64,000 bases of DNA from Nitrospirae bacterium YQR-1 (GTDB lineage Bacteria > Nitrospirota > Thermodesulfovibrionia > Thermodesulfovibrionales > Magnetobacteriaceae). Shown here in pieces: positions 1-64,000 of the stretch. Below the pieces are notes generated by a model, which was not told where the DNA came from, did no database searches, and saw only the letters and a list, made by a program, of their open reading frames with translations. A program made the translations under genes and the position numbers. The first letter of the stretch is position 1; every line of letters begins with the position of its first letter. Location of the stretch: contig JAMOBJ010000002.1 of the NCBI GenBank assembly GCA_039908095.1, positions 23,331-87,330 on the forward strand. The letters run 5' to 3'.

Positions 1-1
1 C

Positions 2-832
2 GACTATGAGGATTTTATCCAGATAGACGCCGCAATAAATCCCGGCAACTCAGGCGGTGCTTTGGTTAACAGCCGTGCCGAACTTGTGGGAGTTAATACG
101 GCAATATTTTCAACAAGCGGCGGTTATCAGGGAATTGGTTTTGCCATTCCCTCAAACATGGTCAAAACTGTTATGGAAAGCCTGATGAAAGTTGGTAAGG
201 TGACACGCGGCTGGCTGGGAGTAAATATTCAACCTCTGACGCCGGAGCTGGCCAGGTCTTTTGGTACGAAAGTGCAAAAGGGGGTTCTAATTGCAGATGT
301 TATGGACGGAGGCCCGGCTGATAAGGCGGGACTTAAGCGAGGGGATGTTATTATTTCCTTTGAGGGTAAAGAGGCTGAGTCAACAAGAGCTCTGAGAAAT
401 GCTGTGGCTGGTACCCAACCCGGTTCTGCTGTTTCAATGATAATAGTTCGTGACGGTAAGGAGATTAACGTAAAGGTGGTGGTAGGTGAGTTACCGGATG
501 AAAAACAGCCCGCACTTTCAACCCCGTCAGGGCAATCACAACAGAGCAGATTAAAAGGCGTTAGTGTTCAGGACCTAACCCAATCCATAAAGGACAGATT
601 CAATATGCCGGCAAAAGTTACCGGTGTTATTGTTACTAATGTTTCCGATGAAAGCCCTGCCGCCTCAATTCTCAAGCAAGGTGATGTAATTCAGGAGATA
701 AACAAGAAACGTATAAACAGTATAAAGGACTATGAACAGATATTGAGCGCCATTAAAAAGGATGATGACTTGCTTCTGCTGATAAACCGCAACGGCGCCT
801 TTATATATGTAACGATTTCAAATAAGAACTAA
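2..832 (+). CDS. HtrA/DegP/DegQ-family periplasmic serine endoprotease, C-terminal part (5' end lies outside window)
   Basis: Open in frame from the window edge. Encodes [23 protein letters not shown] (catalytic Ser in GNSGG) followed by two PDZ-like segments (GWLGV..GVLIADV.., GVSVQDL..GVIVTNV). Stop TAA 830-832. Confidence 0.9.
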
Positions 833-857
833 CAGATGGTAACAGGCTGAGGTAACC

Positions 858-895
858 GGCGGGGTGTTCAATAGCATGCACCCCGCCTTTATTTT
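858..895 (+). terminator. Rho-independent terminator after the htrA-like gene
   Basis: GGCGGGGTG (858-866) pairs with CACCCCGCC (879-887), followed by TTTATTTT. Confidence 0.7.
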
Positions 896-931
896 AACTC
901 TGTGCGGATCAATTTTTCAGATGTGTGACAT

Positions 932-955
932 ATACCAAGTTGCATTAATTAGCAT
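932..955 (+). repeat. MITE-family left-end fragment
   Basis: ATACCAAGTTGCATTAATTAGC matches the left terminus ATACCAAGTTGCATTCATTCGA of the full copies. Confidence 0.5.
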
Positions 956-1020
956 AAACGCATAAAATAAAAGCTCAGAACTTCGAAAACAATATTATCT
1001 GTATATTGGGGGATTGGTAT

Positions 1021-4000
1021 ATGGTGGTGGGACGCAGAAAATTACAAATATTTATGTTGACTGCTGTGGTTTTGTTTTTTTCAATATTTTCAGGTGTTGT
1101 CAATAGTGAAGACTTTGCTAAAGTAGATGTGTTTACACCGGAGGGCGCTGTTAAAAATATAAGACAGGTAGCGGTGCGATTTTCCGAGCAGATTGTTCCC
1201 TTTGGCGACCCTTTTCTTAAAGACCCCTTTGATACCAATTGCACGGATAACGCCACAGGCAGATGGATTGACGGTAAGAACTGGTCTTACGATTTTGCCG
1301 CTGATTTACCTGCCGGAGTTAAGTGTGACTTTAAATTAAAAGACGGACTTAAAACCCTTTCCGGTAAGACCGTCGACGGCAAAAATGAGTTTAGTTTCTC
1401 TACAGGCGGACCAGCCGTTGTGCGGCCTGACCCCTATGAAGGGTCTTTGATAGAAGAGGAACAAGCATTTCTGTTTTTACTTGATTCCACAGTGGATGAA
1501 AAATCGGTTTTGGAACACGTTTATTGTTCTGTCAGCGGGATAGGTGAGAAAATCGGTGTGATGCCGGTAGATGATAAAAAGAAAAAAGAAATTATAAAAA
1601 GCATGTGGGTAGAGGACAGAAAAACTCCGAAGCTGATTTTTCAGTGCAAACGGGCACTGCCTCCTGACAAAGAGGTCAAAATAGTGTGGGGTGCCGGGGT
1701 AAAATCTAAAAGCGGTGTGGCCACAACTACAGATCAGGTCATTACCTATAAAACCCGCCCACCGTTTACCATCACTTTTGAGTGCCAAAGAGAACGCCCC
1801 GAAAAACAATGTATTCCCCTGACAAACATGAAAATACTATCATCTGCCCCAATACCGTGGAGTGTGGCCAAAGAGATTACTCTAAAAGCAGACAATGGTA
1901 AAACATGGAAACTCAAAGACAAAGGTGAGCACAACAACGATACAGGTGTGACTTACGCATATTTTGAAGGACCGTTTCCAGAAAAGTCAGGCTTTACAAT
2001 TAATCTGCCTGCAAATATAAAAGACGACTCCGGCAGGGTACTTTCAAATCTTAATAAATTCCCGCTTAAAGTATCTACCGATGAGTACCCGCCACTAGCG
2101 AAATTTGCCTCACGTTTTGGCATTGTCGAGTTAAACGCAACACCTGCGCTTCCCATAACTGTCAGAAATGTGGAAAGTCTGCTTAAAATGTCCCACGCTA
2201 CTAAGGGTGCCTCAGCAGCAGGGGGAGTTAAAGGTAAGATTCACAATGTTGCCAGAGGTGACGATGAGGCCATAATCAAGTGGCTGAGGATTCTATCGGC
2301 GGCTGAAAGGGAAAAACCTATACTTACAGGCAAAGAGGAAACTGAAAACCTGTCAATTCCGCTTCCAGGAGCCGGTAAAGATTTTGAAGTTGTAGGGATT
2401 CCTCTTAAAACACCCGGATTTCATATAATAGAGCTTCAGAGTAATATCTTAGGCCTACACCTGTTAGAAAATAAAAAAACCATGTATGTGCAGGCCGGAG
2501 CGCTGGTAACTAATTTAGCGGCACATTTTAAATGGGGACGGGAATCATCCGTTGTCTGGGTTACAACGCTCGATACGGCTGAACCGGTTAAAGACGCCGA
2601 TGTCACCCTAAGAGACTGTAATGGTAAAATCCTGTGGCAGGGTAAAACAGACGGAAGCGGAGTTGCTAAAATTAATAAAGAGATTTCATCTAAAAATCTT
2701 CCCTACAATAACCTTAAATCAAATTACACTGAAAATCCCAATTCACTAAACAGCATTGGAGGCGGACTGTTTGTTTTTGCAAGGAAAGACAATGATGTAA
2801 CCTTTATCCATTCCAGTTGGGACAACGGCATAGAGCCGTGGAGATTCAATCTACATTCAGATGATTATTCTTCACCGGATAAGATGACTATTCACACGGT
2901 TTTTGACCGGACACTTTTCCGGGCAGGCGAGACAGTGCACTTCAAACACGTTGCCAGGGAGAGAACCGGTCAGGGGTTTGGATTTGTAAAACCTGAGGAA
3001 CTTCCCAATCAGATGACTATAACTCATCGTGGAAGCGAGCAACGTTACAACATCTCATTAAAGTGGAACCCAGGCGGCCATGCCGAGGGTATGTGGAAAA
3101 TCCCAAAAGATGCAAAATTGGGAAATTATGAATCCCTTCTGTCTAAAAGTACAGGGAAAGGAACAGAGTTCCCCACCGGCTCGTTTAAAGTTGAGGAGTT
3201 CCGGGTGCCGCTTATGAGAGGGCAGTTGACTGCTCCCCGGGCTCCGCTTATAAAACCAAAGGATGTAGCTTTTAACATCTCTGCTGCGTATCTTTCCGGT
3301 GGTGGAGCTTCAAAGCTGCCGGTAAAGGTAAGAGCCGAGATCAGCGCTTATCTGCTGCATTTCCCTGAGTTTGAGGATTTTATTTTCACAGGCGCTGAGA
3401 TGAAAGAGGGGATTGTGGCAACTGAGGGTGATGAGTGGAACTCTGATGATGATATGCACAGAGAGAGCATATCAAATGATAAACCATTTAAACTTGAGAC
3501 CTTGAGTTTTAATCTTGACGGTGGAGGGGGAGGCAGGGCGGTTTTTGATAAAATCCCTGAAATTACAGCTCCGGCAATGCTTACAGCGGAGTTACAGTAT
3601 AACGATCCTAACGGTGAGGTTCAGACCGTCTCCACGCATACCAACGTGTATCCTTCCCGGTACTTAGCAGGAATAAAGACTCAGAGTTGGGCGATGGTCA
3701 AAGACACGGTCAGATTTCAGGTTGTGGTAGTGGATCCACAGGGTAAGCCTGTAGCCAATGCCTCAGTCAAATCCAATCTTTTTCAGAGAAAAACCTACAG
3801 CCACAGGCGGCGTATAACCGGCGGGTTTTATGGCTATAGCCATGTGACTGAAATAAAGAAAGCCGGTACGGCCTGTGAGGGCAAAACCAACAACATGGGG
3901 CTTTTGCTCTGTGAGGCTGTTGCTCCAGTTGGTGGTAATCTTATAATAGAGGCTGTGACAACGGACGACTCCGGTAACAAGTCATTTTCAAACGCTGAGG

Positions 4001-6729
4001 TTTGGGTCTCAGACGGCACAGACTGGTGGCTCTCCGGCACAGGCAACAGCGACAGGATAGATGTTATCCCTGAGAGGAGAAAGTACGAGGCCGGTGAGAC
4101 TGCCCGCTTTCAGGTTAGAATGCCTTTCAGGGAAGCCACGGTACTGGTCTCAGTTGAGCGTGAGGGTGTTATCGAATATTTTGTAAAGAAAGTAAGCGGT
4201 AAGGAGCCTGTGTTTGAGCTTCCGGTAAAGAGCAACTATACACCGAATGTTTATGTTTCGGTCTTTGCCGTACGGGGACGCATAGGGGACGAAAAGCCAG
4301 GGTTTCTGTTTGATCCCGGAAAACCGGCCTATAAGTTCGGCCTCAGTAAAATCCGGGTTGGCTGGAAACCAAACACGTTAAACGTGGAGGTTAAAGCAGA
4401 CCGGCAGACTTATAAAATCCGCACCAAAGCAAATGTTAAAATCAAGGTGGCAACAGCAGATGGAAAAACCGTACCTGCCGGTTCCGAGGTAGCGGTGGCG
4501 GCTGTGGATGAGGGACTGCTGGAGCTTTACCCTAATACCAGTTGGAATTTATTAAAGGCTATGATGGGCGAGCGCCCCTATGAGGTGTTGACCTCAACCG
4601 CCCAGATGATGGTAATCGGTAAGCGTCATTTCGGAAAGAAAGCGCTTCCGCATGGCGGCGGTGGTGGAAAACAAATTACCAGAGAGCTTTTTGACACACT
4701 ACTGCTTTGGAAGGGTACTGTTAAGGTTGACTCTAATGGAGAGGCTGCGGTGGAAATTCCGTTAAACGATTCCCTTACCTCATTTAAAATAGTAGCGGTG
4801 GCAACGTCAGGGGCAAACCTGTTTGGAACGGGTGAGACCTCAATAAAATCCTCTCAGGATTTAATATTGTTTGCCGGTACACCTGCCATTGTGCGTGAAG
4901 GGGATAAATTCATGGCCGGCTTTACCATAAGAAACGGCTCAGAGCGCAACATGGATACGGAGGTTGCACTAAGCCTGACGATGGATGGAAAAGGGGAGAG
5001 GACTCCGCTTAGTAAAATAACAAAAAAGTTAACACCGGGTGAGGCAAAGGAGACTGCATGGGAAATCACGGTTCCCTATGGTGTTAAAAAAATTGATTAT
5101 GAGATTGAAGCCAAAGAAGTTGGCGGTGAGGCTGTGGATAAACTCAAAAAATCATCCAAAGTGCTTGAGGCCGTAAAGGTGAGAACATTTCAGGCCGTTC
5201 TTACTCAGCTTAAAGATAAGAAATACACGCTTGAGGTTGAAAAACCAAAGGATGCCGTCTCAGATAAAGGCGGGATAAATGTGAAAGTCACCGGGCAGCT
5301 GTCAAACGGGCTGGATGGGGTTGTAAGCTACATGAACACATATCCCTACACATGCCTTGAACAGAGGATATCTAAAGCTGTAGCACTAAGGGACAAAAAA
5401 GAATTAAACAAAATAATGGACACACTCCCGTCATATCTTGACGTTAACGGTTTCGCTAAGTTCTTTCCAACGATGCTTGAGGGCAGCGATGTGCTGACCT
5501 CATACATACTGTCTATACTTAACGAGGGAGGATATAAGGTCCCTGAGCCTGCTGTATTGCAGATGCTTAGCGCACTAATCAATTTTGTTGAGGGAAAGGT
5601 TACACGAACTTCGGCGCTGCCGGCGGCTGACTTATCAATAAGAAAGATTGCGGCAATTGAGGCTCTCTCCCGCTACTCAATGGCTAAACCCGAACATCTT
5701 AAGCCGATAACCATAGAGCCCAACCTGTGGCCGATTTCCGCCCTGCTTGACTGGATAAACATCCTGCGCAGGGAGCAAAGTATTGCCAATCATGATAAAC
5801 TCCTTAAAGAGGCAAAAACCATCCTGCGTTCAAGAATGAACATTCAGGGCACAGTCATGCTGCTTTCAAAGGATGTCAACCAAAACCTCTTTTGGCTGAT
5901 GTCCTCACCGGATACAAACACGGTTAAAACCCTGCTTACGGTGCTTCCATTTGATGACTGGAAGGAGGACATCCCTCGTCTAACTAACGGTACAATTCAG
6001 GCTCTGAAACGAGGATACTGGAGCACCACTGTTGCCAATGCATGGGGAGTTGTGGCAATGGACAGATTTTCAGAGAAATTTGACAACTTAAAGGTAACCG
6101 GAACAACGTCTGCATCCTTAGCTGATAAGAGCAAAAAAATTGACTTCAATAAATCCGCTAAAGGCGGCACAATGTCTTTTGAATGGCCTGCCGCGCAGGG
6201 AAGCAAAGTAGAAGTCCTTCACAGCGGCGATGGTGCACCGTGGGTAACTGTTTCATCACTTGCAGCTATAGCGCTTAAAGAGCCGGTTTCAACCGGATAC
6301 AAAATAAAGAAAACTGTAGAGGCGATTGAACAAAAAACCAGCAGCAAATGGTCAAAGGGTGATGTTGCAAGTGTAACACTTGAGATAGATGCCCAAAGTG
6401 ATATGACTTGGGTGGTTGTCTCTGACCCAATCCCCGCAGGCTCATCAATATTAGGCACCGGCCTCAAAAGAGATTCCTCCATACTTTCCACCTCCTCCGG
6501 TAAGGGAACTACTCCGATGGGATATGCCGTAGAGGTTTACAGGGAAAACTCATTTGAAGGCCTAAGAGCTTACTACCAGTATGTTCCAAAAGGGAAATTC
6601 AGCGTCTCATACAACGTCAGGTTTAATAACGAGGGAACATTCATACTGCCCGAGAGCCGTGTAGAAGCCCTCTATGCCCCCGAAATGTTCGGTGAAATTC
6701 CAAATAAGCAGTTAGAGATAGGTAAATAG
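1021..6729 (+). CDS. Bacterial alpha-2-macroglobulin family protein with thioester motif
   Basis: About 1900-aa ORF. GGGGGA lies just upstream of ATG 1021; TTG 1006 is an alternative start. Hydrophobic N-terminal signal without a lipobox Cys. CLEQ thioester motif encoded at 5353-5364 (YPYTCLEQRIS). Size is typical of YfhM-type A2M. Confidence 0.9.
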   Translation: MVVGRRKLQIFMLTAVVLFFSIFSGVVNSEDFAKVDVFTPEGAVKNIRQVAVRFSEQIVPFGDPFLKDPFDTNCTDNATGRWIDGKNWSYDFAADLPAGVKCDFKLKDGLKTLSGKTVDGKNEFSFSTGGPAVVRPDPYEGSLIEEEQAFLFLLDSTVDEKSVLEHVYCSVSGIGEKIGVMPVDDKKKKEIIKSMWVEDRKTPKLIFQCKRALPPDKEVKIVWGAGVKSKSGVATTTDQVITYKTRPPFTITFECQRERPEKQCIPLTNMKILSSAPIPWSVAKEITLKADNGKTWKLKDKGEHNNDTGVTYAYFEGPFPEKSGFTINLPANIKDDSGRVLSNLNKFPLKVSTDEYPPLAKFASRFGIVELNATPALPITVRNVESLLKMSHATKGASAAGGVKGKIHNVARGDDEAIIKWLRILSAAEREKPILTGKEETENLSIPLPGAGKDFEVVGIPLKTPGFHIIELQSNILGLHLLENKKTMYVQAGALVTNLAAHFKWGRESSVVWVTTLDTAEPVKDADVTLRDCNGKILWQGKTDGSGVAKINKEISSKNLPYNNLKSNYTENPNSLNSIGGGLFVFARKDNDVTFIHSSWDNGIEPWRFNLHSDDYSSPDKMTIHTVFDRTLFRAGETVHFKHVARERTGQGFGFVKPEELPNQMTITHRGSEQRYNISLKWNPGGHAEGMWKIPKDAKLGNYESLLSKSTGKGTEFPTGSFKVEEFRVPLMRGQLTAPRAPLIKPKDVAFNISAAYLSGGGASKLPVKVRAEISAYLLHFPEFEDFIFTGAEMKEGIVATEGDEWNSDDDMHRESISNDKPFKLETLSFNLDGGGGGRAVFDKIPEITAPAMLTAELQYNDPNGEVQTVSTHTNVYPSRYLAGIKTQSWAMVKDTVRFQVVVVDPQGKPVANASVKSNLFQRKTYSHRRRITGGFYGYSHVTEIKKAGTACEGKTNNMGLLLCEAVAPVGGNLIIEAVTTDDSGNKSFSNAEVWVSDGTDWWLSGTGNSDRIDVIPERRKYEAGETARFQVRMPFREATVLVSVEREGVIEYFVKKVSGKEPVFELPVKSNYTPNVYVSVFAVRGRIGDEKPGFLFDPGKPAYKFGLSKIRVGWKPNTLNVEVKADRQTYKIRTKANVKIKVATADGKTVPAGSEVAVAAVDEGLLELYPNTSWNLLKAMMGERPYEVLTSTAQMMVIGKRHFGKKALPHGGGGGKQITRELFDTLLLWKGTVKVDSNGEAAVEIPLNDSLTSFKIVAVATSGANLFGTGETSIKSSQDLILFAGTPAIVREGDKFMAGFTIRNGSERNMDTEVALSLTMDGKGERTPLSKITKKLTPGEAKETAWEITVPYGVKKIDYEIEAKEVGGEAVDKLKKSSKVLEAVKVRTFQAVLTQLKDKKYTLEVEKPKDAVSDKGGINVKVTGQLSNGLDGVVSYMNTYPYTCLEQRISKAVALRDKKELNKIMDTLPSYLDVNGFAKFFPTMLEGSDVLTSYILSILNEGGYKVPEPAVLQMLSALINFVEGKVTRTSALPAADLSIRKIAAIEALSRYSMAKPEHLKPITIEPNLWPISALLDWINILRREQSIANHDKLLKEAKTILRSRMNIQGTVMLLSKDVNQNLFWLMSSPDTNTVKTLLTVLPFDDWKEDIPRLTNGTIQALKRGYWSTTVANAWGVVAMDRFSEKFDNLKVTGTTSASLADKSKKIDFNKSAKGGTMSFEWPAAQGSKVEVLHSGDGAPWVTVSSLAAIALKEPVSTGYKIKKTVEAIEQKTSSKWSKGDVASVTLEIDAQSDMTWVVVSDPIPAGSSILGTGLKRDSSILSTSSGKGTTPMGYAVEVYRENSFEGLRAYYQYVPKGKFSVSYNVRFNNEGTFILPESRVEALYAPEMFGEIPNKQLEIGK

Positions 6730-6942
6730 GAGAAGGAGAGAAAAAGAAGGGAAGAGAGAGAATGGGAAGGCGCCGCCTTCCCCTTAAACCCCATCCGCAA
6801 GGGAGCGAGGCCCCCTTGACCCCTTTATTGAACTGTATCCTCTTTTTCGCTCACTATGATATAATAAAATATATGGTGGGTTATATGACTATGATGTCGT
6901 TTCGGTATAGGTTTGCCGGCATAAAAACAGGAGGTCTGTTTT

Positions 6943-7347
6943 ATGAAAATACTGATAGCTGATGATGACTATTCAAGCCGTACAATGCTGCAGAGCTTTC
7001 TGGAAAACTACGGGGATGTTGACGTTACTATAAACGGCTCCGAAGCTATTGCTGCTTTTCTAAGTGCCATTGAAGCCGGATATCCCTATGGCCTCATTTG
7101 TCTTGATATTATGATGCCGGAGATGGATGGAATCAGCGCTTTAGCACACATTCGCAGCAAAGAAAAGGCGATGGGGATTACACCGGACAAAGAGGTCAAA
7201 ATCATTATGACTACAACCCTTGATGCCCCTTCAGACTTAATTGACGCTTTCTACAAGGGGGTAAACAGGTGTAACGATTATACTACAAAACCTGTTGATT
7301 TACAAAAACTTACTGAAATACTTGAAAAATACGGTTTATCGAGATGA
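6943..7347 (+). CDS. Single-domain CheY-like response regulator
   Basis: MKILIADDD..LDIMMPEMDG..TTKP receiver motifs. AGGAGG 6929-6934 lies 8 nt before the ATG. Confidence 0.85.
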   Translation: MKILIADDDYSSRTMLQSFLENYGDVDVTINGSEAIAAFLSAIEAGYPYGLICLDIMMPEMDGISALAHIRSKEKAMGITPDKEVKIIMTTTLDAPSDLIDAFYKGVNRCNDYTTKPVDLQKLTEILEKYGLSR

Positions 7348-7384
7348 TAAGGGGCATCAGAGCCTGAGGATGCAAGAGGACACA

Positions 7385-9961
7385 TCAGCGGATTTCACCT
7401 TGTGGTTTTAAAAGCAGCGTTGTGATTTCTTTTATAACTTTCTCTGATTCAAATTGTATATTTTCTATAAAATTTAGTATTTTTGCCTCTTCATTCTGAA
7501 AACTACCCTTTAATTCCTTAAGCGCAAGCTCCATTCTAAAAGCCTCACTTCTGAGCCCTGTAGCTCCCACATTTGCAGACATTCCAATAATCAAATGTAT
7601 GTGACTCTTTAATCCTTCCAAATTGCGGGCTTCAAACAACGATTTAAGTAAAGCTATCCGCCCCGGTGCATCCTCTGTGAAGGCTTGCCACATGTCTCTG
7701 AGAACCCTCTCATCATTTTGAACTCTCTGTAGTACCTTTTTTACATTTAGTGACATGCCGGAGGTTCTCTGAGCCGGTTGATGTAAAACGGCGGGCTGTG
7801 ACCTGGAAAGATAATCAGTGCCGGAGTGCTGCCTAATAAATGGTGTTTCAGCAGCTACATGCCTTGAAGCTGTATGCTTGTCAATCATGTTATACAACTC
7901 ATCGGCATCCACCGGTTTTGAAATATAATCAGAAGCTCCCGCCTCAAGACAATGCTCTCTATCTCCTTTTAGCGCATGGGCTGTCATGATAATTACCGGG
8001 ACATCTTTATTTATCTCACACTCTTTTGCACCCCTTATGTGCCGTGTTGCCTCTAAGCCGTCCATAACGGGCATCTGTACGTCCATGATGATGAGATCGA
8101 AGTAGTTCTCAGAGAGCTTATCTATAGCCTCCCGTCCGGTTCCTGCCACATCAGGGAAAATCCCCCGCCTCTGCAGCAACTTCACTGTAAGTGTTTGATT
8201 TACCACATCATCATCAGCGATTAAAACTCTAAGTGCCCTTCTTGACTCAAGCACTCTGTGGCGGTTCAAAAGCAACGCTATGGGGTTATCCCAATTCTCA
8301 GTCAGTATAGAAAGTACTTCCATTAAATCAGACTTGTAAATCGGTTTGACTAAAAACCCTGAAATGCCAAGCTCACGGCACTGTGCCTCATCTACATTTA
8401 AACCTGATGAGATGAGCATAATCACTTTTACCTGTGATAGCCTCTCCATAGACTTCATATTTCTTGAAAAAGCAAATCCGTCCATGTCTGTCAGTTGGAA
8501 ATCTACAATAACTATATTATATTGTACAGTTGACCATGTAAGCATACCGGAGGCCTCATAGCCCCCTGAGGCCGTATCAACGTAAAACCCCTCACCTCTG
8601 AGTATATCGGCCAATCTCCTGCAGGTGGAGGCATTACTATCCACTAATAGTATGCGCTTGCCGGTTACATCAATCTTTTCTGTTGACGAGGCTGAAAGAA
8701 CAGGCCCTGATGATGCTGAAAACCCGGCAGTGAAATGAAAAGTGCTGCCCTTGCCTGGTTTGCTTTCCACCCAAACCTCACCACCAAGCATTGCCACTAT
8801 TTTTTTCACTATTGCAAGCCCAAGCCCCGTGCCCTCATATTTTTTGGTTGCAAACTCCTCAAGCATGGTAAAACTGTCAAAAATTATGCCCAGCTTTTCT
8901 CCTGGAATACCTATCCCTGTATCAGAGACTGAAAAATGTAACAAATACGGCTGGTTCACAAACGGCGGTTCTGTTTTTGTAATATGGTGTGCCATGTCAG
9001 CCTTTAACTCTATTTTACCCTTCTCCGTAAATTTTATTGCGTTGCCGATAAGATTAACCAACACCTGTTTCAACAGGCCTGAGTCTCCTCTTAATGCTGC
9101 CGGTACATTTGGCGAGATTTCAGTGCTAAACATAACCCCCTTGTTTGCAGCCGTAATAATTAAGGGCTCTGTTGTGGTTTTTATTGTACTAATCAAATTA
9201 AAGTCCGCTTCCTTTATCTCCATTTTACCGGCTTCTATTTTAGAAAAATCCAGGATACCGTTTAAGAGATCAAGGAGGTGAGCTGCCGAGTTTTTAACAA
9301 TAGTGAGATACTCTCTCTGCTGCGTATCAACAAGAGTATCCAGTGCAAGGTTAGTCATCCCTATTATACCGTTTAAGGGGGTGCGAAGCTCATGGCTCAT
9401 GTTAGCTAAAAATACACTTTTTGCTTTGTTTGCAGCCTCGGCTGACTCTTTAGCCTTGTGCAGCTCTGCTTCAGTTTGCTTACGTCTGCTTATGTCTCTT
9501 ATAATGCCTGTATAAAAACTATCGCCCTTTGCCTGCCACAGGGCAAGAGATATTTCTACCGGAAATTCCTTGCCGTCTTTCTTTAGCGCTTCCAGCTCAA
9601 AGGTCTTTCCTATCAGGTTTGATTTCCCTGTCTGCGATACTCTCTTTACTCCTTCTTTGTGCTTTTGCCTGAACTTCTCAGGAATTATTATTGTAATATC
9701 ATTACTCACTGCCTCTTGTGCAGAATAACCGAATATATACTCCGCCGCTCTGTTCCAATAGATTATCTCATGGTTGCCGTCTATTGTTATAATCGCATCA
9801 CCGGCGGTGTCCAATACCGATTGCAGCTTTTTCTGATAGATTTCAAGTGATTTGTCGGCATACTGCCGCAATGCTTTCTCTTGTTTTAATTCCTCGTGAG
9901 CTTTACTTAGTCTCTCTATGAGTTCATCGGTGTTCTTATCCGTGGATTTCATCATAGTCAT
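7385..9961 (-). CDS. Hybrid sensor histidine kinase (PAS-HisKA-HATPase-REC-REC-HPt)
   Basis: PAS (IYWNRAAEYIFGY), H-box SHELRTPLNGI, ATPase boxes (DTGIGIP, GTGLGLAI), two receivers (VDFQLTDMDG; MDVQMPVMDG..SKP), and a C-terminal HPt-like HLIIGMSANVGA. Confidence 0.9.
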   Translation of the reverse strand: MTMMKSTDKNTDELIERLSKAHEELKQEKALRQYADKSLEIYQKKLQSVLDTAGDAIITIDGNHEIIYWNRAAEYIFGYSAQEAVSNDITIIIPEKFRQKHKEGVKRVSQTGKSNLIGKTFELEALKKDGKEFPVEISLALWQAKGDSFYTGIIRDISRRKQTEAELHKAKESAEAANKAKSVFLANMSHELRTPLNGIIGMTNLALDTLVDTQQREYLTIVKNSAAHLLDLLNGILDFSKIEAGKMEIKEADFNLISTIKTTTEPLIITAANKGVMFSTEISPNVPAALRGDSGLLKQVLVNLIGNAIKFTEKGKIELKADMAHHITKTEPPFVNQPYLLHFSVSDTGIGIPGEKLGIIFDSFTMLEEFATKKYEGTGLGLAIVKKIVAMLGGEVWVESKPGKGSTFHFTAGFSASSGPVLSASSTEKIDVTGKRILLVDSNASTCRRLADILRGEGFYVDTASGGYEASGMLTWSTVQYNIVIVDFQLTDMDGFAFSRNMKSMERLSQVKVIMLISSGLNVDEAQCRELGISGFLVKPIYKSDLMEVLSILTENWDNPIALLLNRHRVLESRRALRVLIADDDVVNQTLTVKLLQRRGIFPDVAGTGREAIDKLSENYFDLIIMDVQMPVMDGLEATRHIRGAKECEINKDVPVIIMTAHALKGDREHCLEAGASDYISKPVDADELYNMIDKHTASRHVAAETPFIRQHSGTDYLSRSQPAVLHQPAQRTSGMSLNVKKVLQRVQNDERVLRDMWQAFTEDAPGRIALLKSLFEARNLEGLKSHIHLIIGMSANVGATGLRSEAFRMELALKELKGSFQNEEAKILNFIENIQFESEKVIKEITTLLLKPQGEIR

Positions 9962-10007
9962 CAGTGTTTATATTATATCTGAAATACTGTTGAATTTGCA
10001 CGAAACT

Positions 10008-10150
10008 TATACCAAGTTGCATTCATTCGATTAACTTTGTTGGCTTCGTCGAAAGCTCCTTGACGTCTCCCCTAAAGGGGAAATCCCCTGTTAAGGGGAG
10101 GTGTCGCTTTCTCCTTGCCGCCTCGTTACTCTTTTGACTGCTACTTGGTA
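10008..10150 (+). mobile_element. MITE-like element, full copy (143 bp)
   Basis: ATACCAAGTTGCATTCATTCGATTAAC...GTTACTCTTTTGACTGCTACTTGGTAT. Imperfect terminal inverted repeats, central double hairpin at 10061-10104, no ORF. Confidence 0.8.
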
Positions 10151-10199
10151 TTATTTCAGATAAATGCTGCCGAAATCCGATTATTTCAACATTTATATC

Positions 10200-10209
10200 G
10201 GATTTCGGG
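10200..10209 (+). promoter_or_regulatory. GGATTTCGGG motif (copy 1), with inverted partner CCGAAATCCGAT at 10169-10180
   Basis: The exact 10-mer is shared with 54526-54535 (+) and 34784-34793 (-). Each copy lies upstream of a promoter-like sequence in the gene orientation. Confidence 0.3.
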
Positions 10210-10243
10210 TGCTATATAAAGTATAAAAAAAGCTGCTGTAATG

Positions 10244-10252
10244 TGGTATAAT
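10244..10252 (+). promoter_or_regulatory. Extended -10 element (TGgTATAAT) upstream of the isochorismatase-family gene
   Basis: TGGTATAAT at 10244-10252. No convincing -35. Confidence 0.35.
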
Positions 10253-10349
10253 AAACTTTGTACATATGGAAAGGATAGGAATTTATGTTGTACATTTTGA
10301 AAAAATTTATCTTGAGTAAATAACCGGTAATTGTGTAAATTAGCATACG

Positions 10350-10895
10350 ATGAATATATTTACGCTAAACTCAGACGACACTGCTTTACTGATTGTAGAT
10401 ATTCAGGAAAAGTTAGCTGCGGTTACAGAGGGCAGGGAGGACGTTATAATTAATACCGGCCATCTTATTGAGACGGCACGGCTTCATAATATGCCGATAA
10501 TAGTAACCGAACAGTACCCTAAGGGCATTGGGCATACTGTGAAGAAACTTAAGGATGCGCTGGAAGGGACAGAGATTTATGAAAAAATAACTTTCAGCGC
10601 CTGTGGTATAGACAATTTCTATGAAAAACTTCAAAAGAGGCCTAAGGTGTTGCTCTGTGGGATAGAGACCCACATCTGCGTCCTGCAGACTGCTCTGGAT
10701 TTATTAAACAAGGGTTATGTAGTTCATGTTGTAAGTGATTGTGTCTCATCCAGGAAGAGTTATAATAAGGAAACAGGCCTGAGTTTTATGCACGACGCCG
10801 GGGCTGTGATAACAACTGCCGAGACGGCGATTTTTCAGATATTAAAACAGGCGGCAACCGACAACTTTAAAGCCATATCAAAGAGGATAAAATAG
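10350..10895 (+). CDS. Isochorismatase-family cysteine hydrolase
   Basis: LLIVDIQEKL, IIVTEQYP, LCGIETHICVLQTALDLL motifs are typical of the isochorismatase fold. Confidence 0.8.
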   Translation: MNIFTLNSDDTALLIVDIQEKLAAVTEGREDVIINTGHLIETARLHNMPIIVTEQYPKGIGHTVKKLKDALEGTEIYEKITFSACGIDNFYEKLQKRPKVLLCGIETHICVLQTALDLLNKGYVVHVVSDCVSSRKSYNKETGLSFMHDAGAVITTAETAIFQILKQAATDNFKAISKRIK

Positions 10896-10896
10896 C

Positions 10897-11352
10897 ATGA
10901 GCAATGGGACGGTAGTGGATTTCTCAAAAGACGTGGATGGGCTGAAAAGCCGGATATTTTATGATATTTTAAATATCGTGGGGCGTGTGTTTGTAATAGT
11001 GCGGCATGCACCTGATGTTGTAATCGGGCAGCGGGGTTTTTTAGATACCGAGAAGCACAACGGATTGGTGTTGGTATTTAATCAGAGAATGGACTTTACA
11101 TGGGGAGCAAACGGCTTGATAGAGGCGGTGTTGCAGTTTGACGGCAAACCCGAGACCTGCTCAATTCCGTCAGAGCACATCCTGGCCATATACTCCCCTG
11201 AAATCCAGGTTCAGTTTGTTTCCATGTACCAAAGGGAAGATATAAACAGCCCAGTGGAAAACGGTACAGGCAAGGATGAGACGACAGCCGGGCAGCAGAG
11301 CTCTTACGATAATGTGCTTAGGGTGGATTTCACAAAGAAAAAGAAAAAATAA
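10897..11352 (+). CDS. SspB-like ClpXP adaptor (stringent starvation protein B family), tentative
   Basis: [36 protein letters not shown] aligns by eye with the SspB core (IVLNIAP..ARFGG..VSVPLAAVLAIYARE). The C-terminal VLRVDF resembles the LRVVK ClpX-binding tail. Confidence 0.5.
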
Positions 11353-11354
11353 AC

Positions 11355-13223
11355 GTGCCGCACCTTAAGTCTTACGATGTAATAGTTGTCGGGGGCGGCC
11401 ATGCCGGCACTGAGGCTGCCCTTGCTGCTGCAAAGATGGGGCTTAGTACCTGTCTTTTTACTATGAGTCTTGACACCATAGGGCAGCTCTCTTGTAATCC
11501 CGCAATTGGAGGCCTTGCCAAAGGCCATATTGTCAGAGAAATAGACGCTATAGGCGGTATAATGGCAAAGGCTGCCGATTTTTCAGGTATTCAGTTCCGT
11601 CTGCTTAACCGCTCCAAAGGGCCCGCTGTCTGGTCCTTACGGGCACAGGCCGATAGGGTACTTTACAGGGTATTCATAAAACGGGTACTTGAGGAGGCGG
11701 AAAATCTCGATATCAAACAAATCGCCGTTACGGAACTCATCAGTGACAACACTAAAAACCGTGTAACCGGAGTGGTGACAGCCCTTGGCACTCAGTACCT
11801 GAGTAAGGCTGTAATTGTAACGACCGGCACGTTTTTAAACGGTCTTATTCATATCGGATTGAGGAGTTTTTCAGCGGGAAGAGCCTGGGAGTTTCCATCA
11901 TCGGGGCTTTCTGAGTCGTTAAGCGCTCTGGGGTTGAAAATCGGCAGGCTTAAAACCGGAACGCCTCCCAGATTAGACGCCAAAACAATAAATTTTGATA
12001 AAATGGAGGCTCAGTGGGGCGATACTCCCCCTGTGCCGTTTTCCTTTTCCACGGAGGAAATCCTAAACACTCAACTGCCCTGTTACATCACCTACACAAA
12101 TGAAAAAACCCATGAAATAATACGGGATTCACTTGACCGCTCACCTCTGTATAGTGGTAAGATCAGCGGCGCCGGCCCTCGTTATTGTCCCTCCATAGAG
12201 GATAAAGTTGTGAGATTTTCACAAAGAGAGCGGCATCAGGTGTTTTTGGAGCCCGATGGGCTTAAGACCTCTGAGTACTATGCCAACGGGATTTCAACAA
12301 GCCTCCCCCTGGATGTGCAAACCGAGCTGGTGCACAGCATTGAGGGGCTTGAGGGGGCGGAGCTGATGCGCCCGGGGTATGCCGTGGAGTATGACTTTGT
12401 GTATCCGGCATGTTTAAGGCATACACTGGAGGTTAAAGATATCGGGGGGCTCTACCTTGCCGGCCAAATAAACGGCACCTCAGGGTACGAGGAGGCTGCC
12501 GCTCAGGGTCTTGTCGCAGGTATAAATGCCGCCCTGAAAATAAAAGGTAAACCGCCTATGGAACTTATGCGCCATGAGGCCTACATTGGGGTTATGATTG
12601 ATGACCTTGTAACCCTTGGCATTACCGAACCCTACCGGATGTTTACCTCACGGGCTGAGTACAGGTTGCTGCTTAGAAATGACAACGCCGAGCTGCGCTT
12701 AAAAGACAAGGGTTTTGCCTCAGGGCTAATTGATGAGACCATGTACGGGCGCTACCAAAAAAAACTGGCTTCATTCAATGCCGAGGTACTGAGGTTTAAA
12801 AGCACTCGTATTAAGCCTTCCATGATAAACGGCAAGCTTCTGGAAAGGCAACTGTCCCAGCTTAATGAACCGGCAACGCTTGAGCAGTTACTGAAGAGGC
12901 CGGGCATAGATTACACATTTCTTGAGAGCATTAGTCCGCCTGAAATTGAGCTTTCCCTTGATCTGAAACTGCTTGTGGAGGCGGAGATAAAATATGAGGG
13001 ATACATAAAGCAACAGCAGATGCTTGTTGATAAGATGCAGCGGCTTCAGTACAAACGTATCACCGATGATTTTAATTATGGGGAAATCGGCGGCCTTTCA
13101 ACTGAGTCACTTATGAAACTTACTGAGATAAGGCCGGAGACTGTCGGGCAGGCACAGAGGATTCCAGGTGTGACCCCCTCCGCAATTTCAATGATTTTAG
13201 CATACCTTGAAAAAAGAAAATAA
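11355..13223 (+). CDS. mnmG: tRNA uridine-5-carboxymethylaminomethyl modification enzyme MnmG (GidA)
   Basis: [23 protein letters not shown] motif. Full-length GidA-like sequence with a GTG start. Confidence 0.95.
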
Positions 13224-13890
13224 ACCCAACCCTGAAGAGATTTTAGCCGGTGGCTTAGCCGCCCTGTCCATAGAGCCCTCAGACAGGATTATTAATTCGT
13301 TTCTGACGTATCTGCATGAGCTTAAAAAGTGGTCGGGCATTCACAACCTTACTGCTGTTAAAGATGATGCCGGTATTGTCACCACACATTTTCTTGATTC
13401 ACTGTTATACCTCAGAGGAGTTCCAGCCGGTGCAAAAACCATCCTTGATGTTGGAAGTGGAGCAGGGTTTCCCGGCATCCCAATAAAAATAGTACACCCA
13501 GGCCTTACGGCCACTCTCTTAGAGCCAAGGAAAAAACGTGCCGTATTCCTGAGACATATGATACACCTTTTGAGACTTTCCGGCACAGACGTAATTGAAA
13601 GCAGGCTGCAAGACGTTAAACTCCCTCCGCAGGACTGTATCACAGTGAGGGCTCTCTTTAGTTTCTCAGATTTTATAAAACTTGCCTTGCCGCTTCTAAA
13701 CACAGACGGCACACTTGTAATCGGTAAAGCCGCCGGCTATGAAAGTGAAATCCCTCAAAATACCGATGATTATAAGATTGACATAGTACAGTGCAAAATC
13801 CCTCATACTGATATTGAGCGATTTATTATAACAGTAAAAGGACAGCACCAAAGTACCAAGTTGCATTCATTCGTCATCCCTTCTATCTGA
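13207..13890 (+). CDS. rsmG: 16S rRNA (guanine527-N7)-methyltransferase RsmG (GidB)
   Basis: Lies directly after mnmG with a 17-nt overlap. [20 protein letters not shown] motif. The last ~12 codons run into a MITE end fragment. Confidence 0.85.
13854..13873 (+). repeat. MITE-family left-end fragment inside the rsmG 3' end
   Basis: TACCAAGTTGCATTCATTCG is identical to the left terminus of the full copies. Confidence 0.6.
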
Positions 13891-14686
13891 TTACAACGCC
13901 GACATACCCTACGACTCTGTCATAGTCGCCGCTGGACTCACCAGATGTGGCATACTTGACGATTTCAGCGCCTACAGCTCCCATAGCCAGTGCCGCATAC
14001 ATCATAACTGTTGCAGGTGTTACCCCGCACATGGTTATTTCCTCTTTCTTTACAACATCATAGAGTCCCTCCGGGTCAAGGGCAAGAATTTTGTCTAAAG
14101 CTAACTTGTCTTTTTCTCTTGTAATGGAATCAGGTAAATAGTGGCTCATATCGGAGCTTGCCACAATGATAACGTTTTTGCCGGACTCTTGTATCACTTT
14201 AGCCAGCGCCGCCCCTGCCTCTTTGCATTTATCAACGGAAATATACATCATACATACAGGAACAACTTTTACAGTCTTTGAAAAATGAGCAATAAATGGT
14301 AATTGTACCTCAAGGGAGTGCTCGAAGCGGTGTGCTATAATATCATCGTTAAAAACCGGAGAGCTTTTTAAGATTGCATCCGCCAACGCTGTGTCTGTTT
14401 CAAATGAGTTTGTAGGGATTTCCCACGTGCCTTCTTTCATAACGGAAACCTTTTGGCCTAACCCGCTGTGATTTGGTCCCAGGAGCAGAAAAGTATCCGG
14501 GAATTCTATTTTAGAGTAAACAACCCCTGCAACAGAACCTGAGTACATGAAGCCGGCATGAGGGCTTATTATTCCAATGGCTTTTATTTTTTCTTTACAC
14601 TCAGTGGTTAAACTTCCGACCTCTTCTTCTAAAGCAGCAGCCCTTCCCTTATAAAACTGTCCGGCAACAACAGGCAGCCTTTTCAT
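13883..14686 (-). CDS. AmmeMemoRadiSam system protein B (MEMO1-family)
   Basis: VAGQFY.., ISPHAGFMYSG, SSDMSHY motifs of the Memo/AmmeMemoRadiSam-B family. Confidence 0.85.
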   Translation of the reverse strand: MKRLPVVAGQFYKGRAAALEEEVGSLTTECKEKIKAIGIISPHAGFMYSGSVAGVVYSKIEFPDTFLLLGPNHSGLGQKVSVMKEGTWEIPTNSFETDTALADAILKSSPVFNDDIIAHRFEHSLEVQLPFIAHFSKTVKVVPVCMMYISVDKCKEAGAALAKVIQESGKNVIIVASSDMSHYLPDSITREKDKLALDKILALDPEGLYDVVKKEEITMCGVTPATVMMYAALAMGAVGAEIVKYATSGESSGDYDRVVGYVGVVIR

Positions 14687-14713
14687 AGCACACCTCCATC
14701 TTTATTAAAGCTG

Positions 14714-16102
14714 TTAAAATACCTCATCAGTTTCCTCGTAGTAACCTTCAGCGTAATCGGCAAACTTTGTGTACTCGGAGAGGAAAGATAACGTGACTTT
14801 AATTCCTGCCGGACCGTTACGCTGTTTGGCTATGTGGAGTTCCGCCTTTCCTTTGGCCTCAGGGTTGTCACGGTTATATACCTCCTCACGGTACAGAAAA
14901 AGAATAACATCCGCATCCTGCTCAATAGCGCCGGATTCACGCAAGTCGGCAAGTGTAGGAATAGGGGGACGGCGCTGTTCAACCAGCCTGTTGAGCTGGC
15001 TGAGGGCAATAACAGGTATTTCAAGCTCCTTGGCAAGACCTTTTAAGGAGCGGGATATTTCCGATATCTCCTGTTCTCTTCTGTCAACACCGGAGCGGCC
15101 CCTCATAAGCTGAAGATAGTCAACCACCACAAGCCCCAGTCCACGCTCTTTTTTAAGTCTCCTTGCCTTGGAACGCATCTCCAGAGCACCGATATCAGAT
15201 GAATCATCTATGTATATCGGCGCTTCCGCCAGTTTACCGGCTGCCGAGGTCAGCTTTGGCCAGTCATCTTTTCTCAGATGTCCCTTTCTCACCCGGTTTG
15301 AATCCACCATCGCCTCGGCACAGAGCATTCTGACCGCCAATTGCCTTTTAGACATTTCAAGACTGAATACAGCAACCGGTTCCTTTATGTTTATCCCCAC
15401 ATGTTGGGCAATGTTTAAGCAGAAGGCTGTTTTACCCATTGAGGGGCGCCCGCCCACTATGATTAAATCTCCGGGCTGAAAACCGGTTGTCAGTTCGTCA
15501 AGGTCTTTAAAGCCGGAGGGAACTCCGGTTATAGCCTCTTTCCGGTCATAGAGGCCCTCTATCATTGTAATGCTGTCCTTTATCACCTCATTAAGAGAGG
15601 AAAAGGACGGCCTTATTCTGAACTCAGCTATTTCAAAGATAGTTTTTTCTGCAAAATCCACTAATTCGTCCGCCTCTCCTTCGTGGCCATAGACTCTGGA
15701 CATTATATCCGTTGAGGCTCTCAGGAGGTTTCTCATAAGGGCTTTTTCCCTCATAATCTTAGCATGATAGGCGATGTTTGCGGCAGTTGGAACAGAGTTG
15801 ATGAGCTGCGATAAATATGATTCACCGCCTGCCTGTTCCATTTCTTTTTTGTTTCTAAGGTAGTCTGATACCGTTACCAGATCAATAGGCTCAGCTTTAT
15901 CAATCAGGGTAATCATAGCTGAAAAGATGCGGCGGTGTTGATCTTTATAAAAATCAGCTGTTGTTATAACATCAAGGACTTTATATATAGCCTCGTTATC
16001 AAGCATGATTGCGCCCAGGACGAACATTTCCGCTTCGACGTTCTGGGGCTGTATCTTATCTGGGGCTGCTTCTACCATTTTAAACCGGTCTCCTGCACAC
16101 AC
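14714..16102 (-). CDS. dnaB: Replicative DNA helicase DnaB
   Basis: PQNVEAEMFVLGA N-terminal motif, Walker A GGRPSMGKTA, no intein. AGGAGG 16112-16117 lies 9 nt before GTG 16102. Confidence 0.95.
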   Translation of the reverse strand: MCAGDRFKMVEAAPDKIQPQNVEAEMFVLGAIMLDNEAIYKVLDVITTADFYKDQHRRIFSAMITLIDKAEPIDLVTVSDYLRNKKEMEQAGGESYLSQLINSVPTAANIAYHAKIMREKALMRNLLRASTDIMSRVYGHEGEADELVDFAEKTIFEIAEFRIRPSFSSLNEVIKDSITMIEGLYDRKEAITGVPSGFKDLDELTTGFQPGDLIIVGGRPSMGKTAFCLNIAQHVGINIKEPVAVFSLEMSKRQLAVRMLCAEAMVDSNRVRKGHLRKDDWPKLTSAAGKLAEAPIYIDDSSDIGALEMRSKARRLKKERGLGLVVVDYLQLMRGRSGVDRREQEISEISRSLKGLAKELEIPVIALSQLNRLVEQRRPPIPTLADLRESGAIEQDADVILFLYREEVYNRDNPEAKGKAELHIAKQRNGPAGIKVTLSFLSEYTKFADYAEGYYEETDEVF

Positions 16103-16176
16103 ACAAAAAAACCTCCTAATATTATATTAAGAGGCTATATATGGTATTTAAATACTTTTCCCGATTATCCGGAGTG

Positions 16177-16620
16177 TTACTCCGGCACAACTTCCACTTT
16201 TAAATCAGCATGTACCTCAGGGTGTATCCTAATCTTTACGATATGCTCACCGGTTCTTTTAATGGGGGACTCAAGTAGTATCTTCCTTTTGTCAATATTA
16301 AACCCTGAAGCTTCAAGAGCATCGGCAATGTCTTTGTTTGTAACGGAACCAAACAATTTGCCCTCCTCGCCGGCCTTGGCTGCTATATTAACCGGAGTTG
16401 CAGCAATCTTATTTGCCATGTCCTCGGCGCTGAGTTTCAGTTTTTTAACTTTTTCCGTAATTATACGTGTTTCATGCTGCAAGGCCTTCATGTTCTTGGG
16501 ATTAGCCTCAACAGCAAACTTTTTCGGTATAAGATAGTTTCTTGCATATCCGCGGGCCACATTGACAATCATGCCCATCTCCCCTACGTTGTTTACATCC
16601 TCTCTTAAAATGATCTTCAT
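16177..16620 (-). CDS. rplI: 50S ribosomal protein L9
   Basis: MKIILREDVNNVGEMG..VARGYARNYLIPKKFA. Classical rplI-dnaB adjacency. Confidence 0.95.
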   Translation of the reverse strand: MKIILREDVNNVGEMGMIVNVARGYARNYLIPKKFAVEANPKNMKALQHETRIITEKVKKLKLSAEDMANKIAATPVNIAAKAGEEGKLFGSVTNKDIADALEASGFNIDKRKILLESPIKRTGEHIVKIRIHPEVHADLKVEVVPE

Positions 16621-16755
16621 TATCTATTGTCTCCTTTTACAATTGCTGAGCTACAAGTCAAAGTACTATCGCATTGTAACATAAAAGCGGGTGTTTTTTC
16701 CAATATTTATTTTATAAATTATTTAGAAAGAAGTTATAAATATGCGGGCGGCGTT

Positions 16756-16774
16756 ATACCAAGCAGCTTGGTAT
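16756..16774. repeat. 19-nt perfect palindrome made of the two MITE termini fused (ATACCAAGC A GCTTGGTAT)
   Basis: Read directly from the sequence. It equals the left and right MITE ends with no internal sequence. Confidence 0.6.
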
Positions 16775-16823
16775 AATGTCCGCTATAGAACTTTTTCATA
16801 TATTCTTTGTCAAAAACCCCCTC

Positions 16824-18068
16824 TTATACTATCATGGCGATTAACATCAAAATTGTAAGTGAAATTATCAGAATAATTGTTATCCATGTTATGATATTAT
16901 ATCCTGTGGGATTTATATACTCCCCCATCAGAGTTTTCTTATTAATAAGCGTAACGGCATAAACCAGCACAAATGGCAGGAGTAAGCCGTTAACAAAAGA
17001 GGAAAGCACCATGAGTAAAACAAGTGGTGCGTGTGGTATGATGACAAAAAAAGCGGCAAGAAAAATCGTGACGGAATAAATCCAGATAAATTGTGGAGCC
17101 TGGGAGTATCTCTTGCTGACACCGGTTTCCCAGCCCATTGCCTCGCATATGTAGTAGGCTGTGGCAAGGGGCACGATTATAGCACCCAAAAGGGAAGCGC
17201 TTCCCAGGCTGAGAGCAAAAATACCGGAGGCGTAGTGGCCGGAGAGCGGCTTAAGTGCAAGGGCAGCCTCAGAGGCGTCGTTGATTACAATCCCTGCCGG
17301 AAACAACACCGCTCCACATGTCACCACTATAAAGAAAGATATTAAATCGGTTACTATGCTTCCCACAAATATTTCAAGTTTTGACATCGGGAAGTTTTCC
17401 TTTTTTACTCCCTTTTCCACTATTGAAGACTGGAGATAAAACTGCATCCACGGAGTTATCGTAGTGCCGATAATTGCAATTGAAAGCATTATGTATTGTG
17501 GATCAAGGGGATGAGTTATATTTTTTATGGTCTGCGGCGGTGGAAAAACAACGGCTTTAAAGACATCGCCCCACTGAGGTCTGGCAAGCACGGCGGAGAT
17601 TATATATCCGGCGTACATGATACAGACAAGAAGGAGGATTTTTTCCACGGAACTATAAGTCCCCCTGGTTACTATCAACCAGATTGCAAAAGCCCCTGCC
17701 GGTACCATAACATATTTTGTAAGGCCCATAACCTCCATGCTTGCCGCAAAACCTGCAAAATTAGCAACCGTTGTACCAAGGTTGGCAACAAAGAGGCCAA
17801 CCATCAGAAAAACAGCGGTCTTTACACCATAGTGTTCTCTGATTAAATCCGAAAGCCCCTTACCGGTTACCACCCCCAGGCGCGCAATCATCTCCTGCAC
17901 CACCACCAAAGATACTGTTATAGGTATTATTGTCCACAACAGGCCGTAACCGTATCTGGCGCCGGCCACGGAAAACGTGGTAACACCGCCGGCATCGTTA
18001 TCAATCATCGCCGTGATTAATCCCGGCCCTATGACGGCAAGATACGTTTTCAGACGTTTTAAGGACAT
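16824..18068 (-). CDS. NRAMP-related divalent cation transporter with non-canonical metal site
   Basis: About 11 TM segments. The TM1 motif reads IDNDAGGVTT where canonical NRAMP has DPGN. TM6 reads GTTITPWMQFYLQS where canonical has GATVMPHxxYLHS. Confidence 0.85.
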   Translation of the reverse strand: MSLKRLKTYLAVIGPGLITAMIDNDAGGVTTFSVAGARYGYGLLWTIIPITVSLVVVQEMIARLGVVTGKGLSDLIREHYGVKTAVFLMVGLFVANLGTTVANFAGFAASMEVMGLTKYVMVPAGAFAIWLIVTRGTYSSVEKILLLVCIMYAGYIISAVLARPQWGDVFKAVVFPPPQTIKNITHPLDPQYIMLSIAIIGTTITPWMQFYLQSSIVEKGVKKENFPMSKLEIFVGSIVTDLISFFIVVTCGAVLFPAGIVINDASEAALALKPLSGHYASGIFALSLGSASLLGAIIVPLATAYYICEAMGWETGVSKRYSQAPQFIWIYSVTIFLAAFFVIIPHAPLVLLMVLSSFVNGLLLPFVLVYAVTLINKKTLMGEYINPTGYNIITWITIILIISLTILMLIAMIV

Positions 18069-18071
18069 TGT

Positions 18072-19361
18072 TTAAATCTTTTTCCTCTTCTTTCTTGCAC
18101 TGGGCGGTAAAATCCAGTCTATGATGTCATCGGCGGTTACAATCCCAAGGATTATGCCCTCATCATCAACAACCGGTATTGCCACAAGGTTATACTTTGA
18201 AATCATAGCCGCCACAGTGTCCTCGTCATCGTCCGGTTTAAGGCACTTAATGTTAGTATTCATGCAGTCTGAAAGTTTTAGTTCAGGGTCTGAAAGAAGA
18301 AGCTCTTTAAGCGATATTACACCAAGAAGTTTATCTTCCACCTCATCATCAACAACATAGACGTAGTAGATGGTTTCCACGTCTTTTGCGTCAACCTTAA
18401 AGCTTTGAATGACCTCTATGACCTTGGTATCAGGAGAGTATGACAGGAACTCAGTGGTCATGAGACCACCTGCGGTATCCTCTGCGTGCCCCAGCAGCTC
18501 CCTGATGTTTTCGGCATCATCCCTTTGCAGGGTGTCGAGAATCTCACCGATTTTACTTTTGTGCAGGTCGCTTAGGGTATCAACGGCGTCATCGGGAGAC
18601 ATTTCCTCGATAATCATGGCAATCTTCTTAGTATCCATGCTTGCAATGATATCAGCTTGGGTTTCAGGTTCAAGTTCTGGGAGTGTCTCGGCTGCGGATT
18701 CCACATCCAGATTACTAAAGAAGTTTGCTCCCTCCTCCCTTGACAGAGAGCTTATGATTTCAGCCAAATCAGCAGGATGCATTTTGGAAAGCATCTGCTG
18801 TGTAAGCGTAAGCGATATGGACTTAAGCCTTGGGTTTATCGTTTGAAGGTAATTCCACCCTATAAGATTATATGGGATGGAAGCTTTAAAAAACTTGAGG
18901 AGTTCCTCACCTTTTTTCTCTAATCCCAGCCGCCGTAATATTCCCCTTATACCCACGTCAATGGCAAACAACACTGCGTGGCTTTGATAACCGCCTATTT
19001 TTATATCGTTAACCCTGACCACTTTTGCTCCGTTAATATCCACCACCTGCTTATCCAGCACATCACGTACGGCAAGGAGGTCATCCTCTGCAAAGTCATA
19101 CCCTTGAAGCTGCTCACGGTTTAAAGTGCTTGTGATAATTCTCTTGTTAAAAATGCTGAGGCTGCTGAAATCAACCCTGTAAAACTTCTTGCGTTTGTCA
19201 GATATGTCCCGTGTTCCTTCTACAATAAGAGCATCCAGCAGTGGAAGTGTTGTTCCCCTTATGACCACCATATCGTGCAGCCTGCCAAGTTCCTCACCCT
19301 TATGGTCATAAACAGTTTTCTTAAGTACCTCACTAATAAATAATTCGCCTATCAGAGGCAT
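18072..19361 (-). CDS. Soluble PRC-barrel / MgtE-N / tandem-CBS protein (MgtE cytosolic module without the membrane domain)
   Basis: The N-terminus is PRC-barrel-like. HPADLAEIISSL..AETLPELEP..IIEEMSPDDAVDTLSDL is MgtE_N-like. The CBS pair ends in VVDDEGIILGIVTADDIID. No TM segments. The stop is 3 nt from the NRAMP start. Confidence 0.8.
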   Translation of the reverse strand: MPLIGELFISEVLKKTVYDHKGEELGRLHDMVVIRGTTLPLLDALIVEGTRDISDKRKKFYRVDFSSLSIFNKRIITSTLNREQLQGYDFAEDDLLAVRDVLDKQVVDINGAKVVRVNDIKIGGYQSHAVLFAIDVGIRGILRRLGLEKKGEELLKFFKASIPYNLIGWNYLQTINPRLKSISLTLTQQMLSKMHPADLAEIISSLSREEGANFFSNLDVESAAETLPELEPETQADIIASMDTKKIAMIIEEMSPDDAVDTLSDLHKSKIGEILDTLQRDDAENIRELLGHAEDTAGGLMTTEFLSYSPDTKVIEVIQSFKVDAKDVETIYYVYVVDDEVEDKLLGVISLKELLLSDPELKLSDCMNTNIKCLKPDDDEDTVAAMISKYNLVAIPVVDDEGIILGIVTADDIIDWILPPSARKKRKKI

Positions 19362-19455
19362 TTTCCCACCTCAAAAGATTTTTTTTACAGCAAAATCTGT
19401 AATCAACCGTTAATAATACCACAGCACGGAGTTAATTTGGTTTTTTATCAGATTG

Positions 19456-19649
19456 ATACCGAGTTGCGTTCATAGATGTAATCAAAAAAATATCTGTTGT
19501 GTTTAATGTTACTAATTAAAACTGGATTCCCGTTTTCACGGGAATGACAAAAAAACAGACCGATACCCCCTCTGTCATAGCCGCCTACAAGCGGCAATCC
19601 AGTCTTTTCTTTTTATCATTATATTGCTTTTTTGACTGCTACTTGGTAT
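19456..19649 (+). mobile_element. MITE-family long variant (194 bp) carrying a REP-like palindrome
   Basis: Diverged left end ATACCGAGTTGCGTTCAT; right end TTTTGACTGCTACTTGGTAT. The interior contains GGATTCCCGTTTTCACGGGAATGAC (19524-19548). Confidence 0.65.
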
Positions 19650-19674
19650 TAGACGATTGACTGCAGCTTGGTAT
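19650..19674 (-). repeat. Inverted MITE left-end fragment abutting the previous copy
   Basis: TAGACGATTGACTGCAGCTTGGTAT is the reverse complement of an ATACCAAGCTGCAGTCAATCGTCTA variant left end. The same arrangement occurs at 39590-39614. Confidence 0.55.
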
Positions 19675-19720
19675 CAGAAATATCAGGGGGAATGAGGATG
19701 AAATTTAAGGCTTCTAAAAA

Positions 19721-21313
19721 TCAGACTTTTTTACTTGATGACTTGTGCAGCTTTATAGTGTTTTGATTTTTTAACGGCTGTTTTGACTTTGTAGCTTCGC
19801 TTTTTGCAACCTTTTCTGACTTATGTTCTTTTGCAGCGGCATTTTTATCAGTGGTAGCCGGTTTCCTTGCCTTAGCGTTATCAACGGAGCGCTTTGCTGC
19901 TTTAACAGTCTCTTTGTGTTTATTTCCGGCATGTCCCGATTTGCCCTTCAGTGATACGGACGCTGTTGTAAAGGAAGTTGTCTTAGAATCAGAGATTTTA
20001 ATAACTTTGCCTACTTCCTTGTGCCGTTTGTTTGCCAAAGTGGCTTTACCTTTTACTGATGCTGTTTCCACTTCGGTGGGGGCTTTTGGTATTGCCGTAA
20101 GGGGCGGTACAAATACGGTCGTGTCTTTAGCTAACCTTTCGTTTATACCGTGGGAATTGATGTCTGAGAGCACGTCAACAGGAACTTTCAAACGCTTTGC
20201 AATAGTTCTCAGCGTCTCCGCCTTTCTGGTTTGATATTGTTTGAGCATAGCTCTCTGAAGATCAGTGGTGTTGTTATACGCCTCCATAAAAGCATCTTTT
20301 GTGCCATAGGGAATACGGAGTTTATATTGGGATACTTTTGGTGGTATGCACCACTGTTTCAATTCAGGGTTCAGTGATAATATTTTATCAACAGTGGTTC
20401 CTGAAGCGGCGGCAATGAAGCTAATTGCTGCCGGTGGTGTTATATATACTACATCATAGTCAATCGGGGCGGCATTTTCAAATTCATCGAAGCCATACTT
20501 TGCGGGCTCTGCCGCTATTTCCTTGGCGGCAAGGAATTTCGGTACATACTGCTTGGTTTCCTCAGCTATATGGTTTGTCTCCGCCAGTGACCAGAAGCTG
20601 TCAGTATTGGCGCGCTTCATTGCTTTATCTATGCGTCCCTCTCCGGCATTATATGCCGCAAGGGCAAGGTTCCATGAACCATACCTTGCATACAGAAACT
20701 TGAGATAATCAGAGGCCGCATGAGTTGACTTCACAGGGTCACGCCTCTCATCCACCCAACGATTTATCTTGAGGTTGTACTGTCTTGCCGTATGCTCCAT
20801 AAACTGCCACGGCCCTACCGCATGAGCCCGTGAAAGCGCAAACATATTGTAGCCACTCTCTATCAAAGGCACATACACCAAGTCCTCCGGAAGATTGTTC
20901 TCTGCAAGAATCTTCTTCATCATCGGCATATATTTGGATCCCCGGTTAATCCACCTTGTGAAACTTGATTTCATCTTCTCTGAAAAAAAAGACAGAAACA
21001 TGGATACAGATGCTGAGCCCTTATCATCGCCGGTAATTATACCGGTGTTTGTTAAGCTATAAGGAATAGTCTCATCTTTCTCAAAAATGGAACCCTCAGG
21101 CATGATACGTATCGCATATTCACGGATTCCATTAGAGCTGAGATTTAAATTGGTTGTTTGGTCCTCAAGAACCTTATGAGGAATTCTGAAAGATATGTTT
21201 TGCTCATCTGTATCCGGTAAGGCGGCCTTTTCATTGGAATAGTACAGTGCCTCTGTAAATGCAGGATACATAAAAAGCACCATGGCTAACCCTATTTGTA
21301 GTATATATCTCAC
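19721..21313 (-). CDS. Membrane-bound lytic murein transglycosylase (SLT domain + LysM repeats, Lys-rich C-terminal tail)
   Basis: SLT motifs ESGYNMFALSRAHAVGPWQF and AAYNAGEGRIDKA, with LysM-like segments. The track start at 21331 overlaps a consensus -10, so GTG 21313 (MRYILQIGLAMVLF.. signal) is preferred. Confidence 0.85.
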   Translation of the reverse strand: MRYILQIGLAMVLFMYPAFTEALYYSNEKAALPDTDEQNISFRIPHKVLEDQTTNLNLSSNGIREYAIRIMPEGSIFEKDETIPYSLTNTGIITGDDKGSASVSMFLSFFSEKMKSSFTRWINRGSKYMPMMKKILAENNLPEDLVYVPLIESGYNMFALSRAHAVGPWQFMEHTARQYNLKINRWVDERRDPVKSTHAASDYLKFLYARYGSWNLALAAYNAGEGRIDKAMKRANTDSFWSLAETNHIAEETKQYVPKFLAAKEIAAEPAKYGFDEFENAAPIDYDVVYITPPAAISFIAAASGTTVDKILSLNPELKQWCIPPKVSQYKLRIPYGTKDAFMEAYNNTTDLQRAMLKQYQTRKAETLRTIAKRLKVPVDVLSDINSHGINERLAKDTTVFVPPLTAIPKAPTEVETASVKGKATLANKRHKEVGKVIKISDSKTTSFTTASVSLKGKSGHAGNKHKETVKAAKRSVDNAKARKPATTDKNAAAKEHKSEKVAKSEATKSKQPLKNQNTIKLHKSSSKKV

Positions 21314-21322
21314 GGCTGGACC

Positions 21323-21351
21323 ATTATACAACTTTTTTGTTAGCTTGTCAA
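21323..21351 (-). promoter_or_regulatory. Consensus sigma70 promoter TTGACA-17-TATAAT for the transglycosylase gene
   Basis: Minus strand: TTGACA (21351-21346), 17-nt spacer, TATAAT (21328-21323). 12/12 match to consensus. Confidence 0.65.
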
Positions 21352-21373
21352 GATATTTTTTTACATCCGAAAT

Positions 21374-21402
21374 TTGAATTAATAAAAAAAAAATGTTATA
21401 CT
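21374..21402 (+). promoter_or_regulatory. Sigma70-type promoter for the DUF1015 gene
   Basis: TTGAAT (21374-21379), 17 nt, TGtTATACT (21394-21402). Confidence 0.5.
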
Positions 21403-21433
21403 GACAAGATTCAATTTTTGTTAAGGATGGTAA

Positions 21434-22663
21434 ATGACTGAAGTAGCTCCATTCAGAGGACTTTTATATGATCCGCAGAGGGTGTCGCTCTCTGATGTAA
21501 CTGCGCCGCCATATGACGTCATAACGCCGGATATGCAGACACAGCTCTACGACAAGAGCCCGTTTAATATAGTGCGAGTTGACTGGGCTGTGGAGAAGCC
21601 CGGAGATAACGATGAGGTTAACAAGTATGTTCGTGCCGCTGAAACCCTCAAAAGCTGGATAAACACCGGTACTATGAAATTCAGAGATAAACCGGCTTAT
21701 TTCCTGTATGAGGTTTCCTATAAGTACAGGGCAGCGGTAAAAAAAATGCGGGGACTCTTTGCTGCCGTGAAACTGGTTAAGCCCGGAGACGGGATTTATC
21801 CACACGAGGAGACACATTCTAAACCCAAGCAGGACAGGCTTAATCTGATGCGCTCCTGTAGAGCCAACACAAGCCCTGTGTTCTCCCTTTATAACAGTGC
21901 TGATATGACTCTTATCGGCATTATGGATGCCTGTAACGCCACTGCACCTTATTTTCAGTACTCCGGTTCAGATGAAATCTTACACCGGTGCTGGATTATA
22001 GATAACGGCGACAGTGTAGCAAAAATAACAAGAGCTCTTAAGGGTGAGAGCTTTTTTATAGCCGACGGCCACCACAGATATGAAACCGCCCTTGAATATC
22101 AAAAGCTTATAAAAGGAAGCAACGGTCAGGCCCGGGGCCCGCAGCCCTGTGACTACATACTTATGCTTATAACAAATATCAGAGACGGAGGAATTACCAT
22201 TTTACCTACCCACAGGATGGTAGCCGGAATAACGGCAAGTACACTGGAGCGTCTTAACCAATATTTTGATGTGCAATTCGTTGGGGTTGATGTGCCAATT
22301 ACAGATTATATAAGCGGCAAGGCAACGACTTTTGGTCTTTATCTGCGCCAGAGCGGCTACTATGCTCTGAGGTACAAGGGAGTCAGGCCGGATGGATTAG
22401 CCGGTATAGACGTAATGATTTTGCATGACATTATACTCGGGAAGTTGTATAATGTTAGTGATTTCGGATATGAGATGAGCGTGGAGAGAACTGTGGAAAG
22501 CGTAAAAAGCGGTCGATATGACGCCGCTATTTTTTTAAACCCCACGAGGGTTGAGGATGTAGAGCTCTCAGCAAAGACAGGTGTGAGGATGCCGCCAAAG
22601 TCAACATATTTTTATCCGAAAATTCCCACTGGGATAGTTATCAATTATCTGGACAAACACTGA
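21434..22663 (+). CDS. DUF1015 family protein
   Basis: VAPFRGLLYDP..VTAPPYDVI and ADGHHRYETAL motifs are characteristic of DUF1015. Confidence 0.85.
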   Translation: MTEVAPFRGLLYDPQRVSLSDVTAPPYDVITPDMQTQLYDKSPFNIVRVDWAVEKPGDNDEVNKYVRAAETLKSWINTGTMKFRDKPAYFLYEVSYKYRAAVKKMRGLFAAVKLVKPGDGIYPHEETHSKPKQDRLNLMRSCRANTSPVFSLYNSADMTLIGIMDACNATAPYFQYSGSDEILHRCWIIDNGDSVAKITRALKGESFFIADGHHRYETALEYQKLIKGSNGQARGPQPCDYILMLITNIRDGGITILPTHRMVAGITASTLERLNQYFDVQFVGVDVPITDYISGKATTFGLYLRQSGYYALRYKGVRPDGLAGIDVMILHDIILGKLYNVSDFGYEMSVERTVESVKSGRYDAAIFLNPTRVEDVELSAKTGVRMPPKSTYFYPKIPTGIVINYLDKH

Positions 22664-22718
22664 ATATAATAGTGTCTGTGCCGGATATAGAGGATGAGGA
22701 GACCTTGTCTCCTGATAA

Positions 22719-23750
<1,032 letters not shown>

Positions 23751-23755
23751 TCAAT

Positions 23756-24952
23756 ATGGCCCTGGAAAAATTAGTAATAACCGATTTAGACCTTAAGGGT
23801 AAGAGAGTTTTCATAAGGGTGGATTTCAATGTTCCCTTTGATGAGGCCGGAGCCATTACGGATAACACAAGGATTCTCAGCGCTCTTCCGACTATAAACA
23901 AAGCCATAGAGATGGGAGCTAAAGTGATTTTAGCCTCACACCTTGGCAGACCAAAGGGTAAAATAAATCCAAAGTTTAGCCTCAAACCTGTGGCAACCCG
24001 TCTTCAGGAACTCCTTGGAAAACCTGTGGCCTTTGCCCCGGACTGTATCGGCCCGGAGGTCGAGAAAATGGTCTCCGCCATGAAAGAAGGTGACGTACTG
24101 CTCCTTGAAAACGTAAGGTTTCATGCAGAGGAGGAGAAAAACGATCCTGAGTTTGCAAAATCGTTGTCAAAACTGGCCGATGTTTACGTAAACGATGCCT
24201 TTGGCACAGCCCACAGGGCACATGCCACCACAGAGGGTATCACAAGGCACCTTCCAAAGGCGGCAGCCGGTTTTCTGATGAAGAAAGAGCTTGACTATCT
24301 TATTAATGCTGTGGAAAACCCGACGCGGCCCTTTACGGCTATTGTCGGCGGCGCTAAGGTATCCGGGAAGATCGGTGTACTGGAGCACCTCAGCTCTAAA
24401 GTCAACAAGATCATAGTTGGCGGCGGCATGGCCAATACCTTTTTCAAAGCCCAGGGTTTTGAGATCGGAGACTCACTGTGTGAGGATGATATGCTTGATA
24501 CGGCTAAGAGCATTATGGAAAAAATGAAGGCCAACAACGTTGACCTGCTTTTGCCCGTTGATTGCGTAATCGCTCAAAATACCGAGCCTGGAACCGCCAC
24601 TAAGGTTGTCTCTGTAAAGGATGTGCCGGCAGGATGGAAGATTCTCGATATCGGTCCTGAGTCGTCAAAGATTTATTCCGATGCCGTAAGGAGCTCTAAG
24701 ACTATCGTTTGGAACGGCCCGATGGGGTTGTTTGAAATTGAGGCGTTTTCAAGCGGTACCTTTGAGCTGGCAAAAGCTGTAGCTGCCTCAGGCAGTACCA
24801 GCATAATCGGCGGCGGTGACTCTGTTTTAGCAGTTAACCGTGCCGGTGTTGCCGATAAGGTGTCATTTATTTCAACCGGCGGCGGCGCTTCCCTTGAGCT
24901 TCTTGAGGGAAAAGTGTTGCCGGGCGTTGCAGCTTTAACTGATAAAAAGTAA
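23756..24952 (+). CDS. pgk: Phosphoglycerate kinase
   Basis: [32 protein letters not shown] motifs. gap-pgk synteny. Confidence 0.95.
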
Positions 24953-24962
24953 TTTTTATAGA

Positions 24963-24999
24963 CAGGGGATAAGAGTTTTCACACCGCTCTTATTCCCTG
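24963..24999 (+). terminator. Hairpin terminator after pgk
   Basis: CAGGGGATAAGAG (24963-24975) pairs with CTCTTATTCCCTG (24987-24999) with one wobble, followed by T-rich TTATATT. Confidence 0.55.
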
Positions 25000-25014
25000 T
25001 TATATTAATGTTTA

Positions 25015-28000
25015 ATGAGCACATTGGGATTTCATACTTCATTGTGTTTAAATAACAATATGAGTTTAAATAAATTAAAAGCAAAAGTTAGAGAACTGTT
25101 AATAAAACCTAAGAAGCTACAGGAGGTTGCAGAGAGGTTACCTGATGACAGAATAAATTTCCACTGTGATAAAACCCTGTTTGCCTTTGATGCCATAGAG
25201 ATATCAGGCTGGGCTCTTTCCAAAGATGGTGTGGACAGAGTTGAAATCTTAATAGACGGACAGCCCGTTGGTCTTGCATCTTTGGGGTTAATCCGGAGGG
25301 ATTTGGCTGTGGCCTACCCTGAAATAGAAGATAGTATAATTGGTGGTTTTGTTTTTTTTAAGTATTTAGACACCGCCCTGGCTCCAGGGCGGCATAGTGC
25401 AGTTGTCTCAGTTGTATCCAACACAGGTCGCTCTTTAAGCACAGAGATACCTTTTAAAATAAGTGAAAATCTGGCATCACTATTATCTAAAACTGATGCC
25501 AATATCTATAGCAACCATGAAAAAATTGTGCTTGCCATGGACTATATCAGCGTATCAGGATGGGCTTTCTCACTGAGTGATATAGAGAGTATTCAGATTT
25601 TTGTTGATGGTACATATATTGGAAAAGCTAAGCATACACTATTTAGAGCCGACATTAATCAGAAATTTCCATCGTACAAAAACAGTTTGATCTCAGGATT
25701 TTGCTACAGGGATAAAATAGAACCTATGCTTTTACCCGGGCTTCACACAGTTGATATAAAGGCCGTTACTGAACATGGGGTTATAACCTGCCTGAGTGAG
25801 CTTATAGCAGTCAATGTGACCTATGACCGGATGCCGGCTCCGGATATTGTCTTACATTGCGATAACTTGATTTTATGTACAGATGTTATTGATATTTATG
25901 GTTGGGTGTTATCAGAGAGTGGGATTGCAACTCTTGAGGTTTATATAGACGGGGAATTTATTGAAGAGGCTGTATTTATCAGCAGCCGGTTGGATGTCTG
26001 GAGAACCTATCAGTGTATGAAAGATATAGAGAAAGGGTGTTTTTGTTTATTAAAAAACCTCAGGGAACCTGTCCCTGCCGGCAATCATATTGTTACACTA
26101 AGAGCCGTAAGCGAATGTGAATTTGTACGGCAAATTGATATACCGCAACAGGTAAACCAAAGCTACTCAGATATTTCAACAGAAGCACCTCAGGAAATAG
26201 ACATTGATTTTGTATCAACCATTTGTTTGGATAAGATATATATAAACGGTTGGGCTTTCTCCACTGACGGAATTAAAGAGGTTGAGTTTTATTTAAATGG
26301 TAAATTCACAGACAAACTCTTTTACGGATTCGATAAACCTGATGTTGTAGAGTCTTTCCCTTGTAAAACCAAAGCGTTAAAATCAGGTATTTGTATTTTA
26401 AAGGATTTGGATAATCAACTGTTGGAGGGTGATTGTATATTAACCTTAAAAATAATAACAAATAGAGGGGATACAAAAGAGCTGTCACAACTAAAGGTGG
26501 TGTCGCAGACTTATGAACAACATCTTAATAGCAGCCTGCTGAATGAACTAATGTCCCTTGATCTCGTTTACCTCACGCCGCGGGAGATTTATATAGCAGG
26601 ATGGGTTGTATTTCCGGGTGGGACTTCAGCGGTGGAGATATTAATAGACGGTATTTCTTACGGCATAGTGTTTCCAGCAGTCTCAAGACCTGACATTGAG
26701 GCTAACTTTAAGTGTTACAAAGATTCAAAGGATTGTGGATTTTCTTATTATGCCGGCCTGCTTAAAAAACTTGAAGGCGGCAACCGTGTTGTTACGATAA
26801 GAGCGAAGTCAAAAGACGGGCTGCTGAACGAAAAGCAATATTTTTGCACTATATATGATATTGAAGGTTCATATGACAAATACAAAATTAATCTACATGA
26901 GCCTGACAGAGATACAGCACAGCGAGAAATAGCTAATTTTACTTATAAACCTGTATTTTCAATAATAACTCCTGTTTATAATATAGACCCAAAGTGGCTT
27001 AACCAATGTATCAATTCGGTTTTGAATCAATATTATGACAATTGGGAACTGTGTCTTTATGATGACGCCTCCTCAAAAGCTGAAACACTGGAATGTCTAA
27101 AGAGTTGGGAGGGGAAAGATAAGCGCATAAAGATTTCTTACGGAGAGAAAAACCTGCATATTTCAGGGGCCTCTAATGAAGCACTTAAACTTGCAACCGG
27201 TGACTTTATAGCTCTGCTTGACAACGATGACGAGCTTGCTCCTCAAGCACTCTTTGAATTTGCAAAGACACTTAATACAAATCAACAACTTGATTTTATA
27301 TTCAGCGATGAGGATAAAATGGAGGAGGACGGCAAGAGGGTGGAACCGTTTTTTAAGCCTGACTGGTCGTTGCATTTACTTCTTAGTATGATGTACACCG
27401 GACACTTAAGTGTTTACAGGAAATCCATTATTGATAAAATCGGTGGCTTTAGAAAAGGTTTTGAGGGCTCTCAGGACTACGATTTGGTACTCAGATTTAT
27501 CGAACAAACCATACCTGAAAGAATAGCCCATATTCCTCTGATTTTATATCACTGGAAGAAGATACAAGGCTCAGTTGCTGTTGTAGGAGAAAGCAAAAAA
27601 TATGCTTATGAAAACGCCAAAAAAGCAATTAATCAGTATCTATATAGAAATAATATACCGGCAAGTGCTGAATTCAGTAATTTGCTTGGATGTTACCATC
27701 TAAAGCATGATCTTAAGAAAAACCCTTTGATCTCAATAATAATACCGACAAAGGATAAGGCTGATTACTTAAGTGTTTGTATTAAGTCCATTTTAGAGAA
27801 GACAAAATACAACAACTATGAAATCATTATAGTAGATACCGGAAGTACAGAGGATAAAACATTTATTTTCTATAGTACGATAAAAGACCATTCACATATT
27901 AAATTAGTGCAATTTCACAGAGACGTGTTTAATTACTCCGAGTCAAATAATTTCGGCGTAATGAATTCTAATGGCGAAATACTCCTTTTTTTGAACAATG

Positions 28001-28557
28001 ATACTAAAGTAATAAACAGTGATTGGTTAGAAGAGATGGCTGGATATGCCGCAATGGATAATGTCGGTTCAGTAGGATGCAAACTCCTGTACCCTGACGA
28101 CAGGATTCAACACATGGGTGTTGTGGTAGGACTAATGGGAGGGGCGGCTCACGTCGGCAGGTTTTTTAATGACAAGAACTGGATGGGGTTTCCATTTCTT
28201 AACGCAAAAGACGTGGTAAGAGATGTAACAGCGGTAACAGGAGCTTGTCTTATGGTCAAGAGAAAAGTCTTTGATGAGGTCAATGGATTTGATACGGATT
28301 TTATAATCGCCTTTAATGATATTGATTTTTGTCTGAGGCTCCGCAGAGCCGGCTATACAAACATTTATACACCTTATGCAAGGCTTTACCACCATGAATC
28401 CGTATCAATTGGAACACTTGATGATGACAATCGCTGCAAGACGCTATTTGCTCGGGAGGTGGAATTGTTTAGATCCAGATGGAACATAGATTCATTTAGA
28501 GACCCTTACTTTAATCCTCACACAGATGAAAATTTCACAATTATTCAGCCTGGCTGA
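25015..28557 (+). CDS. Large glycosyltransferase: five tandem ~116-aa N-terminal repeats plus two GT2 (GT-A) domains
   Basis: Repeats each carry x[IV]xGWA/V..[IV]E[IV]xIDG.. (25153 to ~26860). GT2 motifs are FSIITPVYN..LYDDASS..LDNDDEL (from ~26956) and ISIIIPTKDK..IIVDTGS..FLNNDT (from ~27729). The start is uncertain; ATG 25060 is also possible. Confidence 0.85.
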   Translation: MSTLGFHTSLCLNNNMSLNKLKAKVRELLIKPKKLQEVAERLPDDRINFHCDKTLFAFDAIEISGWALSKDGVDRVEILIDGQPVGLASLGLIRRDLAVAYPEIEDSIIGGFVFFKYLDTALAPGRHSAVVSVVSNTGRSLSTEIPFKISENLASLLSKTDANIYSNHEKIVLAMDYISVSGWAFSLSDIESIQIFVDGTYIGKAKHTLFRADINQKFPSYKNSLISGFCYRDKIEPMLLPGLHTVDIKAVTEHGVITCLSELIAVNVTYDRMPAPDIVLHCDNLILCTDVIDIYGWVLSESGIATLEVYIDGEFIEEAVFISSRLDVWRTYQCMKDIEKGCFCLLKNLREPVPAGNHIVTLRAVSECEFVRQIDIPQQVNQSYSDISTEAPQEIDIDFVSTICLDKIYINGWAFSTDGIKEVEFYLNGKFTDKLFYGFDKPDVVESFPCKTKALKSGICILKDLDNQLLEGDCILTLKIITNRGDTKELSQLKVVSQTYEQHLNSSLLNELMSLDLVYLTPREIYIAGWVVFPGGTSAVEILIDGISYGIVFPAVSRPDIEANFKCYKDSKDCGFSYYAGLLKKLEGGNRVVTIRAKSKDGLLNEKQYFCTIYDIEGSYDKYKINLHEPDRDTAQREIANFTYKPVFSIITPVYNIDPKWLNQCINSVLNQYYDNWELCLYDDASSKAETLECLKSWEGKDKRIKISYGEKNLHISGASNEALKLATGDFIALLDNDDELAPQALFEFAKTLNTNQQLDFIFSDEDKMEEDGKRVEPFFKPDWSLHLLLSMMYTGHLSVYRKSIIDKIGGFRKGFEGSQDYDLVLRFIEQTIPERIAHIPLILYHWKKIQGSVAVVGESKKYAYENAKKAINQYLYRNNIPASAEFSNLLGCYHLKHDLKKNPLISIIIPTKDKADYLSVCIKSILEKTKYNNYEIIIVDTGSTEDKTFIFYSTIKDHSHIKLVQFHRDVFNYSESNNFGVMNSNGEILLFLNNDTKVINSDWLEEMAGYAAMDNVGSVGCKLLYPDDRIQHMGVVVGLMGGAAHVGRFFNDKNWMGFPFLNAKDVVRDVTAVTGACLMVKRKVFDEVNGFDTDFIIAFNDIDFCLRLRRAGYTNIYTPYARLYHHESVSIGTLDDDNRCKTLFAREVELFRSRWNIDSFRDPYFNPHTDENFTIIQPG

Positions 28558-28588
28558 AAAACAAATAAAACTTGTAAAGGATTGAATC

Positions 28589-29173
28589 TTGAAGCTTGAC
28601 ATTGGCTGCGGAAGCAAAAAAAGAGAGGGTTTTATCGGCATAGACATAGTGGCAGGAGCTGATGTAGATTATGTTATCAATTTAGAACATGAAAAACTTC
28701 CTTTTGATAACGACACTGTTGACTACATATATTCCTCACATTTTTTAGAACATGTTAAATATCCTGACAATGTTCTGCCGGAATTGGGCAGGGTTGCAAA
28801 AGACAATGCAACAATTGAGTTATGGACGCCTTACGCTTTTTCAAATGAGGCTTTTTTGTATAGACATGAAGTATTTTTAACAGAGCTGGTGTGGGAGAAT
28901 TTTTGCGTTACAAGCGGAGATTTATTCTATCATATGCTTGGTAAAAAACGATGGCTATTCAACGAAATTGTTTATGTTCTCCAGCCTGCTGTGGAAAATG
29001 AAATTCTGGAGGCAGGGCTTACGATACCTTTTGCCATAAAGTACTTAAAGGGAATTGTCATTGAGTTTGGTTGTTTTTTTACTGTAAAAAAAGACATGAC
29101 CGAGCCTTTAATAGTGCCGCGAAAAACATTTTCTCACACACGGTATGGAGAGCGATATGACCTCTCAAAATGA
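28589..29173 (+). CDS. Class I SAM-dependent methyltransferase
   Basis: LDIGCGSKKREGFIGIDI ... DTVDYIYSSHFLEHV (Methyltransf_11-like). TTG start. Confidence 0.75.
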   Translation: MKLDIGCGSKKREGFIGIDIVAGADVDYVINLEHEKLPFDNDTVDYIYSSHFLEHVKYPDNVLPELGRVAKDNATIELWTPYAFSNEAFLYRHEVFLTELVWENFCVTSGDLFYHMLGKKRWLFNEIVYVLQPAVENEILEAGLTIPFAIKYLKGIVIEFGCFFTVKKDMTEPLIVPRKTFSHTRYGERYDLSK

Positions 29174-29214
29174 TACTGCTGACGCATATCATTAGTCCTT
29201 CAAACCTACACCTT

Positions 29215-29356
29215 ATACCAGGTTGCATTCATTCGATTAACTTTGTTGGCTTCGTCGAAACCTCCTTGACGTCTCCCCTAAAAGGGGATTCCCCTGTAAA
29301 GGGAGGTGTCGCTTTCTCCTTGCCGCCTCGTTACTCTTTTGACTGCAACCTGGTAT
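29215..29356 (+). mobile_element. MITE-like element, full copy (142 bp)
   Basis: ATACCAGGTTGCATTCATTCGATTAAC...TTTTGACTGCAACCTGGTAT. Both termini carry the compensating A->G / T->C change. It overlaps the stop region of the MinD-like gene. Confidence 0.8.
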
Positions 29357-30257
29357 TACTGGTTAGTGCCATTGCTATTTTCAGGATTGATTTTGAAAAC
29401 TCCGACTGAGGGCTTGTCGTCATAACCGGTTTGAGAGTAAGTATCGCTTTTTTTACAGCGTCATCCTCAGGGATATATTCTAATACGTTACTCTCAATCC
29501 CCACATAATCTTTAAGGAGTTTTGAAATTACTTTCCCGACTTGAGCATCGTTTTTGCTTTGAAGCCGGTTTATCACAATATCGGGAATGAAACTACGCAG
29601 TTTCTCTCTGGCTAAAGCCGCAGTGGCAGGACTTAATTTTGCCGCCTCATTAAGTACGCTTTCAATGGATTTTAAATGTGGATTTTCAACAACGTCCTTA
29701 GCCCTCTCTACAATGTCAAGCAAGTCAACCACTTTAGCATCCCTAAAGATCACTGTCAGTAACCTGAAAACCGCAGTTTTTATAAAGGTATAGACTTTCA
29801 TTAAAGAGGTGACCTCCGGTGTTGTCACCAAAAGGTTACGGTTTGCAATAAAGGCAAAATCAACAACGTTGTATGAGGAGCCTGCGGCAAGGTCTAAAAT
29901 AACAATGTCACAGTCAAGACGCGCAATGTGGTTTATTAATTTGACCTTCTGTTGAAACGATATGTTTGCAATATTATGAACATTTGTGCCGCCGCATATG
30001 ACTCTGAGGTTTTTAATGCCGGAATCTATAGCTGTCTCCTGAAGTGTCTTAACTTTCCTTAATAACAAATCCTCAAGGGTATAACGTACCTCTTTTACCC
30101 CTAAAATAGCATGAAGATTGGCCCCGCCCAAATCCAGATCAACTGCAATAACCCTCTTGCCCATCTGTGCCAGTGCGATGGCAAGGTTTGCCGATACATT
30201 TGACTTTCCTACGCCACCCTTTGGCCCCAGTATTGAGCATATTATTTTTTTATCCAT
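29331..30257 (-). CDS. MinD/ParA-family P-loop ATPase (FlhG/FleN-like)
   Basis: Deviant Walker A GPKGGVGKSNVSANLAIALAQMGKRVIAVDLDLGGANLH. The last ~8 codons and the stop are supplied by the MITE. Confidence 0.85.
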   Translation of the reverse strand: MDKKIICSILGPKGGVGKSNVSANLAIALAQMGKRVIAVDLDLGGANLHAILGVKEVRYTLEDLLLRKVKTLQETAIDSGIKNLRVICGGTNVHNIANISFQQKVKLINHIARLDCDIVILDLAAGSSYNVVDFAFIANRNLLVTTPEVTSLMKVYTFIKTAVFRLLTVIFRDAKVVDLLDIVERAKDVVENPHLKSIESVLNEAAKLSPATAALAREKLRSFIPDIVINRLQSKNDAQVGKVISKLLKDYVGIESNVLEYIPEDDAVKKAILTLKPVMTTSPQSEFSKSILKIAMALTSNTRLQSKE

Positions 30258-30281
30258 ACAGACAAGCCATGTGAGACTGTT

Positions 30282-30704
30282 TTAATCCAACTTAAGATAA
30301 AGTTTCAGGGTGTCTGTGAGTGAGGTGGATTCGCCAAAGTGTTCTTTCTTTTTTTCAGTTTTAAGGAGTTTTAGAGCCACATCAAGAATTCCCTCTGGAT
30401 CAAAAGGACTTAAAGGGCAGTAAGCTGAAGCATAAGAGCTTAAAACACTGTCATCAGGTTCAGATAAAAGCACAATATGCGAGGTTATCTCCGGTGAGAT
30501 AGTGTCGGATAACCTCTCCAGCTCACCTGGGAAAAAACTACCGCTATCCAACACCACCACACCTGGTTTCAAGGTAAACAATAACGCTCCAAAGTCCGCT
30601 ATTGCCTTATATAATGAGCTCTCGCAGCCGCCTTTCTTAAATACTTTCGATAAAACATGCCCCCGGAGTTCATCTGCCGAGAAAATTATAACCGGAACCT
30701 GCAT
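30282..30704 (-). CDS. Receiver-like (CheY-fold) protein, probably a pseudo-receiver
   Basis: Beta-alpha pattern VIIFSAD / VVVLDSG / IVLLSEP / PLSPFDP. The acceptor-position Asp is present, but the conserved KPF Lys reads SPF and only one N-terminal acidic residue remains. Alignment by eye. Confidence 0.5.
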   Translation of the reverse strand: MQVPVIIFSADELRGHVLSKVFKKGGCESSLYKAIADFGALLFTLKPGVVVLDSGSFFPGELERLSDTISPEITSHIVLLSEPDDSVLSSYASAYCPLSPFDPEGILDVALKLLKTEKKKEHFGESTSLTDTLKLYLKLD

Positions 30705-30712
30705 TCAAAAAG

Positions 30713-31933
30713 TTACCGCTCCTCACTCATTGCCATTACAAGGGCACCTTTGGATGTGGCATTTAACGGATCCTTTGCCGACCTTACCTCAGATACTTCT
30801 ATCGGCAGCCGTATAGCCCCTATAGCTTTTTCCACTCTTTCCCTTAAGCCCTTTGGCATACATGTTCCGCCGCTTAGAACTATTGGAATAGGAGACGTTA
30901 TCTTGGGTACCTTGTCAGAGGATGCAATCACCTGCTGTAGGCTCTTAACCAGTGAGTTAATAACATCCATATAGTAAATATGAAGAGACATTTCCACTTT
31001 GTTGGCCGGCAGAATTGAAAGGTCCAGAGCCTCTTCCTTTATTACCTTTATCTTGGTGGCGGATTCGTTAACGTCTTTGCTTACCATCTCATCAATATAA
31101 TCTCCGCCTTTTTGGATGCTATAGGTGATGACCGGCACGGATAAATACGACAGGCAAATGTTACACATGCCCCCGCCCATACTTATGCCTATGCCTGTGA
31201 AATTATTGTCGGCAAGCTCCGACATAACCACGGCAAGCCCCTCATTTATTGGAACCGGAGTGTAGCCCATGGTTTCAAAAAACATCTTCAAAATTGACTG
31301 GTGCCCTATTGAAAGCACAGCGCTGCCGATTGGGTCACCCGGAACGCTGTAGCAAAGAATCTCTCCGAATTTCTTAGGTTTTTGCACAACGGTTTTTATT
31401 ATTGACTGCATGAGGGTTATACCCTCGTTCTCTCGTGAACTAAGAAAGCCTTTTTCCATAGGCCGTCTTGTATTGGTATTAAACATATTTGCAAAGTTTT
31501 CCGCAGAATAACCTATTATATAGTATTGTTTATCAAATTCTATAAAAGTGACTTCATTTTTATTGAGAATTGATTTAGTAAACCGTGACTGTGGTATTGT
31601 GAAAAAAGCATTAACCTGCTTCACTACATGAATACTGTTTCCCTTGTTTTGTGCCATAACGATATTACTTGTACCTATATCCATACCAATGGGGCCAAAG
31701 GGGCTTTCGGCGGCGGCACCCGGCTCTTTATCACTGATAACTGTAGCCTTTTCAGTAGTTCTGTAGGCTGATTCAATACGTGCATCCGACACGGGCCTGT
31801 CATAGGCCGGCGGCTGTTGTGGTGCACTGAATGAGGGTGCTGGGGGAGCGGATGGTGGTCCCTGCGCTTCTATTTCACCCAATCTCGATTTTAACCTCTC
31901 TATCTCGTACTGAAGGTCATTTTCTTCCGACAT
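30713..31933 (-). CDS. MreB/MamK-like actin homolog with an ~85-aa coiled-coil/Pro-rich N-terminal extension
   Basis: GMDIGTSNIV (phosphate 1), RRPMEKGFL (compare MreB IRPMKDGVI), GISMGGGMCNI (phosphate 2), QKGGDYIDE, IVLSGGTCMPKGL (adenosine), AKDPLNATSKGA. AGGAGG lies before the ATG. Confidence 0.8.
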   Translation of the reverse strand: MSEENDLQYEIERLKSRLGEIEAQGPPSAPPAPSFSAPQQPPAYDRPVSDARIESAYRTTEKATVISDKEPGAAAESPFGPIGMDIGTSNIVMAQNKGNSIHVVKQVNAFFTIPQSRFTKSILNKNEVTFIEFDKQYYIIGYSAENFANMFNTNTRRPMEKGFLSSRENEGITLMQSIIKTVVQKPKKFGEILCYSVPGDPIGSAVLSIGHQSILKMFFETMGYTPVPINEGLAVVMSELADNNFTGIGISMGGGMCNICLSYLSVPVITYSIQKGGDYIDEMVSKDVNESATKIKVIKEEALDLSILPANKVEMSLHIYYMDVINSLVKSLQQVIASSDKVPKITSPIPIVLSGGTCMPKGLRERVEKAIGAIRLPIEVSEVRSAKDPLNATSKGALVMAMSEER

Positions 31934-32025
31934 TAACTGCCTCCTTTTTTTACTAAACAGTTGTTTTTATGAGGTATTCCCTCATTTCTCTACATCACGG
32001 CACACTGCCGTAGCATATAACAACT

Positions 32026-32052
32026 TTATCGGTAAAATCAAGTCATACTTTA
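32026..32052 (-). promoter_or_regulatory. Sigma28 (FliA)-type promoter TAAAGTAT-N11-ACCGATAA upstream of the MreB-like operon
   Basis: Minus strand: TAAAGTAT (32052-32045), 11 nt, ACCGATAA (32033-32026). This is 14/16 against the enterobacterial consensus TAAAGTTT-N11-GCCGATAA. Confidence 0.6.
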
Positions 32053-32178
32053 CTTTTCCTGCAGTAAATTTGTTTTTCCTGAATAAATTCATCGTGTTTA
32101 TCTCTGCACCTGTTTGACTTATCAGAAATGAAACTGATAGCATAACTGATGGTGTTGCACTTTAAAGAAGGGTAGCTG

Positions 32179-32937
32179 ATGGAAGTATATGCAAAAAGAG
32201 AGATATTTCGGGTAAACGGAAAAACCTGTGAGCCGATAATTGATCCGATAGCGATAGAGAAAAAACTTGTGTTACGGATAAATGCAACAGAAGTTTTAGC
32301 AATGTACTGTTCGCCCTTAATGGTTAAAGAGCTGGTAGTTGGTTTTATCATGACAGAGGGGGTAATACGCGGCAGTTGGTGTGTGGATAAAATGCGGATA
32401 AATCACAGAGAAGACATAGAGGTGGATATAGAGGCCGATGGTGAGGTAGTGCTTGAGGGCAAGGCTGTAACATCAGGCTGCATAGGGGGAGTAACGACAA
32501 AAAAAGTATTTGGGGATAAATTGAACACAGAAAATTTTAGTATAGACGGTGAGCATGTAAAACGGCTTTTTAACGAATTTCAAAGCCGTAGCACCTCTTA
32601 TAATCTTACAGGGTGCATTCACAGTGCCGCAATTTCAGACGGACTGGAAATTTTAGTTATGACGGAAGACATCGGGCGGCATAATGCTGTTGATAAAGCC
32701 ATCGGGCACTGTATAATTAATGATATTGCCCTTGACGATAAATTAATGCTCTTAAGCGGGAGGTTATCATCGGAGATAGCAACCAAATGCGGTAAATGGT
32801 TCATTCCGGTAGTGGCAAGCCGCACCGCACCAACTTTACTTTCAGTGGAAATAGCCGACAGGCTGGGAATAACTATGGTAGGTTTCATAAGAGGAAACAG
32901 ATTTAATATATACACCCATCCACAAAGAATTAGTTGA
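32179..32937 (+). CDS. fdhD: Formate dehydrogenase accessory sulfurtransferase FdhD
   Basis: VKELVVGFIMTEGVI, TSGCIGG, EDIGRHNAVDKAIG, VVASRTAPT motifs. Confidence 0.9.
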   Translation: MEVYAKREIFRVNGKTCEPIIDPIAIEKKLVLRINATEVLAMYCSPLMVKELVVGFIMTEGVIRGSWCVDKMRINHREDIEVDIEADGEVVLEGKAVTSGCIGGVTTKKVFGDKLNTENFSIDGEHVKRLFNEFQSRSTSYNLTGCIHSAAISDGLEILVMTEDIGRHNAVDKAIGHCIINDIALDDKLMLLSGRLSSEIATKCGKWFIPVVASRTAPTLLSVEIADRLGITMVGFIRGNRFNIYTHPQRIS

Positions 32938-32943
32938 TACGTG

Positions 32944-32992
32944 ATACCAAGTAGCCTTCAATCGTCTAACTTTGTTGGCATCGTCACAAGCC
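32944..32992 (+). repeat. MITE-family variant left-end fragment
   Basis: ATACCAAGTAGCCTTCAATCGTCTAACTTTGTTGGCATCGTC. It abuts the IS3 relic. Confidence 0.6.
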
Positions 32993-33103
32993 AAGAGTAG
33001 TATATTCGAGTATATAGAGGCTTTTTATAACCGTCAAAGAAGGCATTCCAAAAATGGATTGTTAAGCCCTATTGACTTCGAACTCTATAATGGGGTACCT
33101 TAA
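32993..33103 (+). pseudogene. IS3-family transposase relic (extreme C-terminus of the DDE/rve integrase only)
   Basis: Translates to KSSIFEYIEAFYNRQRRHSKNGLLSPIDFELYNGVP*, matching the conserved IS3 OrfB tail (..YIE.FYNR.RRHS.LGYLSP..FE). No upstream ORF remains. Confidence 0.7.
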
Positions 33104-33161
33104 CTTTGTGTCCACTGAATCGGGGGAAAATCATTTTCTTCTTTACCAAAATTGTAAGACA

Positions 33162-33272
33162 ATCTTGAGCTGTCCGATATGTACCAATAATATTCGTATG
33201 ACACAGTAAAAACCACCCTCTAAATCTCCCATGAGGGAGACTTCTACCCACCAAACCTCCCTCAAGGGAGGC
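33162..33272 (+). repeat. Second repeat family (~110 bp), copy 1
   Basis: A ~93-nt run reads identically to the reverse complement of 56555-56647. It contains hairpins TCTCCC-atga-GGGAGA and CCTCCC-tcaa-GGGAGG. Confidence 0.8.
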
Positions 33273-33290
33273 TTCTCACTCCGGCCACTC

Positions 33291-34706
33291 TTACAAAGTG
33301 GGCTTTTCCCTCTCATATTTATCTTCAAATCTGATAATATCGTCTTCTCTAAGGTACTCGCCGTTTTGGACCTCGATGACTTCTAAAGATATTTTCCCCG
33401 GGTTTTCGAGTCTGTGGAGAGTGGATTTGGGCACATATGCCGATTCATTTGGATGTACAAATGTTGTTTGGCTGCCGATTGTCACCTTTGCCGTGCCGTT
33501 TACCACTACCCAATGTTCGGAGCGGTGGTGGTGTAATTGAAGGCTTAATGAGTGCTGAGGTTTAACAAACAGGCGTTTAATTTGATAGCGTTCTCCTCTT
33601 TCCAGGAGTGTGTAACTTCCCCATGGTCTGTATGTGGTTACATGTTCGTTAGTTTCCTCTCTACCCTCTTTTTTAAGGAGGTTTACAATTTCCTTGACCT
33701 TCCATGTGTGTCCGCGTTTTGATATAAATACAACGTCAGGGGTTTCAACTATAAGGCAGTCCTCAAGTCCCAGGGTAACAATCAGCCGGCTGTCGCCTAA
33801 AACCATGGTGTTTTTTGTATCATACGGCTTAACCAGTCCGCTAATTACATTTCCGTTTTCATCGGCCTCCCTAACTTCAAACATGGAATCCCATGAGCCG
33901 ATGTCATTCCAGTAGATTTCCATAGGGAGGGTGAGGATTTTATCAGATTTTTCCATTACGGAGTAGTCTATGGAAATATCCGGTAAGTTTACGAAATTAG
34001 TGAGCATTTCATGGTATGGGGTGTTTATTGCAACAGATATCTGAGGCTCAAAGCGGTTAAACTCCTCTTTCATAGTACCTATTCCAAAGGCAAACATTCC
34101 TGAGTTCCAGAAGTGCTGACCATCTCTGAGGTACGTCTCGGCAGTTTCCATATCAGGTTTTTCAGTGAATTCCGCTACCTGGTAAACCTGAGCGCCATCT
34201 TTCGTTTTACTGAACTCTGCGCCTCGTTTTATATAACCGTAACCCATTTCCGCTCTGGTGGGCTTTATTCCAAAGGTGACAATGTGGCTGTCTGCTGCTG
34301 CTGCCTCAGCTTGCTTCAGATACCAGATGAATTTATCAGCGGGTTTTATTATATGGTCAGAGGGGCAGACAAAAATAGTTTCCATGTCGGTTGAGCCCAA
34401 AGATTCCTGACAGTATTTTAACCCCAGCGCTATGGCTGGAGCCGTATTTCTTGCGGCGGGTTCAAATATTATATGGGGTTTAAGACCTGGAAACAGGGTC
34501 TCCATGTCGGAAAGAACATGGAACTTATACTCTTTGTTTGTAAGAATCACTATATCCTCGGGTGACATAGCACGTGTCAGCCTTAACACTGTATCTTGTA
34601 AGAGGGACGTTTTACCGTTTAGTTTAAGAAATTGCTTAGGGAAACTTTTTCTACTCAGAGGCCAAAGCCTTGTGCCTGAACCTCCCGCTAAAAGTAATGC
34701 TTTCAT
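33291..34706 (-). CDS. manC: Bifunctional mannose-1-phosphate guanylyltransferase / mannose-6-phosphate isomerase (type II PMI-GMP)
   Basis: LLAGGSGTRLWPLSR nucleotidyltransferase motif. The C-terminal cupin has HHHRSEHWVVV..G. Confidence 0.92.
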   Translation of the reverse strand: MKALLLAGGSGTRLWPLSRKSFPKQFLKLNGKTSLLQDTVLRLTRAMSPEDIVILTNKEYKFHVLSDMETLFPGLKPHIIFEPAARNTAPAIALGLKYCQESLGSTDMETIFVCPSDHIIKPADKFIWYLKQAEAAAADSHIVTFGIKPTRAEMGYGYIKRGAEFSKTKDGAQVYQVAEFTEKPDMETAETYLRDGQHFWNSGMFAFGIGTMKEEFNRFEPQISVAINTPYHEMLTNFVNLPDISIDYSVMEKSDKILTLPMEIYWNDIGSWDSMFEVREADENGNVISGLVKPYDTKNTMVLGDSRLIVTLGLEDCLIVETPDVVFISKRGHTWKVKEIVNLLKKEGREETNEHVTTYRPWGSYTLLERGERYQIKRLFVKPQHSLSLQLHHHRSEHWVVVNGTAKVTIGSQTTFVHPNESAYVPKSTLHRLENPGKISLEVIEVQNGEYLREDDIIRFEDKYEREKPTL

Positions 34707-34753
34707 TTATAAGCCCCCACTAAGAAAGTATAATGAATGATTTCTGTACATTG

Positions 34754-34793
34754 ATTATACAAAGTGCGGCTACAGAGCGTCAACCCGAAATCC
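34754..34793 (-). promoter_or_regulatory. Sigma70 promoter TTGACG-18-TATAAT for manC, with GGATTTCGGG abutting the -35
   Basis: Minus strand: GGATTTCGGG (34793-34784), TTGACG (34783-34778), 18 nt, TATAAT (34759-34754). ATG at 34706. Confidence 0.55.
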
Positions 34794-34989
34794 AACCGGC
34801 AAAATAAAAAAACTTCTTAATTAATTCACCTTTGTTAAAAGTGCTCCTGCCATTTGCTATTTCCCTACTAAAGAGTTAAAATATGATTATGGTGTTAATG
34901 GTTTGACTACGGCTCTTTTAGCCGTTAGCATCTGCCCAGGCTGCCGTAGAGCTTGACGGCCCCTATATTCCAATGAATTAGAATTGGTA

Positions 34990-35637
34990 TTAAATATTAT
35001 TTGGAATTGTTATTACTAAGGAGCCCTGCCCGTCTTGGCTGACTGTGGCATGAAGATGCTGCCAGGGTGATAAATCATGAGAACCGCCGTCGCCCACAAG
35101 CCGTAACCCCTCTTTTTCACTCTTAAACATAGTTATCTCTGTAAAGTCACCCTTGCTTTGTGTTTTTATAGTCAGGGTTGACTTCTTTTGAGAATCAAAA
35201 GACTCTATTGCACTAAAGACAAGTGTGGAGAGTGCATATTGAAAAAGAGACGGATTCCCGTAAATCCCAGGCAGCCCTGCATCCAAAGAGGTTTCAATCC
35301 GTACAAGGCGCTGTCCTGCAAATCGGGACATTAAAACAGCCAGTTCCTCAACAGCCTCATTAATGTCAAAAGTGCTCAAAGTGCAGTCCATCCTGTGCCC
35401 AAAACGATTTAAGTATTTTGTCAAAGCGGAGATAGCTTGTACCTGCGCTGCGATAGAGCTGATGATCTCAGAGAATTTATCTGTGCCGCCGGCGGCTCCT
35501 TGCTCCATCTCAATAATATCTCCCATCAGGCCGGCTGATTCACTTATTATTGCAAGATGATTTTTTAGCTCATGTGTAAACATGGAAAGAATTTTCCCGA
35601 TAAATGCAAGCCGGCTGTCTTTTAAATCCCTCACCAT
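34990..35637 (-). CDS. Histidine-kinase-like protein with DHp/H-box but a degenerate ATPase domain
   Basis: H-box FTHELKNHLAIISE is present. I could not find N, G1 (DxGxG) or G2 boxes in the C-terminal half. Confidence 0.6.
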   Translation of the reverse strand: MVRDLKDSRLAFIGKILSMFTHELKNHLAIISESAGLMGDIIEMEQGAAGGTDKFSEIISSIAAQVQAISALTKYLNRFGHRMDCTLSTFDINEAVEELAVLMSRFAGQRLVRIETSLDAGLPGIYGNPSLFQYALSTLVFSAIESFDSQKKSTLTIKTQSKGDFTEITMFKSEKEGLRLVGDGGSHDLSPWQHLHATVSQDGQGSLVITIPNNI

Positions 35638-35699
35638 AGCTCTTTCCTCCTCCTAACGTAATATCGCCTATAAACATACGCCTCATAAAACGGCCTGCA

Positions 35700-36734
35700 T
35701 TAGTCCTTAACAAAAGCCTCATCCTGTTTGTGCTCCGCCTTAAGAGGAAGCTCCACAGTAAACACTGTTCCCTTGCCTGGGACACTTGTTACGAGTATAT
35801 CTCCGCCGAGTTTTTTTATTATACCATAAGAGATGGAAAGACCAAGTCCAGTACCCTTATCTTTTTCTTTAGTTGTGAAAAACGGCTCAAAAATATGCTT
35901 CAACTGCTCCGCATGCACGCCCGGGCCATTGTCGGATATTTGTACCAACACAGTACCGGTGCTATCCTTAAACATCGTAGTGAGCTCTATAACTCCCCCC
36001 TTATCAACAGCATCAACAGCGTTATTGACAATGTTTAATATCACCTGCTGCACCTGCCCCTTATCGGTAACTATGCTGGGTATGCTCTCTGAAAAGTTAC
36101 GTACAAGCCCAATGCTCCTAAAGAGGATTTCCCGCTCCAGAAAGCTTAATACCTCCGATATGGTTTCGTTTATATCGATAATCTCAAAGGCTACATCCAT
36201 GCGACGGGCAAAACCCAGTAAACGGTGCGTTATAGTGCGGCAACGGTTAACGGCATCTATTATCCCCTTAATTAAGTTATAAAAACTCTCCCGCCGGCTC
36301 ATCTCGTTTAAAAACCCGGAAGATGTACCATTTTCCGCCGACATTTCAATTATATCTTTTATAAGCCCTGCCCGCTCACTTATTATAGAGAGCGGATTGT
36401 TTATCTCATGTGCCACACCTGCGGCAAGCCTGCCGATAGAGGCAAGCTTTGCTGAGTGTTCTATTTCACTCATGGCTGTTTCACGCTTAATGTCAGCCTC
36501 TTTTATACGATCCACAAACACGCCTGTTATCTTATAGGTAACAAGTGCAAAAGACATAAGACTCACTATAGAAACTATAACCAGCCACGTTAAATGATCC
36601 CCTGTTTCATTATAAATACGGCTCTTAAGCCAAAAGTGATTTAGAATCACCATGGCGCCTATGAAGAGGCTCGAAAGAAGCATCAAAAGGGTCATTATGA
36701 TAAGTTTAAGACGCCGGTATCTTGCTTTATACAT
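35700..36734 (-). CDS. Membrane sensor histidine kinase
   Basis: Two N-terminal TM segments, H-box AAGVAHEINNPLSII, N box NIVNNAVDA, DNGPGV, GTGLGLSISYGI. Confidence 0.88.
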   Translation of the reverse strand: MYKARYRRLKLIIMTLLMLLSSLFIGAMVILNHFWLKSRIYNETGDHLTWLVIVSIVSLMSFALVTYKITGVFVDRIKEADIKRETAMSEIEHSAKLASIGRLAAGVAHEINNPLSIISERAGLIKDIIEMSAENGTSSGFLNEMSRRESFYNLIKGIIDAVNRCRTITHRLLGFARRMDVAFEIIDINETISEVLSFLEREILFRSIGLVRNFSESIPSIVTDKGQVQQVILNIVNNAVDAVDKGGVIELTTMFKDSTGTVLVQISDNGPGVHAEQLKHIFEPFFTTKEKDKGTGLGLSISYGIIKKLGGDILVTSVPGKGTVFTVELPLKAEHKQDEAFVKD

Positions 36735-39453
36735 TTTTATTCACGTACTTAAACAGGCTCTGTCCAGTGTATGAGCCCTCAAATTCGGTAAGCTCCTCAG
36801 GAGTACCTTCAAACATGATATTTCCACCCTCATATCCGCCCTCCGGGCCCAGGTCAATCACGTAGTCGGAGGCACACACAACGTCCAGATTGTGCTCTAT
36901 CACCACCACCGTGTTGTTTGCGTTAACCAGCCGGATAAGGAAAGACATCAGAGCTGCAACGTCGTGCATGTGCAGCCCGATGGTCGGCTCATCCAGCACG
37001 TACAGAATCCTCTCATTACCTGGTGTTCCCAGTTCGGCACATATTTTAAGCCTCTGAGCCTCACCACCGGAAAGCGTGGTTGCAGCTTGTCCAATCCTGA
37101 GATATCCCAGCCCGACGTCTTTAAGGAGCTGTAGTTTTTTCACTATCGCAGCATCCTCACTGAACAGCTCAAGGGTTTCATCCACGGTCAGCCCCAACAC
37201 CTCGCTGATGCTCCATCCGCGGTATTTTATGCGTAATGCCTCGGCAGAGTAACGCATCCCGCTGCATTGTTGACATTTTACATACAAGTCTTCAAAAAAG
37301 TACATCTCCAGTTTCTCATACCCCTCCCCCTTGCAGTGTTCACATCTGCCGCCTTTGAGGTTAAATGAGAAAAACCCGGGCTCATATCCGTGAACCTTTG
37401 CCTCCGTCTGGTCAGAAAATATTTTCCTGATGTTGTCAAAGAACTTCATATAAGTGGCGGGGTTTGAGCGCGGTGTTCTCCCTATGGGGGATTGATCTAC
37501 AAGGCAGATGCCGTTAAGTTGCTCGACACCGTTGAGTTTTTCAAAGGGAAGGGACTTATCGGAGGAGTTTTTCAGATGCTTAGCCACTGCTCTATAGAGG
37601 GTTTCCACAACCAGTGAGCTTTTCCCCGACCCTGATACACCTGTTACCACGGTTAGTTTATTAACAGGGATTTTAAAATTGATATTTTTAAGATTATGTC
37701 CTTTAGCTCCTGTGATTTCTATAAAACCTGCCGGCTCTGTTTTTAGTCTTTTTCGCTTTTTGCCTGTTTGAGCATCCCCTGAGAGGTATTTTGCTGTTAT
37801 AGTGTCTGAGTTACAAAAATCATTAATCGTACCGGAAAAAACAATTTCTCCTCCGTTTTTGCCGCCCCCCGGGCCCAACTCCATTACCCAGTCCGAACCG
37901 GCTATTATCTCAGGGTCATGCTCTACCACGATAACCGTGTTACCCAGACCGGAGAGTTCCTTTATTATTTCCATAATACGCCGGTTGTCTCTGCTGTGGA
38001 GCCCCACAGTGGGTTCATCCAGAACGTAAAGAGTGCCGGCAAGACGGCATGAGAGCTGATTGGCAAGGTTAACACGTTGATACTCTCCGCCGGAGAGTGT
38101 CAACGTTTGCCGCTGCATGGTCAGATATCCCAGTCCCATTTTAACCATAACGCTGAGCTTGGCTGAAATGTGTCTGTGTGCCTCGGAAATGACCTCCAGC
38201 TCGTGTTCTGTCAGTGGCGGCTTTTGGAAAAAACTGTGTAACTCATTAATTGTCATAGCGTTCATATCGGCAAGGCTTATCCCTGCGATTTTATAAGAAA
38301 GCGCCTCTTCTTTTAATCGCGTTCCGTTGCACACCGGGCAGATAGCGGCTACACGGTATTTACTTAAAAACACTCTCACGTGAAGTTTGTACCGTTTTTC
38401 CGAGAGGGCTTCAAAGAAATCATTTATTCCGTAAAAACCTTTACCGCCTTTATAAAGAATTTCCCACTGCTGCGGTGTAAAATCCGCAAGGGGCATTCTG
38501 ACGTCAATTCCATGCTTTACTACATTTTTCAGCAGTTGGTTTTTCCACCATGTGAAAGCCGGTTTTTCAAACGGCTCGATAGCGCCCTCATAAAGACTAA
38601 GTGACAAATCCGGTACTACCAGTGCGGGGTCGTAATTAAGCACATTGCCAAAGCCTTTACACTGCGGGCAAGCCCCAACGGGGTGGTTAAATGAAAACAG
38701 AATGGGCATAGGTTCAGGGAGCACCCTGCCGCAACTGTCACAGGAGTGCTTATCGGAGTAAATGAAATCCTCCGCCCCGGGAGACATTATTTTTATCCTG
38801 CCATCCCCTTCTTTCCATGCCAGCTCGAGGGATTCAAACAACCGTGGATCATCTGAAATTATAAGCCTGTCTAAAACCACCTCATGTCTGTCGGTATCTC
38901 CAGTGATTTCAAAAATATCTTTTGTTTGCCCGTCTTCATAGATTCTGTAAAATCCACGCTCTCTGAGGCTTGCAAGTGTCTCACCGGTTTCAAACATTAT
39001 CATAGCCCGTCTGTCTTTGTGGTGAGTGATTAACTCATCATATACTTTTTCCACATCCCATCTGATTATATTACTGCCGCAGGAGGGGCAAACCGGATTT
39101 GCTATTTTGGCAAAGACAACCCTCAGAAGGTCATACACCTCTGTAACCGTGCCTACCGTAGAGCGAGAACCTTTAACCGGATTTCTCTGCTGCAGGGCGA
39201 TAGCAGGGCGGATGTTGACAGCTTCCTCTATATCGGGTTTATCGAGTTTTTCTAAAAACAGCTTAGCGTATGTTGACAGGGATTCTATGAATCTCCACTG
39301 CCCCTCGGCAAAGATGGTATCAAACGCAAGCGATGACTTACCTGAGCCGGAAAGACCGGTTATAGCAATAACACAATCATGTGGTATCCTAACATTAAGG
39401 TTTTTAAGGTTATTCTGTTTTATGCCTTTTATTTCAAGCCAATTGCTGTACAT
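36727..39453 (-). CDS. uvrA: Excinuclease ABC subunit A family protein (UvrA-like)
   Basis: GLSGSGKSSLAFDTIFAEGQ and GVSGSGKSSLV Walker A motifs, Cys-rich zinc modules (CPSCG, CDSCG..CPQCKGFG, CEHCKGEG..CQQC), two LSGGE signatures. Confidence 0.88.
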   Translation of the reverse strand: MYSNWLEIKGIKQNNLKNLNVRIPHDCVIAITGLSGSGKSSLAFDTIFAEGQWRFIESLSTYAKLFLEKLDKPDIEEAVNIRPAIALQQRNPVKGSRSTVGTVTEVYDLLRVVFAKIANPVCPSCGSNIIRWDVEKVYDELITHHKDRRAMIMFETGETLASLRERGFYRIYEDGQTKDIFEITGDTDRHEVVLDRLIISDDPRLFESLELAWKEGDGRIKIMSPGAEDFIYSDKHSCDSCGRVLPEPMPILFSFNHPVGACPQCKGFGNVLNYDPALVVPDLSLSLYEGAIEPFEKPAFTWWKNQLLKNVVKHGIDVRMPLADFTPQQWEILYKGGKGFYGINDFFEALSEKRYKLHVRVFLSKYRVAAICPVCNGTRLKEEALSYKIAGISLADMNAMTINELHSFFQKPPLTEHELEVISEAHRHISAKLSVMVKMGLGYLTMQRQTLTLSGGEYQRVNLANQLSCRLAGTLYVLDEPTVGLHSRDNRRIMEIIKELSGLGNTVIVVEHDPEIIAGSDWVMELGPGGGKNGGEIVFSGTINDFCNSDTITAKYLSGDAQTGKKRKRLKTEPAGFIEITGAKGHNLKNINFKIPVNKLTVVTGVSGSGKSSLVVETLYRAVAKHLKNSSDKSLPFEKLNGVEQLNGICLVDQSPIGRTPRSNPATYMKFFDNIRKIFSDQTEAKVHGYEPGFFSFNLKGGRCEHCKGEGYEKLEMYFFEDLYVKCQQCSGMRYSAEALRIKYRGWSISEVLGLTVDETLELFSEDAAIVKKLQLLKDVGLGYLRIGQAATTLSGGEAQRLKICAELGTPGNERILYVLDEPTIGLHMHDVAALMSFLIRLVNANNTVVVIEHNLDVVCASDYVIDLGPEGGYEGGNIMFEGTPEELTEFEGSYTGQSLFKYVNKNV

Positions 39454-39510
39454 TTCAATATTTTAACATAATGACTTTGTTGTTGACCTCTCCGAACCTT
39501 TATATTTAAT

Positions 39511-39614
39511 TCCAATTCAAATTCAGAAGTAAACACAGGCGGCTGGGAACAAGCGATGCCTCGCTACTCTTTTGACTGCTACTTGATATTAGACGATTGA
39601 AGACAACTTGGTAT
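39511..39614. repeat. Degenerate composite of MITE end fragments
   Basis: Inverted variant right-arm CAGAAGTAAACACAGGCGGCTGGGA, then forward right end CTCGCTACTCTTTTGACTGCTACTTGATAT (to 39589), then inverted left-end TAGACGATTGAAGACAACTTGGTAT (39590-39614). Confidence 0.55.
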
Positions 39615-39688
39615 AAATCCATATCAGGAGTTTCTTTCGAAAAGAATGCCCGCCACATACGGGTATTGGCAACTATTAAAGAGAGTTT

Positions 39689-40981
39689 CTACTCAATAGC
39701 AATGAGCTGAATATCCATAACATTGGTGCCTGTGGGGCCGGTTATGAAAAGTTCACCGGTTTGTCTAAAAAAATTGTATGAGTCGTTATTGTCTAAATAC
39801 TGTTGAGGATCAAGCCTCATAATCATCGCTTTTGCTATAGTAGAGCTGTTAACAACGGCTCCTGCCGCATCTGTTTCCCCGTCAATGCCGTCAGTGCCTG
39901 CACTAAGAAGAGTTATCCCGTTTACCCCTTCTATATGCCTTGCAAATGCAAGAGCAAATTCTGTGTTTCGTCCCCCACATCCAGTTCCATTAACTGTAAC
40001 TGTGGTCTCACCTGCACTTAGCAGCAACAGTCCTCTTTGGGCTCTCTTTGAACGTGCCACGGCAGCAAGTTTCCTTGCCGCCTCTTTTGCCTCTCCACTT
40101 AATGTGCAAGAGAGGATTTCAGTTTCATAGCCAATTTTTTGGGCTGCCTTTTTGGCGGCATTGAGTGCTATTGTGTTGTTTGATACAATTATATTTTTTG
40201 TACGATTAAATATTTTATCTCCGGACTTAGGCGTCTCAGGCACTTCCCCTCTCATGCCTTTTTCTATGGTCTCAATGATTGAGCCGGGTGTTTTCTCTAA
40301 AAGTCTGTATTTTTTTAACACAATATAGGCATCCGAAAAGGTGGAATTATCAGGCGCTGTGGGGCCTGAGGCTATTGTGTCAACCCTGTCGGCAATAACG
40401 TCTGAAATTATCAGTGAACGGGTGATTGCCGGATAAACCAGACCGGAAAGACGTCCGCCTTTTATTGCGGATATGTGTTTTCTCACCGTGTTTAACTCAG
40501 CAATATCTGCGCCGGACTTTAACAATAATCGTGTAAGCTCCTTTTTCTCATCTATTGTAATACCGGTGGAAGGTTTTGTCAGAAGTGCCGACCCACCCCC
40601 TGATATGAGACATACGTGAAGAGTTTGTGCATCGGCACCTTTACAGATTTCTATGATTTTATCTGCAGCCGCTACGGCATTTTCGTCAGGGATGGGATGG
40701 GATGCCTCAAAAACCGATATTTTCTTTAGCTGCACATCCACACTATGGCCGTATTTGGTAACTACTGCACCGGTTTGGATGATACCCTCCAGGCCGCCCT
40801 CCAGCGCCTGAGCCATTTGACAAGCTGCTTTGCCAAAACCCGTCACTATCACTCTGTTACAGCCGGATTCTTTATAGATATGCCTTAAATAATCAAGCTT
40901 AGCGGTTACAGCCTCATGTGGCATCACCGCTTTCACGGCACTCTTAAATATATACTCCAGGCGTTGTCTTTCAATGTTCAT
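39689..40981 (-). CDS. Glycerate 2-kinase / hydroxypyruvate reductase family (DUF4147 + MOFRL)
   Basis: VTGFGKAACQMAQALE, ISGGGSALL, SAGTDGIDG motifs. Confidence 0.85.
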   Translation of the reverse strand: MNIERQRLEYIFKSAVKAVMPHEAVTAKLDYLRHIYKESGCNRVIVTGFGKAACQMAQALEGGLEGIIQTGAVVTKYGHSVDVQLKKISVFEASHPIPDENAVAAADKIIEICKGADAQTLHVCLISGGGSALLTKPSTGITIDEKKELTRLLLKSGADIAELNTVRKHISAIKGGRLSGLVYPAITRSLIISDVIADRVDTIASGPTAPDNSTFSDAYIVLKKYRLLEKTPGSIIETIEKGMRGEVPETPKSGDKIFNRTKNIIVSNNTIALNAAKKAAQKIGYETEILSCTLSGEAKEAARKLAAVARSKRAQRGLLLLSAGETTVTVNGTGCGGRNTEFALAFARHIEGVNGITLLSAGTDGIDGETDAAGAVVNSSTIAKAMIMRLDPQQYLDNNDSYNFFRQTGELFITGPTGTNVMDIQLIAIE

Positions 40982-41261
40982 GTCTTGTCATATAGCATAT
41001 GTAGATACCCTGAGCCATTGAGTAATTAACTACCGGTACTGTAGCACATGATATGATTCAAATGCAACATATATTTTCAAATAAACTACTTAATGAAGTA
41101 AAGTTAGCTCCGGCAGGTGCTTTGTGTAATCAAACGATTACAATCATCCTTAGTATTGTGCCGGTAAACGCAGAAGCCTTGTCTATGTCCTTATGGACAA
41201 TGTTCTTACCATACATACACACTCCAAATGAAAAGGTACCTATTTTTTAGGTCAAACGATT

Positions 41262-41291
41262 TTGACAAAAAATTAACGTTTAAAATATACT
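41262..41291 (+). promoter_or_regulatory. Sigma70 promoter TTGACA-18-TATACT for the RR-PP2C operon
   Basis: TTGACA 41262-41267 and TATACT 41286-41291. The palindrome GTCAAAcgaTTTGAC overlaps the -35. Confidence 0.55.
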
Positions 41292-41310
41292 GTTACTCAA
41301 GGGATTACAG

Positions 41311-43020
41311 ATGGAATCAGATTTATTACCAAATGACAATAATCAGACAGATGACCTTGATGATTTATTCGCTGAGGACACTGAGGGGCAATCCGCTGCG
41401 GCAGGAAGTGAAGATAAGTGGAAAGTCATCATAGTTGACGATGAGCCCGGCGTACACGACGCCACTATTCTGAGCTTAATGGATATAGTTTTTGATAATA
41501 AAAAAATTAATTTTCTACAGGCATATTCCGGCACAGAGGCAAAAACGCTCATCGAAAATAACCCGGACAGTTGCATTATGCTGCTGGATGTCGTTATGGA
41601 GACGGATGACGCCGGCCTTCAGGTTGTAAAACATATTCGCAATGTACTAAAGAATAACCTCCTTCGCATAATTCTGAGAACCGGACAGCCCGGACAGGCC
41701 CCCGAGGAGGAGGTCATCATGCAATACGAAATCAACGACTATAAGTCAAAGAGCGAGCTCACCAAACAGAAACTATTTACGACACTTATCTCAGCCTTGC
41801 GGGACTATAGAAATCTCGTTACAATTGACGGTGCTAAAAGGGGGCTTGAGCAAATTATAGCGGCTTTCCCGACCCTTTTTGAAGTCCAGTCTATGGATGA
41901 CTTTATCTCCGGCATCCTGACTCAGTTGTCTTCTCTGTTAAGACTCGAGGAAAACTCAATGTTTCTCGATTCTTCCTTTATTGCCTACAACAGCTCAAAG
42001 ACCATCACTATAGTCAAGGGAACAGGCATCTTCAGGGATGACAGCGGCAAGCCTGCAAAAGATGTGCTGGCAGCCGGTGAGTTTGAAATGCTCCTTCGTG
42101 CCGAGACACAACAGAAAAACATATTTGCCAAAAACACTTGTGTGGTTTATTTTAGAAATAAAACCAACCTCTACAATATGATCTATATAAACAGCCACAG
42201 GGAACTCAACGAAATAGACAAAAACATGGTGGAAATATTCTGCAACAACATCTCTATGGCTTTTGAAAATATAGAAAAGCAGAAAATCCGTGAATCTATG
42301 AAACTGGCCAGAGATATTCAATTGGGTATGCTGCCTGTAAACTTCTCCGACATCATGGAACATGGAATTGACCTGTATGCTTCTATGCAGCCTGCAAGAG
42401 AAGTTGGGGGCGACCTCTATGATTTCTTTTTTATAAATGACACAAAATTGTGCTTTATCATTGGGGATGTAACCGACAAAGGGGTACCGGCAGCGTTTTT
42501 TATGGCTGTCACAAAGACACTGCTTCGGGCTGTTGCTAAAATCTACTCCGATACCGGTGAAATTCTCCGTATTGTCAACAATGACTTGTGCAGAGACAAC
42601 GAGAAGTCTATGTTTGTAACTCTCTTTATCGGGATTATAGATACCTCAACCGGTTTATGCTCATACAGCAACGGCGGCCACAACCCTCCGTATATTGTTT
42701 ACAACTCAGGAGAGATAAAGCAGCTTAAGTTAAGCGAAGGCATCCCACTTGGCATTATGGAACAATCGGAATACGCAAATGATAAGTTTATCTTTTCCAG
42801 TGGTGATACTATCTTTCTCTACACTGACGGCGTAACGGAGGCCATGGATACCGAGAGTCAGATTTTTGATGAGAGCAGACTTGAAGATGTGCTGAAGGAA
42901 AACCGCGGCAACGCATCAAGAACTATTGTGGAAAATGTTGTAAGCACTCTTGGCAAGTTTACAGCCGGCGCAGAACAGTCCGATGATATAACGATATTAT
43001 GCCTGAAATGGAAGAGTTAG
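41311..43020 (+). CDS. Response regulator fused to a PP2C/SpoIIE-family protein phosphatase
   Basis: Receiver VIIVDDEPG..LLDVVMETDDAG, and phosphatase REVGGDLYDFF, IGDVTDKGVPAAFFMA, GGHNPP, LYTDGVTEA. Confidence 0.88.
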   Translation: MESDLLPNDNNQTDDLDDLFAEDTEGQSAAAGSEDKWKVIIVDDEPGVHDATILSLMDIVFDNKKINFLQAYSGTEAKTLIENNPDSCIMLLDVVMETDDAGLQVVKHIRNVLKNNLLRIILRTGQPGQAPEEEVIMQYEINDYKSKSELTKQKLFTTLISALRDYRNLVTIDGAKRGLEQIIAAFPTLFEVQSMDDFISGILTQLSSLLRLEENSMFLDSSFIAYNSSKTITIVKGTGIFRDDSGKPAKDVLAAGEFEMLLRAETQQKNIFAKNTCVVYFRNKTNLYNMIYINSHRELNEIDKNMVEIFCNNISMAFENIEKQKIRESMKLARDIQLGMLPVNFSDIMEHGIDLYASMQPAREVGGDLYDFFFINDTKLCFIIGDVTDKGVPAAFFMAVTKTLLRAVAKIYSDTGEILRIVNNDLCRDNEKSMFVTLFIGIIDTSTGLCSYSNGGHNPPYIVYNSGEIKQLKLSEGIPLGIMEQSEYANDKFIFSSGDTIFLYTDGVTEAMDTESQIFDESRLEDVLKENRGNASRTIVENVVSTLGKFTAGAEQSDDITILCLKWKS

Positions 43021-43050
43021 CGGTCAGCAGAGCAGTCTCTTATTATTAAC

Positions 43051-44502
43051 ATGGAAAACAGCCTTTTACAGATAAAAGAGAAAACAGCTATTTCATGGAA
43101 AGAGATAACCGGCTGGTCGCTTTCTAACATTGCGCCGGTACTTACGTATTTGTTTACACAGCAGGCGGGGCTTAGTAGGGAAAGCTCAATTTTCGCCGCC
43201 ATTGTATCTGTGACCCTGGTTATGTGGATAACAGAGATATTGCCGGATTTTGTGCCGGGTATCTTTTCCACATTAATGTTAATCCTCTTTAATCTTGCCC
43301 CCAATGAGGTTGTGCTGTCGGGGTTTGCCTCTGAGGGTTTTTTTCTGGCCGTCAGTGTCCTTGGACTAGGCTCTGTAATTGTTACCTCCGGATTGAGTTA
43401 CAGATACTCGCTTATGATGTTAAAGATTATGCCTTCAAACACATTTTGGTATTCGATAAGCTTATTCTTTACAGGACTAATATTTACACCCCTTGTACCG
43501 GTAATATCTGGCAGGGCGGCAATTGTAGCTCCCGTATTAAATGAAATTGTTACTCACTGCTACGATGGTTCGGAGTTGGATGAAAAAACAAAAGCACGTT
43601 CTAAGACCTTTTTGTTTACAAGCAGCTTATGCGGCATAACACTTCTTTCAGCATCTTTTCTCAGCAGTACCCCCTTAAATCTGATAATTTACGGAATGCT
43701 GCCACTGCAGGAACAACAATCATTCCAGTTTCTCAAGTGGTCATATGCCTCACTTGTTGTCTCAGGCACTCTGCTGGTGTCATTTTTTATTTTTATAAAT
43801 CTGTATTTCCGTACTTTTCACAAACTTAATGTCAACAAAGATTTCATTGACGAGGAGCTACAAAAAATGGGGGGGCTTTCAGCAGCCGAATGGATTGCCC
43901 TCTCAGGTATAGTAATCCTTGCTTGTGGCTTGTTTGCCGGTGGTGTAACAAAAATCAATGTTACATGGGTTGCTTTTGCCATTATGTTTTCTCTTCTTTT
44001 AGTTGGAGTGCTTAAGGCTACAGACTTTAAGACTAAAATAGACTGGTCTTTTTTATTTCTCCTGGGCAGTATGATAGGGCTGGTCAATACCATGAACTAT
44101 CTTAAGATTGACCTTATTGTCGTTAAACATCTCGGTTGGCTTGCAAATTATATGCAGTCTGATTTTCGTCTGTTCATTGTCCTCATGTCTGCAGCCATGT
44201 TTGTATTAAGGATATTTATACCGATGAATGCTGCGGTTTTGATTTTTGCCGCCACATTGTTGCCACTGGCTAAGGTTGGTGGAATCAGCACATGGCTGAC
44301 AGGGTTTCTTATTCTTCTTCTGGCCGAGACAGCGGTTTTCCCGTTTCAGGCTCCGTATTTGTCTAATTTCAGAAATGCTACCAGAGCGGTTGTCAACCAG
44401 CAGGAGGGCAACGTCAGCGTAATGAACTTTTTAATGTTTTTTGTCAAAGTAGCCGCCATATACTTGTCTATTCCTTTTTGGACTAAAATCGGAGTTTTAT
44501 GA
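43051..44502 (+). CDS. Polytopic anion permease (SLC13/DASS or ArsB/NhaD superfamily), family uncertain
   Basis: About 12 hydrophobic segments across 483 aa. Two-halves architecture with re-entrant-like PVISGRAAIVAP and IPMNAAVLIFA. Confidence 0.55.
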   Translation: MENSLLQIKEKTAISWKEITGWSLSNIAPVLTYLFTQQAGLSRESSIFAAIVSVTLVMWITEILPDFVPGIFSTLMLILFNLAPNEVVLSGFASEGFFLAVSVLGLGSVIVTSGLSYRYSLMMLKIMPSNTFWYSISLFFTGLIFTPLVPVISGRAAIVAPVLNEIVTHCYDGSELDEKTKARSKTFLFTSSLCGITLLSASFLSSTPLNLIIYGMLPLQEQQSFQFLKWSYASLVVSGTLLVSFFIFINLYFRTFHKLNVNKDFIDEELQKMGGLSAAEWIALSGIVILACGLFAGGVTKINVTWVAFAIMFSLLLVGVLKATDFKTKIDWSFLFLLGSMIGLVNTMNYLKIDLIVVKHLGWLANYMQSDFRLFIVLMSAAMFVLRIFIPMNAAVLIFAATLLPLAKVGGISTWLTGFLILLLAETAVFPFQAPYLSNFRNATRAVVNQQEGNVSVMNFLMFFVKVAAIYLSIPFWTKIGVL

Positions 44503-45572
44503 TAAAAAAACAAATTATATTTGTGCTGGCAATAGTCTTTTTGCTTTCCTCAACTGCGGTTGTACTCTATAGCAGCATGACTAAACCTATAGTGCTTATC
44601 ATACACAGTTACGATACAGAGTATGCATGGAGCAGAGATATTACGGTGGGGTTGCAGCGAGTGTTAAAGAAACATCCGAATTATTCCGTTAAGTGGTATT
44701 ACATGGACCTAAAAAATCATAACGAGCCTGCATTCAAACGCAAGACAGGCATATTGGCACGGCAGGCGGTGGATAGATGGCAGCCCAAAGTGTTGATACT
44801 CATAGATGACGACGCATCAGAGCTTGTCGGAAAATACTATGTCAACAACCCGAAAGTCAACATTGTCTTTGCCGGATTAAACGGAGACTACGCTCCTTAC
44901 GGATACGATAAAGCTGTAAACGTTACCGGTATTTTGGAACATAAACAATTTCATGCGATGAAGGAAATCATCGAAACCATTGAGAAGTCTTCAAAACTTA
45001 ACTCTAATACAGGAAAGGGGCAAGGTACAAAGGCACCTGTTAAAATAATGTATATCGCCGATCCTTCAAAGTCCCTTGCAATAGATAAAAAATACATTGA
45101 CGCTTACAACTGGAGTCCCTTTAAGTACCTGGGCTCTTACGTAGCCGATAACTATGAGCAATGGAAAAAATATGTGCTTGAGGCCGGTAAAAATGCCGAC
45201 TATATATTGATAGCCAACTACAGGACTCTAAAGCGCACAAATCAGGCAGGCTTACAGGAACTTGTCCATCCGAATGAGGTGGTGAAATGGACAGATGAAA
45301 ACTCTAAAGTTCCCGTGCTCGGTCTTAACCTTTTTAACGTTGAGGACGGGTGTATGTTATCGGTTGGGGTTTCACCTTTTGAACAGGGTGAGGTTGCCGC
45401 TAATATGGCGGTAGATATTATTGACAACCATAAATCTCCGAGAGATATCCCGATACGCCTCAACACACAGTTTGTTGTTGCTATGCGTAAAGGAATGCTG
45501 ACTGCAAGAGGGATCACTTTGCCGGAGGTTTACGAGGTATTTGCCCGTTCCACGGATAATTACAAAAACTAG
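44499..45572 (+). CDS. Membrane-anchored periplasmic ABC-substrate-binding-like sensor module
   Basis: N-terminal TM, then PIVLIIHSYDTEYAWSRDITVGLQRVL. It is paralogous to the periplasmic domain of the HK at 46348 (KHVLIINSYNYGYTWTNNEIKGIESVL). ATGA overlap with the permease. Confidence 0.65.
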   Translation: MIKKQIIFVLAIVFLLSSTAVVLYSSMTKPIVLIIHSYDTEYAWSRDITVGLQRVLKKHPNYSVKWYYMDLKNHNEPAFKRKTGILARQAVDRWQPKVLILIDDDASELVGKYYVNNPKVNIVFAGLNGDYAPYGYDKAVNVTGILEHKQFHAMKEIIETIEKSSKLNSNTGKGQGTKAPVKIMYIADPSKSLAIDKKYIDAYNWSPFKYLGSYVADNYEQWKKYVLEAGKNADYILIANYRTLKRTNQAGLQELVHPNEVVKWTDENSKVPVLGLNLFNVEDGCMLSVGVSPFEQGEVAANMAVDIIDNHKSPRDIPIRLNTQFVVAMRKGMLTARGITLPEVYEVFARSTDNYKN

Positions 45573-45586
45573 GGAGGTCTTTTAAA

Positions 45587-46351
45587 TTGTTAAAATTACC
45601 GGAAAGAGAAAAAAAGCCACGAAAGCACGGTCTTACCGCTATAATGGATTTAGGGTTGCCGCTTGGTTATCTGCAGGCATATCTCAAGGACTACCATCAG
45701 TTTATAGATATTGTAAAATTTGGGATTGGCTCGGCCTATATTGCTCCTTTCATCGCTGAGAAAGTGAGGTTGTATAAAGACTTCGGCGTAAATGTCTGCT
45801 TTGGAGGCACTCTGTTTGAGAAGTTTTATTCCCAGGAAGGTTCCGTTGATGGTTATTGTGATTATCTGCAATCTCTTGATGTGGACTGGATAGAGGTTTC
45901 TGAGGGCACAGTGCATATAGATATAGGAGCCCGTGTGGAAATCATAGCAGCTATACATAAAAAGTATAAACACTTTACAGTGGTAAGTGAGGTTGGCTCC
46001 AAATCTCCAGAAATAGCCGATATGATGACAGAGCGGCAATGGATAACCGAAATAAAGACTTTGAAAGATGCAGGCTGTTCTTTTGTCATTATAGAGGCCA
46101 GAGCTACCGGCACGGGGGGAATTTTTCAGAGTGACGGTTCTTTGAGGGTAAGCATTTTTAACACGATTGTACAATCGTGTGACTGCCGGGATTTGATTGT
46201 CGAGGCCCCTACACATAAAAGCCAGGCGTACTTTATAAACAGACTTGGTGCCAACGTAAACCTTGGTAATATTGCACCTGATGATGTCATGGTTTTGGAG
46301 TCATTGAGGCAGGGGCTGAGATCGGAAACCTTTTTCAATACTCTTGTATGA
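45587..46351 (+). CDS. comA: (2R)-phospho-3-sulfolactate synthase (ComA family)
   Basis: KPRKHGLTAIMDLGL..DYHQFIDIVKFGIGSAYI..LYKDFGVNVCFGGTLFE matches the ComA/PF02679 pattern by eye. Confidence 0.75.
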   Translation: MLKLPEREKKPRKHGLTAIMDLGLPLGYLQAYLKDYHQFIDIVKFGIGSAYIAPFIAEKVRLYKDFGVNVCFGGTLFEKFYSQEGSVDGYCDYLQSLDVDWIEVSEGTVHIDIGARVEIIAAIHKKYKHFTVVSEVGSKSPEIADMMTERQWITEIKTLKDAGCSFVIIEARATGTGGIFQSDGSLRVSIFNTIVQSCDCRDLIVEAPTHKSQAYFINRLGANVNLGNIAPDDVMVLESLRQGLRSETFFNTLV

Positions 46352-48405
46352 CAGAGATTGTACAAAATATGTCCCCTGCTGTCATTGCCACTCTGAAGCG
46401 GGAATCCAGTCCTTTTTCTCCCCCCTTTTTTCCCACCGGCAGTGAAAGGCACAGGGGCTTTTTTTTGAAGATTCTTACTGTAAGCCTTTTGTTGATGTTA
46501 CATGTAAGCATGGTATTTGCTGAGACCGGTGATAAACAGGAAAAACATGTTTTAATTATCAACTCTTATAATTATGGTTATACATGGACAAATAACGAGA
46601 TAAAGGGGATAGAGTCTGTTTTAGGAAACAAAAATAACATTATACTTTACACTGAATATATGGATACCAAAATAGCAAACGACAGTAAGTATCAGGCTAT
46701 GTTAAGAGAAATGTATAAGCATAAGTATAACCAAATCAAGTTTGATGTCATTATAATTACGGATGACGATGCGCTGGAATTTGTAAAAACGTACCATGAG
46801 GAAGTTTTTGGCGGAGTACCGGCAGTGTTTTGCGGGATCAACAATTTTAACGATAGTAAAATAGCAGGTTATGAAAAACATTTTACCGGAGTTAATGAAG
46901 AGGCTGATTTTAAGTCAACAATAGATTTTGCTTTGAAATTAAATCCAAAGTTAAAGAGCTTTATAGTAATAAACGACAGAATGACGTCAGGGATTTTATT
47001 AAAAAAAGAATTTATGGATAAAACGGCAGGGTATGGTGACACTGTTAAATTCACATTTATAGATAATGCCACACTGTCAGAGGTTAAGGAGGCAGTAAGG
47101 AATCTTAATACTCAGGATAGTGCCTTGTTTTATTTATCTTTTTTTAAGGACAGCAGTGGGCAGTATTATGCGCCTTCAGAGGCAATTTATGAGATAGCAA
47201 GTGCGGCTAATGTACCTATGTATGGAGCCGTGGATTATATGCTGGGGCATGGGATAGTCGGAGGCATGCTAAAAAACAGTTTCTATCAAGGAGAGACGGC
47301 AGGCAAACTTGCACTGCGAATATTACACGGAGAAAAACCCGGTGACATTCCTGTAATCAGTGAAAGCCCTAACTCGTTTATGTTCGATTACAACATACTA
47401 CAGAAATTTGATATTGATCTCTCATCACTACCGGCCGGAGCTAATGTCATAAACAAACCTGAAACATTCTATTACAAATACAAGCACATAATTTGGGGAG
47501 TTACTACACTTATAACCGTACTGGTTGTTTTTATCGTTATTCTCCTTATCAACATACGGCAGCGAATAAAAGCACAAAGGGAATTGATAAAATATCAGGA
47601 CCATTTGGAAGAGCTCGTTACGGAACGTACAAACGAGTTAAAGAAAGCTAACCAGCAGTTGGTGGAGGCTGAGAAGATGGCAGCCCTTGGCGCACTGGTA
47701 GCAGGTGTGGCGCATGAGATAAATACTCCTGTGGGGATAGCCGTCACCACAGCCTCGCATCTTCAGGATGTAACAAGAAAACTTTCCGATGCCATCAACA
47801 ATAAGACTGCAAAAAAGGAAGAGCTGTTTAACTACTTCACACACGCCACAAAATCCAGCGAGTTGATTTTAACGAATCTTGAGCGTACCAGTGAACTTGT
47901 GAAGAGTTTCAAGATGGTCTCAGCCGATCAGACCTCTCATGAGAAGCGTGTGTTTAACGTCAGGGAATACATAGAGAAGGTGATAACGAGTCTGAGTCCG
48001 AAATTAAAACAGACATCCATAGAAATCAGACTGGAGTGTCCTCCTGATTTAGAACTAAACAGTTATCCAGGGGCTTTAGCGCAGATAATAACAAATTTTG
48101 TTATAAACTCTCTTATGCACGCCTATGGAGATAAAGCAAAAGGAATAATCACTATAGAAATCATAAAAGGTGATGACACGTTATCGTTAAAGTACAGTGA
48201 TAACGGAAGGGGAATTCCTGAGGAGAATCTGAGCAAAATATTTAATCCTTTTTTTACAACAAACAGAGCCGGCGGCGGCACCGGACTTGGACTGCACATA
48301 CTTTATAATCTTATAACCCAGACGTTCAAAGGTAACATTACTTGCGAAAGCGTTTTAGGAGAGGGAACCACCTTTACAATTACAATACCGAAAGATTTGG
48401 AGTAA
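46348..48405 (+). CDS. Sensor histidine kinase with periplasmic ABC-substrate-binding-like domain
   Basis: SBP-like domain, TM (IIWGVTTLITVLVVFIVILLI), H-box VAGVAHEINTPVGI, DNGRGIP, GTGLGLHI. The true start may be TTG 46465, because a REP-like palindrome occupies 46381-46407. Confidence 0.88.
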   Translation: MTEIVQNMSPAVIATLKRESSPFSPPFFPTGSERHRGFFLKILTVSLLLMLHVSMVFAETGDKQEKHVLIINSYNYGYTWTNNEIKGIESVLGNKNNIILYTEYMDTKIANDSKYQAMLREMYKHKYNQIKFDVIIITDDDALEFVKTYHEEVFGGVPAVFCGINNFNDSKIAGYEKHFTGVNEEADFKSTIDFALKLNPKLKSFIVINDRMTSGILLKKEFMDKTAGYGDTVKFTFIDNATLSEVKEAVRNLNTQDSALFYLSFFKDSSGQYYAPSEAIYEIASAANVPMYGAVDYMLGHGIVGGMLKNSFYQGETAGKLALRILHGEKPGDIPVISESPNSFMFDYNILQKFDIDLSSLPAGANVINKPETFYYKYKHIIWGVTTLITVLVVFIVILLINIRQRIKAQRELIKYQDHLEELVTERTNELKKANQQLVEAEKMAALGALVAGVAHEINTPVGIAVTTASHLQDVTRKLSDAINNKTAKKEELFNYFTHATKSSELILTNLERTSELVKSFKMVSADQTSHEKRVFNVREYIEKVITSLSPKLKQTSIEIRLECPPDLELNSYPGALAQIITNFVINSLMHAYGDKAKGIITIEIIKGDDTLSLKYSDNGRGIPEENLSKIFNPFFTTNRAGGGTGLGLHILYNLITQTFKGNITCESVLGEGTTFTITIPKDLE
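46381..46407 (+). repeat. REP-like palindrome GTCATTGCC-N-GCGGGAATCC
   Basis: Related to 19524-19548 and 61184-61263. Confidence 0.4.
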
Positions 48406-48410
48406 TAGTT

Positions 48411-48498
48411 ATACCGAGTTGCAGTCAGAAGAGTAACGAGGCGGCTGGGAGCTTTCGACGATGCCAGCAAAGTTAAATGATTGGATGCAACTTGGTAT
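48411..48498 (-). mobile_element. MITE-like element, short internally deleted copy (88 bp), inverted
   Basis: ATACCGAGTTGCAGTCAGAAGAGTAACGAGGCGGC...GCCAGCAAAGTTAAATGATTGGATGCAACTTGGTAT. It lacks the central hairpin cassette and starts 6 nt after the HK stop. Confidence 0.75.
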
Positions 48499-48616
48499 TA
48501 CGCCTCTGCGGATTCCGGCTTTCATATTGACAAAAATAAAGAAATATTATTTACTATAATATCTGTAGAATAGTTCTCCGTTTGTGGGATGCTACTATTA
48601 ATTAAGGAGGTATGTA

Positions 48617-49318
48617 ATGCAAAAAATAGTAATCATTCTGGTTTTGATATTGCTATCGATAACAAGCAGCCTGATTCTTAAAGAACAAGCATATGGTGAG
48701 ACATACACCGACCCTGTTACAGCTATGGAGTTTGTGAAGATTAAAAATGGCTTATATATGGGTAAATTTGAGGTGACAAACGCTCAATTCAGAAAGTACA
48801 GGCCTGACCATAATAGCAGAGAATTTAAAGGAAACTCACTAAATGGAGATACGCAACCTGCGGTTTATGTGTCCGCTAATGATGCGGATGATTTTGCTAA
48901 ATGGCTGTCGGATAAAACAGGGATGAAATACAGACTGCCTACAAATAAGGACTGGGAGAGTGCCTGTAAGGCAGGAACAGATAAAGATAAGTACTGGGTT
49001 ACAGAAGATGATGCATGTCTTTATGCCAACGTGGAAGATAAATCGGCACAGGGTGATAGTTCATCTTCTGCGCAATTCAAGTGTGACGATGGTTTTGCAG
49101 TAACAGCGCCGGCAGGCAGTAAGATGCCAAACAATTTGGGGTTGTACGATATGTTAGGAAATGTGTGGGAGTGGTCCGGTGACATAAGCAATGATACCCT
49201 CTTTATACATGGCGGCAGTTGGGATTTTCATGGGATTGTATCGTGTACATTTCGCAATAGCAGAAAAACAGGCATGTATGATGCTGCCATAGGGTTTCGT
49301 CTTGTTCTTGAAAAGTAG
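48617..49318 (+). CDS. Secreted formylglycine-generating-enzyme (SUMF1/FGE-sulfatase) domain protein
   Basis: Signal peptide. FEVTNAQF, RLPTNKDWESAC, GLYDMLGNVWEW, GGSW motifs. Confidence 0.85.
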   Translation: MQKIVIILVLILLSITSSLILKEQAYGETYTDPVTAMEFVKIKNGLYMGKFEVTNAQFRKYRPDHNSREFKGNSLNGDTQPAVYVSANDADDFAKWLSDKTGMKYRLPTNKDWESACKAGTDKDKYWVTEDDACLYANVEDKSAQGDSSSSAQFKCDDGFAVTAPAGSKMPNNLGLYDMLGNVWEWSGDISNDTLFIHGGSWDFHGIVSCTFRNSRKTGMYDAAIGFRLVLEK

Positions 49319-49387
49319 CTTTCTTTTACCCACTCAAAAGTGAAAGAACAATTTTTTGAAAATTTTACTTGACATCACGGTTGCTTT

Positions 49388-49452
49388 AGGGGAGACGTCA
49401 AGGAGCTTCCGGCGAAGCCAACAAAGTTAATCGAATGAATGCAACTCGGTAT
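49388..49452 (-). repeat. MITE left half, inverted
   Basis: Reverse complement reads ATACCGAGTTGCATTCATTCGATTAACTTTGTTGGCTTCGCCGGAAGCTCCTTGACGTCTCCCCT. It supplies the last codons and stop of the radical SAM gene. Confidence 0.75.
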
Positions 49453-50365
49453 TACTATAGTTTTTTCCCTGATAGCTGCCGCTATCGGTAAACATCCGAT
49501 CAATGTCACGGATGATTTGTTGTCTTGTCTTATTCCATATGGGAGCAATCAGGATGTCATCAGGAGCAGTTGCAAAAAGCCTTTGAAGGATGAGGCGTGG
49601 AGAGAGCTTTTCTATAAATTCCAAAATAAAATTGAGATATTCCTCGTATGAAAAAACATAAAAATGTTTTTTTTCATAAATTCTGCATAATTCCGTGCCT
49701 TTTATTATTTGTAGTTGGTGGATTTTAAGAAAATTAACAGGTAAAGCCGAGATGAACCCTGCCATATCCATCATCTCCTGCCGGGTTTCGGTGGGAAAGC
49801 CAACTATAATATGAGCGCTGATGTTGGTAAGTCCCATTTTAGCCGATAGTTCAATTGTCTTGAGAAAGCACTCATAATCGTGCCCTCTGTTTATAAAACT
49901 AAGGGTTTTATCATAGACAGACTGAATGCCGTACTCGATTAAAACAAAATAATCTTTTGAAATTTCCTTCAGGAGTTCCAGTTTTTCCTTATCAACAGAG
50001 TCGGGGCGCGTTCCTATGGCTATACCGATTACATTGGGATGAGACAGGGACTGGTAATATAGCCGTCTTAACTCATCTACGTGGGCATAGGTGTTTGTAT
50101 AGGGTTGAAAATATGCAATAAATTTCTTAGCCTTATAACGTTTAGAGAGGTAGGCGATACCGTTTTCCACCTGTTTGTCAACACCGAGAGCGGGTTTACA
50201 TGCCTCGGGCCTGAAGCTGTCGTTGTTACAGTAAATGCAGCCGCCATAGCCCGCTGTCCCGTCTCTGTTTGGGCAGGTAAATCCGGCATCAACATTTACT
50301 TTATATACTGTTTCACCATAGAGCGATTTCATGTAAGGGCCAAAGGAGTTAAAACCAGCCTTCAT
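49427..50365 (-). CDS. TIGR01212-family radical SAM protein (YhcC/YtqA-like)
   Basis: FTCPNRDGTAGYGGCIYCNN cluster motif and overall family-like length. Confidence 0.88.
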   Translation of the reverse strand: MKAGFNSFGPYMKSLYGETVYKVNVDAGFTCPNRDGTAGYGGCIYCNNDSFRPEACKPALGVDKQVENGIAYLSKRYKAKKFIAYFQPYTNTYAHVDELRRLYYQSLSHPNVIGIAIGTRPDSVDKEKLELLKEISKDYFVLIEYGIQSVYDKTLSFINRGHDYECFLKTIELSAKMGLTNISAHIIVGFPTETRQEMMDMAGFISALPVNFLKIHQLQIIKGTELCRIYEKKHFYVFSYEEYLNFILEFIEKLSPRLILQRLFATAPDDILIAPIWNKTRQQIIRDIDRMFTDSGSYQGKNYSNTELHSFD

Positions 50366-51252
50366 AACTTAGTATCTTTTTTTATGCAGCCGGCAGTCTT
50401 GCAAGCTCTGCTTAACTCTGCGACAAACAATTCATATGGATAGCCGGCATTAAGGCGCATATTGATGTGCAGCATAAGATGGGATATAAAGGCCTCAAGC
50501 GGAGCATTTCCCTTACATAAACCATAATTTACGGCACCGTTGAACTTTTCATCAATGGCGTCACCGAGGCCGCTCATTATTTTCAATGCTCCTGCCGTGT
50601 CTGCCCTTACAATTTTACCCACAAAATCAAAAATATTAAAGTCCTTACTGCCCAGGCATGTTTCGTAAGTGTCTGCAAGAGAGATATTCTTATTACCCAA
50701 AAGACTAAGTTTTTCTATTTCGTTACTAAGGAGCTGCAAGTCATCACCATAGATTTCCTTTAAAAATTCCACAGCCTGAGCCTCAATAGCAATTCCCCTC
50801 TTCTGTCCCTCACTCTTTATCCAATCATTAAGGGCAAATTTGCCGGGCAGTGTCAGTTTAAGCAGTTTAAACTGACCGGTAAACTTCACGGCATCGTCCT
50901 TTTTCCCGCCTCCCTGTGGCAATGCATAAAAAAGAAACAGTGTCGAGCCCTCTGATGGATTAGATACATATCTGTTAAGGACATCCAGTTCTTTAGCTTT
51001 AAGTTTTTGAACATTTCTGATTGCAGCCATTGTTTTGTTTGAAAACATGGACACCATACGAAGGCTCTCCGATATGGATGATATAGAAAAAGGCTGCTCT
51101 GTCTCTAAAACGTCATAAATATCCATGGAAAAAGCATTATCTCTGATAATAGAAAGAGCCTGTTTTTCAAAAAAAGGATCATCGTAAAGAAGCACATAAA
51201 CAGGCTCTGGAAATCCCTGCTGTTTATCCTCATTAAGTGCTTTTAAGCTCAT
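50362..51252 (-). CDS. holA: DNA polymerase III subunit delta
   Basis: Position in the conserved leuS-lptE-holA order. N-terminal VYVLLYDDPFF. Sequence is divergent. Confidence 0.75.
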   Translation of the reverse strand: MSLKALNEDKQQGFPEPVYVLLYDDPFFEKQALSIIRDNAFSMDIYDVLETEQPFSISSISESLRMVSMFSNKTMAAIRNVQKLKAKELDVLNRYVSNPSEGSTLFLFYALPQGGGKKDDAVKFTGQFKLLKLTLPGKFALNDWIKSEGQKRGIAIEAQAVEFLKEIYGDDLQLLSNEIEKLSLLGNKNISLADTYETCLGSKDFNIFDFVGKIVRADTAGALKIMSGLGDAIDEKFNGAVNYGLCKGNAPLEAFISHLMLHINMRLNAGYPYELFVAELSRACKTAGCIKKDTKL

Positions 51253-51267
51253 TACCTATGTCAATCC

Positions 51268-51783
51268 TTATTGCGAAATTAAAATCTCAAAAACCAGTGA
51301 GGCGGCAAGGCGTTTAACAGCTTCCGCAGCGGCTGTCTCTTTTGAGGCTACTATTGCATTTACGGTGTCAGGGCCGTAAAAGGACTCATAAAAGGGAGAT
51401 GTGACTCCTTTAAACTCTCTATTTTTCCCATCCCTGCCCTTTATTACAAAATCCCCCTTTAAATCTATCTTATACTCAGAGGCATACTTTTTCTTTTCAG
51501 AAACAATTACCAACTGAAAGTAATTAATATTACCTTCAATGGTATTTTCCGAAAAGTCTGTTACAGATACACCTCTTTTTAAAAGCTCCTCCGCTAAGGC
51601 AACATAAAATATGTCCTCAAGTTTAGGCTCCGACGTGGTGTTTTGTATTTTCCCAACCTTTACTGTGGTAAAGGGTAAAGAAGAGCCGCCTAAAACCCTG
51701 TATCCACATCCTGAAAGACACAAACACAGCAGTGAAAAGGTTATTACACCAAAAAGCTGTTTAAGCACTAATTTGTTAACCAT
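51268..51783 (-). CDS. lptE: LPS-assembly lipoprotein LptE-like
   Basis: Lipobox LSGC followed by GYRV. 171 aa. Located between leuS and holA as in many proteobacteria. Confidence 0.65.
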   Translation of the reverse strand: MVNKLVLKQLFGVITFSLLCLCLSGCGYRVLGGSSLPFTTVKVGKIQNTTSEPKLEDIFYVALAEELLKRGVSVTDFSENTIEGNINYFQLVIVSEKKKYASEYKIDLKGDFVIKGRDGKNREFKGVTSPFYESFYGPDTVNAIVASKETAAAEAVKRLAASLVFEILISQ

Positions 51784-51794
51784 GTGAGCACCTT

Positions 51795-54323
51795 CTAACC
51801 ACTCTCCAGTACAATATTAACAAGCCTGCCCTTAACGGCACGCACCTGCTTAATCTTTTTACCGGCAATGTAGTCCTGTATTTTATCGAGATTAAGTGCG
51901 GCTTTAGTCAGGGCTTCATCATCGGTATCGGCGGCAATCATCATCTTTGCTCTGACCTTTCCGCCAATTTGAACCACAAGCTCAACTTCCTCTTCCTTTG
52001 CTGCATTTTCATCATACACCGGCCACTGTGTTAAAAATATTGACTTTCCATCACCCAACACTACCCAAAGCTCTTCACACAGGTGTGGTGCAAAAGGGCT
52101 AAGCAGTAATGTAAGAGATTTAAAGGCAAACTTCAGAGCGGCGTAATCAGCCACATCTGAGGGTTTAAAGGCAGATATATCATTAAGAAGCTCCATCAAG
52201 GAAGCAATCGCCGTGTTAAAGTGGTAGTCCCGTTCTATTGCACCTGTCACCTTCTTTATTGTCTGATGGGTTTTTCTTACAAGTTTGCCGGATAATTTCT
52301 CAGGTTTTATATTAACTGTCTTCAATTCATCGGCATAGTTATAAAGCAGGCCCCAGAGCCTGTTAAGAAATCTGTAGGCCCCTTCAACACCCTGTACCGA
52401 CCACTCGATGTCCTTTTCCGGAGGGGCGGCAAACAGGGAAAACACCCGTGCTGTATCGGCTCCATAGCGGCTGGTTATCTCATCAGGAGTTACCAGATTC
52501 TTCTTTGACTTGGACATCTTCTCAGTGCGTCCTCGTATCACAGGCATTTTGCAGTGCAGACACTTTCCGTTTTGGATTTCATTGGGAAAAAGCCAGCCGT
52601 GCTCATTACATTTTAACGTTTCCTTACAGACCATTCCTTGCGTAAGAAGGTTTGTAAAGGGCTCATCAAAATCCACAACGCCTATATCTCTGAGGGCACG
52701 GCTGAAAAACCTTGAATACAGAAGATGCAGCACTGCATGTTCAACACCACCGATATATTGGTCAACAGGCATAAACCATGATATGTTGTCCTTATCCAGC
52801 GGAGCTGACTCTTTTGGGTTACAGTACCTTATAAAATACCATGAGGAATCCACAAAGGTATCCATCGTGTCGGTCTCACGTCTTGCATTTTTTCCACAGG
52901 CCGGGCAAGCGGTGTTTAAAAACTCAGGAACTTCTGAAAGCGGTGAGCCGCCCATTCCCTTTAGTTTAACATTGTCGGGCAGGATTACCGGAAGGTCTTT
53001 CTCCTCTACAGGTACAACACCGCATGTGGTGCAGTAAACAACCGGTATAGGGGTTCCCCAATATCGTTGTCTTGATATGCCCCAGTCTCTTAACTTGTAG
53101 TTGGTAACAATCTTGCCCATGGAGGCATTTTCTATGTAGAGGCCGATTTGCTCAATTGCCGTCCTATTCTGAAGTCCGCTGAATTGTTCTGAATCTATAA
53201 GATACCCCTCACCCTCGTATGCCTGTTGTAACTCAGCGGAGGTAGAGGCATCCTTGTCACTTACGATTACCTGAGTTACCGGAAGCCCGTACTTTTTTGC
53301 GAAATCGTAATCTCTTTGGTCGTGGGCAGGCACTGACATAATGGCTCCTGTGCCGTAGTCCAACAGGACAAAGTTAGCGGTGTAAATGGGAATTTCCCGC
53401 CCATTTATCGGATTAACAGCATATTTACCGGTGAAGAGCCCCACTTTTTCATCCTCTTTGCCATAAAAGGACTTTACCGTTTCAAGGCCTGCCTTATCTT
53501 CAGTTATAATATCAGCCAGTGGATGTATTGGGGCAAGGCACACAAAAGTGGCGCCAAAGAGGGTATCAGGGCGAGTGGTAAAAATTCTTATTTTTAAATC
53601 TGAGCCGGCCACAGGGAAGTCCATTTCCACGCCGCGGCTTTTGCCTATCCAGTTTCTTTGCATGGCAACCACGTGCTGGGGCCAGCCACTTAGTGTGTCG
53701 CAGGCGGTTAATAGCTCATCGGCATAGGCGGTTATTTTAAAAAACCACTGCTCAAGTTCTTTTTGTTGCACAACAGTGTCACATCTCCAACACCGGGTGT
53801 CTATAACCTGCTCATTAGCAAGCACTGTAGCACAGTGTCCGCACCAGTTAACAAAAGAGTTTTTCTTATAAGCAAGTTCTTTTTCAAGAAGTTTAATAAA
53901 AAACCACTGGTTCCATTTATAGTACTCCGGTGTGCATGTGGTGACCTCTCTGTCCCAGTCGTAGCTGCAGCCGATTTTGTTTATTTGTGCTTTCATGTAT
54001 TCAATATTTTCAAAAGTCCATTTATACGGAGCAATGCCGCTGTTAATAGCCGCATTTTCAGCAGGCAGACCAAAGGCATCCCATCCCATGGGGTGGAGCA
54101 CATTATATCCCCTCATTCTTTTGTAGCGGGTAATGACGTCGCCGATTACGTAATTTCTGATGTGTCCCATGTGGATTTTCCCTGAGGGATAGGGAAACAT
54201 CTCAAGGCAGTAGAACTTGGGCTTATCTCTGTCAGAGTCAGCCTTATTTAACCCTGCCTCAAGCCAGTACTTTTGCCACTTTGACTCTATACCTAAAGGA
54301 TTATACTTTTCTTCCAAAAACAC
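51795..54323 (-). CDS. leuS: Leucine--tRNA ligase
   Basis: PYPSGKIHMGHIRNY (HIGH) and KMSKSKKN (KMSKS). The start could be TTG 54317, given the GGAGG position. Confidence 0.97.
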   Translation of the reverse strand: MFLEEKYNPLGIESKWQKYWLEAGLNKADSDRDKPKFYCLEMFPYPSGKIHMGHIRNYVIGDVITRYKRMRGYNVLHPMGWDAFGLPAENAAINSGIAPYKWTFENIEYMKAQINKIGCSYDWDREVTTCTPEYYKWNQWFFIKLLEKELAYKKNSFVNWCGHCATVLANEQVIDTRCWRCDTVVQQKELEQWFFKITAYADELLTACDTLSGWPQHVVAMQRNWIGKSRGVEMDFPVAGSDLKIRIFTTRPDTLFGATFVCLAPIHPLADIITEDKAGLETVKSFYGKEDEKVGLFTGKYAVNPINGREIPIYTANFVLLDYGTGAIMSVPAHDQRDYDFAKKYGLPVTQVIVSDKDASTSAELQQAYEGEGYLIDSEQFSGLQNRTAIEQIGLYIENASMGKIVTNYKLRDWGISRQRYWGTPIPVVYCTTCGVVPVEEKDLPVILPDNVKLKGMGGSPLSEVPEFLNTACPACGKNARRETDTMDTFVDSSWYFIRYCNPKESAPLDKDNISWFMPVDQYIGGVEHAVLHLLYSRFFSRALRDIGVVDFDEPFTNLLTQGMVCKETLKCNEHGWLFPNEIQNGKCLHCKMPVIRGRTEKMSKSKKNLVTPDEITSRYGADTARVFSLFAAPPEKDIEWSVQGVEGAYRFLNRLWGLLYNYADELKTVNIKPEKLSGKLVRKTHQTIKKVTGAIERDYHFNTAIASLMELLNDISAFKPSDVADYAALKFAFKSLTLLLSPFAPHLCEELWVVLGDGKSIFLTQWPVYDENAAKEEEVELVVQIGGKVRAKMMIAADTDDEALTKAALNLDKIQDYIAGKKIKQVRAVKGRLVNIVLESG

Positions 54324-54525
54324 CCCTCCACTAGTAAAATTACTTTAGCAACATTTATATTAAACTACTAAGCGTAGCAAAGTAAATATTTTAATTGTTC
54401 CCGAAAAACGACACAGAGGTAAGAAAAACGAGCAAAGATATAGTAGAAAAAAATGGATAGGTCTGCTGTGATCTGAAATTTCCGCTCAAAAACCACTTTT
54501 AGCGGGCTGCCGGTTTTTCTATATC

Positions 54526-54573
54526 GGATTTCGGGGATGCGCCTTGACTTTCAAATAGCATTACGGATATCAT
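54526..54573 (+). promoter_or_regulatory. GGATTTCGGG motif followed by TTGACT-18-TATCAT promoter
   Basis: Motif 54526-54535, TTGACT 54544-54549, TATCAT 54568-54573. The ORF start at 54577 would make the mRNA almost leaderless. Confidence 0.4.
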
Positions 54574-54576
54574 CTC

Positions 54577-56535
54577 TTGGTGGAAAAGGCTAAAAAACAT
54601 CTGCTTTTTGCTTTGTTAATAATAACACTGATAAAGCTGTTTTTAGTTTCCAACATGTTAATACTTGTCAGCGGCTATTCCACCCACGATGATGCTCTCT
54701 TTGTAAGGCTTGCCTCCAATATTCTCAGTGGAGGCTGGCTTGGCCCTTATGATGAATATACACTTATCAAGGGCGTGGTTTATCCATTGTTCATTGCCTT
54801 AAACTTTTCAGTAGGCTTTCCTCTTCTTCTTACTCAACAGCTTCTTTACATTTTTGCCGGGTTGTTTTTTTTATATACAATATCTCATGTTACAAAAAAC
54901 ACTGTTATATTAACCGCTATTTTTGTTTTTTATACTTTTTTCCCACTCCTTACCTCCATGGACTTTACCAGAGTTGTAAGAGACAGTGTTTATATTTCTG
55001 AAATGATGCTTTTGTTTTCGTCTCTTTTTGGATTGCTTCTTTTTAGGAATTTTAAATGGGCTGTCTATACAGGACTTTCACTGTCTATGTTTTGGTTTAC
55101 ACGTGAGGAAGGAGTTTGGGTGATACCGTCAGTTGCATTTACTTATTTTGTTATTATTTTAAACCTTAGAAATAACGGCAAAGGTACTCTCTTAAAGACA
55201 ATCCTGATATTAACCGTCCCATTTGCAATGCTATTGTTTTTTTCAAGTTTAATTTCTTATGTCAATATGAAGCACTATGGTATATACACTACAAATGAGT
55301 TCAAATACAAACCATATCTCAAAGCGTATGGTGCATTAACGAGGGTAACCCCTAAAGAATGGACACCAAAAGTATCTCTCCAGACCTCCACTATGGATGA
55401 AATCGCAAAGCACAGTCCTGCCTTTTCAAAAATAAAAGCTAATATTGACAGAGGATGGTTCAGAGGATATGAGGAGATTTCAGGAGGAAACTTTCCATGG
55501 TGTTTAAGAAACATGGTTGCACGAGCAGGTTACTATAAATCAGCAAAGAGCACCTCGGAATTCTACGAACTGCTTGCTGCTGAGATTAATAACTTGTGTG
55601 ATAGCAAAGTGCTGAATTGCAGCCACAGGTTTGATATCCTCTTGCCCCCCATTTGGAAATATGACATACATGACTTTATGACAACTTTGTTTACTGCTGG
55701 AATCAATGCCGCTACTTTTACCTTTTCAGTGCCAAATGAGTTACTAAGATCCACTGGTGATGCAAGTTCGCTTTCTCTTTTTCAAACAATCACTAATAAC
55801 ATAATTCATCCACCACATAAAACCGGCAAATGCAAGGTTACAGGCTGGGCATTTAAAAAGAATTCAGCTCCTCTTGAGTTAAAACTAAAATCTTCCACTA
55901 CCGCCCCTTGTCTTTATCAAATTTCTTTTTCTGAGAAACTACGAGGCTTTGATGTTGTAGCTATGTTTAACGCCCCATCGGCGGAGTGGTCACGATTTTA
56001 TATCGAAACAAAATACGACCACCTTTGCTCGCTTGGCTTTTATGACAACTCATCGATGTTGGTCGCTGAGGCGCCAATATCTCATCTCCCTGATGTATTA
56101 TACATCTACGATAGTAACGTAAAGGTGCATTTTGATAAGGTGGCTTTCGACACTGATGTTGACTTTGAAAAAACTTATAATATCATAAAAAAAATGCCGA
56201 TATTTAAGTATCGTATTCTCAACTTCATTGCTACTATATACAACACCATTTTCCCCTATAGTTGCATTTTAGCCTTATTATGCTATTTTGTTAATTTGTT
56301 TATATTTAGAAAATATACAATGCTGTTCTTTTTTAACACAACTCTCATAGTTGGAATTATAAGTCGTCTTTTAATTATTTCGATAATAGATATGACGTTT
56401 TTTCCTACTATTAATGTTAATTTATACATGGCTCCGGCCACATTTTTGCTTAGTCTTTTTACTCCACTGAGTATTTTGGATAGTCTCTTCAAGATATTCA
56501 GGGTTAATGTCAGGCACGGAGCTATTCAGAGCTAA
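54577..56535 (+). CDS. Large polytopic membrane protein, possibly a GT-C-type glycosyltransferase
   Basis: Many TM segments at both ends. HDDALF lies in the first extracytoplasmic loop (the GT-C acidic motif position). ~300-aa soluble middle. AT-rich. Confidence 0.7.
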   Translation: MVEKAKKHLLFALLIITLIKLFLVSNMLILVSGYSTHDDALFVRLASNILSGGWLGPYDEYTLIKGVVYPLFIALNFSVGFPLLLTQQLLYIFAGLFFLYTISHVTKNTVILTAIFVFYTFFPLLTSMDFTRVVRDSVYISEMMLLFSSLFGLLLFRNFKWAVYTGLSLSMFWFTREEGVWVIPSVAFTYFVIILNLRNNGKGTLLKTILILTVPFAMLLFFSSLISYVNMKHYGIYTTNEFKYKPYLKAYGALTRVTPKEWTPKVSLQTSTMDEIAKHSPAFSKIKANIDRGWFRGYEEISGGNFPWCLRNMVARAGYYKSAKSTSEFYELLAAEINNLCDSKVLNCSHRFDILLPPIWKYDIHDFMTTLFTAGINAATFTFSVPNELLRSTGDASSLSLFQTITNNIIHPPHKTGKCKVTGWAFKKNSAPLELKLKSSTTAPCLYQISFSEKLRGFDVVAMFNAPSAEWSRFYIETKYDHLCSLGFYDNSSMLVAEAPISHLPDVLYIYDSNVKVHFDKVAFDTDVDFEKTYNIIKKMPIFKYRILNFIATIYNTIFPYSCILALLCYFVNLFIFRKYTMLFFFNTTLIVGIISRLLIISIIDMTFFPTINVNLYMAPATFLLSLFTPLSILDSLFKIFRVNVRHGAIQS

Positions 56536-56537
56536 TA

Positions 56538-56647
56538 GCCCCCTTTGAAGGGGGTTTGGGGGTAGAAGTCTCCCTCATGGGAGATTTAGAGGGTGGTTTT
56601 TACTGTGTCATACGAATATTATTGGTACATATCGGACAGCTCAAGAT
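56538..56647 (-). repeat. Second repeat family (~110 bp), copy 2 (inverted)
   Basis: Reverse complement of 33162-33272. The terminal hairpin differs (CCCCC-tttgaa-GGGGG vs CCTCCC-tcaa-GGGAGG), but pairing is kept. Confidence 0.8.
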
Positions 56648-56707
56648 AGGGGGGAGGCGCCGCTTTCTCCCAGCCGCCTGTGTTTACTTCTGACTGCAAC
56701 TTGGTAT
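56648..56707 (+). repeat. MITE right half (variant arm)
   Basis: AGGGGGGAGGCGCCGCTTTCTCCCAGCCGCCTGTGTTTACTTCTGACTGCAACTTGGTAT. Confidence 0.7.
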
Positions 56708-56811
56708 CAATTGGTCTAATACAGAAATTTTTTCTTTCAGCAGGAACATTTTTCTTATAAGACATCTGAAAAAGTGTGTTACCCTCAGGTAACCAATTGC
56801 TTTACCACCTA

Positions 56812-56951
56812 ATACCAAGTTGCATTCATTCGATTAGCTTTGTTGGCTTCGTCGAAAGCTCCTTGACGTCTCCCTTAAAGGGGAATCCCCTATGAGGGGA
56901 GGCGTCGCTTTTTCCAGCCGCCTGTGTTTACTTCTGACTGCTACTTGGTAT
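56812..56951 (+). mobile_element. MITE-like element, full copy (140 bp, variant right arm)
   Basis: ATACCAAGTTGCATTCATTCGATTAGC...CCAGCCGCCTGTGTTTACTTCTGACTGCTACTTGGTAT. Confidence 0.8.
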
Positions 56952-57012
56952 AAGGTTGCCTGAAGCACCGCCGGCAGTGTTAGCCGATGCTTTTAAGTTA
57001 CTACATTATTTC

Positions 57013-57028
57013 TGGCATGATTTTTGCA
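57013..57028 (+). promoter_or_regulatory. Sigma54 (RpoN) -24/-12 promoter TGGCATG-N4-TTGCA
   Basis: TGGCATGATTTTTGCA. GG at 57014-57015 and GC at 57026-57027, with canonical spacing. About 60 nt upstream of ATG 57088. Confidence 0.65.
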
Positions 57029-57087
57029 ACAACAATAACAATGTGTTTAGTGATACAAACTTTAATAAATGATTTAAGGAGGTTAAT

Positions 57088-57636
57088 ATGTCAGACATAA
57101 GCTCAGTAAGTACAGTAACATCAAACTCATCAACCAGCAGTAGTTCAACAAGTAAACTACAGGAAGTAGTTAATAATTTCGCACAAACTCTTCAAAAAGA
57201 GTATTTAACAGTTTGTGGCACTACTGACCGTGATAATGTTTTATCTGCTACAAAGTCATTTATGGAAAATGCTGATAGTGACGGCGACAGTTACTTAAGC
57301 TCAACAGAGGCAAGCACTGCAGGAATCAGCAGCGAAGATTTCACAACGATGGATGTAAATTCTGATGATAAAATAAGCACGGATGAGAGCATGTACACTT
57401 ATCTCAAAGACCGGGTAGATAACACTTCTAAATCTACAATAGTACAATATGATACCGACTCAGATGGGTACCTGAGCTCAACAGAGGCGGAGTCAATGGG
57501 TGTTGACTCAACAACATTTAACACACTGGACCATGATGCGGATGGGCAGGTAACTTATACCGATCTGACCATGAACTACAGTCCGGATTATCTGAACCAA
57601 AAATACCTGGCACTTGTAAACACAGTTAATTCTTAA
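57088..57636 (+). CDS. Acidic Ser-rich protein with four EF-hand calcium-binding loops
   Basis: DSDGDSYLSSTE, DVNSDDKISTDE, DTDSDGYLSSTE, DHDADGQVTYTD fit the 12-residue EF loop (positions 1,3,5,12 acidic; position 8 hydrophobic). AAGGAGG RBS. No signal peptide. Confidence 0.75.
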   Translation: MSDISSVSTVTSNSSTSSSSTSKLQEVVNNFAQTLQKEYLTVCGTTDRDNVLSATKSFMENADSDGDSYLSSTEASTAGISSEDFTTMDVNSDDKISTDESMYTYLKDRVDNTSKSTIVQYDTDSDGYLSSTEAESMGVDSTTFNTLDHDADGQVTYTDLTMNYSPDYLNQKYLALVNTVNS

Positions 57637-58037
57637 AATCTTAAGGAGAAACTATAGCAGGTGTAAATGACAAACGCTTAAACCGGTAGTAAGGTGCCCT
57701 CGTGCTTTAAGTAGTACCTTAGGCGATAGTATTAACACCTGTGTACGGAAAACAGGCAGGAGGGCAAAAGACTGTGATGTATAGAGGCCATGGAAGGCCG
57801 GTGAAACAATTTTGCCTTCTCTAACTGTGGTTGCACTCCTCACAAGCTCCGGGGCATACAAAACACTACTATGAGAAAGCTGTGCAACAATTATTACAGG
57901 TATGAGCAGCCCTTTTGATTTGGTGGTGTTTAATCAGAAATTACCCTGCCATGTACAGGATAACTTTTTTTCTTATTTTTTTCTATTGATAAATTCTATA
58001 TCTGTTGTTGTATTATATAAGCTGATAGTGACACAGT

Positions 58038-58124
58038 GGAGAGGTGGCTGAGCGGTTGAAAGCGACGGTCTTGAAAATCGTTGTAGGTGCAAATCTACCG
58101 TGGGTTCGAATCCCACCCTCTCCG
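58038..58124 (+). tRNA. tRNA-Ser (anticodon UGA)
   Basis: Acceptor GGAGAGG/CCTCTCC, 3-bp D stem, anticodon loop CTTGAAA, long variable arm, T loop GGTTCGAATCC. CCA is not encoded. Confidence 0.9.
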
Positions 58125-58315
58125 CTCCATAAGCCATTCTACAGTGTTTTTTTATTCAAATTTCATATAAACATCCCAGTGGATAACCACAAAAAAATCT
58201 TGTTTTAATGTGCGCTTCATTGGAATGTCCTTATTTAATAGTCAACATTGGTCAACGGCCTATTTTTGAATTTGAATTAAAAAACATTGTAGAATGGTAG
58301 CCAACATGGGTTTAT

Positions 58316-58392
58316 TGGCGCGCCCAGGAGGAGTCGAACCCCCAACCTTCGGATCCGTAGTCCGACGCTCTGTCCAGTTGAGCCATGGGCGC
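58316..58392 (-). tRNA. tRNA-Arg (anticodon ACG)
   Basis: Reverse complement reads GCGCCCATGGCTCAACTGGACAGAGCGTCGGACTACGGATCCGAAGGTTGGGGGTTCGACTCCTCCTGGGCGCGCCA. Cloverleaf folds, and CCA is encoded. Confidence 0.9.
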
Positions 58393-58400
58393 TATCGTTG

Positions 58401-58430
58401 ATTCTACCGCTACTGTAACCCTTTTGTCAA
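58401..58430 (-). promoter_or_regulatory. Sigma70 promoter TTGACA-18-TAGAAT for tRNA-Arg
   Basis: Minus strand: TTGACA (58430-58425), TAGAAT (58406-58401). The tRNA 5' end lies 8 nt downstream. Confidence 0.6.
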
Positions 58431-58495
58431 TACGTATGCATGTACCCGTTAAATACAGAGGATTTCTATGATTTCAGTCTTTATTATAAGCACTG

Positions 58496-58523
58496 TTAAG
58501 TTTTTCCAAAATACTACCGATAA
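58496..58523 (+). promoter_or_regulatory. Sigma28 (FliA)-type promoter TTAAGTTT-N12-ACCGATAA upstream of the flagellin locus
   Basis: -35 at 58496-58503 (7/8 to TAAAGTTT), -10 at 58516-58523 (7/8 to GCCGATAA). Same ACCGATAA as the promoter at 32026-32033. Confidence 0.55.
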
Positions 58524-58534
58524 ACTATTAAAAG

Positions 58535-58585
58535 CAGGAAAAAGGAAAGGAAAAAAAGGAAAGAAAGAAGACAAATAGAAGGCAA
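58535..58585 (+). promoter_or_regulatory. Purine tract with four closely spaced GGA motifs at the start of the predicted sigma28 transcript
   Basis: aGGAaaaaGGAaaGGAaaaaaaGGAaagaaagaag. GGA at 58537, 58544, 58549 and 58558. Confidence 0.35.
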
Positions 58586-58693
58586 TAAGTGTTAACAGTG
58601 TTTAGGTATTGTAAGGATACAGTACCGTAAAGCTCACTGGGCACGACAATAAAAAAGTAGTAAGTTAAATATTTGTTTTTAGGTTTAAAACGG

Positions 58694-58706
58694 CAGCCGG
58701 ATGCTG
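58694..58706 (+). promoter_or_regulatory. Leader hairpin CAGC-cGGAt-GCTG (candidate CsrA site), copy 1
   Basis: Stem extendable to GGCAGC/GCTGTC. 44 nt before ATG 58738, which is preceded by AAGGAGG. Confidence 0.45.
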
Positions 58707-58737
58707 TCAGAATTGGTGAAATTACAAGGAGGTTGAC

Positions 58738-58800
58738 ATGACTTTAATAACTGCAGCAACAATAATAATTCTCCATCACAAACTTATCAACGATACATAA
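58738..58800 (+). pseudogene. 20-codon ORF MTLITAATIIILHHKLINDT, apparently a decayed flagellin 5' end
   Basis: It has the same hairpin-SD-ATG leader layout as both flagellins. The nucleotide string ATGAC-TTTAATAAC..GCAACAATAATAATTCTCCATCACA resembles ATGGCATTTGTAATAAAC..ACAAACATAATGTCCCTCAATTCACA. Confidence 0.35.
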
Positions 58801-58891
58801 CCGCTGTCAGCTTAATTTATTTAAGATTATAAATTAAGTATATAGACGGTGTTGTATCAGAACCGTTAAGTGCAATTACTATTAAAACTAG

Positions 58892-58904
58892 TAGCCGGAT
58901 GCTA
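58892..58904 (+). promoter_or_regulatory. Leader hairpin TAGC-cGGAt-GCTA (candidate CsrA site), copy 2
   Basis: Stem extendable to 8 bp (CTAGTAGC/GCTATTAG). 43 nt before ATG 58935. SD GGAGG at 58924-58928. Confidence 0.45.
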
Positions 58905-58934
58905 TTAGACTAAAACGACACATGGAGGTTTATC

Positions 58935-59945
58935 ATGGCATTTGTAATAAACACAAACATAATGTCCCTCAATTCACAGCGTAACTTAAGAAGAACCCAG
59001 ACTCCGCTTGCTGATGCAATGGCAAGATTATCATCAGGATACAGGATAAACTCAGCAAAGGATGACGCAGCAGGGCTTGCAATATCGACAAGAATGACCA
59101 CTCAGATAAGAGGTCTGACTGTGTCGGTAAGAAATGCCAACGACGGTATGTCAATGGTGCAGACTGCTGAGGGCGCAATGGATGAAATCACCCAGAACCT
59201 TCAGAGAATTCGTGAACTTGGCGTGCAGGCAATGAGCGGGCAGTACGGAGTAACCGATATATCGTACATGCAAAAGGAAGTAAATGCCCTTATTGAGGAG
59301 ATAGGGAGAATTTCAGAGCAAACTAAATTTAATGACAAAAGGCTGCTTGCCGGGGGCTTTGATCAACGGCTCCATACAAGCTATGCCGCCAGTGACGCCC
59401 AGATAAGGGTTACAATCGGTTCTATGAACACGGATGCCCTGGGTGGCCCGATTTTTACGCCTACCGGTAAAAATGGTACAACCGTATTCTTAAAAGATAT
59501 CCATACTGCTACAACGAGCGGAATAGACGGCATAGGGGATGGCTCATTTGTAAGTGGTGCAGGGTATCCGCCTAACTGGAGTTTTGAAGCTAAATCCACA
59601 ATCACTTTTACCGGAACAACGGCTTTTCAGGTGGCGGATTCAACCAGTGTGACAGGGTTTAGGTCCCAAGCGTCAAATGCTATCGCTGCAGTTGATGCGG
59701 CATTGAATTATGTTACAAGCTCAAAAGCCAGCATGGGTGCAAGAGCAAACCAGTTTGAAGCGTCTATAAGAAACATAGACAACGTAATAGAGACAACTCA
59801 GGGGTCGAAGTCCAGAATTATTGACGCCGACTTTGCTAATGAAACAGCAAACCTTACTAAGTCTATGATTCTACAACAGTCCGGCATATCGGTTTTGGCT
59901 CAGGCCAACTCGGCTCCGCAAAATGTGCTCTCACTGTTGAGATAG
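58935..59945 (+). CDS. Flagellin (336 aa)
   Basis: MAFVINTNIMSLNSQRNL..RLSSGYRINSAKDDAAGLAI.. N-terminus and ..ILQQSGISVLAQANSAPQNVLSLLR C-terminus. Confidence 0.95.
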   Translation: MAFVINTNIMSLNSQRNLRRTQTPLADAMARLSSGYRINSAKDDAAGLAISTRMTTQIRGLTVSVRNANDGMSMVQTAEGAMDEITQNLQRIRELGVQAMSGQYGVTDISYMQKEVNALIEEIGRISEQTKFNDKRLLAGGFDQRLHTSYAASDAQIRVTIGSMNTDALGGPIFTPTGKNGTTVFLKDIHTATTSGIDGIGDGSFVSGAGYPPNWSFEAKSTITFTGTTAFQVADSTSVTGFRSQASNAIAAVDAALNYVTSSKASMGARANQFEASIRNIDNVIETTQGSKSRIIDADFANETANLTKSMILQQSGISVLAQANSAPQNVLSLLR

Positions 59946-60084
59946 AAAAATACTGATAAAGCAGGAGGATAACAGAATTGGGTTGTAATCCCAATAAGTT
60001 GAATTATTGAAATATTTGGAGGTGTATGAGATGTAGAATTAGTGTTTATAGTATTAGGACATATTGACTTGTAGATTAACCGAA

Positions 60085-60097
60085 TAGCTGGATGCTA
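60085..60097 (+). promoter_or_regulatory. Leader hairpin TAGC-tGGAt-GCTA (candidate CsrA site), copy 3
   Basis: Stem extendable to 7 bp. 40 nt before ATG 60125. SD GGAGG at 60114-60118. Confidence 0.45.
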
Positions 60098-60124
60098 TTT
60101 AAAAAAGACGCAAGGAGGTTTACC

Positions 60125-61135
60125 ATGGCATTTGTAATAAATACAAACATAATGTCTCTTAATTCTCAACGTAATTTGAGAAGAACACAAACTCCGTTGC
60201 AGGATGCAATGGCAAGATTATCATCAGGATACAGGATAAACTCAGCAAAGGATGATGCAGCAGGGCTTGCAATAGCAACAAGAATGACTTCACAGGTCAG
60301 AGGCTTGACCGTGTCGGTAAGAAACGCCAACGATGGTATGTCAATGGTGCAGACTGCCGAGGGTGCAATGGATGAAATCACTCAAAACCTACAGCGAATT
60401 CGTGAGCTTGGCGTGCAGGCAATGAGCGGGCAGTATGGCGTAACCGATATATCGTACATGCAAAAGGAAGTAAATTCACTTGTAGAGGAAATAGGGAGAA
60501 TATCGGAGCAGACCAAGTTCAATGACAAGAGGCTGCTTGCCGGTGCTTTTGATCAACGAATCCATACAAGCTATGCAGCCAGTGACGCCCAGATAAGGGT
60601 TGCAGTCGGCTCAATGAACACAGATGCCCTGGGTGGCCCGATATTTACTCCAACCGGTAAAAATGGAGCAATCGTTTACTTAAAAGATATTCACACCGCT
60701 ACCACAAGCGGAGTAAATGGTATAGGGGATGCCAGCTTTGTAAGCGGTGCAGGATATCCGCCTAACTGGAGTTTTGAGGCTAAAAGCAGTATTACCTATA
60801 CCGGTATAGCATCGTTTCAGGTAGCAGATTCAACCAGCGTTACCGGATTCAGATCGCAAGCCTCAAATGCTATTGCTGCGATTGATGCAGCTTTAAATTT
60901 TGTAACCAGTTCAAAATCAGACATGGGAGCTAAGGCTAACCAGTTTGAAGCATCTATCAGAAACATAGACAACGTAATAGAGACAACTCAGGGGTCAAAG
61001 TCCAGAATTATGGATGCCGACTTTGCCTCCGAAACAGCAAACCTTACTAAGTCTATGATTCTACAACAGTCCGGCATTTCGGTTTTGGCTCAGGCCAATT
61101 CGGCCCCGCAAAACGTACTTGCCCTGTTGAGATAA
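60125..61135 (+). CDS. Flagellin paralog (336 aa)
   Basis: Same length as the first copy and roughly 90% identical by eye. ATG 60125 follows AAGGAGG. The track ORF starts 33 nt earlier. Confidence 0.95.
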   Translation: MAFVINTNIMSLNSQRNLRRTQTPLQDAMARLSSGYRINSAKDDAAGLAIATRMTSQVRGLTVSVRNANDGMSMVQTAEGAMDEITQNLQRIRELGVQAMSGQYGVTDISYMQKEVNSLVEEIGRISEQTKFNDKRLLAGAFDQRIHTSYAASDAQIRVAVGSMNTDALGGPIFTPTGKNGAIVYLKDIHTATTSGVNGIGDASFVSGAGYPPNWSFEAKSSITYTGIASFQVADSTSVTGFRSQASNAIAAIDAALNFVTSSKSDMGAKANQFEASIRNIDNVIETTQGSKSRIMDADFASETANLTKSMILQQSGISVLAQANSAPQNVLALLR

Positions 61136-61150
61136 AATTTCGTATACTCC

Positions 61151-61183
61151 GGGGAGGAAGGGTGCTTCCTCCCCCTTTTTTTT
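61151..61183 (+). terminator. Rho-independent terminator after the second flagellin
   Basis: GGGGAGGAAG-ggtg-CTTCCTCCCC followed by a T8 run. Confidence 0.85.
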
Positions 61184-61263
61184 GTCATTCCCTTGAAAAA
61201 GGGAATCCATATCCTTATTATAGAGGAAAAAAGAAGTGGATTCCCAATCAAGTTGGGAATGAC
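61184..61263. repeat. Pair of inverted REP-like palindromes (GTCATTCCC-N8-GGGAATCC ... GGATTCCC-N9-GGGAATGAC)
   Basis: 61184-61208 and 61238-61263 are each hairpins and are mutually inverted. They are related to 19524-19548 and 46381-46407. Confidence 0.6.
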
Positions 61264-61330
61264 AAATAAAGAAAAGACTTTAAAAACAAACACATGGAGG
61301 GAGTCTCTTAGAAGGAGTTAATATAATAAT

Positions 61331-62413
61331 ATGGACATACAGTACCTTGCGGGCATACCGCTGCAACTTCTTATTGCCTTTATTGTGGATTTGCTTATAG
61401 GCGACCCCAGGTGGTTTCCACACCCTGTAAAAGCAATAGGCCTTTTGATTGAAAAATCAGAGACAAGCCTCAGGAAACTTACAAGCACAAAAGGCGGAGA
61501 GCTTTTTTGCGGAGCAGTCATGGTTATCGCCGTTGTTTCTGTAACATATGTTTTTTTTTATTTTATAAATTATTACACAAACAAGGTTTTTGGCAATGTG
61601 TTTATAGTAGGCGGCAGGTTTGCACTGTCAGACATAATTATCGGCATTATTGGTTCATTTTCAATAGCCTACTGCGGGCTCAGAGACTCTGTGGTCCTGG
61701 TATATAAACTGTTACAAAGCGGTGATACAGAAGGCTCACGAAAGGCTCTGAGCTCAATTGTCGGTCGTGATACGCATCAGATGGAACAGCCGGCAATTAT
61801 AAAGGCAGCGATAGAGAGTCTTTCGGAGAACTTATCGGACGGAGTAATTGCACCAATGTTTTATTTTGCCATTGGAGGCCTGCCACTGGCTTTTGCCTAT
61901 AAGGCGATAAACACTATAGACTCGATGGTTGGATATAAAAACACAAAATATTTATATTTTGGCAAAACAGGGGCAAAACTTGATGATATAACAAACTTTA
62001 TCCCATCACGTTTGACGGCTTTTTTAATAGTTGCCGGCACTCTTGCTTTAAAATTTATATCTATGTTATACTATTCGGTAATTTATGTAATTATAAGAAA
62101 AGGGGACACAGACAGAGCAAAGCGCCTGTCAGTTTATAAAAGCATTATGGTGTTGGTAAGAGACGGTGGTAAGCATCCGAGCCCAAATGCGGGAAGGCCT
62201 GAGGCGGCGATGGCCGGTGCTCTGGGCATAGCATTGGGGGGAGCTTCATACTACAGCGGTATTTTGGTAAATAAGTCTGTCATAGGTGACGATGGAGGAG
62301 CTGTTGATTTGGTCAAAATAGCAGATGCTTTGCAAATTACATCATTTGCGGCGGCAGCCGGCTTTGCCTTGATGCCGGCATTATCAATTTTTGTGAGGGT
62401 ACCGGTATTTTAG
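61331..62413 (+). CDS. cbiB: Adenosylcobinamide-phosphate synthase CbiB/CobD
   Basis: LLIGDPRWFPHPVKAIG, SENLSDGVIAPMFYFAIGG, KLDDITNFIPSRLTA motifs. Confidence 0.9.
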   Translation: MDIQYLAGIPLQLLIAFIVDLLIGDPRWFPHPVKAIGLLIEKSETSLRKLTSTKGGELFCGAVMVIAVVSVTYVFFYFINYYTNKVFGNVFIVGGRFALSDIIIGIIGSFSIAYCGLRDSVVLVYKLLQSGDTEGSRKALSSIVGRDTHQMEQPAIIKAAIESLSENLSDGVIAPMFYFAIGGLPLAFAYKAINTIDSMVGYKNTKYLYFGKTGAKLDDITNFIPSRLTAFLIVAGTLALKFISMLYYSVIYVIIRKGDTDRAKRLSVYKSIMVLVRDGGKHPSPNAGRPEAAMAGALGIALGGASYYSGILVNKSVIGDDGGAVDLVKIADALQITSFAAAAGFALMPALSIFVRVPVF

Positions 62414-63711
62414 TGTTAAAGAAGGTATTTTTATTCATCTCGTCGTTTTTTGCTGTTGCAACAGCACTGTTTTGCGGCAATGTATATGCTGTTGAGGGGA
62501 CTTCCAAGGAGCAGTCCCATATAGACTCCCTCTCCGGTAATGTTTTTACAGACAACAACGATAATTTCAATGTAATACTCGTAGATAAAACCACAAGCAC
62601 TCTCTATTCGGTAACTGTTAAAGATACCGTTCCATACATCGTAAAAGACTACAAGGTAATAACAGGTGAAAATAATGGTTCAAAAGTAAGAGAAGGGGAT
62701 TTGAAAACCCCTGAGGGTTTCTATTTCATAACAAAGTATATACCACCGGAGAAGCTGGACCGCAAGCTGTTTGGTGACGGCGCTTTAACGCTTAATTACC
62801 CCAACATAGTGGACAAAAACATGGGACGCACCGGGCACGGCATCTGGATTCACGGTATGGGCGAGGAGAGAAACGATAACAAGACCAAGGGTTGTGTTGC
62901 TCTACAAAACAAAGACTTTGAACATCTGAAGACCTTTCTTATATTAGGAACGCCTGTGATTATTTCCGAACATCTTCATTTCCTTAACATAGAAGAGTAT
63001 AAGAAAAAGAAAAAGAAATATATGGATATATTCAAAAAATTTATAACCAGTTGGGAGAAGGGTGATTATGAGGGGTTTGCCAGTTTCTTTGATACTAAGT
63101 TCAAAGGGGAGTCAAACGGAACCGCACAGAGATATTTAGCTGAAAAAAAGAAACTTATGCAGGTCTATCCCAACAGAAAAGTGGTAACCTCGGATATAAA
63201 CATTTTCACTGAGAATTCCAATGCTCTTATGTATAAGTTCAATCAGCTCTACTGTGCCGACAATGTGCTTTCTTACGGCACAAAACTTCTGTACCTGACA
63301 GGGGGCGGTGGCAGCGATGAATTTAAGGTAATAGCCGAGGAATTTAACAAGATGGATGTTGAACCTATAGTGTCTAAGCATGTTTCAACCATAGTATCTA
63401 AATGGAGAGCGGCATGGCAGTCAAAGGATATCGAAAAGTACATAAGCCATTATTCCCCGGCTTTTTCATCTGACGGGATGAATGTTAAACAATGGAAGGC
63501 TTATAAGAAGGGATTATTTAAGGCTTCAAAAAGTTTGAAAGTTAATGCTAAGGATATAAAATTTAAAGTTGTCTCTGGAAAGCGCATAGAGGTAAGTTTC
63601 ACACAGGAGTACACCTCAGATACGGTTTCAGACAAAGGCATAAAGACACTGGTGTTGTACGGCTGTCCGGGTGACTATAAGATAGTTGAAGAGAGTTGGA
63701 GACATCTGTAA
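62413..63711 (+). CDS. L,D-transpeptidase (YkuD domain) with two C-terminal SnoaL/DUF4440-like domains
   Basis: GDLKTPEGFYFIT, HGIWIHG, TKGCVALQN catalytic motif, signal peptide. The stop TAA 63709-63711 overlaps the first base of a MITE. Confidence 0.85.
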   Translation: MLKKVFLFISSFFAVATALFCGNVYAVEGTSKEQSHIDSLSGNVFTDNNDNFNVILVDKTTSTLYSVTVKDTVPYIVKDYKVITGENNGSKVREGDLKTPEGFYFITKYIPPEKLDRKLFGDGALTLNYPNIVDKNMGRTGHGIWIHGMGEERNDNKTKGCVALQNKDFEHLKTFLILGTPVIISEHLHFLNIEEYKKKKKKYMDIFKKFITSWEKGDYEGFASFFDTKFKGESNGTAQRYLAEKKKLMQVYPNRKVVTSDINIFTENSNALMYKFNQLYCADNVLSYGTKLLYLTGGGGSDEFKVIAEEFNKMDVEPIVSKHVSTIVSKWRAAWQSKDIEKYISHYSPAFSSDGMNVKQWKAYKKGLFKASKSLKVNAKDIKFKVVSGKRIEVSFTQEYTSDTVSDKGIKTLVLYGCPGDYKIVEESWRHL

Positions 63712-63836
63712 TACCAAGTTGCATTCATTCGATTAACTTTGTTGGCTTCGTCGAAAGCTCCTTGACGTACGAGCATAGTACGCCTGTGTCGCTTTCTTCT
63801 TGCCGCCTCGTTACTCTTTTGACTGTAACTTGGTAT
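63711..63836 (+). mobile_element. MITE-like element, full copy with a different central cassette (126 bp)
   Basis: Termini are as in the other copies. The core is replaced by CGTAC-gagcata-GTACG (63766-63782). Confidence 0.8.
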
Positions 63837-63909
63837 AAGTTTTTTGTGGTTAAATTTCTAAATACGGCAAGCTGTGTACTTTTAGAAGAAATCGCAAAGG
63901 AGGCCGCCT

Positions 63910-64000
63910 TTGAAAATCAGTGATGACCATATAACCACCGGAGTGGATGTGCAAAATGTGCTTGATATCTTTAAAGGACAGTGGATTTGCAAACTGCCAC
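63910..64000 (+). CDS. 5' end of an unidentified ORF running off the window
   Basis: GGAGG 63899-63903 lies 6 nt before TTG 63910. Open to the window end (LKISDDHITTGVDVQNVLDIFKGQWICKLP). Function not recognisable. Confidence 0.35.
   Translation, partial: MKISDDHITTGVDVQNVLDIFKGQWICKLP

Follow-up and report, generated by a model that had tools for sequence, protein, structure and literature searches.

The best-described relatives of the locus analyzed here are found among the mad genes of magnetotactic bacteria. The actin-like protein Mad28 forms filaments and partially rescues mamK (PMC10653835), it binds liposomes and localizes in a curvature-dependent manner likened to that of MamY (PMC12713370), and deletion of mad28 leaves the magnetosome chain mislocalized (bioRxiv 10.1101/2025.02.24.639979). 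Filament formation by Mad28 of Solidesulfovibrio magneticus RS-1 requires the N-terminal amphipathic helix region (PMC12713370), and filament formation and association with membranes or curvature have been demonstrated for the RS-1, BW-1 and Mbav proteins only. In Nitrospirota, mad28-30 are usually scattered outside the main cluster, as is noted also in the genome paper of strain YQR-1 (PMC9840458), and in Ca. Magnetomonas plexicatena a 2.6-kb region holding "mad28, mad29 and a hypothetical protein" lies remote from the main magnetosome cluster (PMC9376291). The MamK/MamJ/MamY magnetoskeleton of Magnetospirillum shares with Mad28 the use of an actin in chain positioning, yet no ParA/MinD ATPase belongs to it, and its components MamJ and MamY are unrelated. 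Haloferax volcanii Volactin (HVO_2015), around which a Pfam family has been built, is an archaeal actin of the rod-to-disk shape transition; the volactin and Mad28 families both make dynamic filaments, the volactin paper mentions no MinD-type ATPase or pseudo-receiver partner, and no paper in the literature searched links the two names. Scaffold, small adaptor and deviant-Walker-A ATPase are combined in triads such as bactofilin BacNOP, PadC and ParA of Myxococcus and in ParA/MinD cargo systems such as McdAB, FlhG/FleN and MinDE, and the partners of ATPases of this kind usually act via a short peptide. By analogy with such triads, the locus described below would have an actin for its scaffold and, as putative adaptor, a pseudo-receiver with a C-terminal peptide.

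The DNA analyzed is a stretch of 64,000 nucleotides (hereafter the window) from Nitrospirae bacterium YQR-1, a magnetotactic member of the Nitrospirota whose cells were collected magnetically. A first-pass annotation had singled out three minus-strand open reading frames (ORFs) with gaps of 8 and 24 nt and had proposed that they form an undescribed, sigma-28-driven positioning system. The same ORFs and gaps were recovered, with 8 nt between mad28 and the pseudo-receiver gene and 24 nt between the latter and mad29 (Table 1). We interpret the three genes as a mad28/pseudo-receiver/mad29 operon, a magnetosome satellite outside the main mam/man cluster in which Mad28, with Mad29 and the pseudo-receiver, would help to position or partition magnetosome chains, and we assign this reading a probability of about 0.72. 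As a discovery, the trio is already known: mad28 and mad29 are named magnetosome-associated genes, and the 2.6-kb trio is on record from a close relative (PMC9376291) and noted for the phylum. In that relative, Ca. Magnetomonas plexicatena LBB01 (L081; Uzun et al. 2022, PMC9376291), gene content and order are the same, 8 nt again separate mad28 from the small gene, identity to the window proteins is 68% for the small protein and 89% for Mad29, the sigma-28-like promoter and leader hairpins are shared, and the trio is likewise distant from the main magnetosome cluster; by comparison, the flanking genes differ, and a repeat-derived 8-residue tail on Mad29 belongs to the window copy. Further afield, Mad28 of RS-1 and of Desulfamplus magnetovallimortis BW-1 belongs, like that of the window, to the Volactin family and carries the N-terminal helix region, and in BW-1 and F. 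magnetotacticus FSS-1, a relative of RS-1, mad28 is followed by the pseudo-receiver and Mad29 genes. Unlike those of the window, however, the genes of those organisms sit inside the magnetosome cluster after mad23-26, and in BW-1 the mad28 and pseudo-receiver genes are separated by an additional gene for a STAS-domain protein.

Table 1. Features of the mad28 operon and its borders (positions count from the first nucleotide of the window).
Feature	Position	Strand	Basis
Sigma-28-like motif TAAAGTAT-N11-ACCGATAA	32026..32052	-	Consensus match
Structured mad28 5' leader with hairpins GGCAGUGUGCC and GAGGGAAUACCUC	31934..32020	-	Conserved, RNAfold z = -3.75
mad28, Mad28/Volactin-family actin-like protein, 406 aa	30713..31933	-	Pfam PF25216 Volactin
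Mad28 N-terminal extension, residues 1-81: short helix (EIERLKSRLGEIE) then Pro/Gln-rich linker	31691..31933	-	Outside Pfam domain
Pseudo-receiver (REC-fold) protein, 140 aa	30282..30704	-	Family profile, AlphaFold model, Foldseek
Asp53 codon, phospho-acceptor position of receiver fold	30546..30548	-	Aligns with Spo0F D54
Pseudo-receiver C-terminal conserved peptide S.L.D.LK.YLKLD, past variable linker	30285..30329	-	Family alignments
mad29, MinD/FlhG-like deviant-Walker-A ATPase, 308 aa	29331..30257	-	Pfam CbiA, ParA, AAA_31
Deviant Walker A GPKGGVGKS of Mad29	30201..30227	-	Family alignment
Dispersed ~150-nt intergenic repeat copy over mad29 3' end	29212..29358	.	Repeat families D2-D5

The first gene had been described as encoding an orphan MreB-like actin, an assignment that the profile searches overturned. 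Its product matches the Volactin profile at 285.9 bits (cut-off 35; E 6.4e-85), residues 82-401 covering practically the full profile (positions 3-321 of 321), while the Pfam MreB_Mbl model gives 16.9 bits (cut-off 27) and TIGR00904 (MreB) 17 bits (cut-off 366). With both MreB models below their cut-offs and no elongasome gene among the flanking ORFs scanned, MreB was rejected; MamK was rejected as well, since the NCBIfam MamK model gives 49.4 bits against a cut-off of 400, compared with 505 bits for the true MamK of MYR-1. The window actin is 100% identical to H7844_02105 of Nitrospirae bacterium YQR-1 and 55-66% identical to proteins named Mad28 or Mad28-1 (Ca. Magnetobacterium casense, Ca. 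M. bavaricum and other MAGs), and it groups within the Nitrospirota Mad28 clade. Other observations of the first-pass annotation held. The protein has the actin-fold motifs, including the RPMxxG loop, and the family keeps them without change (DIGTSN, GISMGGG, LSGGT and RPMEKG). It falls in a filament-forming family as opposed to a non-filament ASKHA family, and an N-terminal extension, consisting of a helix and a Pro-rich linker, precedes the fold. The helix is kept in the Nitrospirota copies and missing from the ~361-aa copies of Desulfurivibrionaceae. As shown elsewhere for the family, a Volactin-family actin of this kind would form membrane-associated, curvature-sensitive filaments that bring the chain of magnetosomes to its proper place at the cell surface.

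The third gene product is 42-58% identical to named Mad29 proteins (Ca. Magnetoovum chiemensis, Ca. M. bavaricum Mad29-2, F. magnetotacticus and uncultured Nitrospirae), and mad29 adjoins mad28 in at least 20 loci. It is, as had been proposed, a deviant-Walker-A ATPase of the MinD/ParA/FlhG type; the G, P, K, G, G, G and K of its Walker A motif do not vary within the family, unlike the V and last S, and its closest PDB entries are FleN (1e-21) and archaeal MinD, the likeness to FleN spanning residues 6-161 only. Mad29 was rejected as a MinD proper, since it scores below the cut-offs of the minD_arch (122 bits, cut-off 202) and minD_bact (78 bits, cut-off 213) models, the orthologues stop right after the last core helix and so have no C-terminal amphipathic, membrane-targeting helix extension, and no minC or minE lies near the operon. 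FlhG and FleN are distinguished by an N-terminal FlhF-activating extension, a C-terminal membrane-targeting helix and a flhF-flhG-fliA context. In Mad29 the Walker A motif starts after only some 8 residues, which leaves the protein without the FlhF-activating motif; with neither terminal extension, and with no flagellar neighbor in annotated loci, assignment to FlhG/FleN was also rejected. Mad29 would be expected to dimerize in an ATP-dependent manner. A copy of a dispersed repeat element runs into the 3' end of mad29 and supplies the final ~9 codons of the window ORF, which explains why the protein is 8 residues longer at its C-terminus than the 300-aa orthologues.

The middle gene is labeled hypothetical in all sources, and its product has zero Pfam or NCBIfam matches at E<=1. 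Two of 20 members of its family reach Pfam Response_reg, only at E>=0.044 and below threshold, and the family profile matches receiver domains (Spo0F, E 3.9e-7). The AlphaFold (AF2) model has a pLDDT of 86.8, and Foldseek matches it to many receivers with probability 1.00 and TM 0.7-0.8. Judged from this profile match and the predicted structure, the protein is a true receiver fold, (beta-alpha)5, which bears out the CheY-fold assignment of the first-pass annotation. That annotation had also reported that the acceptor Asp is kept and the Lys of the KPF motif lost. All 44 homologues compared share Asp53 at the end of beta3; the Lys position before the beta5 cis-Pro is occupied by S, T, D, F or V, and the Thr/Ser position after beta4 is variable. 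The Mg-binding acidic pair that follows beta1 is replaced by S9-A10 in a conserved FSAD stretch, a call made by eye from alignments, as the HMMER alignment with Spo0F starts past beta1. Since the acidic pair and the Lys are missing, we infer that canonical phosphorylation is impossible. The family also has a conserved terminal peptide, L...L..FL.LK, which the AF2 model places in a separate helix at residues 129-136 behind a low-confidence linker (120-127). Two cultured strains, FSS-1 (hhalign E 3e-16) and BW-1 (E 1e-22), also encode the protein, C-terminal motif included, and its gene invariably lies between mad28 and mad29. It would thus appear to be a non-canonical receiver that keeps an invariant Asp and tethers a C-terminal amphipathic peptide, and it is probably an adaptor or ATPase partner that links Mad29 either with Mad28 filaments or with the chain.

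Co-conservation of the trio, on which the idea of a functional module had been made to depend, was found in at least 22 of 80 loci, in Nitrospirota and Desulfobacterota, always in the order actin, small protein, ATPase. In Desulfobacterota the trio lies inside magnetosome clusters, adjoining mad23-26 and mamK, and in some Nitrospirota, too, the complete trio is embedded in such clusters. It is followed by a MamK-like actin gene in three loci (L056, L058 and L057), and follows HEAT-repeat Mad23-like and Mad24-27-like genes in L071-73, in a JGI contig (L085) and in FSS-1. A mad28 paralogue in Ca. M. casense, too, has MamK, MamP and MamM genes for neighbors. From this gene order, Mad29 and the pseudo-receiver would act with Mad28, helping to position or partition magnetosome chains. 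The YQR-1 trio itself is not in or beside a magnetosome cluster. A Pfam scan of 40 flanking ORFs, from which the 1907-aa ORF at 1006-6729 was left out, found no look-alike of mam genes or of mreCD, rodA or pbp2, in agreement with the earlier statement that mam genes and an elongasome context are lacking nearby.

This location invites an unlikely alternative, namely that the trio copy works in the cytoskeleton at large, for instance in cell shape or in positioning the division site or another cargo, and not on magnetosomes, and that the mad28 paralogue at the cluster edge, where present, serves magnetosomes. In both YQR-1 and LBB01 the trio stands amid housekeeping genes, and the contexts differ; archaeal volactin works in cell-shape transitions; and some Nitrospirota genomes have two mad28 paralogues (PMC9376291). 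In Ca. M. casense, for instance, the paralogue beside the MamK, MamP and MamM genes lies at the edge of the mam cluster, and in some Nitrospirota a second mad28 copy occurs without mad29 or the small gene, which could be the magnetosome-dedicated one. The actin family is also widespread in Desulfurivibrionaceae and Desulfobulbaceae, beside HrpA, a pentapeptide-repeat protein and PBP1A, and Desulfurivibrionaceae that appear not to be magnetotactic commonly carry Mad28-family actins; therefore, the family is not intrinsically magnetosome-specific. Lineages that look non-magnetotactic, however, have the actin alone, with the other two genes absent, whereas in Desulfobacterota and some Nitrospirota the full trio forms part of magnetosome clusters, and the mad28 paralogues are recent, lineage-specific duplicates as opposed to ancient functional classes.

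Upstream of mad28, the claim of a FliA-like promoter sharing its -10 element with the flagellin locus was reproduced. The motif, 93 nt ahead of the mad28 ATG, matches TAAAGTTT-N11-GCCGATAA at 14 of 16 positions with N11 spacing, and ACCGATAA recurs at 58516-58523, upstream of the flagellin locus; these two sites are tied as the best sigma-28 consensus matches in the 64 kb. The exact pattern TAAAG-N15-CCGATAA was found in 0 of 100 shuffles. The motif overlaps a weaker sigma-70-like TTGATT-N16-TATATG. It is invariant at 25 of 27 positions in LBB01 and an nDJH6-like genome, the upstream flanks being unrelated among the three genomes, and the leader hairpins are kept in the same three genomes with one compensatory pair; the leader has no Rfam match. 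Another 20 trio loci lack the motif and have sigma-70-like hexamers at the corresponding position, and in six more distant orthologues the motif aligns with TTGACA-N18-TAATAT promoters. The motif is thus kept in the three close genomes and missing from most orthologues: on comparison of these upstream regions, the sigma-28-type promoter looks real only in the small YQR-1/LBB01/nDJH6 clade. There, the operon appears to be read from it, which would bring co-expression with late flagellar genes.

From the pairing of a filament-forming and a ParA-like ATPase in one operon of late flagellar class, the first-pass annotation had proposed a system for positioning or counting flagella or chemoreceptor arrays, in which Mad29 would play the part of FlhG. 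Besides the -10 shared with the flagellin-locus site, the placing of FleN/FlhG among the closest solved relatives of the ATPase and the automatic naming of its homologues as FlhG by JGI pipelines speak for such a device. We nevertheless consider a flagellar or chemoreceptor cargo very improbable. No flagellar or chemotaxis gene adjoins the trio in loci with annotated neighbors, and the only recurrent neighbor families in the remaining loci are Mad23-26-like and MamK-like; the linkage is instead to mam and mad genes, the promoter motif is limited to one small clade, and Mad29 lacks both FlhG hallmarks at its termini and falls below the NCBIfam MinD cut-offs. The other part of that proposal fares better, as the module is co-conserved and plausibly represents a cytoskeletal positioning device with a pseudo-receiver adaptor. 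There is only the slimmest chance that the trio is a DNA-segregation cassette, with a ParM-like actin and/or ParA-type partition on a mobile segment: although actin-like and ParA-like proteins are the classical partition motors, the related archaeal actin salactin helps DNA partitioning, the module occurs in differing contexts among close relatives and dispersed repeats bracket it in the window, these repeats are not module-specific, because they are present in many intergenic regions across the window, there is no ParB/ParR-like gene, centromere-like repeat, integrase or plasmid gene, and the mad/mam linkage is stable over two phyla.

Altogether, what is new here is that the "hypothetical" gene of the trio encodes a conserved pseudo-receiver with a terminal peptide, also in FSS-1 and BW-1, and that a sigma-28-like promoter is kept in three close genomes. 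Mad28 is under genetic dissection, and its two constant neighbors are not yet; the pseudo-receiver is a concrete candidate for regulating Mad28 filaments or for tying them to the MinD-like ATPase. A FliA-type promoter on this operon, if confirmed, would tie flagellar assembly to the placement of magnetosome chains, a regulatory connection with no precedent in the literature searched. We put forward, as a speculative and rather doubtful extension, that in the Magnetomonas-like clade a flagellar sigma factor has captured the mad28 operon, and that its products form a tripartite machine in which the L...L..FL.LK peptide of a non-phosphorylatable receiver couples a MinD/FlhG-like ATPase to curvature-sensing actin filaments. 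If this is true, magnetosome-chain positioning would be expressed alongside late flagellar genes, and the trio would represent a previously unrecognized actin-plus-ParA hybrid system for organelle positioning that spans Nitrospirota to Desulfobacterota.

The three minus-strand genes (mad28, encoding an actin; a small middle gene, encoding a pseudo-receiver; and mad29, encoding an ATPase) are real, yet they make up an already known gene set. The first-pass annotation accurately placed the three ORFs, their intergenic gaps of 8 and 24 nt and the promoter motif, all of which we recovered. The trio was, however, reported earlier by Uzun et al. 2022 for Ca. [quoted passage not shown] Therefore, the proposal that these genes form an undescribed, motility-linked system fails. 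Nor is there support for reading the genes as a flagellar device. Nitrospirae bacterium YQR-1, a magnetotactic, magnetically collected strain among those of Liu et al. 2022 (PMC9840458), has proteins 100% identical to the 406-aa and 140-aa products: H7844_02105 and H7844_02100, respectively. Elsewhere in the window, the scanned ORFs include the housekeeping genes gapA, pgk, dnaB, mnmG, leuS and uvrA as well as glycosyltransferases, and no mam-like gene was seen among them, the 1907-aa ORF at 1006-6729 being outside the scan.

The 406-aa actin covers the whole Pfam Volactin profile (PF25216; E 6.4e-85), and its 55-66% identical homologues in Ca. Magnetobacterium casense, Ca. M. bavaricum and other Nitrospirota bear the name 'Magnetosome protein Mad28'. 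Membership of MreB, to which the protein had been likened, was rejected on model scores (MreB_Mbl, 16.9 bits, under the Pfam threshold) and missing features, and MamK on a score far under the NCBIfam cut-off (49 bits against 400). Across the Mad28 family the actin signature residues do not vary (1865 homologues of the window protein were collected), and an N-terminal helix and Pro-rich linker of roughly 80 residues are specific to the Nitrospirota-type copies. A sequence search of the PDB returned nothing at E<=0.01. Mad28 forms filaments and partially rescues a mamK mutant (PMC10653835); it also binds liposomes and localizes according to cell curvature, and its N-terminal region is required for filament formation (PMC12713370). 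Deletion of mad28 in RS-1 shifts the magnetosome chain off the positively curved side (bioRxiv 10.1101/2025.02.24.639979). Mad28-family proteins match the Volactin model at about 1e-85, yet no paper in the literature searched mentions volactin and Mad28 together.

The ATPase carries the deviant Walker A motif GPKGGVGKS and matches CbiA, ParA and AAA_31. Its homologues in several magnetotactic bacteria are named 'Magnetosome protein Mad29', and automated JGI names for them read FlhG. The closest solved structures by sequence are FleN/FlhG and archaeal MinD, with similarity limited to residues ~6-190, and the score falls below the MinD model cut-offs. Members of the Mad29 family have almost no N-terminal extension and end directly after the last core helix, and therefore lack the terminal motifs of FlhG and MinD. 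Both identities were rejected on model scores and these missing features.

The claim that the middle gene encodes a degenerate receiver was confirmed and sharpened. Pfam and NCBIfam gave no match to the 140-aa protein, and only 2 of 20 family members reached Response_reg, at E>=0.044. A word-indexed search found just three proteins; an exhaustive profile search found 50 representatives. Against the PDB, a profile built from 20 members matched receiver domains, with Spo0F as the best match (3.9e-7). AlphaFold was unusable with a 3-sequence alignment (pLDDT 38.9); with 44 sequences it predicted a (beta-alpha)5 fold and a separate terminal helix (pLDDT 86.8), for which Foldseek returned receiver domains at TM 0.7-0.8. 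The acceptor position is always Asp (Asp53), S-A replaces the acidic pair and the Lys is absent. Beyond a variable linker, every member conserves the C-terminal peptide D.L...L..FL.LK.

Among 80 genomic loci retrieved for comparison, the order actin, small protein, ATPase occurs in at least 22, from Nitrospirota and Desulfobacterota. A MamK-like actin gene adjoins the downstream side of the trio in three loci (L056, L057 and L058), and in L071-73, a JGI contig (L085) and F. magnetotacticus FSS-1 the trio lies inside magnetosome clusters, preceded by HEAT-repeat Mad23-like and Mad24-27-like genes. The pseudo-receiver gene is immediately 5' of mad29 in FSS-1 (hhalign E 3e-16) and in BW-1 (hhalign E 1e-22). 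BW-1 also has a STAS-domain gene between mad28 and the pseudo-receiver gene (L089 6989-7297) and a REC-SpoIIE-HATPase_c_2 protein just 3' of mad29 (L089 9834-12134), which together look like a partner-switching module; a REC-DUF3369-SpoIIE protein is encoded in the window. A second mad28 copy, lacking both partners, is present in some Nitrospirota; in Ca. M. casense it adjoins MamK, MamP and MamM. In a neighbour-joining tree these extra copies are lineage-specific duplicates. A pentapeptide-repeat protein is encoded two genes past the cluster-edge mad28 of Ca. M. casense. A lone actin without partners is found in about 40 loci of Desulfurivibrionaceae and Desulfobulbaceae, in a conserved HrpA, pentapeptide-repeat and PBP1A context. 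Cultured species of Desulfurivibrio and Hydrosulfovibrio are among the sources of these loci (L012-L080, e.g. L037 3938-15065). There the Mad28/Volactin actin gene and hrpA are divergently oriented, and genes for a pentapeptide-repeat protein of 850 aa and a class A PBP come after the actin gene.

When the window was scanned end to end with the sigma-28 consensus, two sites matched best, each 14/16, intergenic and correctly oriented: one upstream of mad28, the other of the flagellin locus. In 100 shuffles of the window that preserved dinucleotides, the exact pattern TAAAG-N15-CCGATAA never appeared. Of the 27 motif positions, 25 are invariant across YQR-1, LBB01 and an nDJH6-like genome, and homology is lost 5' of the motif because the flanking genes differ. 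Among 25 orthologous or paralogous upstream regions, only the nearest relatives have it. Six Magnetominusculus-type orthologues have TTGACA-N18-TAATAT at the homologous position and CAGACAA or similar in place of CCGATAA, and further clades have TTGACA-N17-TATAAT or TTACAA-N17-TATAAT. A weaker TTGATT-N16-TATATG shares part of its sequence with the motif in the window, and a simple sigma-70 scan called no promoter 5' of mad28. Sigma-28 dependence is not ancestral to the operon; for the YQR-1/LBB01/nDJH6-like clade, we put the odds at roughly even. In the literature searched, no paper combined magnetosomes, FliA and promoters.

The mad28 leader contains conserved hairpins (RNAfold z -3.75), in which an A-T pair is replaced by G-C from one genome to another, a compensatory change. 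No Rfam family matches the leader, and Rfam gave no credible match across the trio locus. Each flagellin leader, and likewise a 20-codon mini-ORF 5' of the flagellins, has a hairpin of sequence AGC(C/T)GGATGCT, whose loop contains GGA, and a GGAGG Shine-Dalgarno, a pattern resembling the pair of CsrA sites in Bacillus hag mRNA. Two tRNA-like sequences, seen by eye, lie between an EF-hand gene and the flagellin locus, just 5' of the flagellin-side sigma-28-like site. A dispersed MITE- or REP-like repeat supplies the last ~9 codons and stop of mad29 (308 aa against 300 aa in orthologues). Flanking repeats were set aside as a mobility signal because the same repeat fills many intergenic regions of the window.

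Features of the trio locus and the rest of the window
Feature	Coordinates	Strand	Remarks
mad28 actin ORF	30713-31933	minus	406 aa
Middle ORF	30282-30704	minus	140 aa
mad29 ATPase ORF	29331-30257	minus	308 aa
Sigma-28 motif TAAAGTAT-N11-ACCGATAA	32026-32052	minus	93 nt 5' of first ATG
mad28 5' leader	31934-32020	minus
Sigma-28-like site TTAAGTTT-N12-ACCGATAA	58496-58523		5' of flagellin locus; 14/16 match
Two flagellins	58935-61135
Flagellin leaders and 20-codon mini-ORF (hairpins)	58690-58740, 58880-58934, 60060-60091
tRNA-like sequence	58040-58130	plus
tRNA-like sequence	58320-58395	minus
REC-DUF3369-SpoIIE protein	41311-43020
Intergenic repeat copies	10000-10153, 29212-29358, 32941-32991, 33162-33268, 39506-39614, 48404-48500, 49384-49461, 56541-56951, 63708-63861	both orientations	about 150 nt

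Filament formation, association with membrane and cell curvature, and a role in magnetosome chain placement have been shown for the Mad28 family. Mad29 would dimerize on ATP as other deviant-Walker-A ATPases do, and the pseudo-receiver may use its tethered terminal helix to act as the partner of Mad29 or as its adaptor to Mad28 filaments or to the chain. Analogues include BacNOP-PadC-ParA, which combines filament, adaptor and ParA, and cargo systems of the McdAB kind. Altogether, what this locus contributes to an already described system is the identification of its third component, its finding in cultured strains and a putative clade-specific FliA-type promoter.

Follow-up and report, generated by a model that had tools for sequence, protein, structure and literature searches.

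The stretch of DNA analysed here, a window of 64,000 nucleotides, contains an operon in which three start codons are each preceded by a short hairpin exposing GGA in its loop. This arrangement raises the question whether the hairpins belong to a CsrA/FliW-type operator that controls flagellin translation, as proposed by the first-pass annotation, or whether they serve another purpose or none. All features described are located on the forward (+) strand. Pfam assigns flagellin A (336 aa, 58935..59945) by Flagellin_N (8.9e-43) and Flagellin_C (2.9e-22), and flagellin B (336 aa, 60125..61135) likewise matches Flagellin_N and Flagellin_C. The true start of flagellin B is the ATG at 60125, because the resulting N-terminus is identical to that of flagellin A and the Shine-Dalgarno (SD) sequence fits this position; an upstream ATG at 60092 falls inside the third hairpin. 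A consensus scan predicted a sigma-28-type promoter for the flagellin transcript at 58497..58523 (TAAG-N15-ACCGATAA), and an intrinsic terminator of the operon, comprising a G+C-rich stem of 10 bp and a subsequent T-run, is located at 61151..61183. Between flagellins A and B, neither an intrinsic terminator nor a sigma-28 promoter was detected. Near-consensus sigma-28 elements of the form TAAAGTTT-N11-NCCGATAA are found 160-440 nt before the flagellin starts in 16 related leaders, and fliA was found within the flagellar cluster of one relative. By prediction, the hairpin is transcribed from a late sigma-28 promoter both in the window and in these 16 leaders. When the window was searched with Rfam 15, two tRNAs were the only matches at gathering score, and the region 58450-60200 gave zero matches up to E = 1.

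Three hairpins with an NGGAU loop had been noted before, and all of them were recovered in place: hairpin 1 at 58692..58708 (GGCAGC-CGGAU-GCUGUC), hairpin 2 upstream of flagellin A at 58888..58908 (CUAGUAGC-CGGAU-GCUAUUAG) and hairpin 3 upstream of flagellin B at 60082..60100 (GAAUAGC-UGGAU-GCUAUUU), each of them a putative CsrA site. They are followed by SD sequences in a CsrA-consensus context, namely SD 1 at 58724..58732 (ACAAGGAGG), SD 2 at 58920..58928 (ACAUGGAGG) and SD 3 at 60110..60118 (GCAAGGAGG). The second and third GGAGG boxes occupy positions 58924-58928 and 60114-60118 as given previously, and the first, formerly listed as 58727-58732, spans 58728-58732. From loop GGA to SD GGA, copies 1, 2 and 3 span 29, 27 and 24 nt, and from the hairpin start to the ATG 46, 47 and 43 nt, respectively; the latter spacing is slightly longer than the 40-44 nt originally put forward. 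As a further correction, copies 2 and 3 alone precede flagellins according to Pfam, and copy 1, together with SD 1, precedes a 20-codon short ORF (MTLITAATIIILHHKLINDT, 58738..58800). The likeness among the three copies alone is little proof, as they are paralogous. The core AGCNGGANGCU occurs three times in the 64 kb, as compared to 0.33 expected occurrences, and three were reached in none of 100 shuffles. Generic hairpins with an NGGAN pentaloop are not rare in the window (20 observed versus 12.7 +/- 3.7 expected), so that the signal lies in the specific core and its position. The short-window fold energies of the hairpins were no better than those of shuffled sequence, as is expected for a hairpin of only 6-8 bp.

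Decisive support for the hairpin comes from its conservation and covariation in other genomes. The closest flagellin loci all derive from metagenome-assembled genomes (MAGs) of magnetotactic Nitrospirota. The motif AGC-NGGAN-GCU is found at 21 starts, positioned 24-37 nt ahead of the SD. The starts belong to 18 flagellins and three short ORFs; three of these starts are in the window and 18 in 13 loci from magnetotactic Nitrospirota and related Nitrospirae/Nitrospirota MAGs. The GGA in the loop is invariant in 21/21, and the remaining two loop positions vary. Five of the eight stem pairs vary on both sides, giving variants such as AUAGC/GCUAU, ACAGC/GCUGU and AUGGC/GCCAU. The fraction of paired cells amounts to 86.8%, as compared to 24-57% in a slid-register control, and the covariation score was reached by none of 500 shuffles. 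Moreover, each of the three hairpins in the window contains one G-U pair, which argues for an RNA structure and not a DNA palindrome. The pentaloop GGA with paired stem substitutions, as well as the conservation upstream of flagellins in related genomes on which the earlier proposal hinged, are borne out by this comparison.

The covariance model R1, which scores hairpins 2 and 3 with 59.2 and 53.1 bits, respectively, exceeded 50 bits for these leaders only in the 444 kb searched; the next match, at 25 bits, is another flagellin leader. Between the window and the related locus L012 the leader is 84% identical, with hairpin and SD blocks nearly invariant. An identical copy of hairpin 1 is present in L012 (7036-7052), and its equivalent in L013 reads GAUAGC-AGGAA-GCUAUC. 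Among the related MAG loci, with 26 flagellin starts that are complete or N-terminal, eight starts are without the hairpin (L002, L008a, L009a, L010, L011a, L013a, L014b and L071), which suggests that the control is paralogue-specific or dispensable. Distant relatives carry GGA hairpins with unrelated stem sequences at the same position, 15-28 nt before a CA-N-GGAGG SD, namely CCGGGC-AUGGAA-GCCCGG in L141, UGGUA-AGGA-UACCA in L143 and GGGC-AAGGAU-GCCC in the metagenome contig L145. A metagenome scan with the flagellin returned no close relative, the best match being 40% identical.

How well do these elements resemble CsrA binding sites? The SELEX consensus for CsrA is RUACARGGAUGU, and a short hairpin with an ANGGAN hexaloop is the preferred form of the ligand (PMC7652899). 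The SD with its flanks, UUACA-N-GGAGGU, comes close to this consensus, and the SD hairpin presents an ANGGAG hexaloop closed by AC/GU, as in the preferred ligand form (PMC7652899); the earlier claim of a second GGA within the SD is confirmed. The SD context CA-N-GGAGGU is invariant in 21/21 starts. The stem of the SD hairpin is weak, with 2 bp in the window and 3-6 bp in most relatives. The upstream site fits the consensus partly, as it forms a C-G-closed GC-NGGAN-GC pentaloop without the conserved A of the ANGGAN hexaloop. This loop is nearer to the CsrB repeat CAGGA(U/A/C)G than to ANGGAN, but its second letter is variable. The two GGA motifs are separated by 24-29 nt in the window and by 24-37 nt in the relatives, which is within the span that one CsrA dimer can bridge; this bridging range reportedly goes back to work by Mercante in 2009, which is cited in PMC7652899. 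Judged by these features, the RNA side probably fits the known CsrA/FliW flagellin operator.

We consider it likely, going by the sequence, that the hairpins constitute the upstream half of a two-site CsrA translational operator on the flagellin mRNA. Most likely, one long transcript would start at the sigma-28-type promoter at 58497-58523, end at the terminator at 61151 and comprise the structured leader, the short ORF, flagellin A, the spacer and flagellin B. Tandem genes on one transcript would require a separate operator for each cistron, and each cistron has one: before each of the three start codons, a predicted 6-8 bp hairpin would display the invariant GGA in a pentaloop with G-C and C-G closing pairs, 24-29 nt upstream of the GGA of an SD embedded in (U)UACA-N-GGAGGU. 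A single CsrA dimer would contact both the GGA of the loop and that of the SD and, by bridging them, block binding of the 30S subunit, as in Bacillus subtilis hag and Campylobacter jejuni flaA. Export of flagellin via the finished hook-basal body would free FliW, which could then bind CsrA and lift the block, so that flagellin translation would follow secretion capacity. For the source genome, the presence of csrA and fliW is assumed from their distribution among other flagellated non-gammaproteobacteria.

The flagellin leaders probably add an ordinary new case to a known feedback switch for flagellin. The hag leader of B. subtilis is governed by the Hag-FliW-CsrA partner switch (Yakhnin 2007; Mukherjee 2011; PMC6529632; review PMC7652899). 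Both systems share a sigma-D/sigma-28 promoter for the flagellin mRNA, which is predicted here, and two CsrA sites, putative here, one of them upstream and one overlapping the SD; control dedicated to flagellin and repression by blocking ribosome binding would be further common traits. In contrast to hag, the present leaders are far longer, at 130-410 nt, and have a C-G-closed pentaloop at the upstream site; every cistron of the tandem operon has its own operator with an extra one for the short ORF, and the assumed csrA and fliW are not adjacent to the flagellin genes. The flaA 5'-UTR of C. jejuni harbors the stem-loops SL1 and SL2 and is regulated through FliW and not through small RNAs (Dugar 2016, PMC4894983). 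Here as well, two stem-loops carry GGA in each loop, the second one lies over the ribosome-binding site, and the structure is backed by compensatory changes in relatives; regulation based on FliW would be a further likeness. However, the sigma-28-driven flaA UTR comprises only 45 nt without further elements, and the equivalent of SL2 is weak (2 bp) in the window and longer, with 4-7 bp, in the relatives.

So far, experimental proof of the CsrA-FliW flagellin checkpoint comes from Firmicutes, Campylobacterota and spirochaetes. If the proposed operator is real, this checkpoint would extend to the magnetotactic Nitrospirota, a deep-branching group for which pure cultures cannot be obtained, and the view of flagellin homeostasis as the ancestral task of CsrA would gain support. 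The locus offers a clean candidate operator backed by covariation, one per cistron in a tandem operon; the gain is incremental, as the mechanism itself is textbook knowledge.

We searched for csrA and fliW by tblastn, phmmer and HMM in the window and in all other loci, which include +/-10 kb at every related flagellin locus and the fliL-to-fliA cluster of a relative. Neither gene was found in the 64-kb window or in 144 other loci, with the exception of L145. There, the gene order is flgK-flgL-csrA-fliW-fliC-flaG-fliD-fliS, with csrA-fliW directly upstream of the flagellin gene; its FliD shares 34% identity with the FliD of Ca. Magnetobacterium casense MYR-1. This gene order together with the same leader layout indicates that the layout co-occurs with the regulator pair. 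The locus also served as positive control for the HMM searches (CsrA 1.3e-26, FliW 4.2e-58), the FliW model being built from 137 sequences, i.e., the L145 FliW and representatives. In a Ca. Magnetominusculus relative, the cluster fliL-fliM-fliN-fliOPQR-flhB-flhA-flhF-flhG-fliA-cheR... contains neither csrA nor fliW. In a Ca. Magnetobacterium casense-like MAG, whose flagellin is exactly that of MYR-1, the 10 kb before the flagellin gene harbor a methyltransferase, a GT2 and two genes without Pfam match, and no csrA. Among the loci obtained from FliD look-ups, L141 and L143 have no csrA nearby, and L142 and L144 are FliT-containing clusters of proteobacterial appearance. None of the protein searches reached a Nitrospirota CsrA: the B. 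subtilis CsrA query returned nothing but Bacillaceae, and among the 120 matches listed for a consensus CsrA query, most of them without a name, none was labelled Nitrospirota. Our literature search revealed no paper connecting csrA or fliW to Magnetobacterium or Thermodesulfovibrio, and the Ca. Magnetocorallium paper with its supplements mentions neither gene.

This distribution bears on the question whether the hairpin acts in cis independently of CsrA, be it as a determinant of stability or processing or as operator of a different flagellar RNA-binding protein. A protective stem-loop at the 5'-ends of cistrons after endonucleolytic cutting of a polycistronic flagellin transcript would be an example, and processing is plausible given that the tandem genes lack their own promoters. 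Apart from the missing csrA and fliW in the family sequence searched, the deviation of the loop from the canonical ANGGAN and the presence in the leaders of further conserved hairpins and SD-like boxes, for which CsrA gives no explanation, speak for such a role. However, a purely structural function does not need a GGA that is invariant in 21/21 when stem and remaining loop letters are free to change, it does not account for the link to an SD of CsrA consensus at bridging distance, and the same layout adjoins csrA-fliW in L145. As to the alphaproteobacterial type of flagellin mRNA control by FlbT and FlaF, a motif search for FlbT signatures across all loci gave zero matches. On balance, we regard a CsrA-independent RNA element as possible though rather unlikely. 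Should csrA and fliW truly be missing, a stronger variant may apply, in which the invariant-GGA hairpin is the operator of a novel flagellar RNA-binding protein.

Two further explanations dispense with an RNA operator altogether. The inverted repeat is nearly palindromic and keeps a fixed distance to each flagellin start, and it could be bound as DNA by a dimeric transcription factor in control of the flagellin genes. Yet the predicted sigma-28 promoters are 130-400 nt upstream of the element, the copies that precede genes two and three of the operon have no promoter to control, and the stems retain pairing via G-U, which is G-T in DNA, and via compensatory changes instead of fixed bases, an RNA signature that makes this reading very improbable. 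Alternatively, the copies might be without function of their own, a by-product of the duplication of flagellin gene and leader, with the first copy marking a decayed flagellin start. The copies are clearly paralogous, and the short ORF offers some grounds for this view, since its counterparts in L012 (20 codons) and L013 (26 codons) retain length and position but not the peptide, and its substitutions between the window and L012 affect mostly codon position 2. However, the hairpin is conserved and covaries across flagellins that are only 55-73% identical and is therefore not hitch-hiking, and three genomes retain the hairpin-SD-ATG arrangement of the short ORF, one of them with a flagellin that is 56% identical. 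A derivation of the short ORF from a flagellin 5'-end was rejected, as its alignment with the 5' part of the flagellin coding sequence lacks significance (equal likeness in 47, 278 and 307 of 500 shuffles). Duplication without function is hence extremely improbable.

Returning to the two-site CsrA operator, which we favor, the leader and the spacer contain additional elements. Minimum free energy (MFE) and centroid folds of the whole leader agree on a hairpin at 58605..58626 (GGUAUUGUA-AGGA-UACAGUACC), which places GGA in a tetraloop and whose core ATATTGTAAGGATACAGTA is identical in L012; the comparable structure UGGUA-AGGA-UACCA is the main hairpin before the SD in L143. The idea that the GGA-rich leader acts as a CsrA sponge was discarded, as the extra GGA motifs in the leaders number 96, compared to 94.6 expected from their purine-rich composition. 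Pairing of the hairpin 3' arm with the start-codon region was likewise dismissed, since it appears in the MFE structure of copy 2 only and, judged by eye, is not conserved in relatives.

SD-like sequences at the 5'-end can stabilise mRNAs (STAB-SD), as known for Bacillus thuringiensis cryIIIA, and start-stop sites are seen in E. coli ribosome profiling. Reminiscent of these, a strong SD-like GGAGGU(G) box is located about 90-110 nt before the real SD. Within the spacer of the window (60018..60036), GGAGGU is followed after 7 nt by an ATG-TAG start-stop mini-ORF; at the same place L012 shows GGAGGU, 7 nt and GTG-TAG as well as GGAGGU, 7 nt and ATG-TAA. These elements might form part of a composite leader, so far undescribed, in which a ribosome-loading unit stands upstream of each CsrA-type operator, a reading that we consider quite doubtful. 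Such a unit may take the form of the hairpin-SD-short-ORF arrangement in three genomes, of an SD with a start-stop mini-ORF in tandem spacers or, in other lineages, of a GGAGGUG box alone. With its full operator copy, the short ORF may then be a translated decoy or sensor, which may set mRNA stability or the supply of ribosomes for the downstream flagellin cistrons through the same regulator. Directly 3' of the flagellin A stop codon, a hairpin of the sequence AUUGGG...CCCAAU (59977..59995) without a U-tract is conserved in both spacers of L012. Finally, the interval from the short ORF to hairpin 2 contains an A/U-rich hairpin (58811..58838), which is predicted by both MFE and centroid fold, likewise lacks a U-tract and is retained in L012 with a longer stem.

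Flagellin A (58935-59945) and flagellin B (60125-61135), both on the + strand, each encode a 336-aa protein with the Pfam domains Flagellin_N and Flagellin_C, and are arranged in tandem between two tRNA genes and a cobD/cbiB gene. A strong terminator follows flagellin B at position 61151; none was found between the two genes, nor was a separate promoter found for the second or third genes of the tandem arrays in the window and in L012, the locus of a relative. Near-consensus sigma-28 promoters (TAAAGTTT-N11-NCCGATAA) are predicted in the relatives, where they lie 160-220 nt before single flagellin genes. The distance from the predicted promoter to the flagellin is 390-440 nt in the window, L012 and the Ca. 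Magnetocorallium locus (L013), in which a short ORF module comes first. In a Ca. Magnetominusculus relative, fliA is part of a fliL-to-fliA cluster adjoining the flagellins. The window was found in one public run (X1), a sediment metagenome that reproduces the leader sequence exactly and at high depth and is probably the source sample; no RNA run was found to contain this stretch.

The three NGGAU-loop hairpins described in the first-pass annotation were recovered exactly where it had placed them. Hairpin 1 (GGCAGC-CGGAU-GCUGUC, 58692-58708) does not precede a flagellin, as had been implied, but serves a 20-codon ORF at 58738-58800. Hairpin 2 (CUAGUAGC-CGGAU-GCUAUUAG, 58888-58908) and hairpin 3 (GAAUAGC-UGGAU-GCUAUUU, 60082-60100) do precede flagellin A and flagellin B, respectively. 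In all three copies the loop GGA is located 24-29 nt upstream of the GGA of a GGAGG Shine-Dalgarno (SD) sequence, which is followed by the start codon. The 64 kb contain three copies of the common core AGCNGGANGCU (0.33 expected), a number reached in 0 of 100 shuffles, whereas generic NGGAN-loop hairpins are frequent (20 observed, 12.7 +/- 3.7 expected). Folding of the entire first leader (58531-58945) is far better than that of its shuffles (z = -3.5), and its MFE and centroid structures both contain hairpin 1. This leader contains a further hairpin at 58605-58626 (GGUAUUGUA-AGGA-UACAGUACC) with GGA in a tetraloop; its counterpart in L012 lies at ~6965-6987, and the 19-nt core ATATTGTAAGGATACAGTA is identical in both. 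In addition, a 7-bp hairpin (CCGUUGC-AGGAU-GCAAUGG, 60194-60212) is located within codons 24-29 of flagellin B, where flagellin A carries GCUGAU and no GGA.

In the genome collection, the flagellin loci nearest to that of the window (62-73% identical) are without exception from magnetotactic Nitrospirota or from Nitrospirae/Nitrospirota MAGs, including Ca. Magnetobacterium casense MYR-1, Ca. M. cryptolimnobacter and Ca. Magnetominusculus xianensis HCH-1, followed by Ca. Magnetocorallium (55-56% across the full length). The first-pass annotation had tied its proposal to conservation in related genomes, and the hairpin is indeed clearly conserved before their flagellins: it precedes 15 additional flagellin starts as well as two additional short ORFs. 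None of the 21 copies departs from the loop GGA or the two closing pairs, while the other two loop letters vary and the stem occurs as AUAGC/GCUAU, ACAGC/GCUGU or AUGGC/GCCAU. Two-sided changes affect five of the eight stem pairs with 86.8% of cells paired (24-57% in slid registers), and the covariation score was reached by 0 of 500 shuffles, which bears out the compensatory changes claimed from the window. A covariance model spanning the hairpin to the ATG scored >50 bits only for these leaders in 444 kb of window and related loci; the next match, a flagellin leader from a more distant relative, scored 25 bits. No family resembling the element was found in Rfam. The observation of the hairpins is genuine and far better founded than the window sequence alone could show.

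The hairpin is absent at 8 of the 26 flagellin starts in the related loci (L002 6217, L008 10001, L009 338, L010 4911, L011 10001, L013 10001, L014 10966 and L071 10001). Some of these paralogues retain a degenerate AGCGGCA remnant and most still have a sigma-28-type promoter, so that any control by the hairpin element would be paralogue-specific.

Conservation of the SD context equals that of the hairpin, with CA-N-GGAGGU invariant in 21 of 21 copies and UUACA-N-GGAGGUAA present in most relatives. In most relatives this site forms a hairpin of 3-6 bp with an A-N-G-G-A-G hexaloop and AC/GU closing, of which two pairs are left in the window and L012. It is almost identical to the CsrA SELEX consensus RUACARGGAUGU, and in the hairpin form that CsrA prefers (PMC7652899). 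In contrast, the upstream site, a C-G-closed pentaloop without the conserved A of ANGGAN, fits more poorly. The two-stem-loop arrangement resembles SL1 and SL2 of C. jejuni flaA (PMC4894983).

More distant loci were reached by a search with FliD, which is encoded after flagellin in most relatives, and by reading the encoding contigs. Three of them carry a leader hairpin: CCGGGC-AUGGAA-GCCCGG before UUACACGGAGGU (L141), UGGUA-AGGA-UACCA before AUCAAGGAGGA (L143) and GGGC-AAGGAU-GCCC before CUCAUGGAGGA (L145), and in each a sigma-28-type promoter was recognized by eye. Hence, these loci retain the position and the loop GGA but have a wholly different stem sequence. The hairpin of L143 also resembles that at 58605-58626 of the window. 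The gene order in L145 is flgM-flgN-flgK-flgL-csrA-fliW-fliC-flaG-fliD-fliS, encoding a CsrA of 79 aa and a FliW of 140 aa, so that the leader layout co-occurs with csrA-fliW in the only related lineage where the pair is visible. Profile HMMs built from 240 CsrA and 137 FliW sequences recovered the L145 genes and gave no match in the 64-kb window or the 144 other loci, among them the surroundings (+/-10 kb) of every related flagellin locus and 30 kb of one relative's flagellar cluster. Protein searches reached no named Nitrospirota CsrA, a metagenome scan yielded no close relative, and no mention of csrA or fliW for these bacteria was found in the literature. Clearly, the flagellin genes here no longer adjoin a flgKL-csrA-fliW block.

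Control of flagellin by CsrA/FliW is an established mechanism in Bacillus, Campylobacter, Clostridioides, Borrelia and Helicobacter; for Geobacter, an interaction of FliW with CsrA has been reported (PMC6529632, PMC4894983, PMC8523840, PMC12327847, PMC11905337, PMC13407953). Judged from sequence, this mechanism, proposed in the first-pass annotation, is the best reading of the leaders and probably the correct one; most likely they represent a further example of it and no new mechanism. At each cistron, a CsrA dimer would bridge the loop GGA and the SD GGA and thereby block ribosome binding, until flagellin export releases FliW and frees translation.

Several observations do not fit a simple CsrA picture, namely the hairpin-less starts, the non-canonical upstream loop, and the additional GGA motifs in the purine-rich leaders, which match the expectation from composition (96 versus 94.6). 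The main rival, an RNA element that acts without CsrA as a processing or stability signal or through another binding protein, appears unlikely. A trans-acting partner is likely still present, given that the GGA never varies although the stem drifts, and that the context of the SD agrees with the CsrA consensus. A palindromic DNA operator is unlikely; G-U pairs in all three window copies and the compensatory stem changes argue against it. Functionless duplication of the leader copies, which in the window are paralogues and therefore, taken alone, leave the importance of the structure undecided, is unlikely as well.

A unit of hairpin, SD, ATG and short ORF is located between the predicted sigma-28 promoter and the first flagellin in the window (58692-58800), L012 (7036-7144) and L013 (15325-15455). 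The ORF begins with ATGACU throughout and comprises 20, 20 (with the same ends) and 26 codons, respectively; length and position are kept in the three genomes while the peptide is unconserved. The window and L012 share 50 of 63 nt, most of the differences being at codon position 2. An origin as a relic of a flagellin 5′-end was considered and rejected, as the likeness to flagellin 5′ coding sequence is not significant. Given a kept unit with a drifting peptide, the ORF appears to be a translated leader unit that was retained, and neither a protein gene nor a simple relic.

The spacers of the tandem flagellins contain GGAGGU, 7 nt, and a start codon that abuts a stop codon (window 60018-60036; L012 8501-8519 and 9900-9918; ATG-TAG, GTG-TAG and ATG-TAA), a conserved start-stop mini-ORF roughly 95 nt before the hairpin. 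Moreover, many flagellin leaders carry a strong SD-like GGAGGUG box without an ORF about 85-140 nt before the real SD (L014 ~9880, L018 ~9870, L071 ~9855, L141 ~8703, L143 ~6462, L145 ~7910), which may be a 30S-binding or stabilising element. The short-ORF unit, the start-stop sites and the box may all be ribosome-loading or stabilising elements; on this basis, a composite leader with an upstream ribosome-loading unit before each CsrA-type operator is conceivable, if quite unlikely. Two hairpins without a U-tract are kept in L012, an A/U-rich one after the short ORF (58811-58838) and AUUGGG...CCCAAU after the flagellin A stop codon (59977-59995), and could be processing or pausing sites.

Directly 3′ of fliS, L141 (11908-12114) and L143 (9796-9996) contain an ORF of 66-68 aa with no Pfam match, whose motif VVSISAEAK presumably resembles the anti-sigma-28 factor FlgM. 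Two conserved neighbouring genes, for proteins of 187 aa and about 390 aa, lie directly 5′ of flagellin in most relatives (L001, L007, L008, L071, and 7986-9738 of L004, the locus of Ca. Magnetobacterium casense MYR-1) and are absent from the flagellin locus of the window. Neither L004 protein has a Pfam match, and the two may have a part in flagellin modification. Finally, five tandem near-identical DUF29 genes (154-159 aa; L004 17600-20407, equal to L140) are located 3′ of the flagellin-motAB block in the MYR-1 locus and in a near-identical MAG copy.
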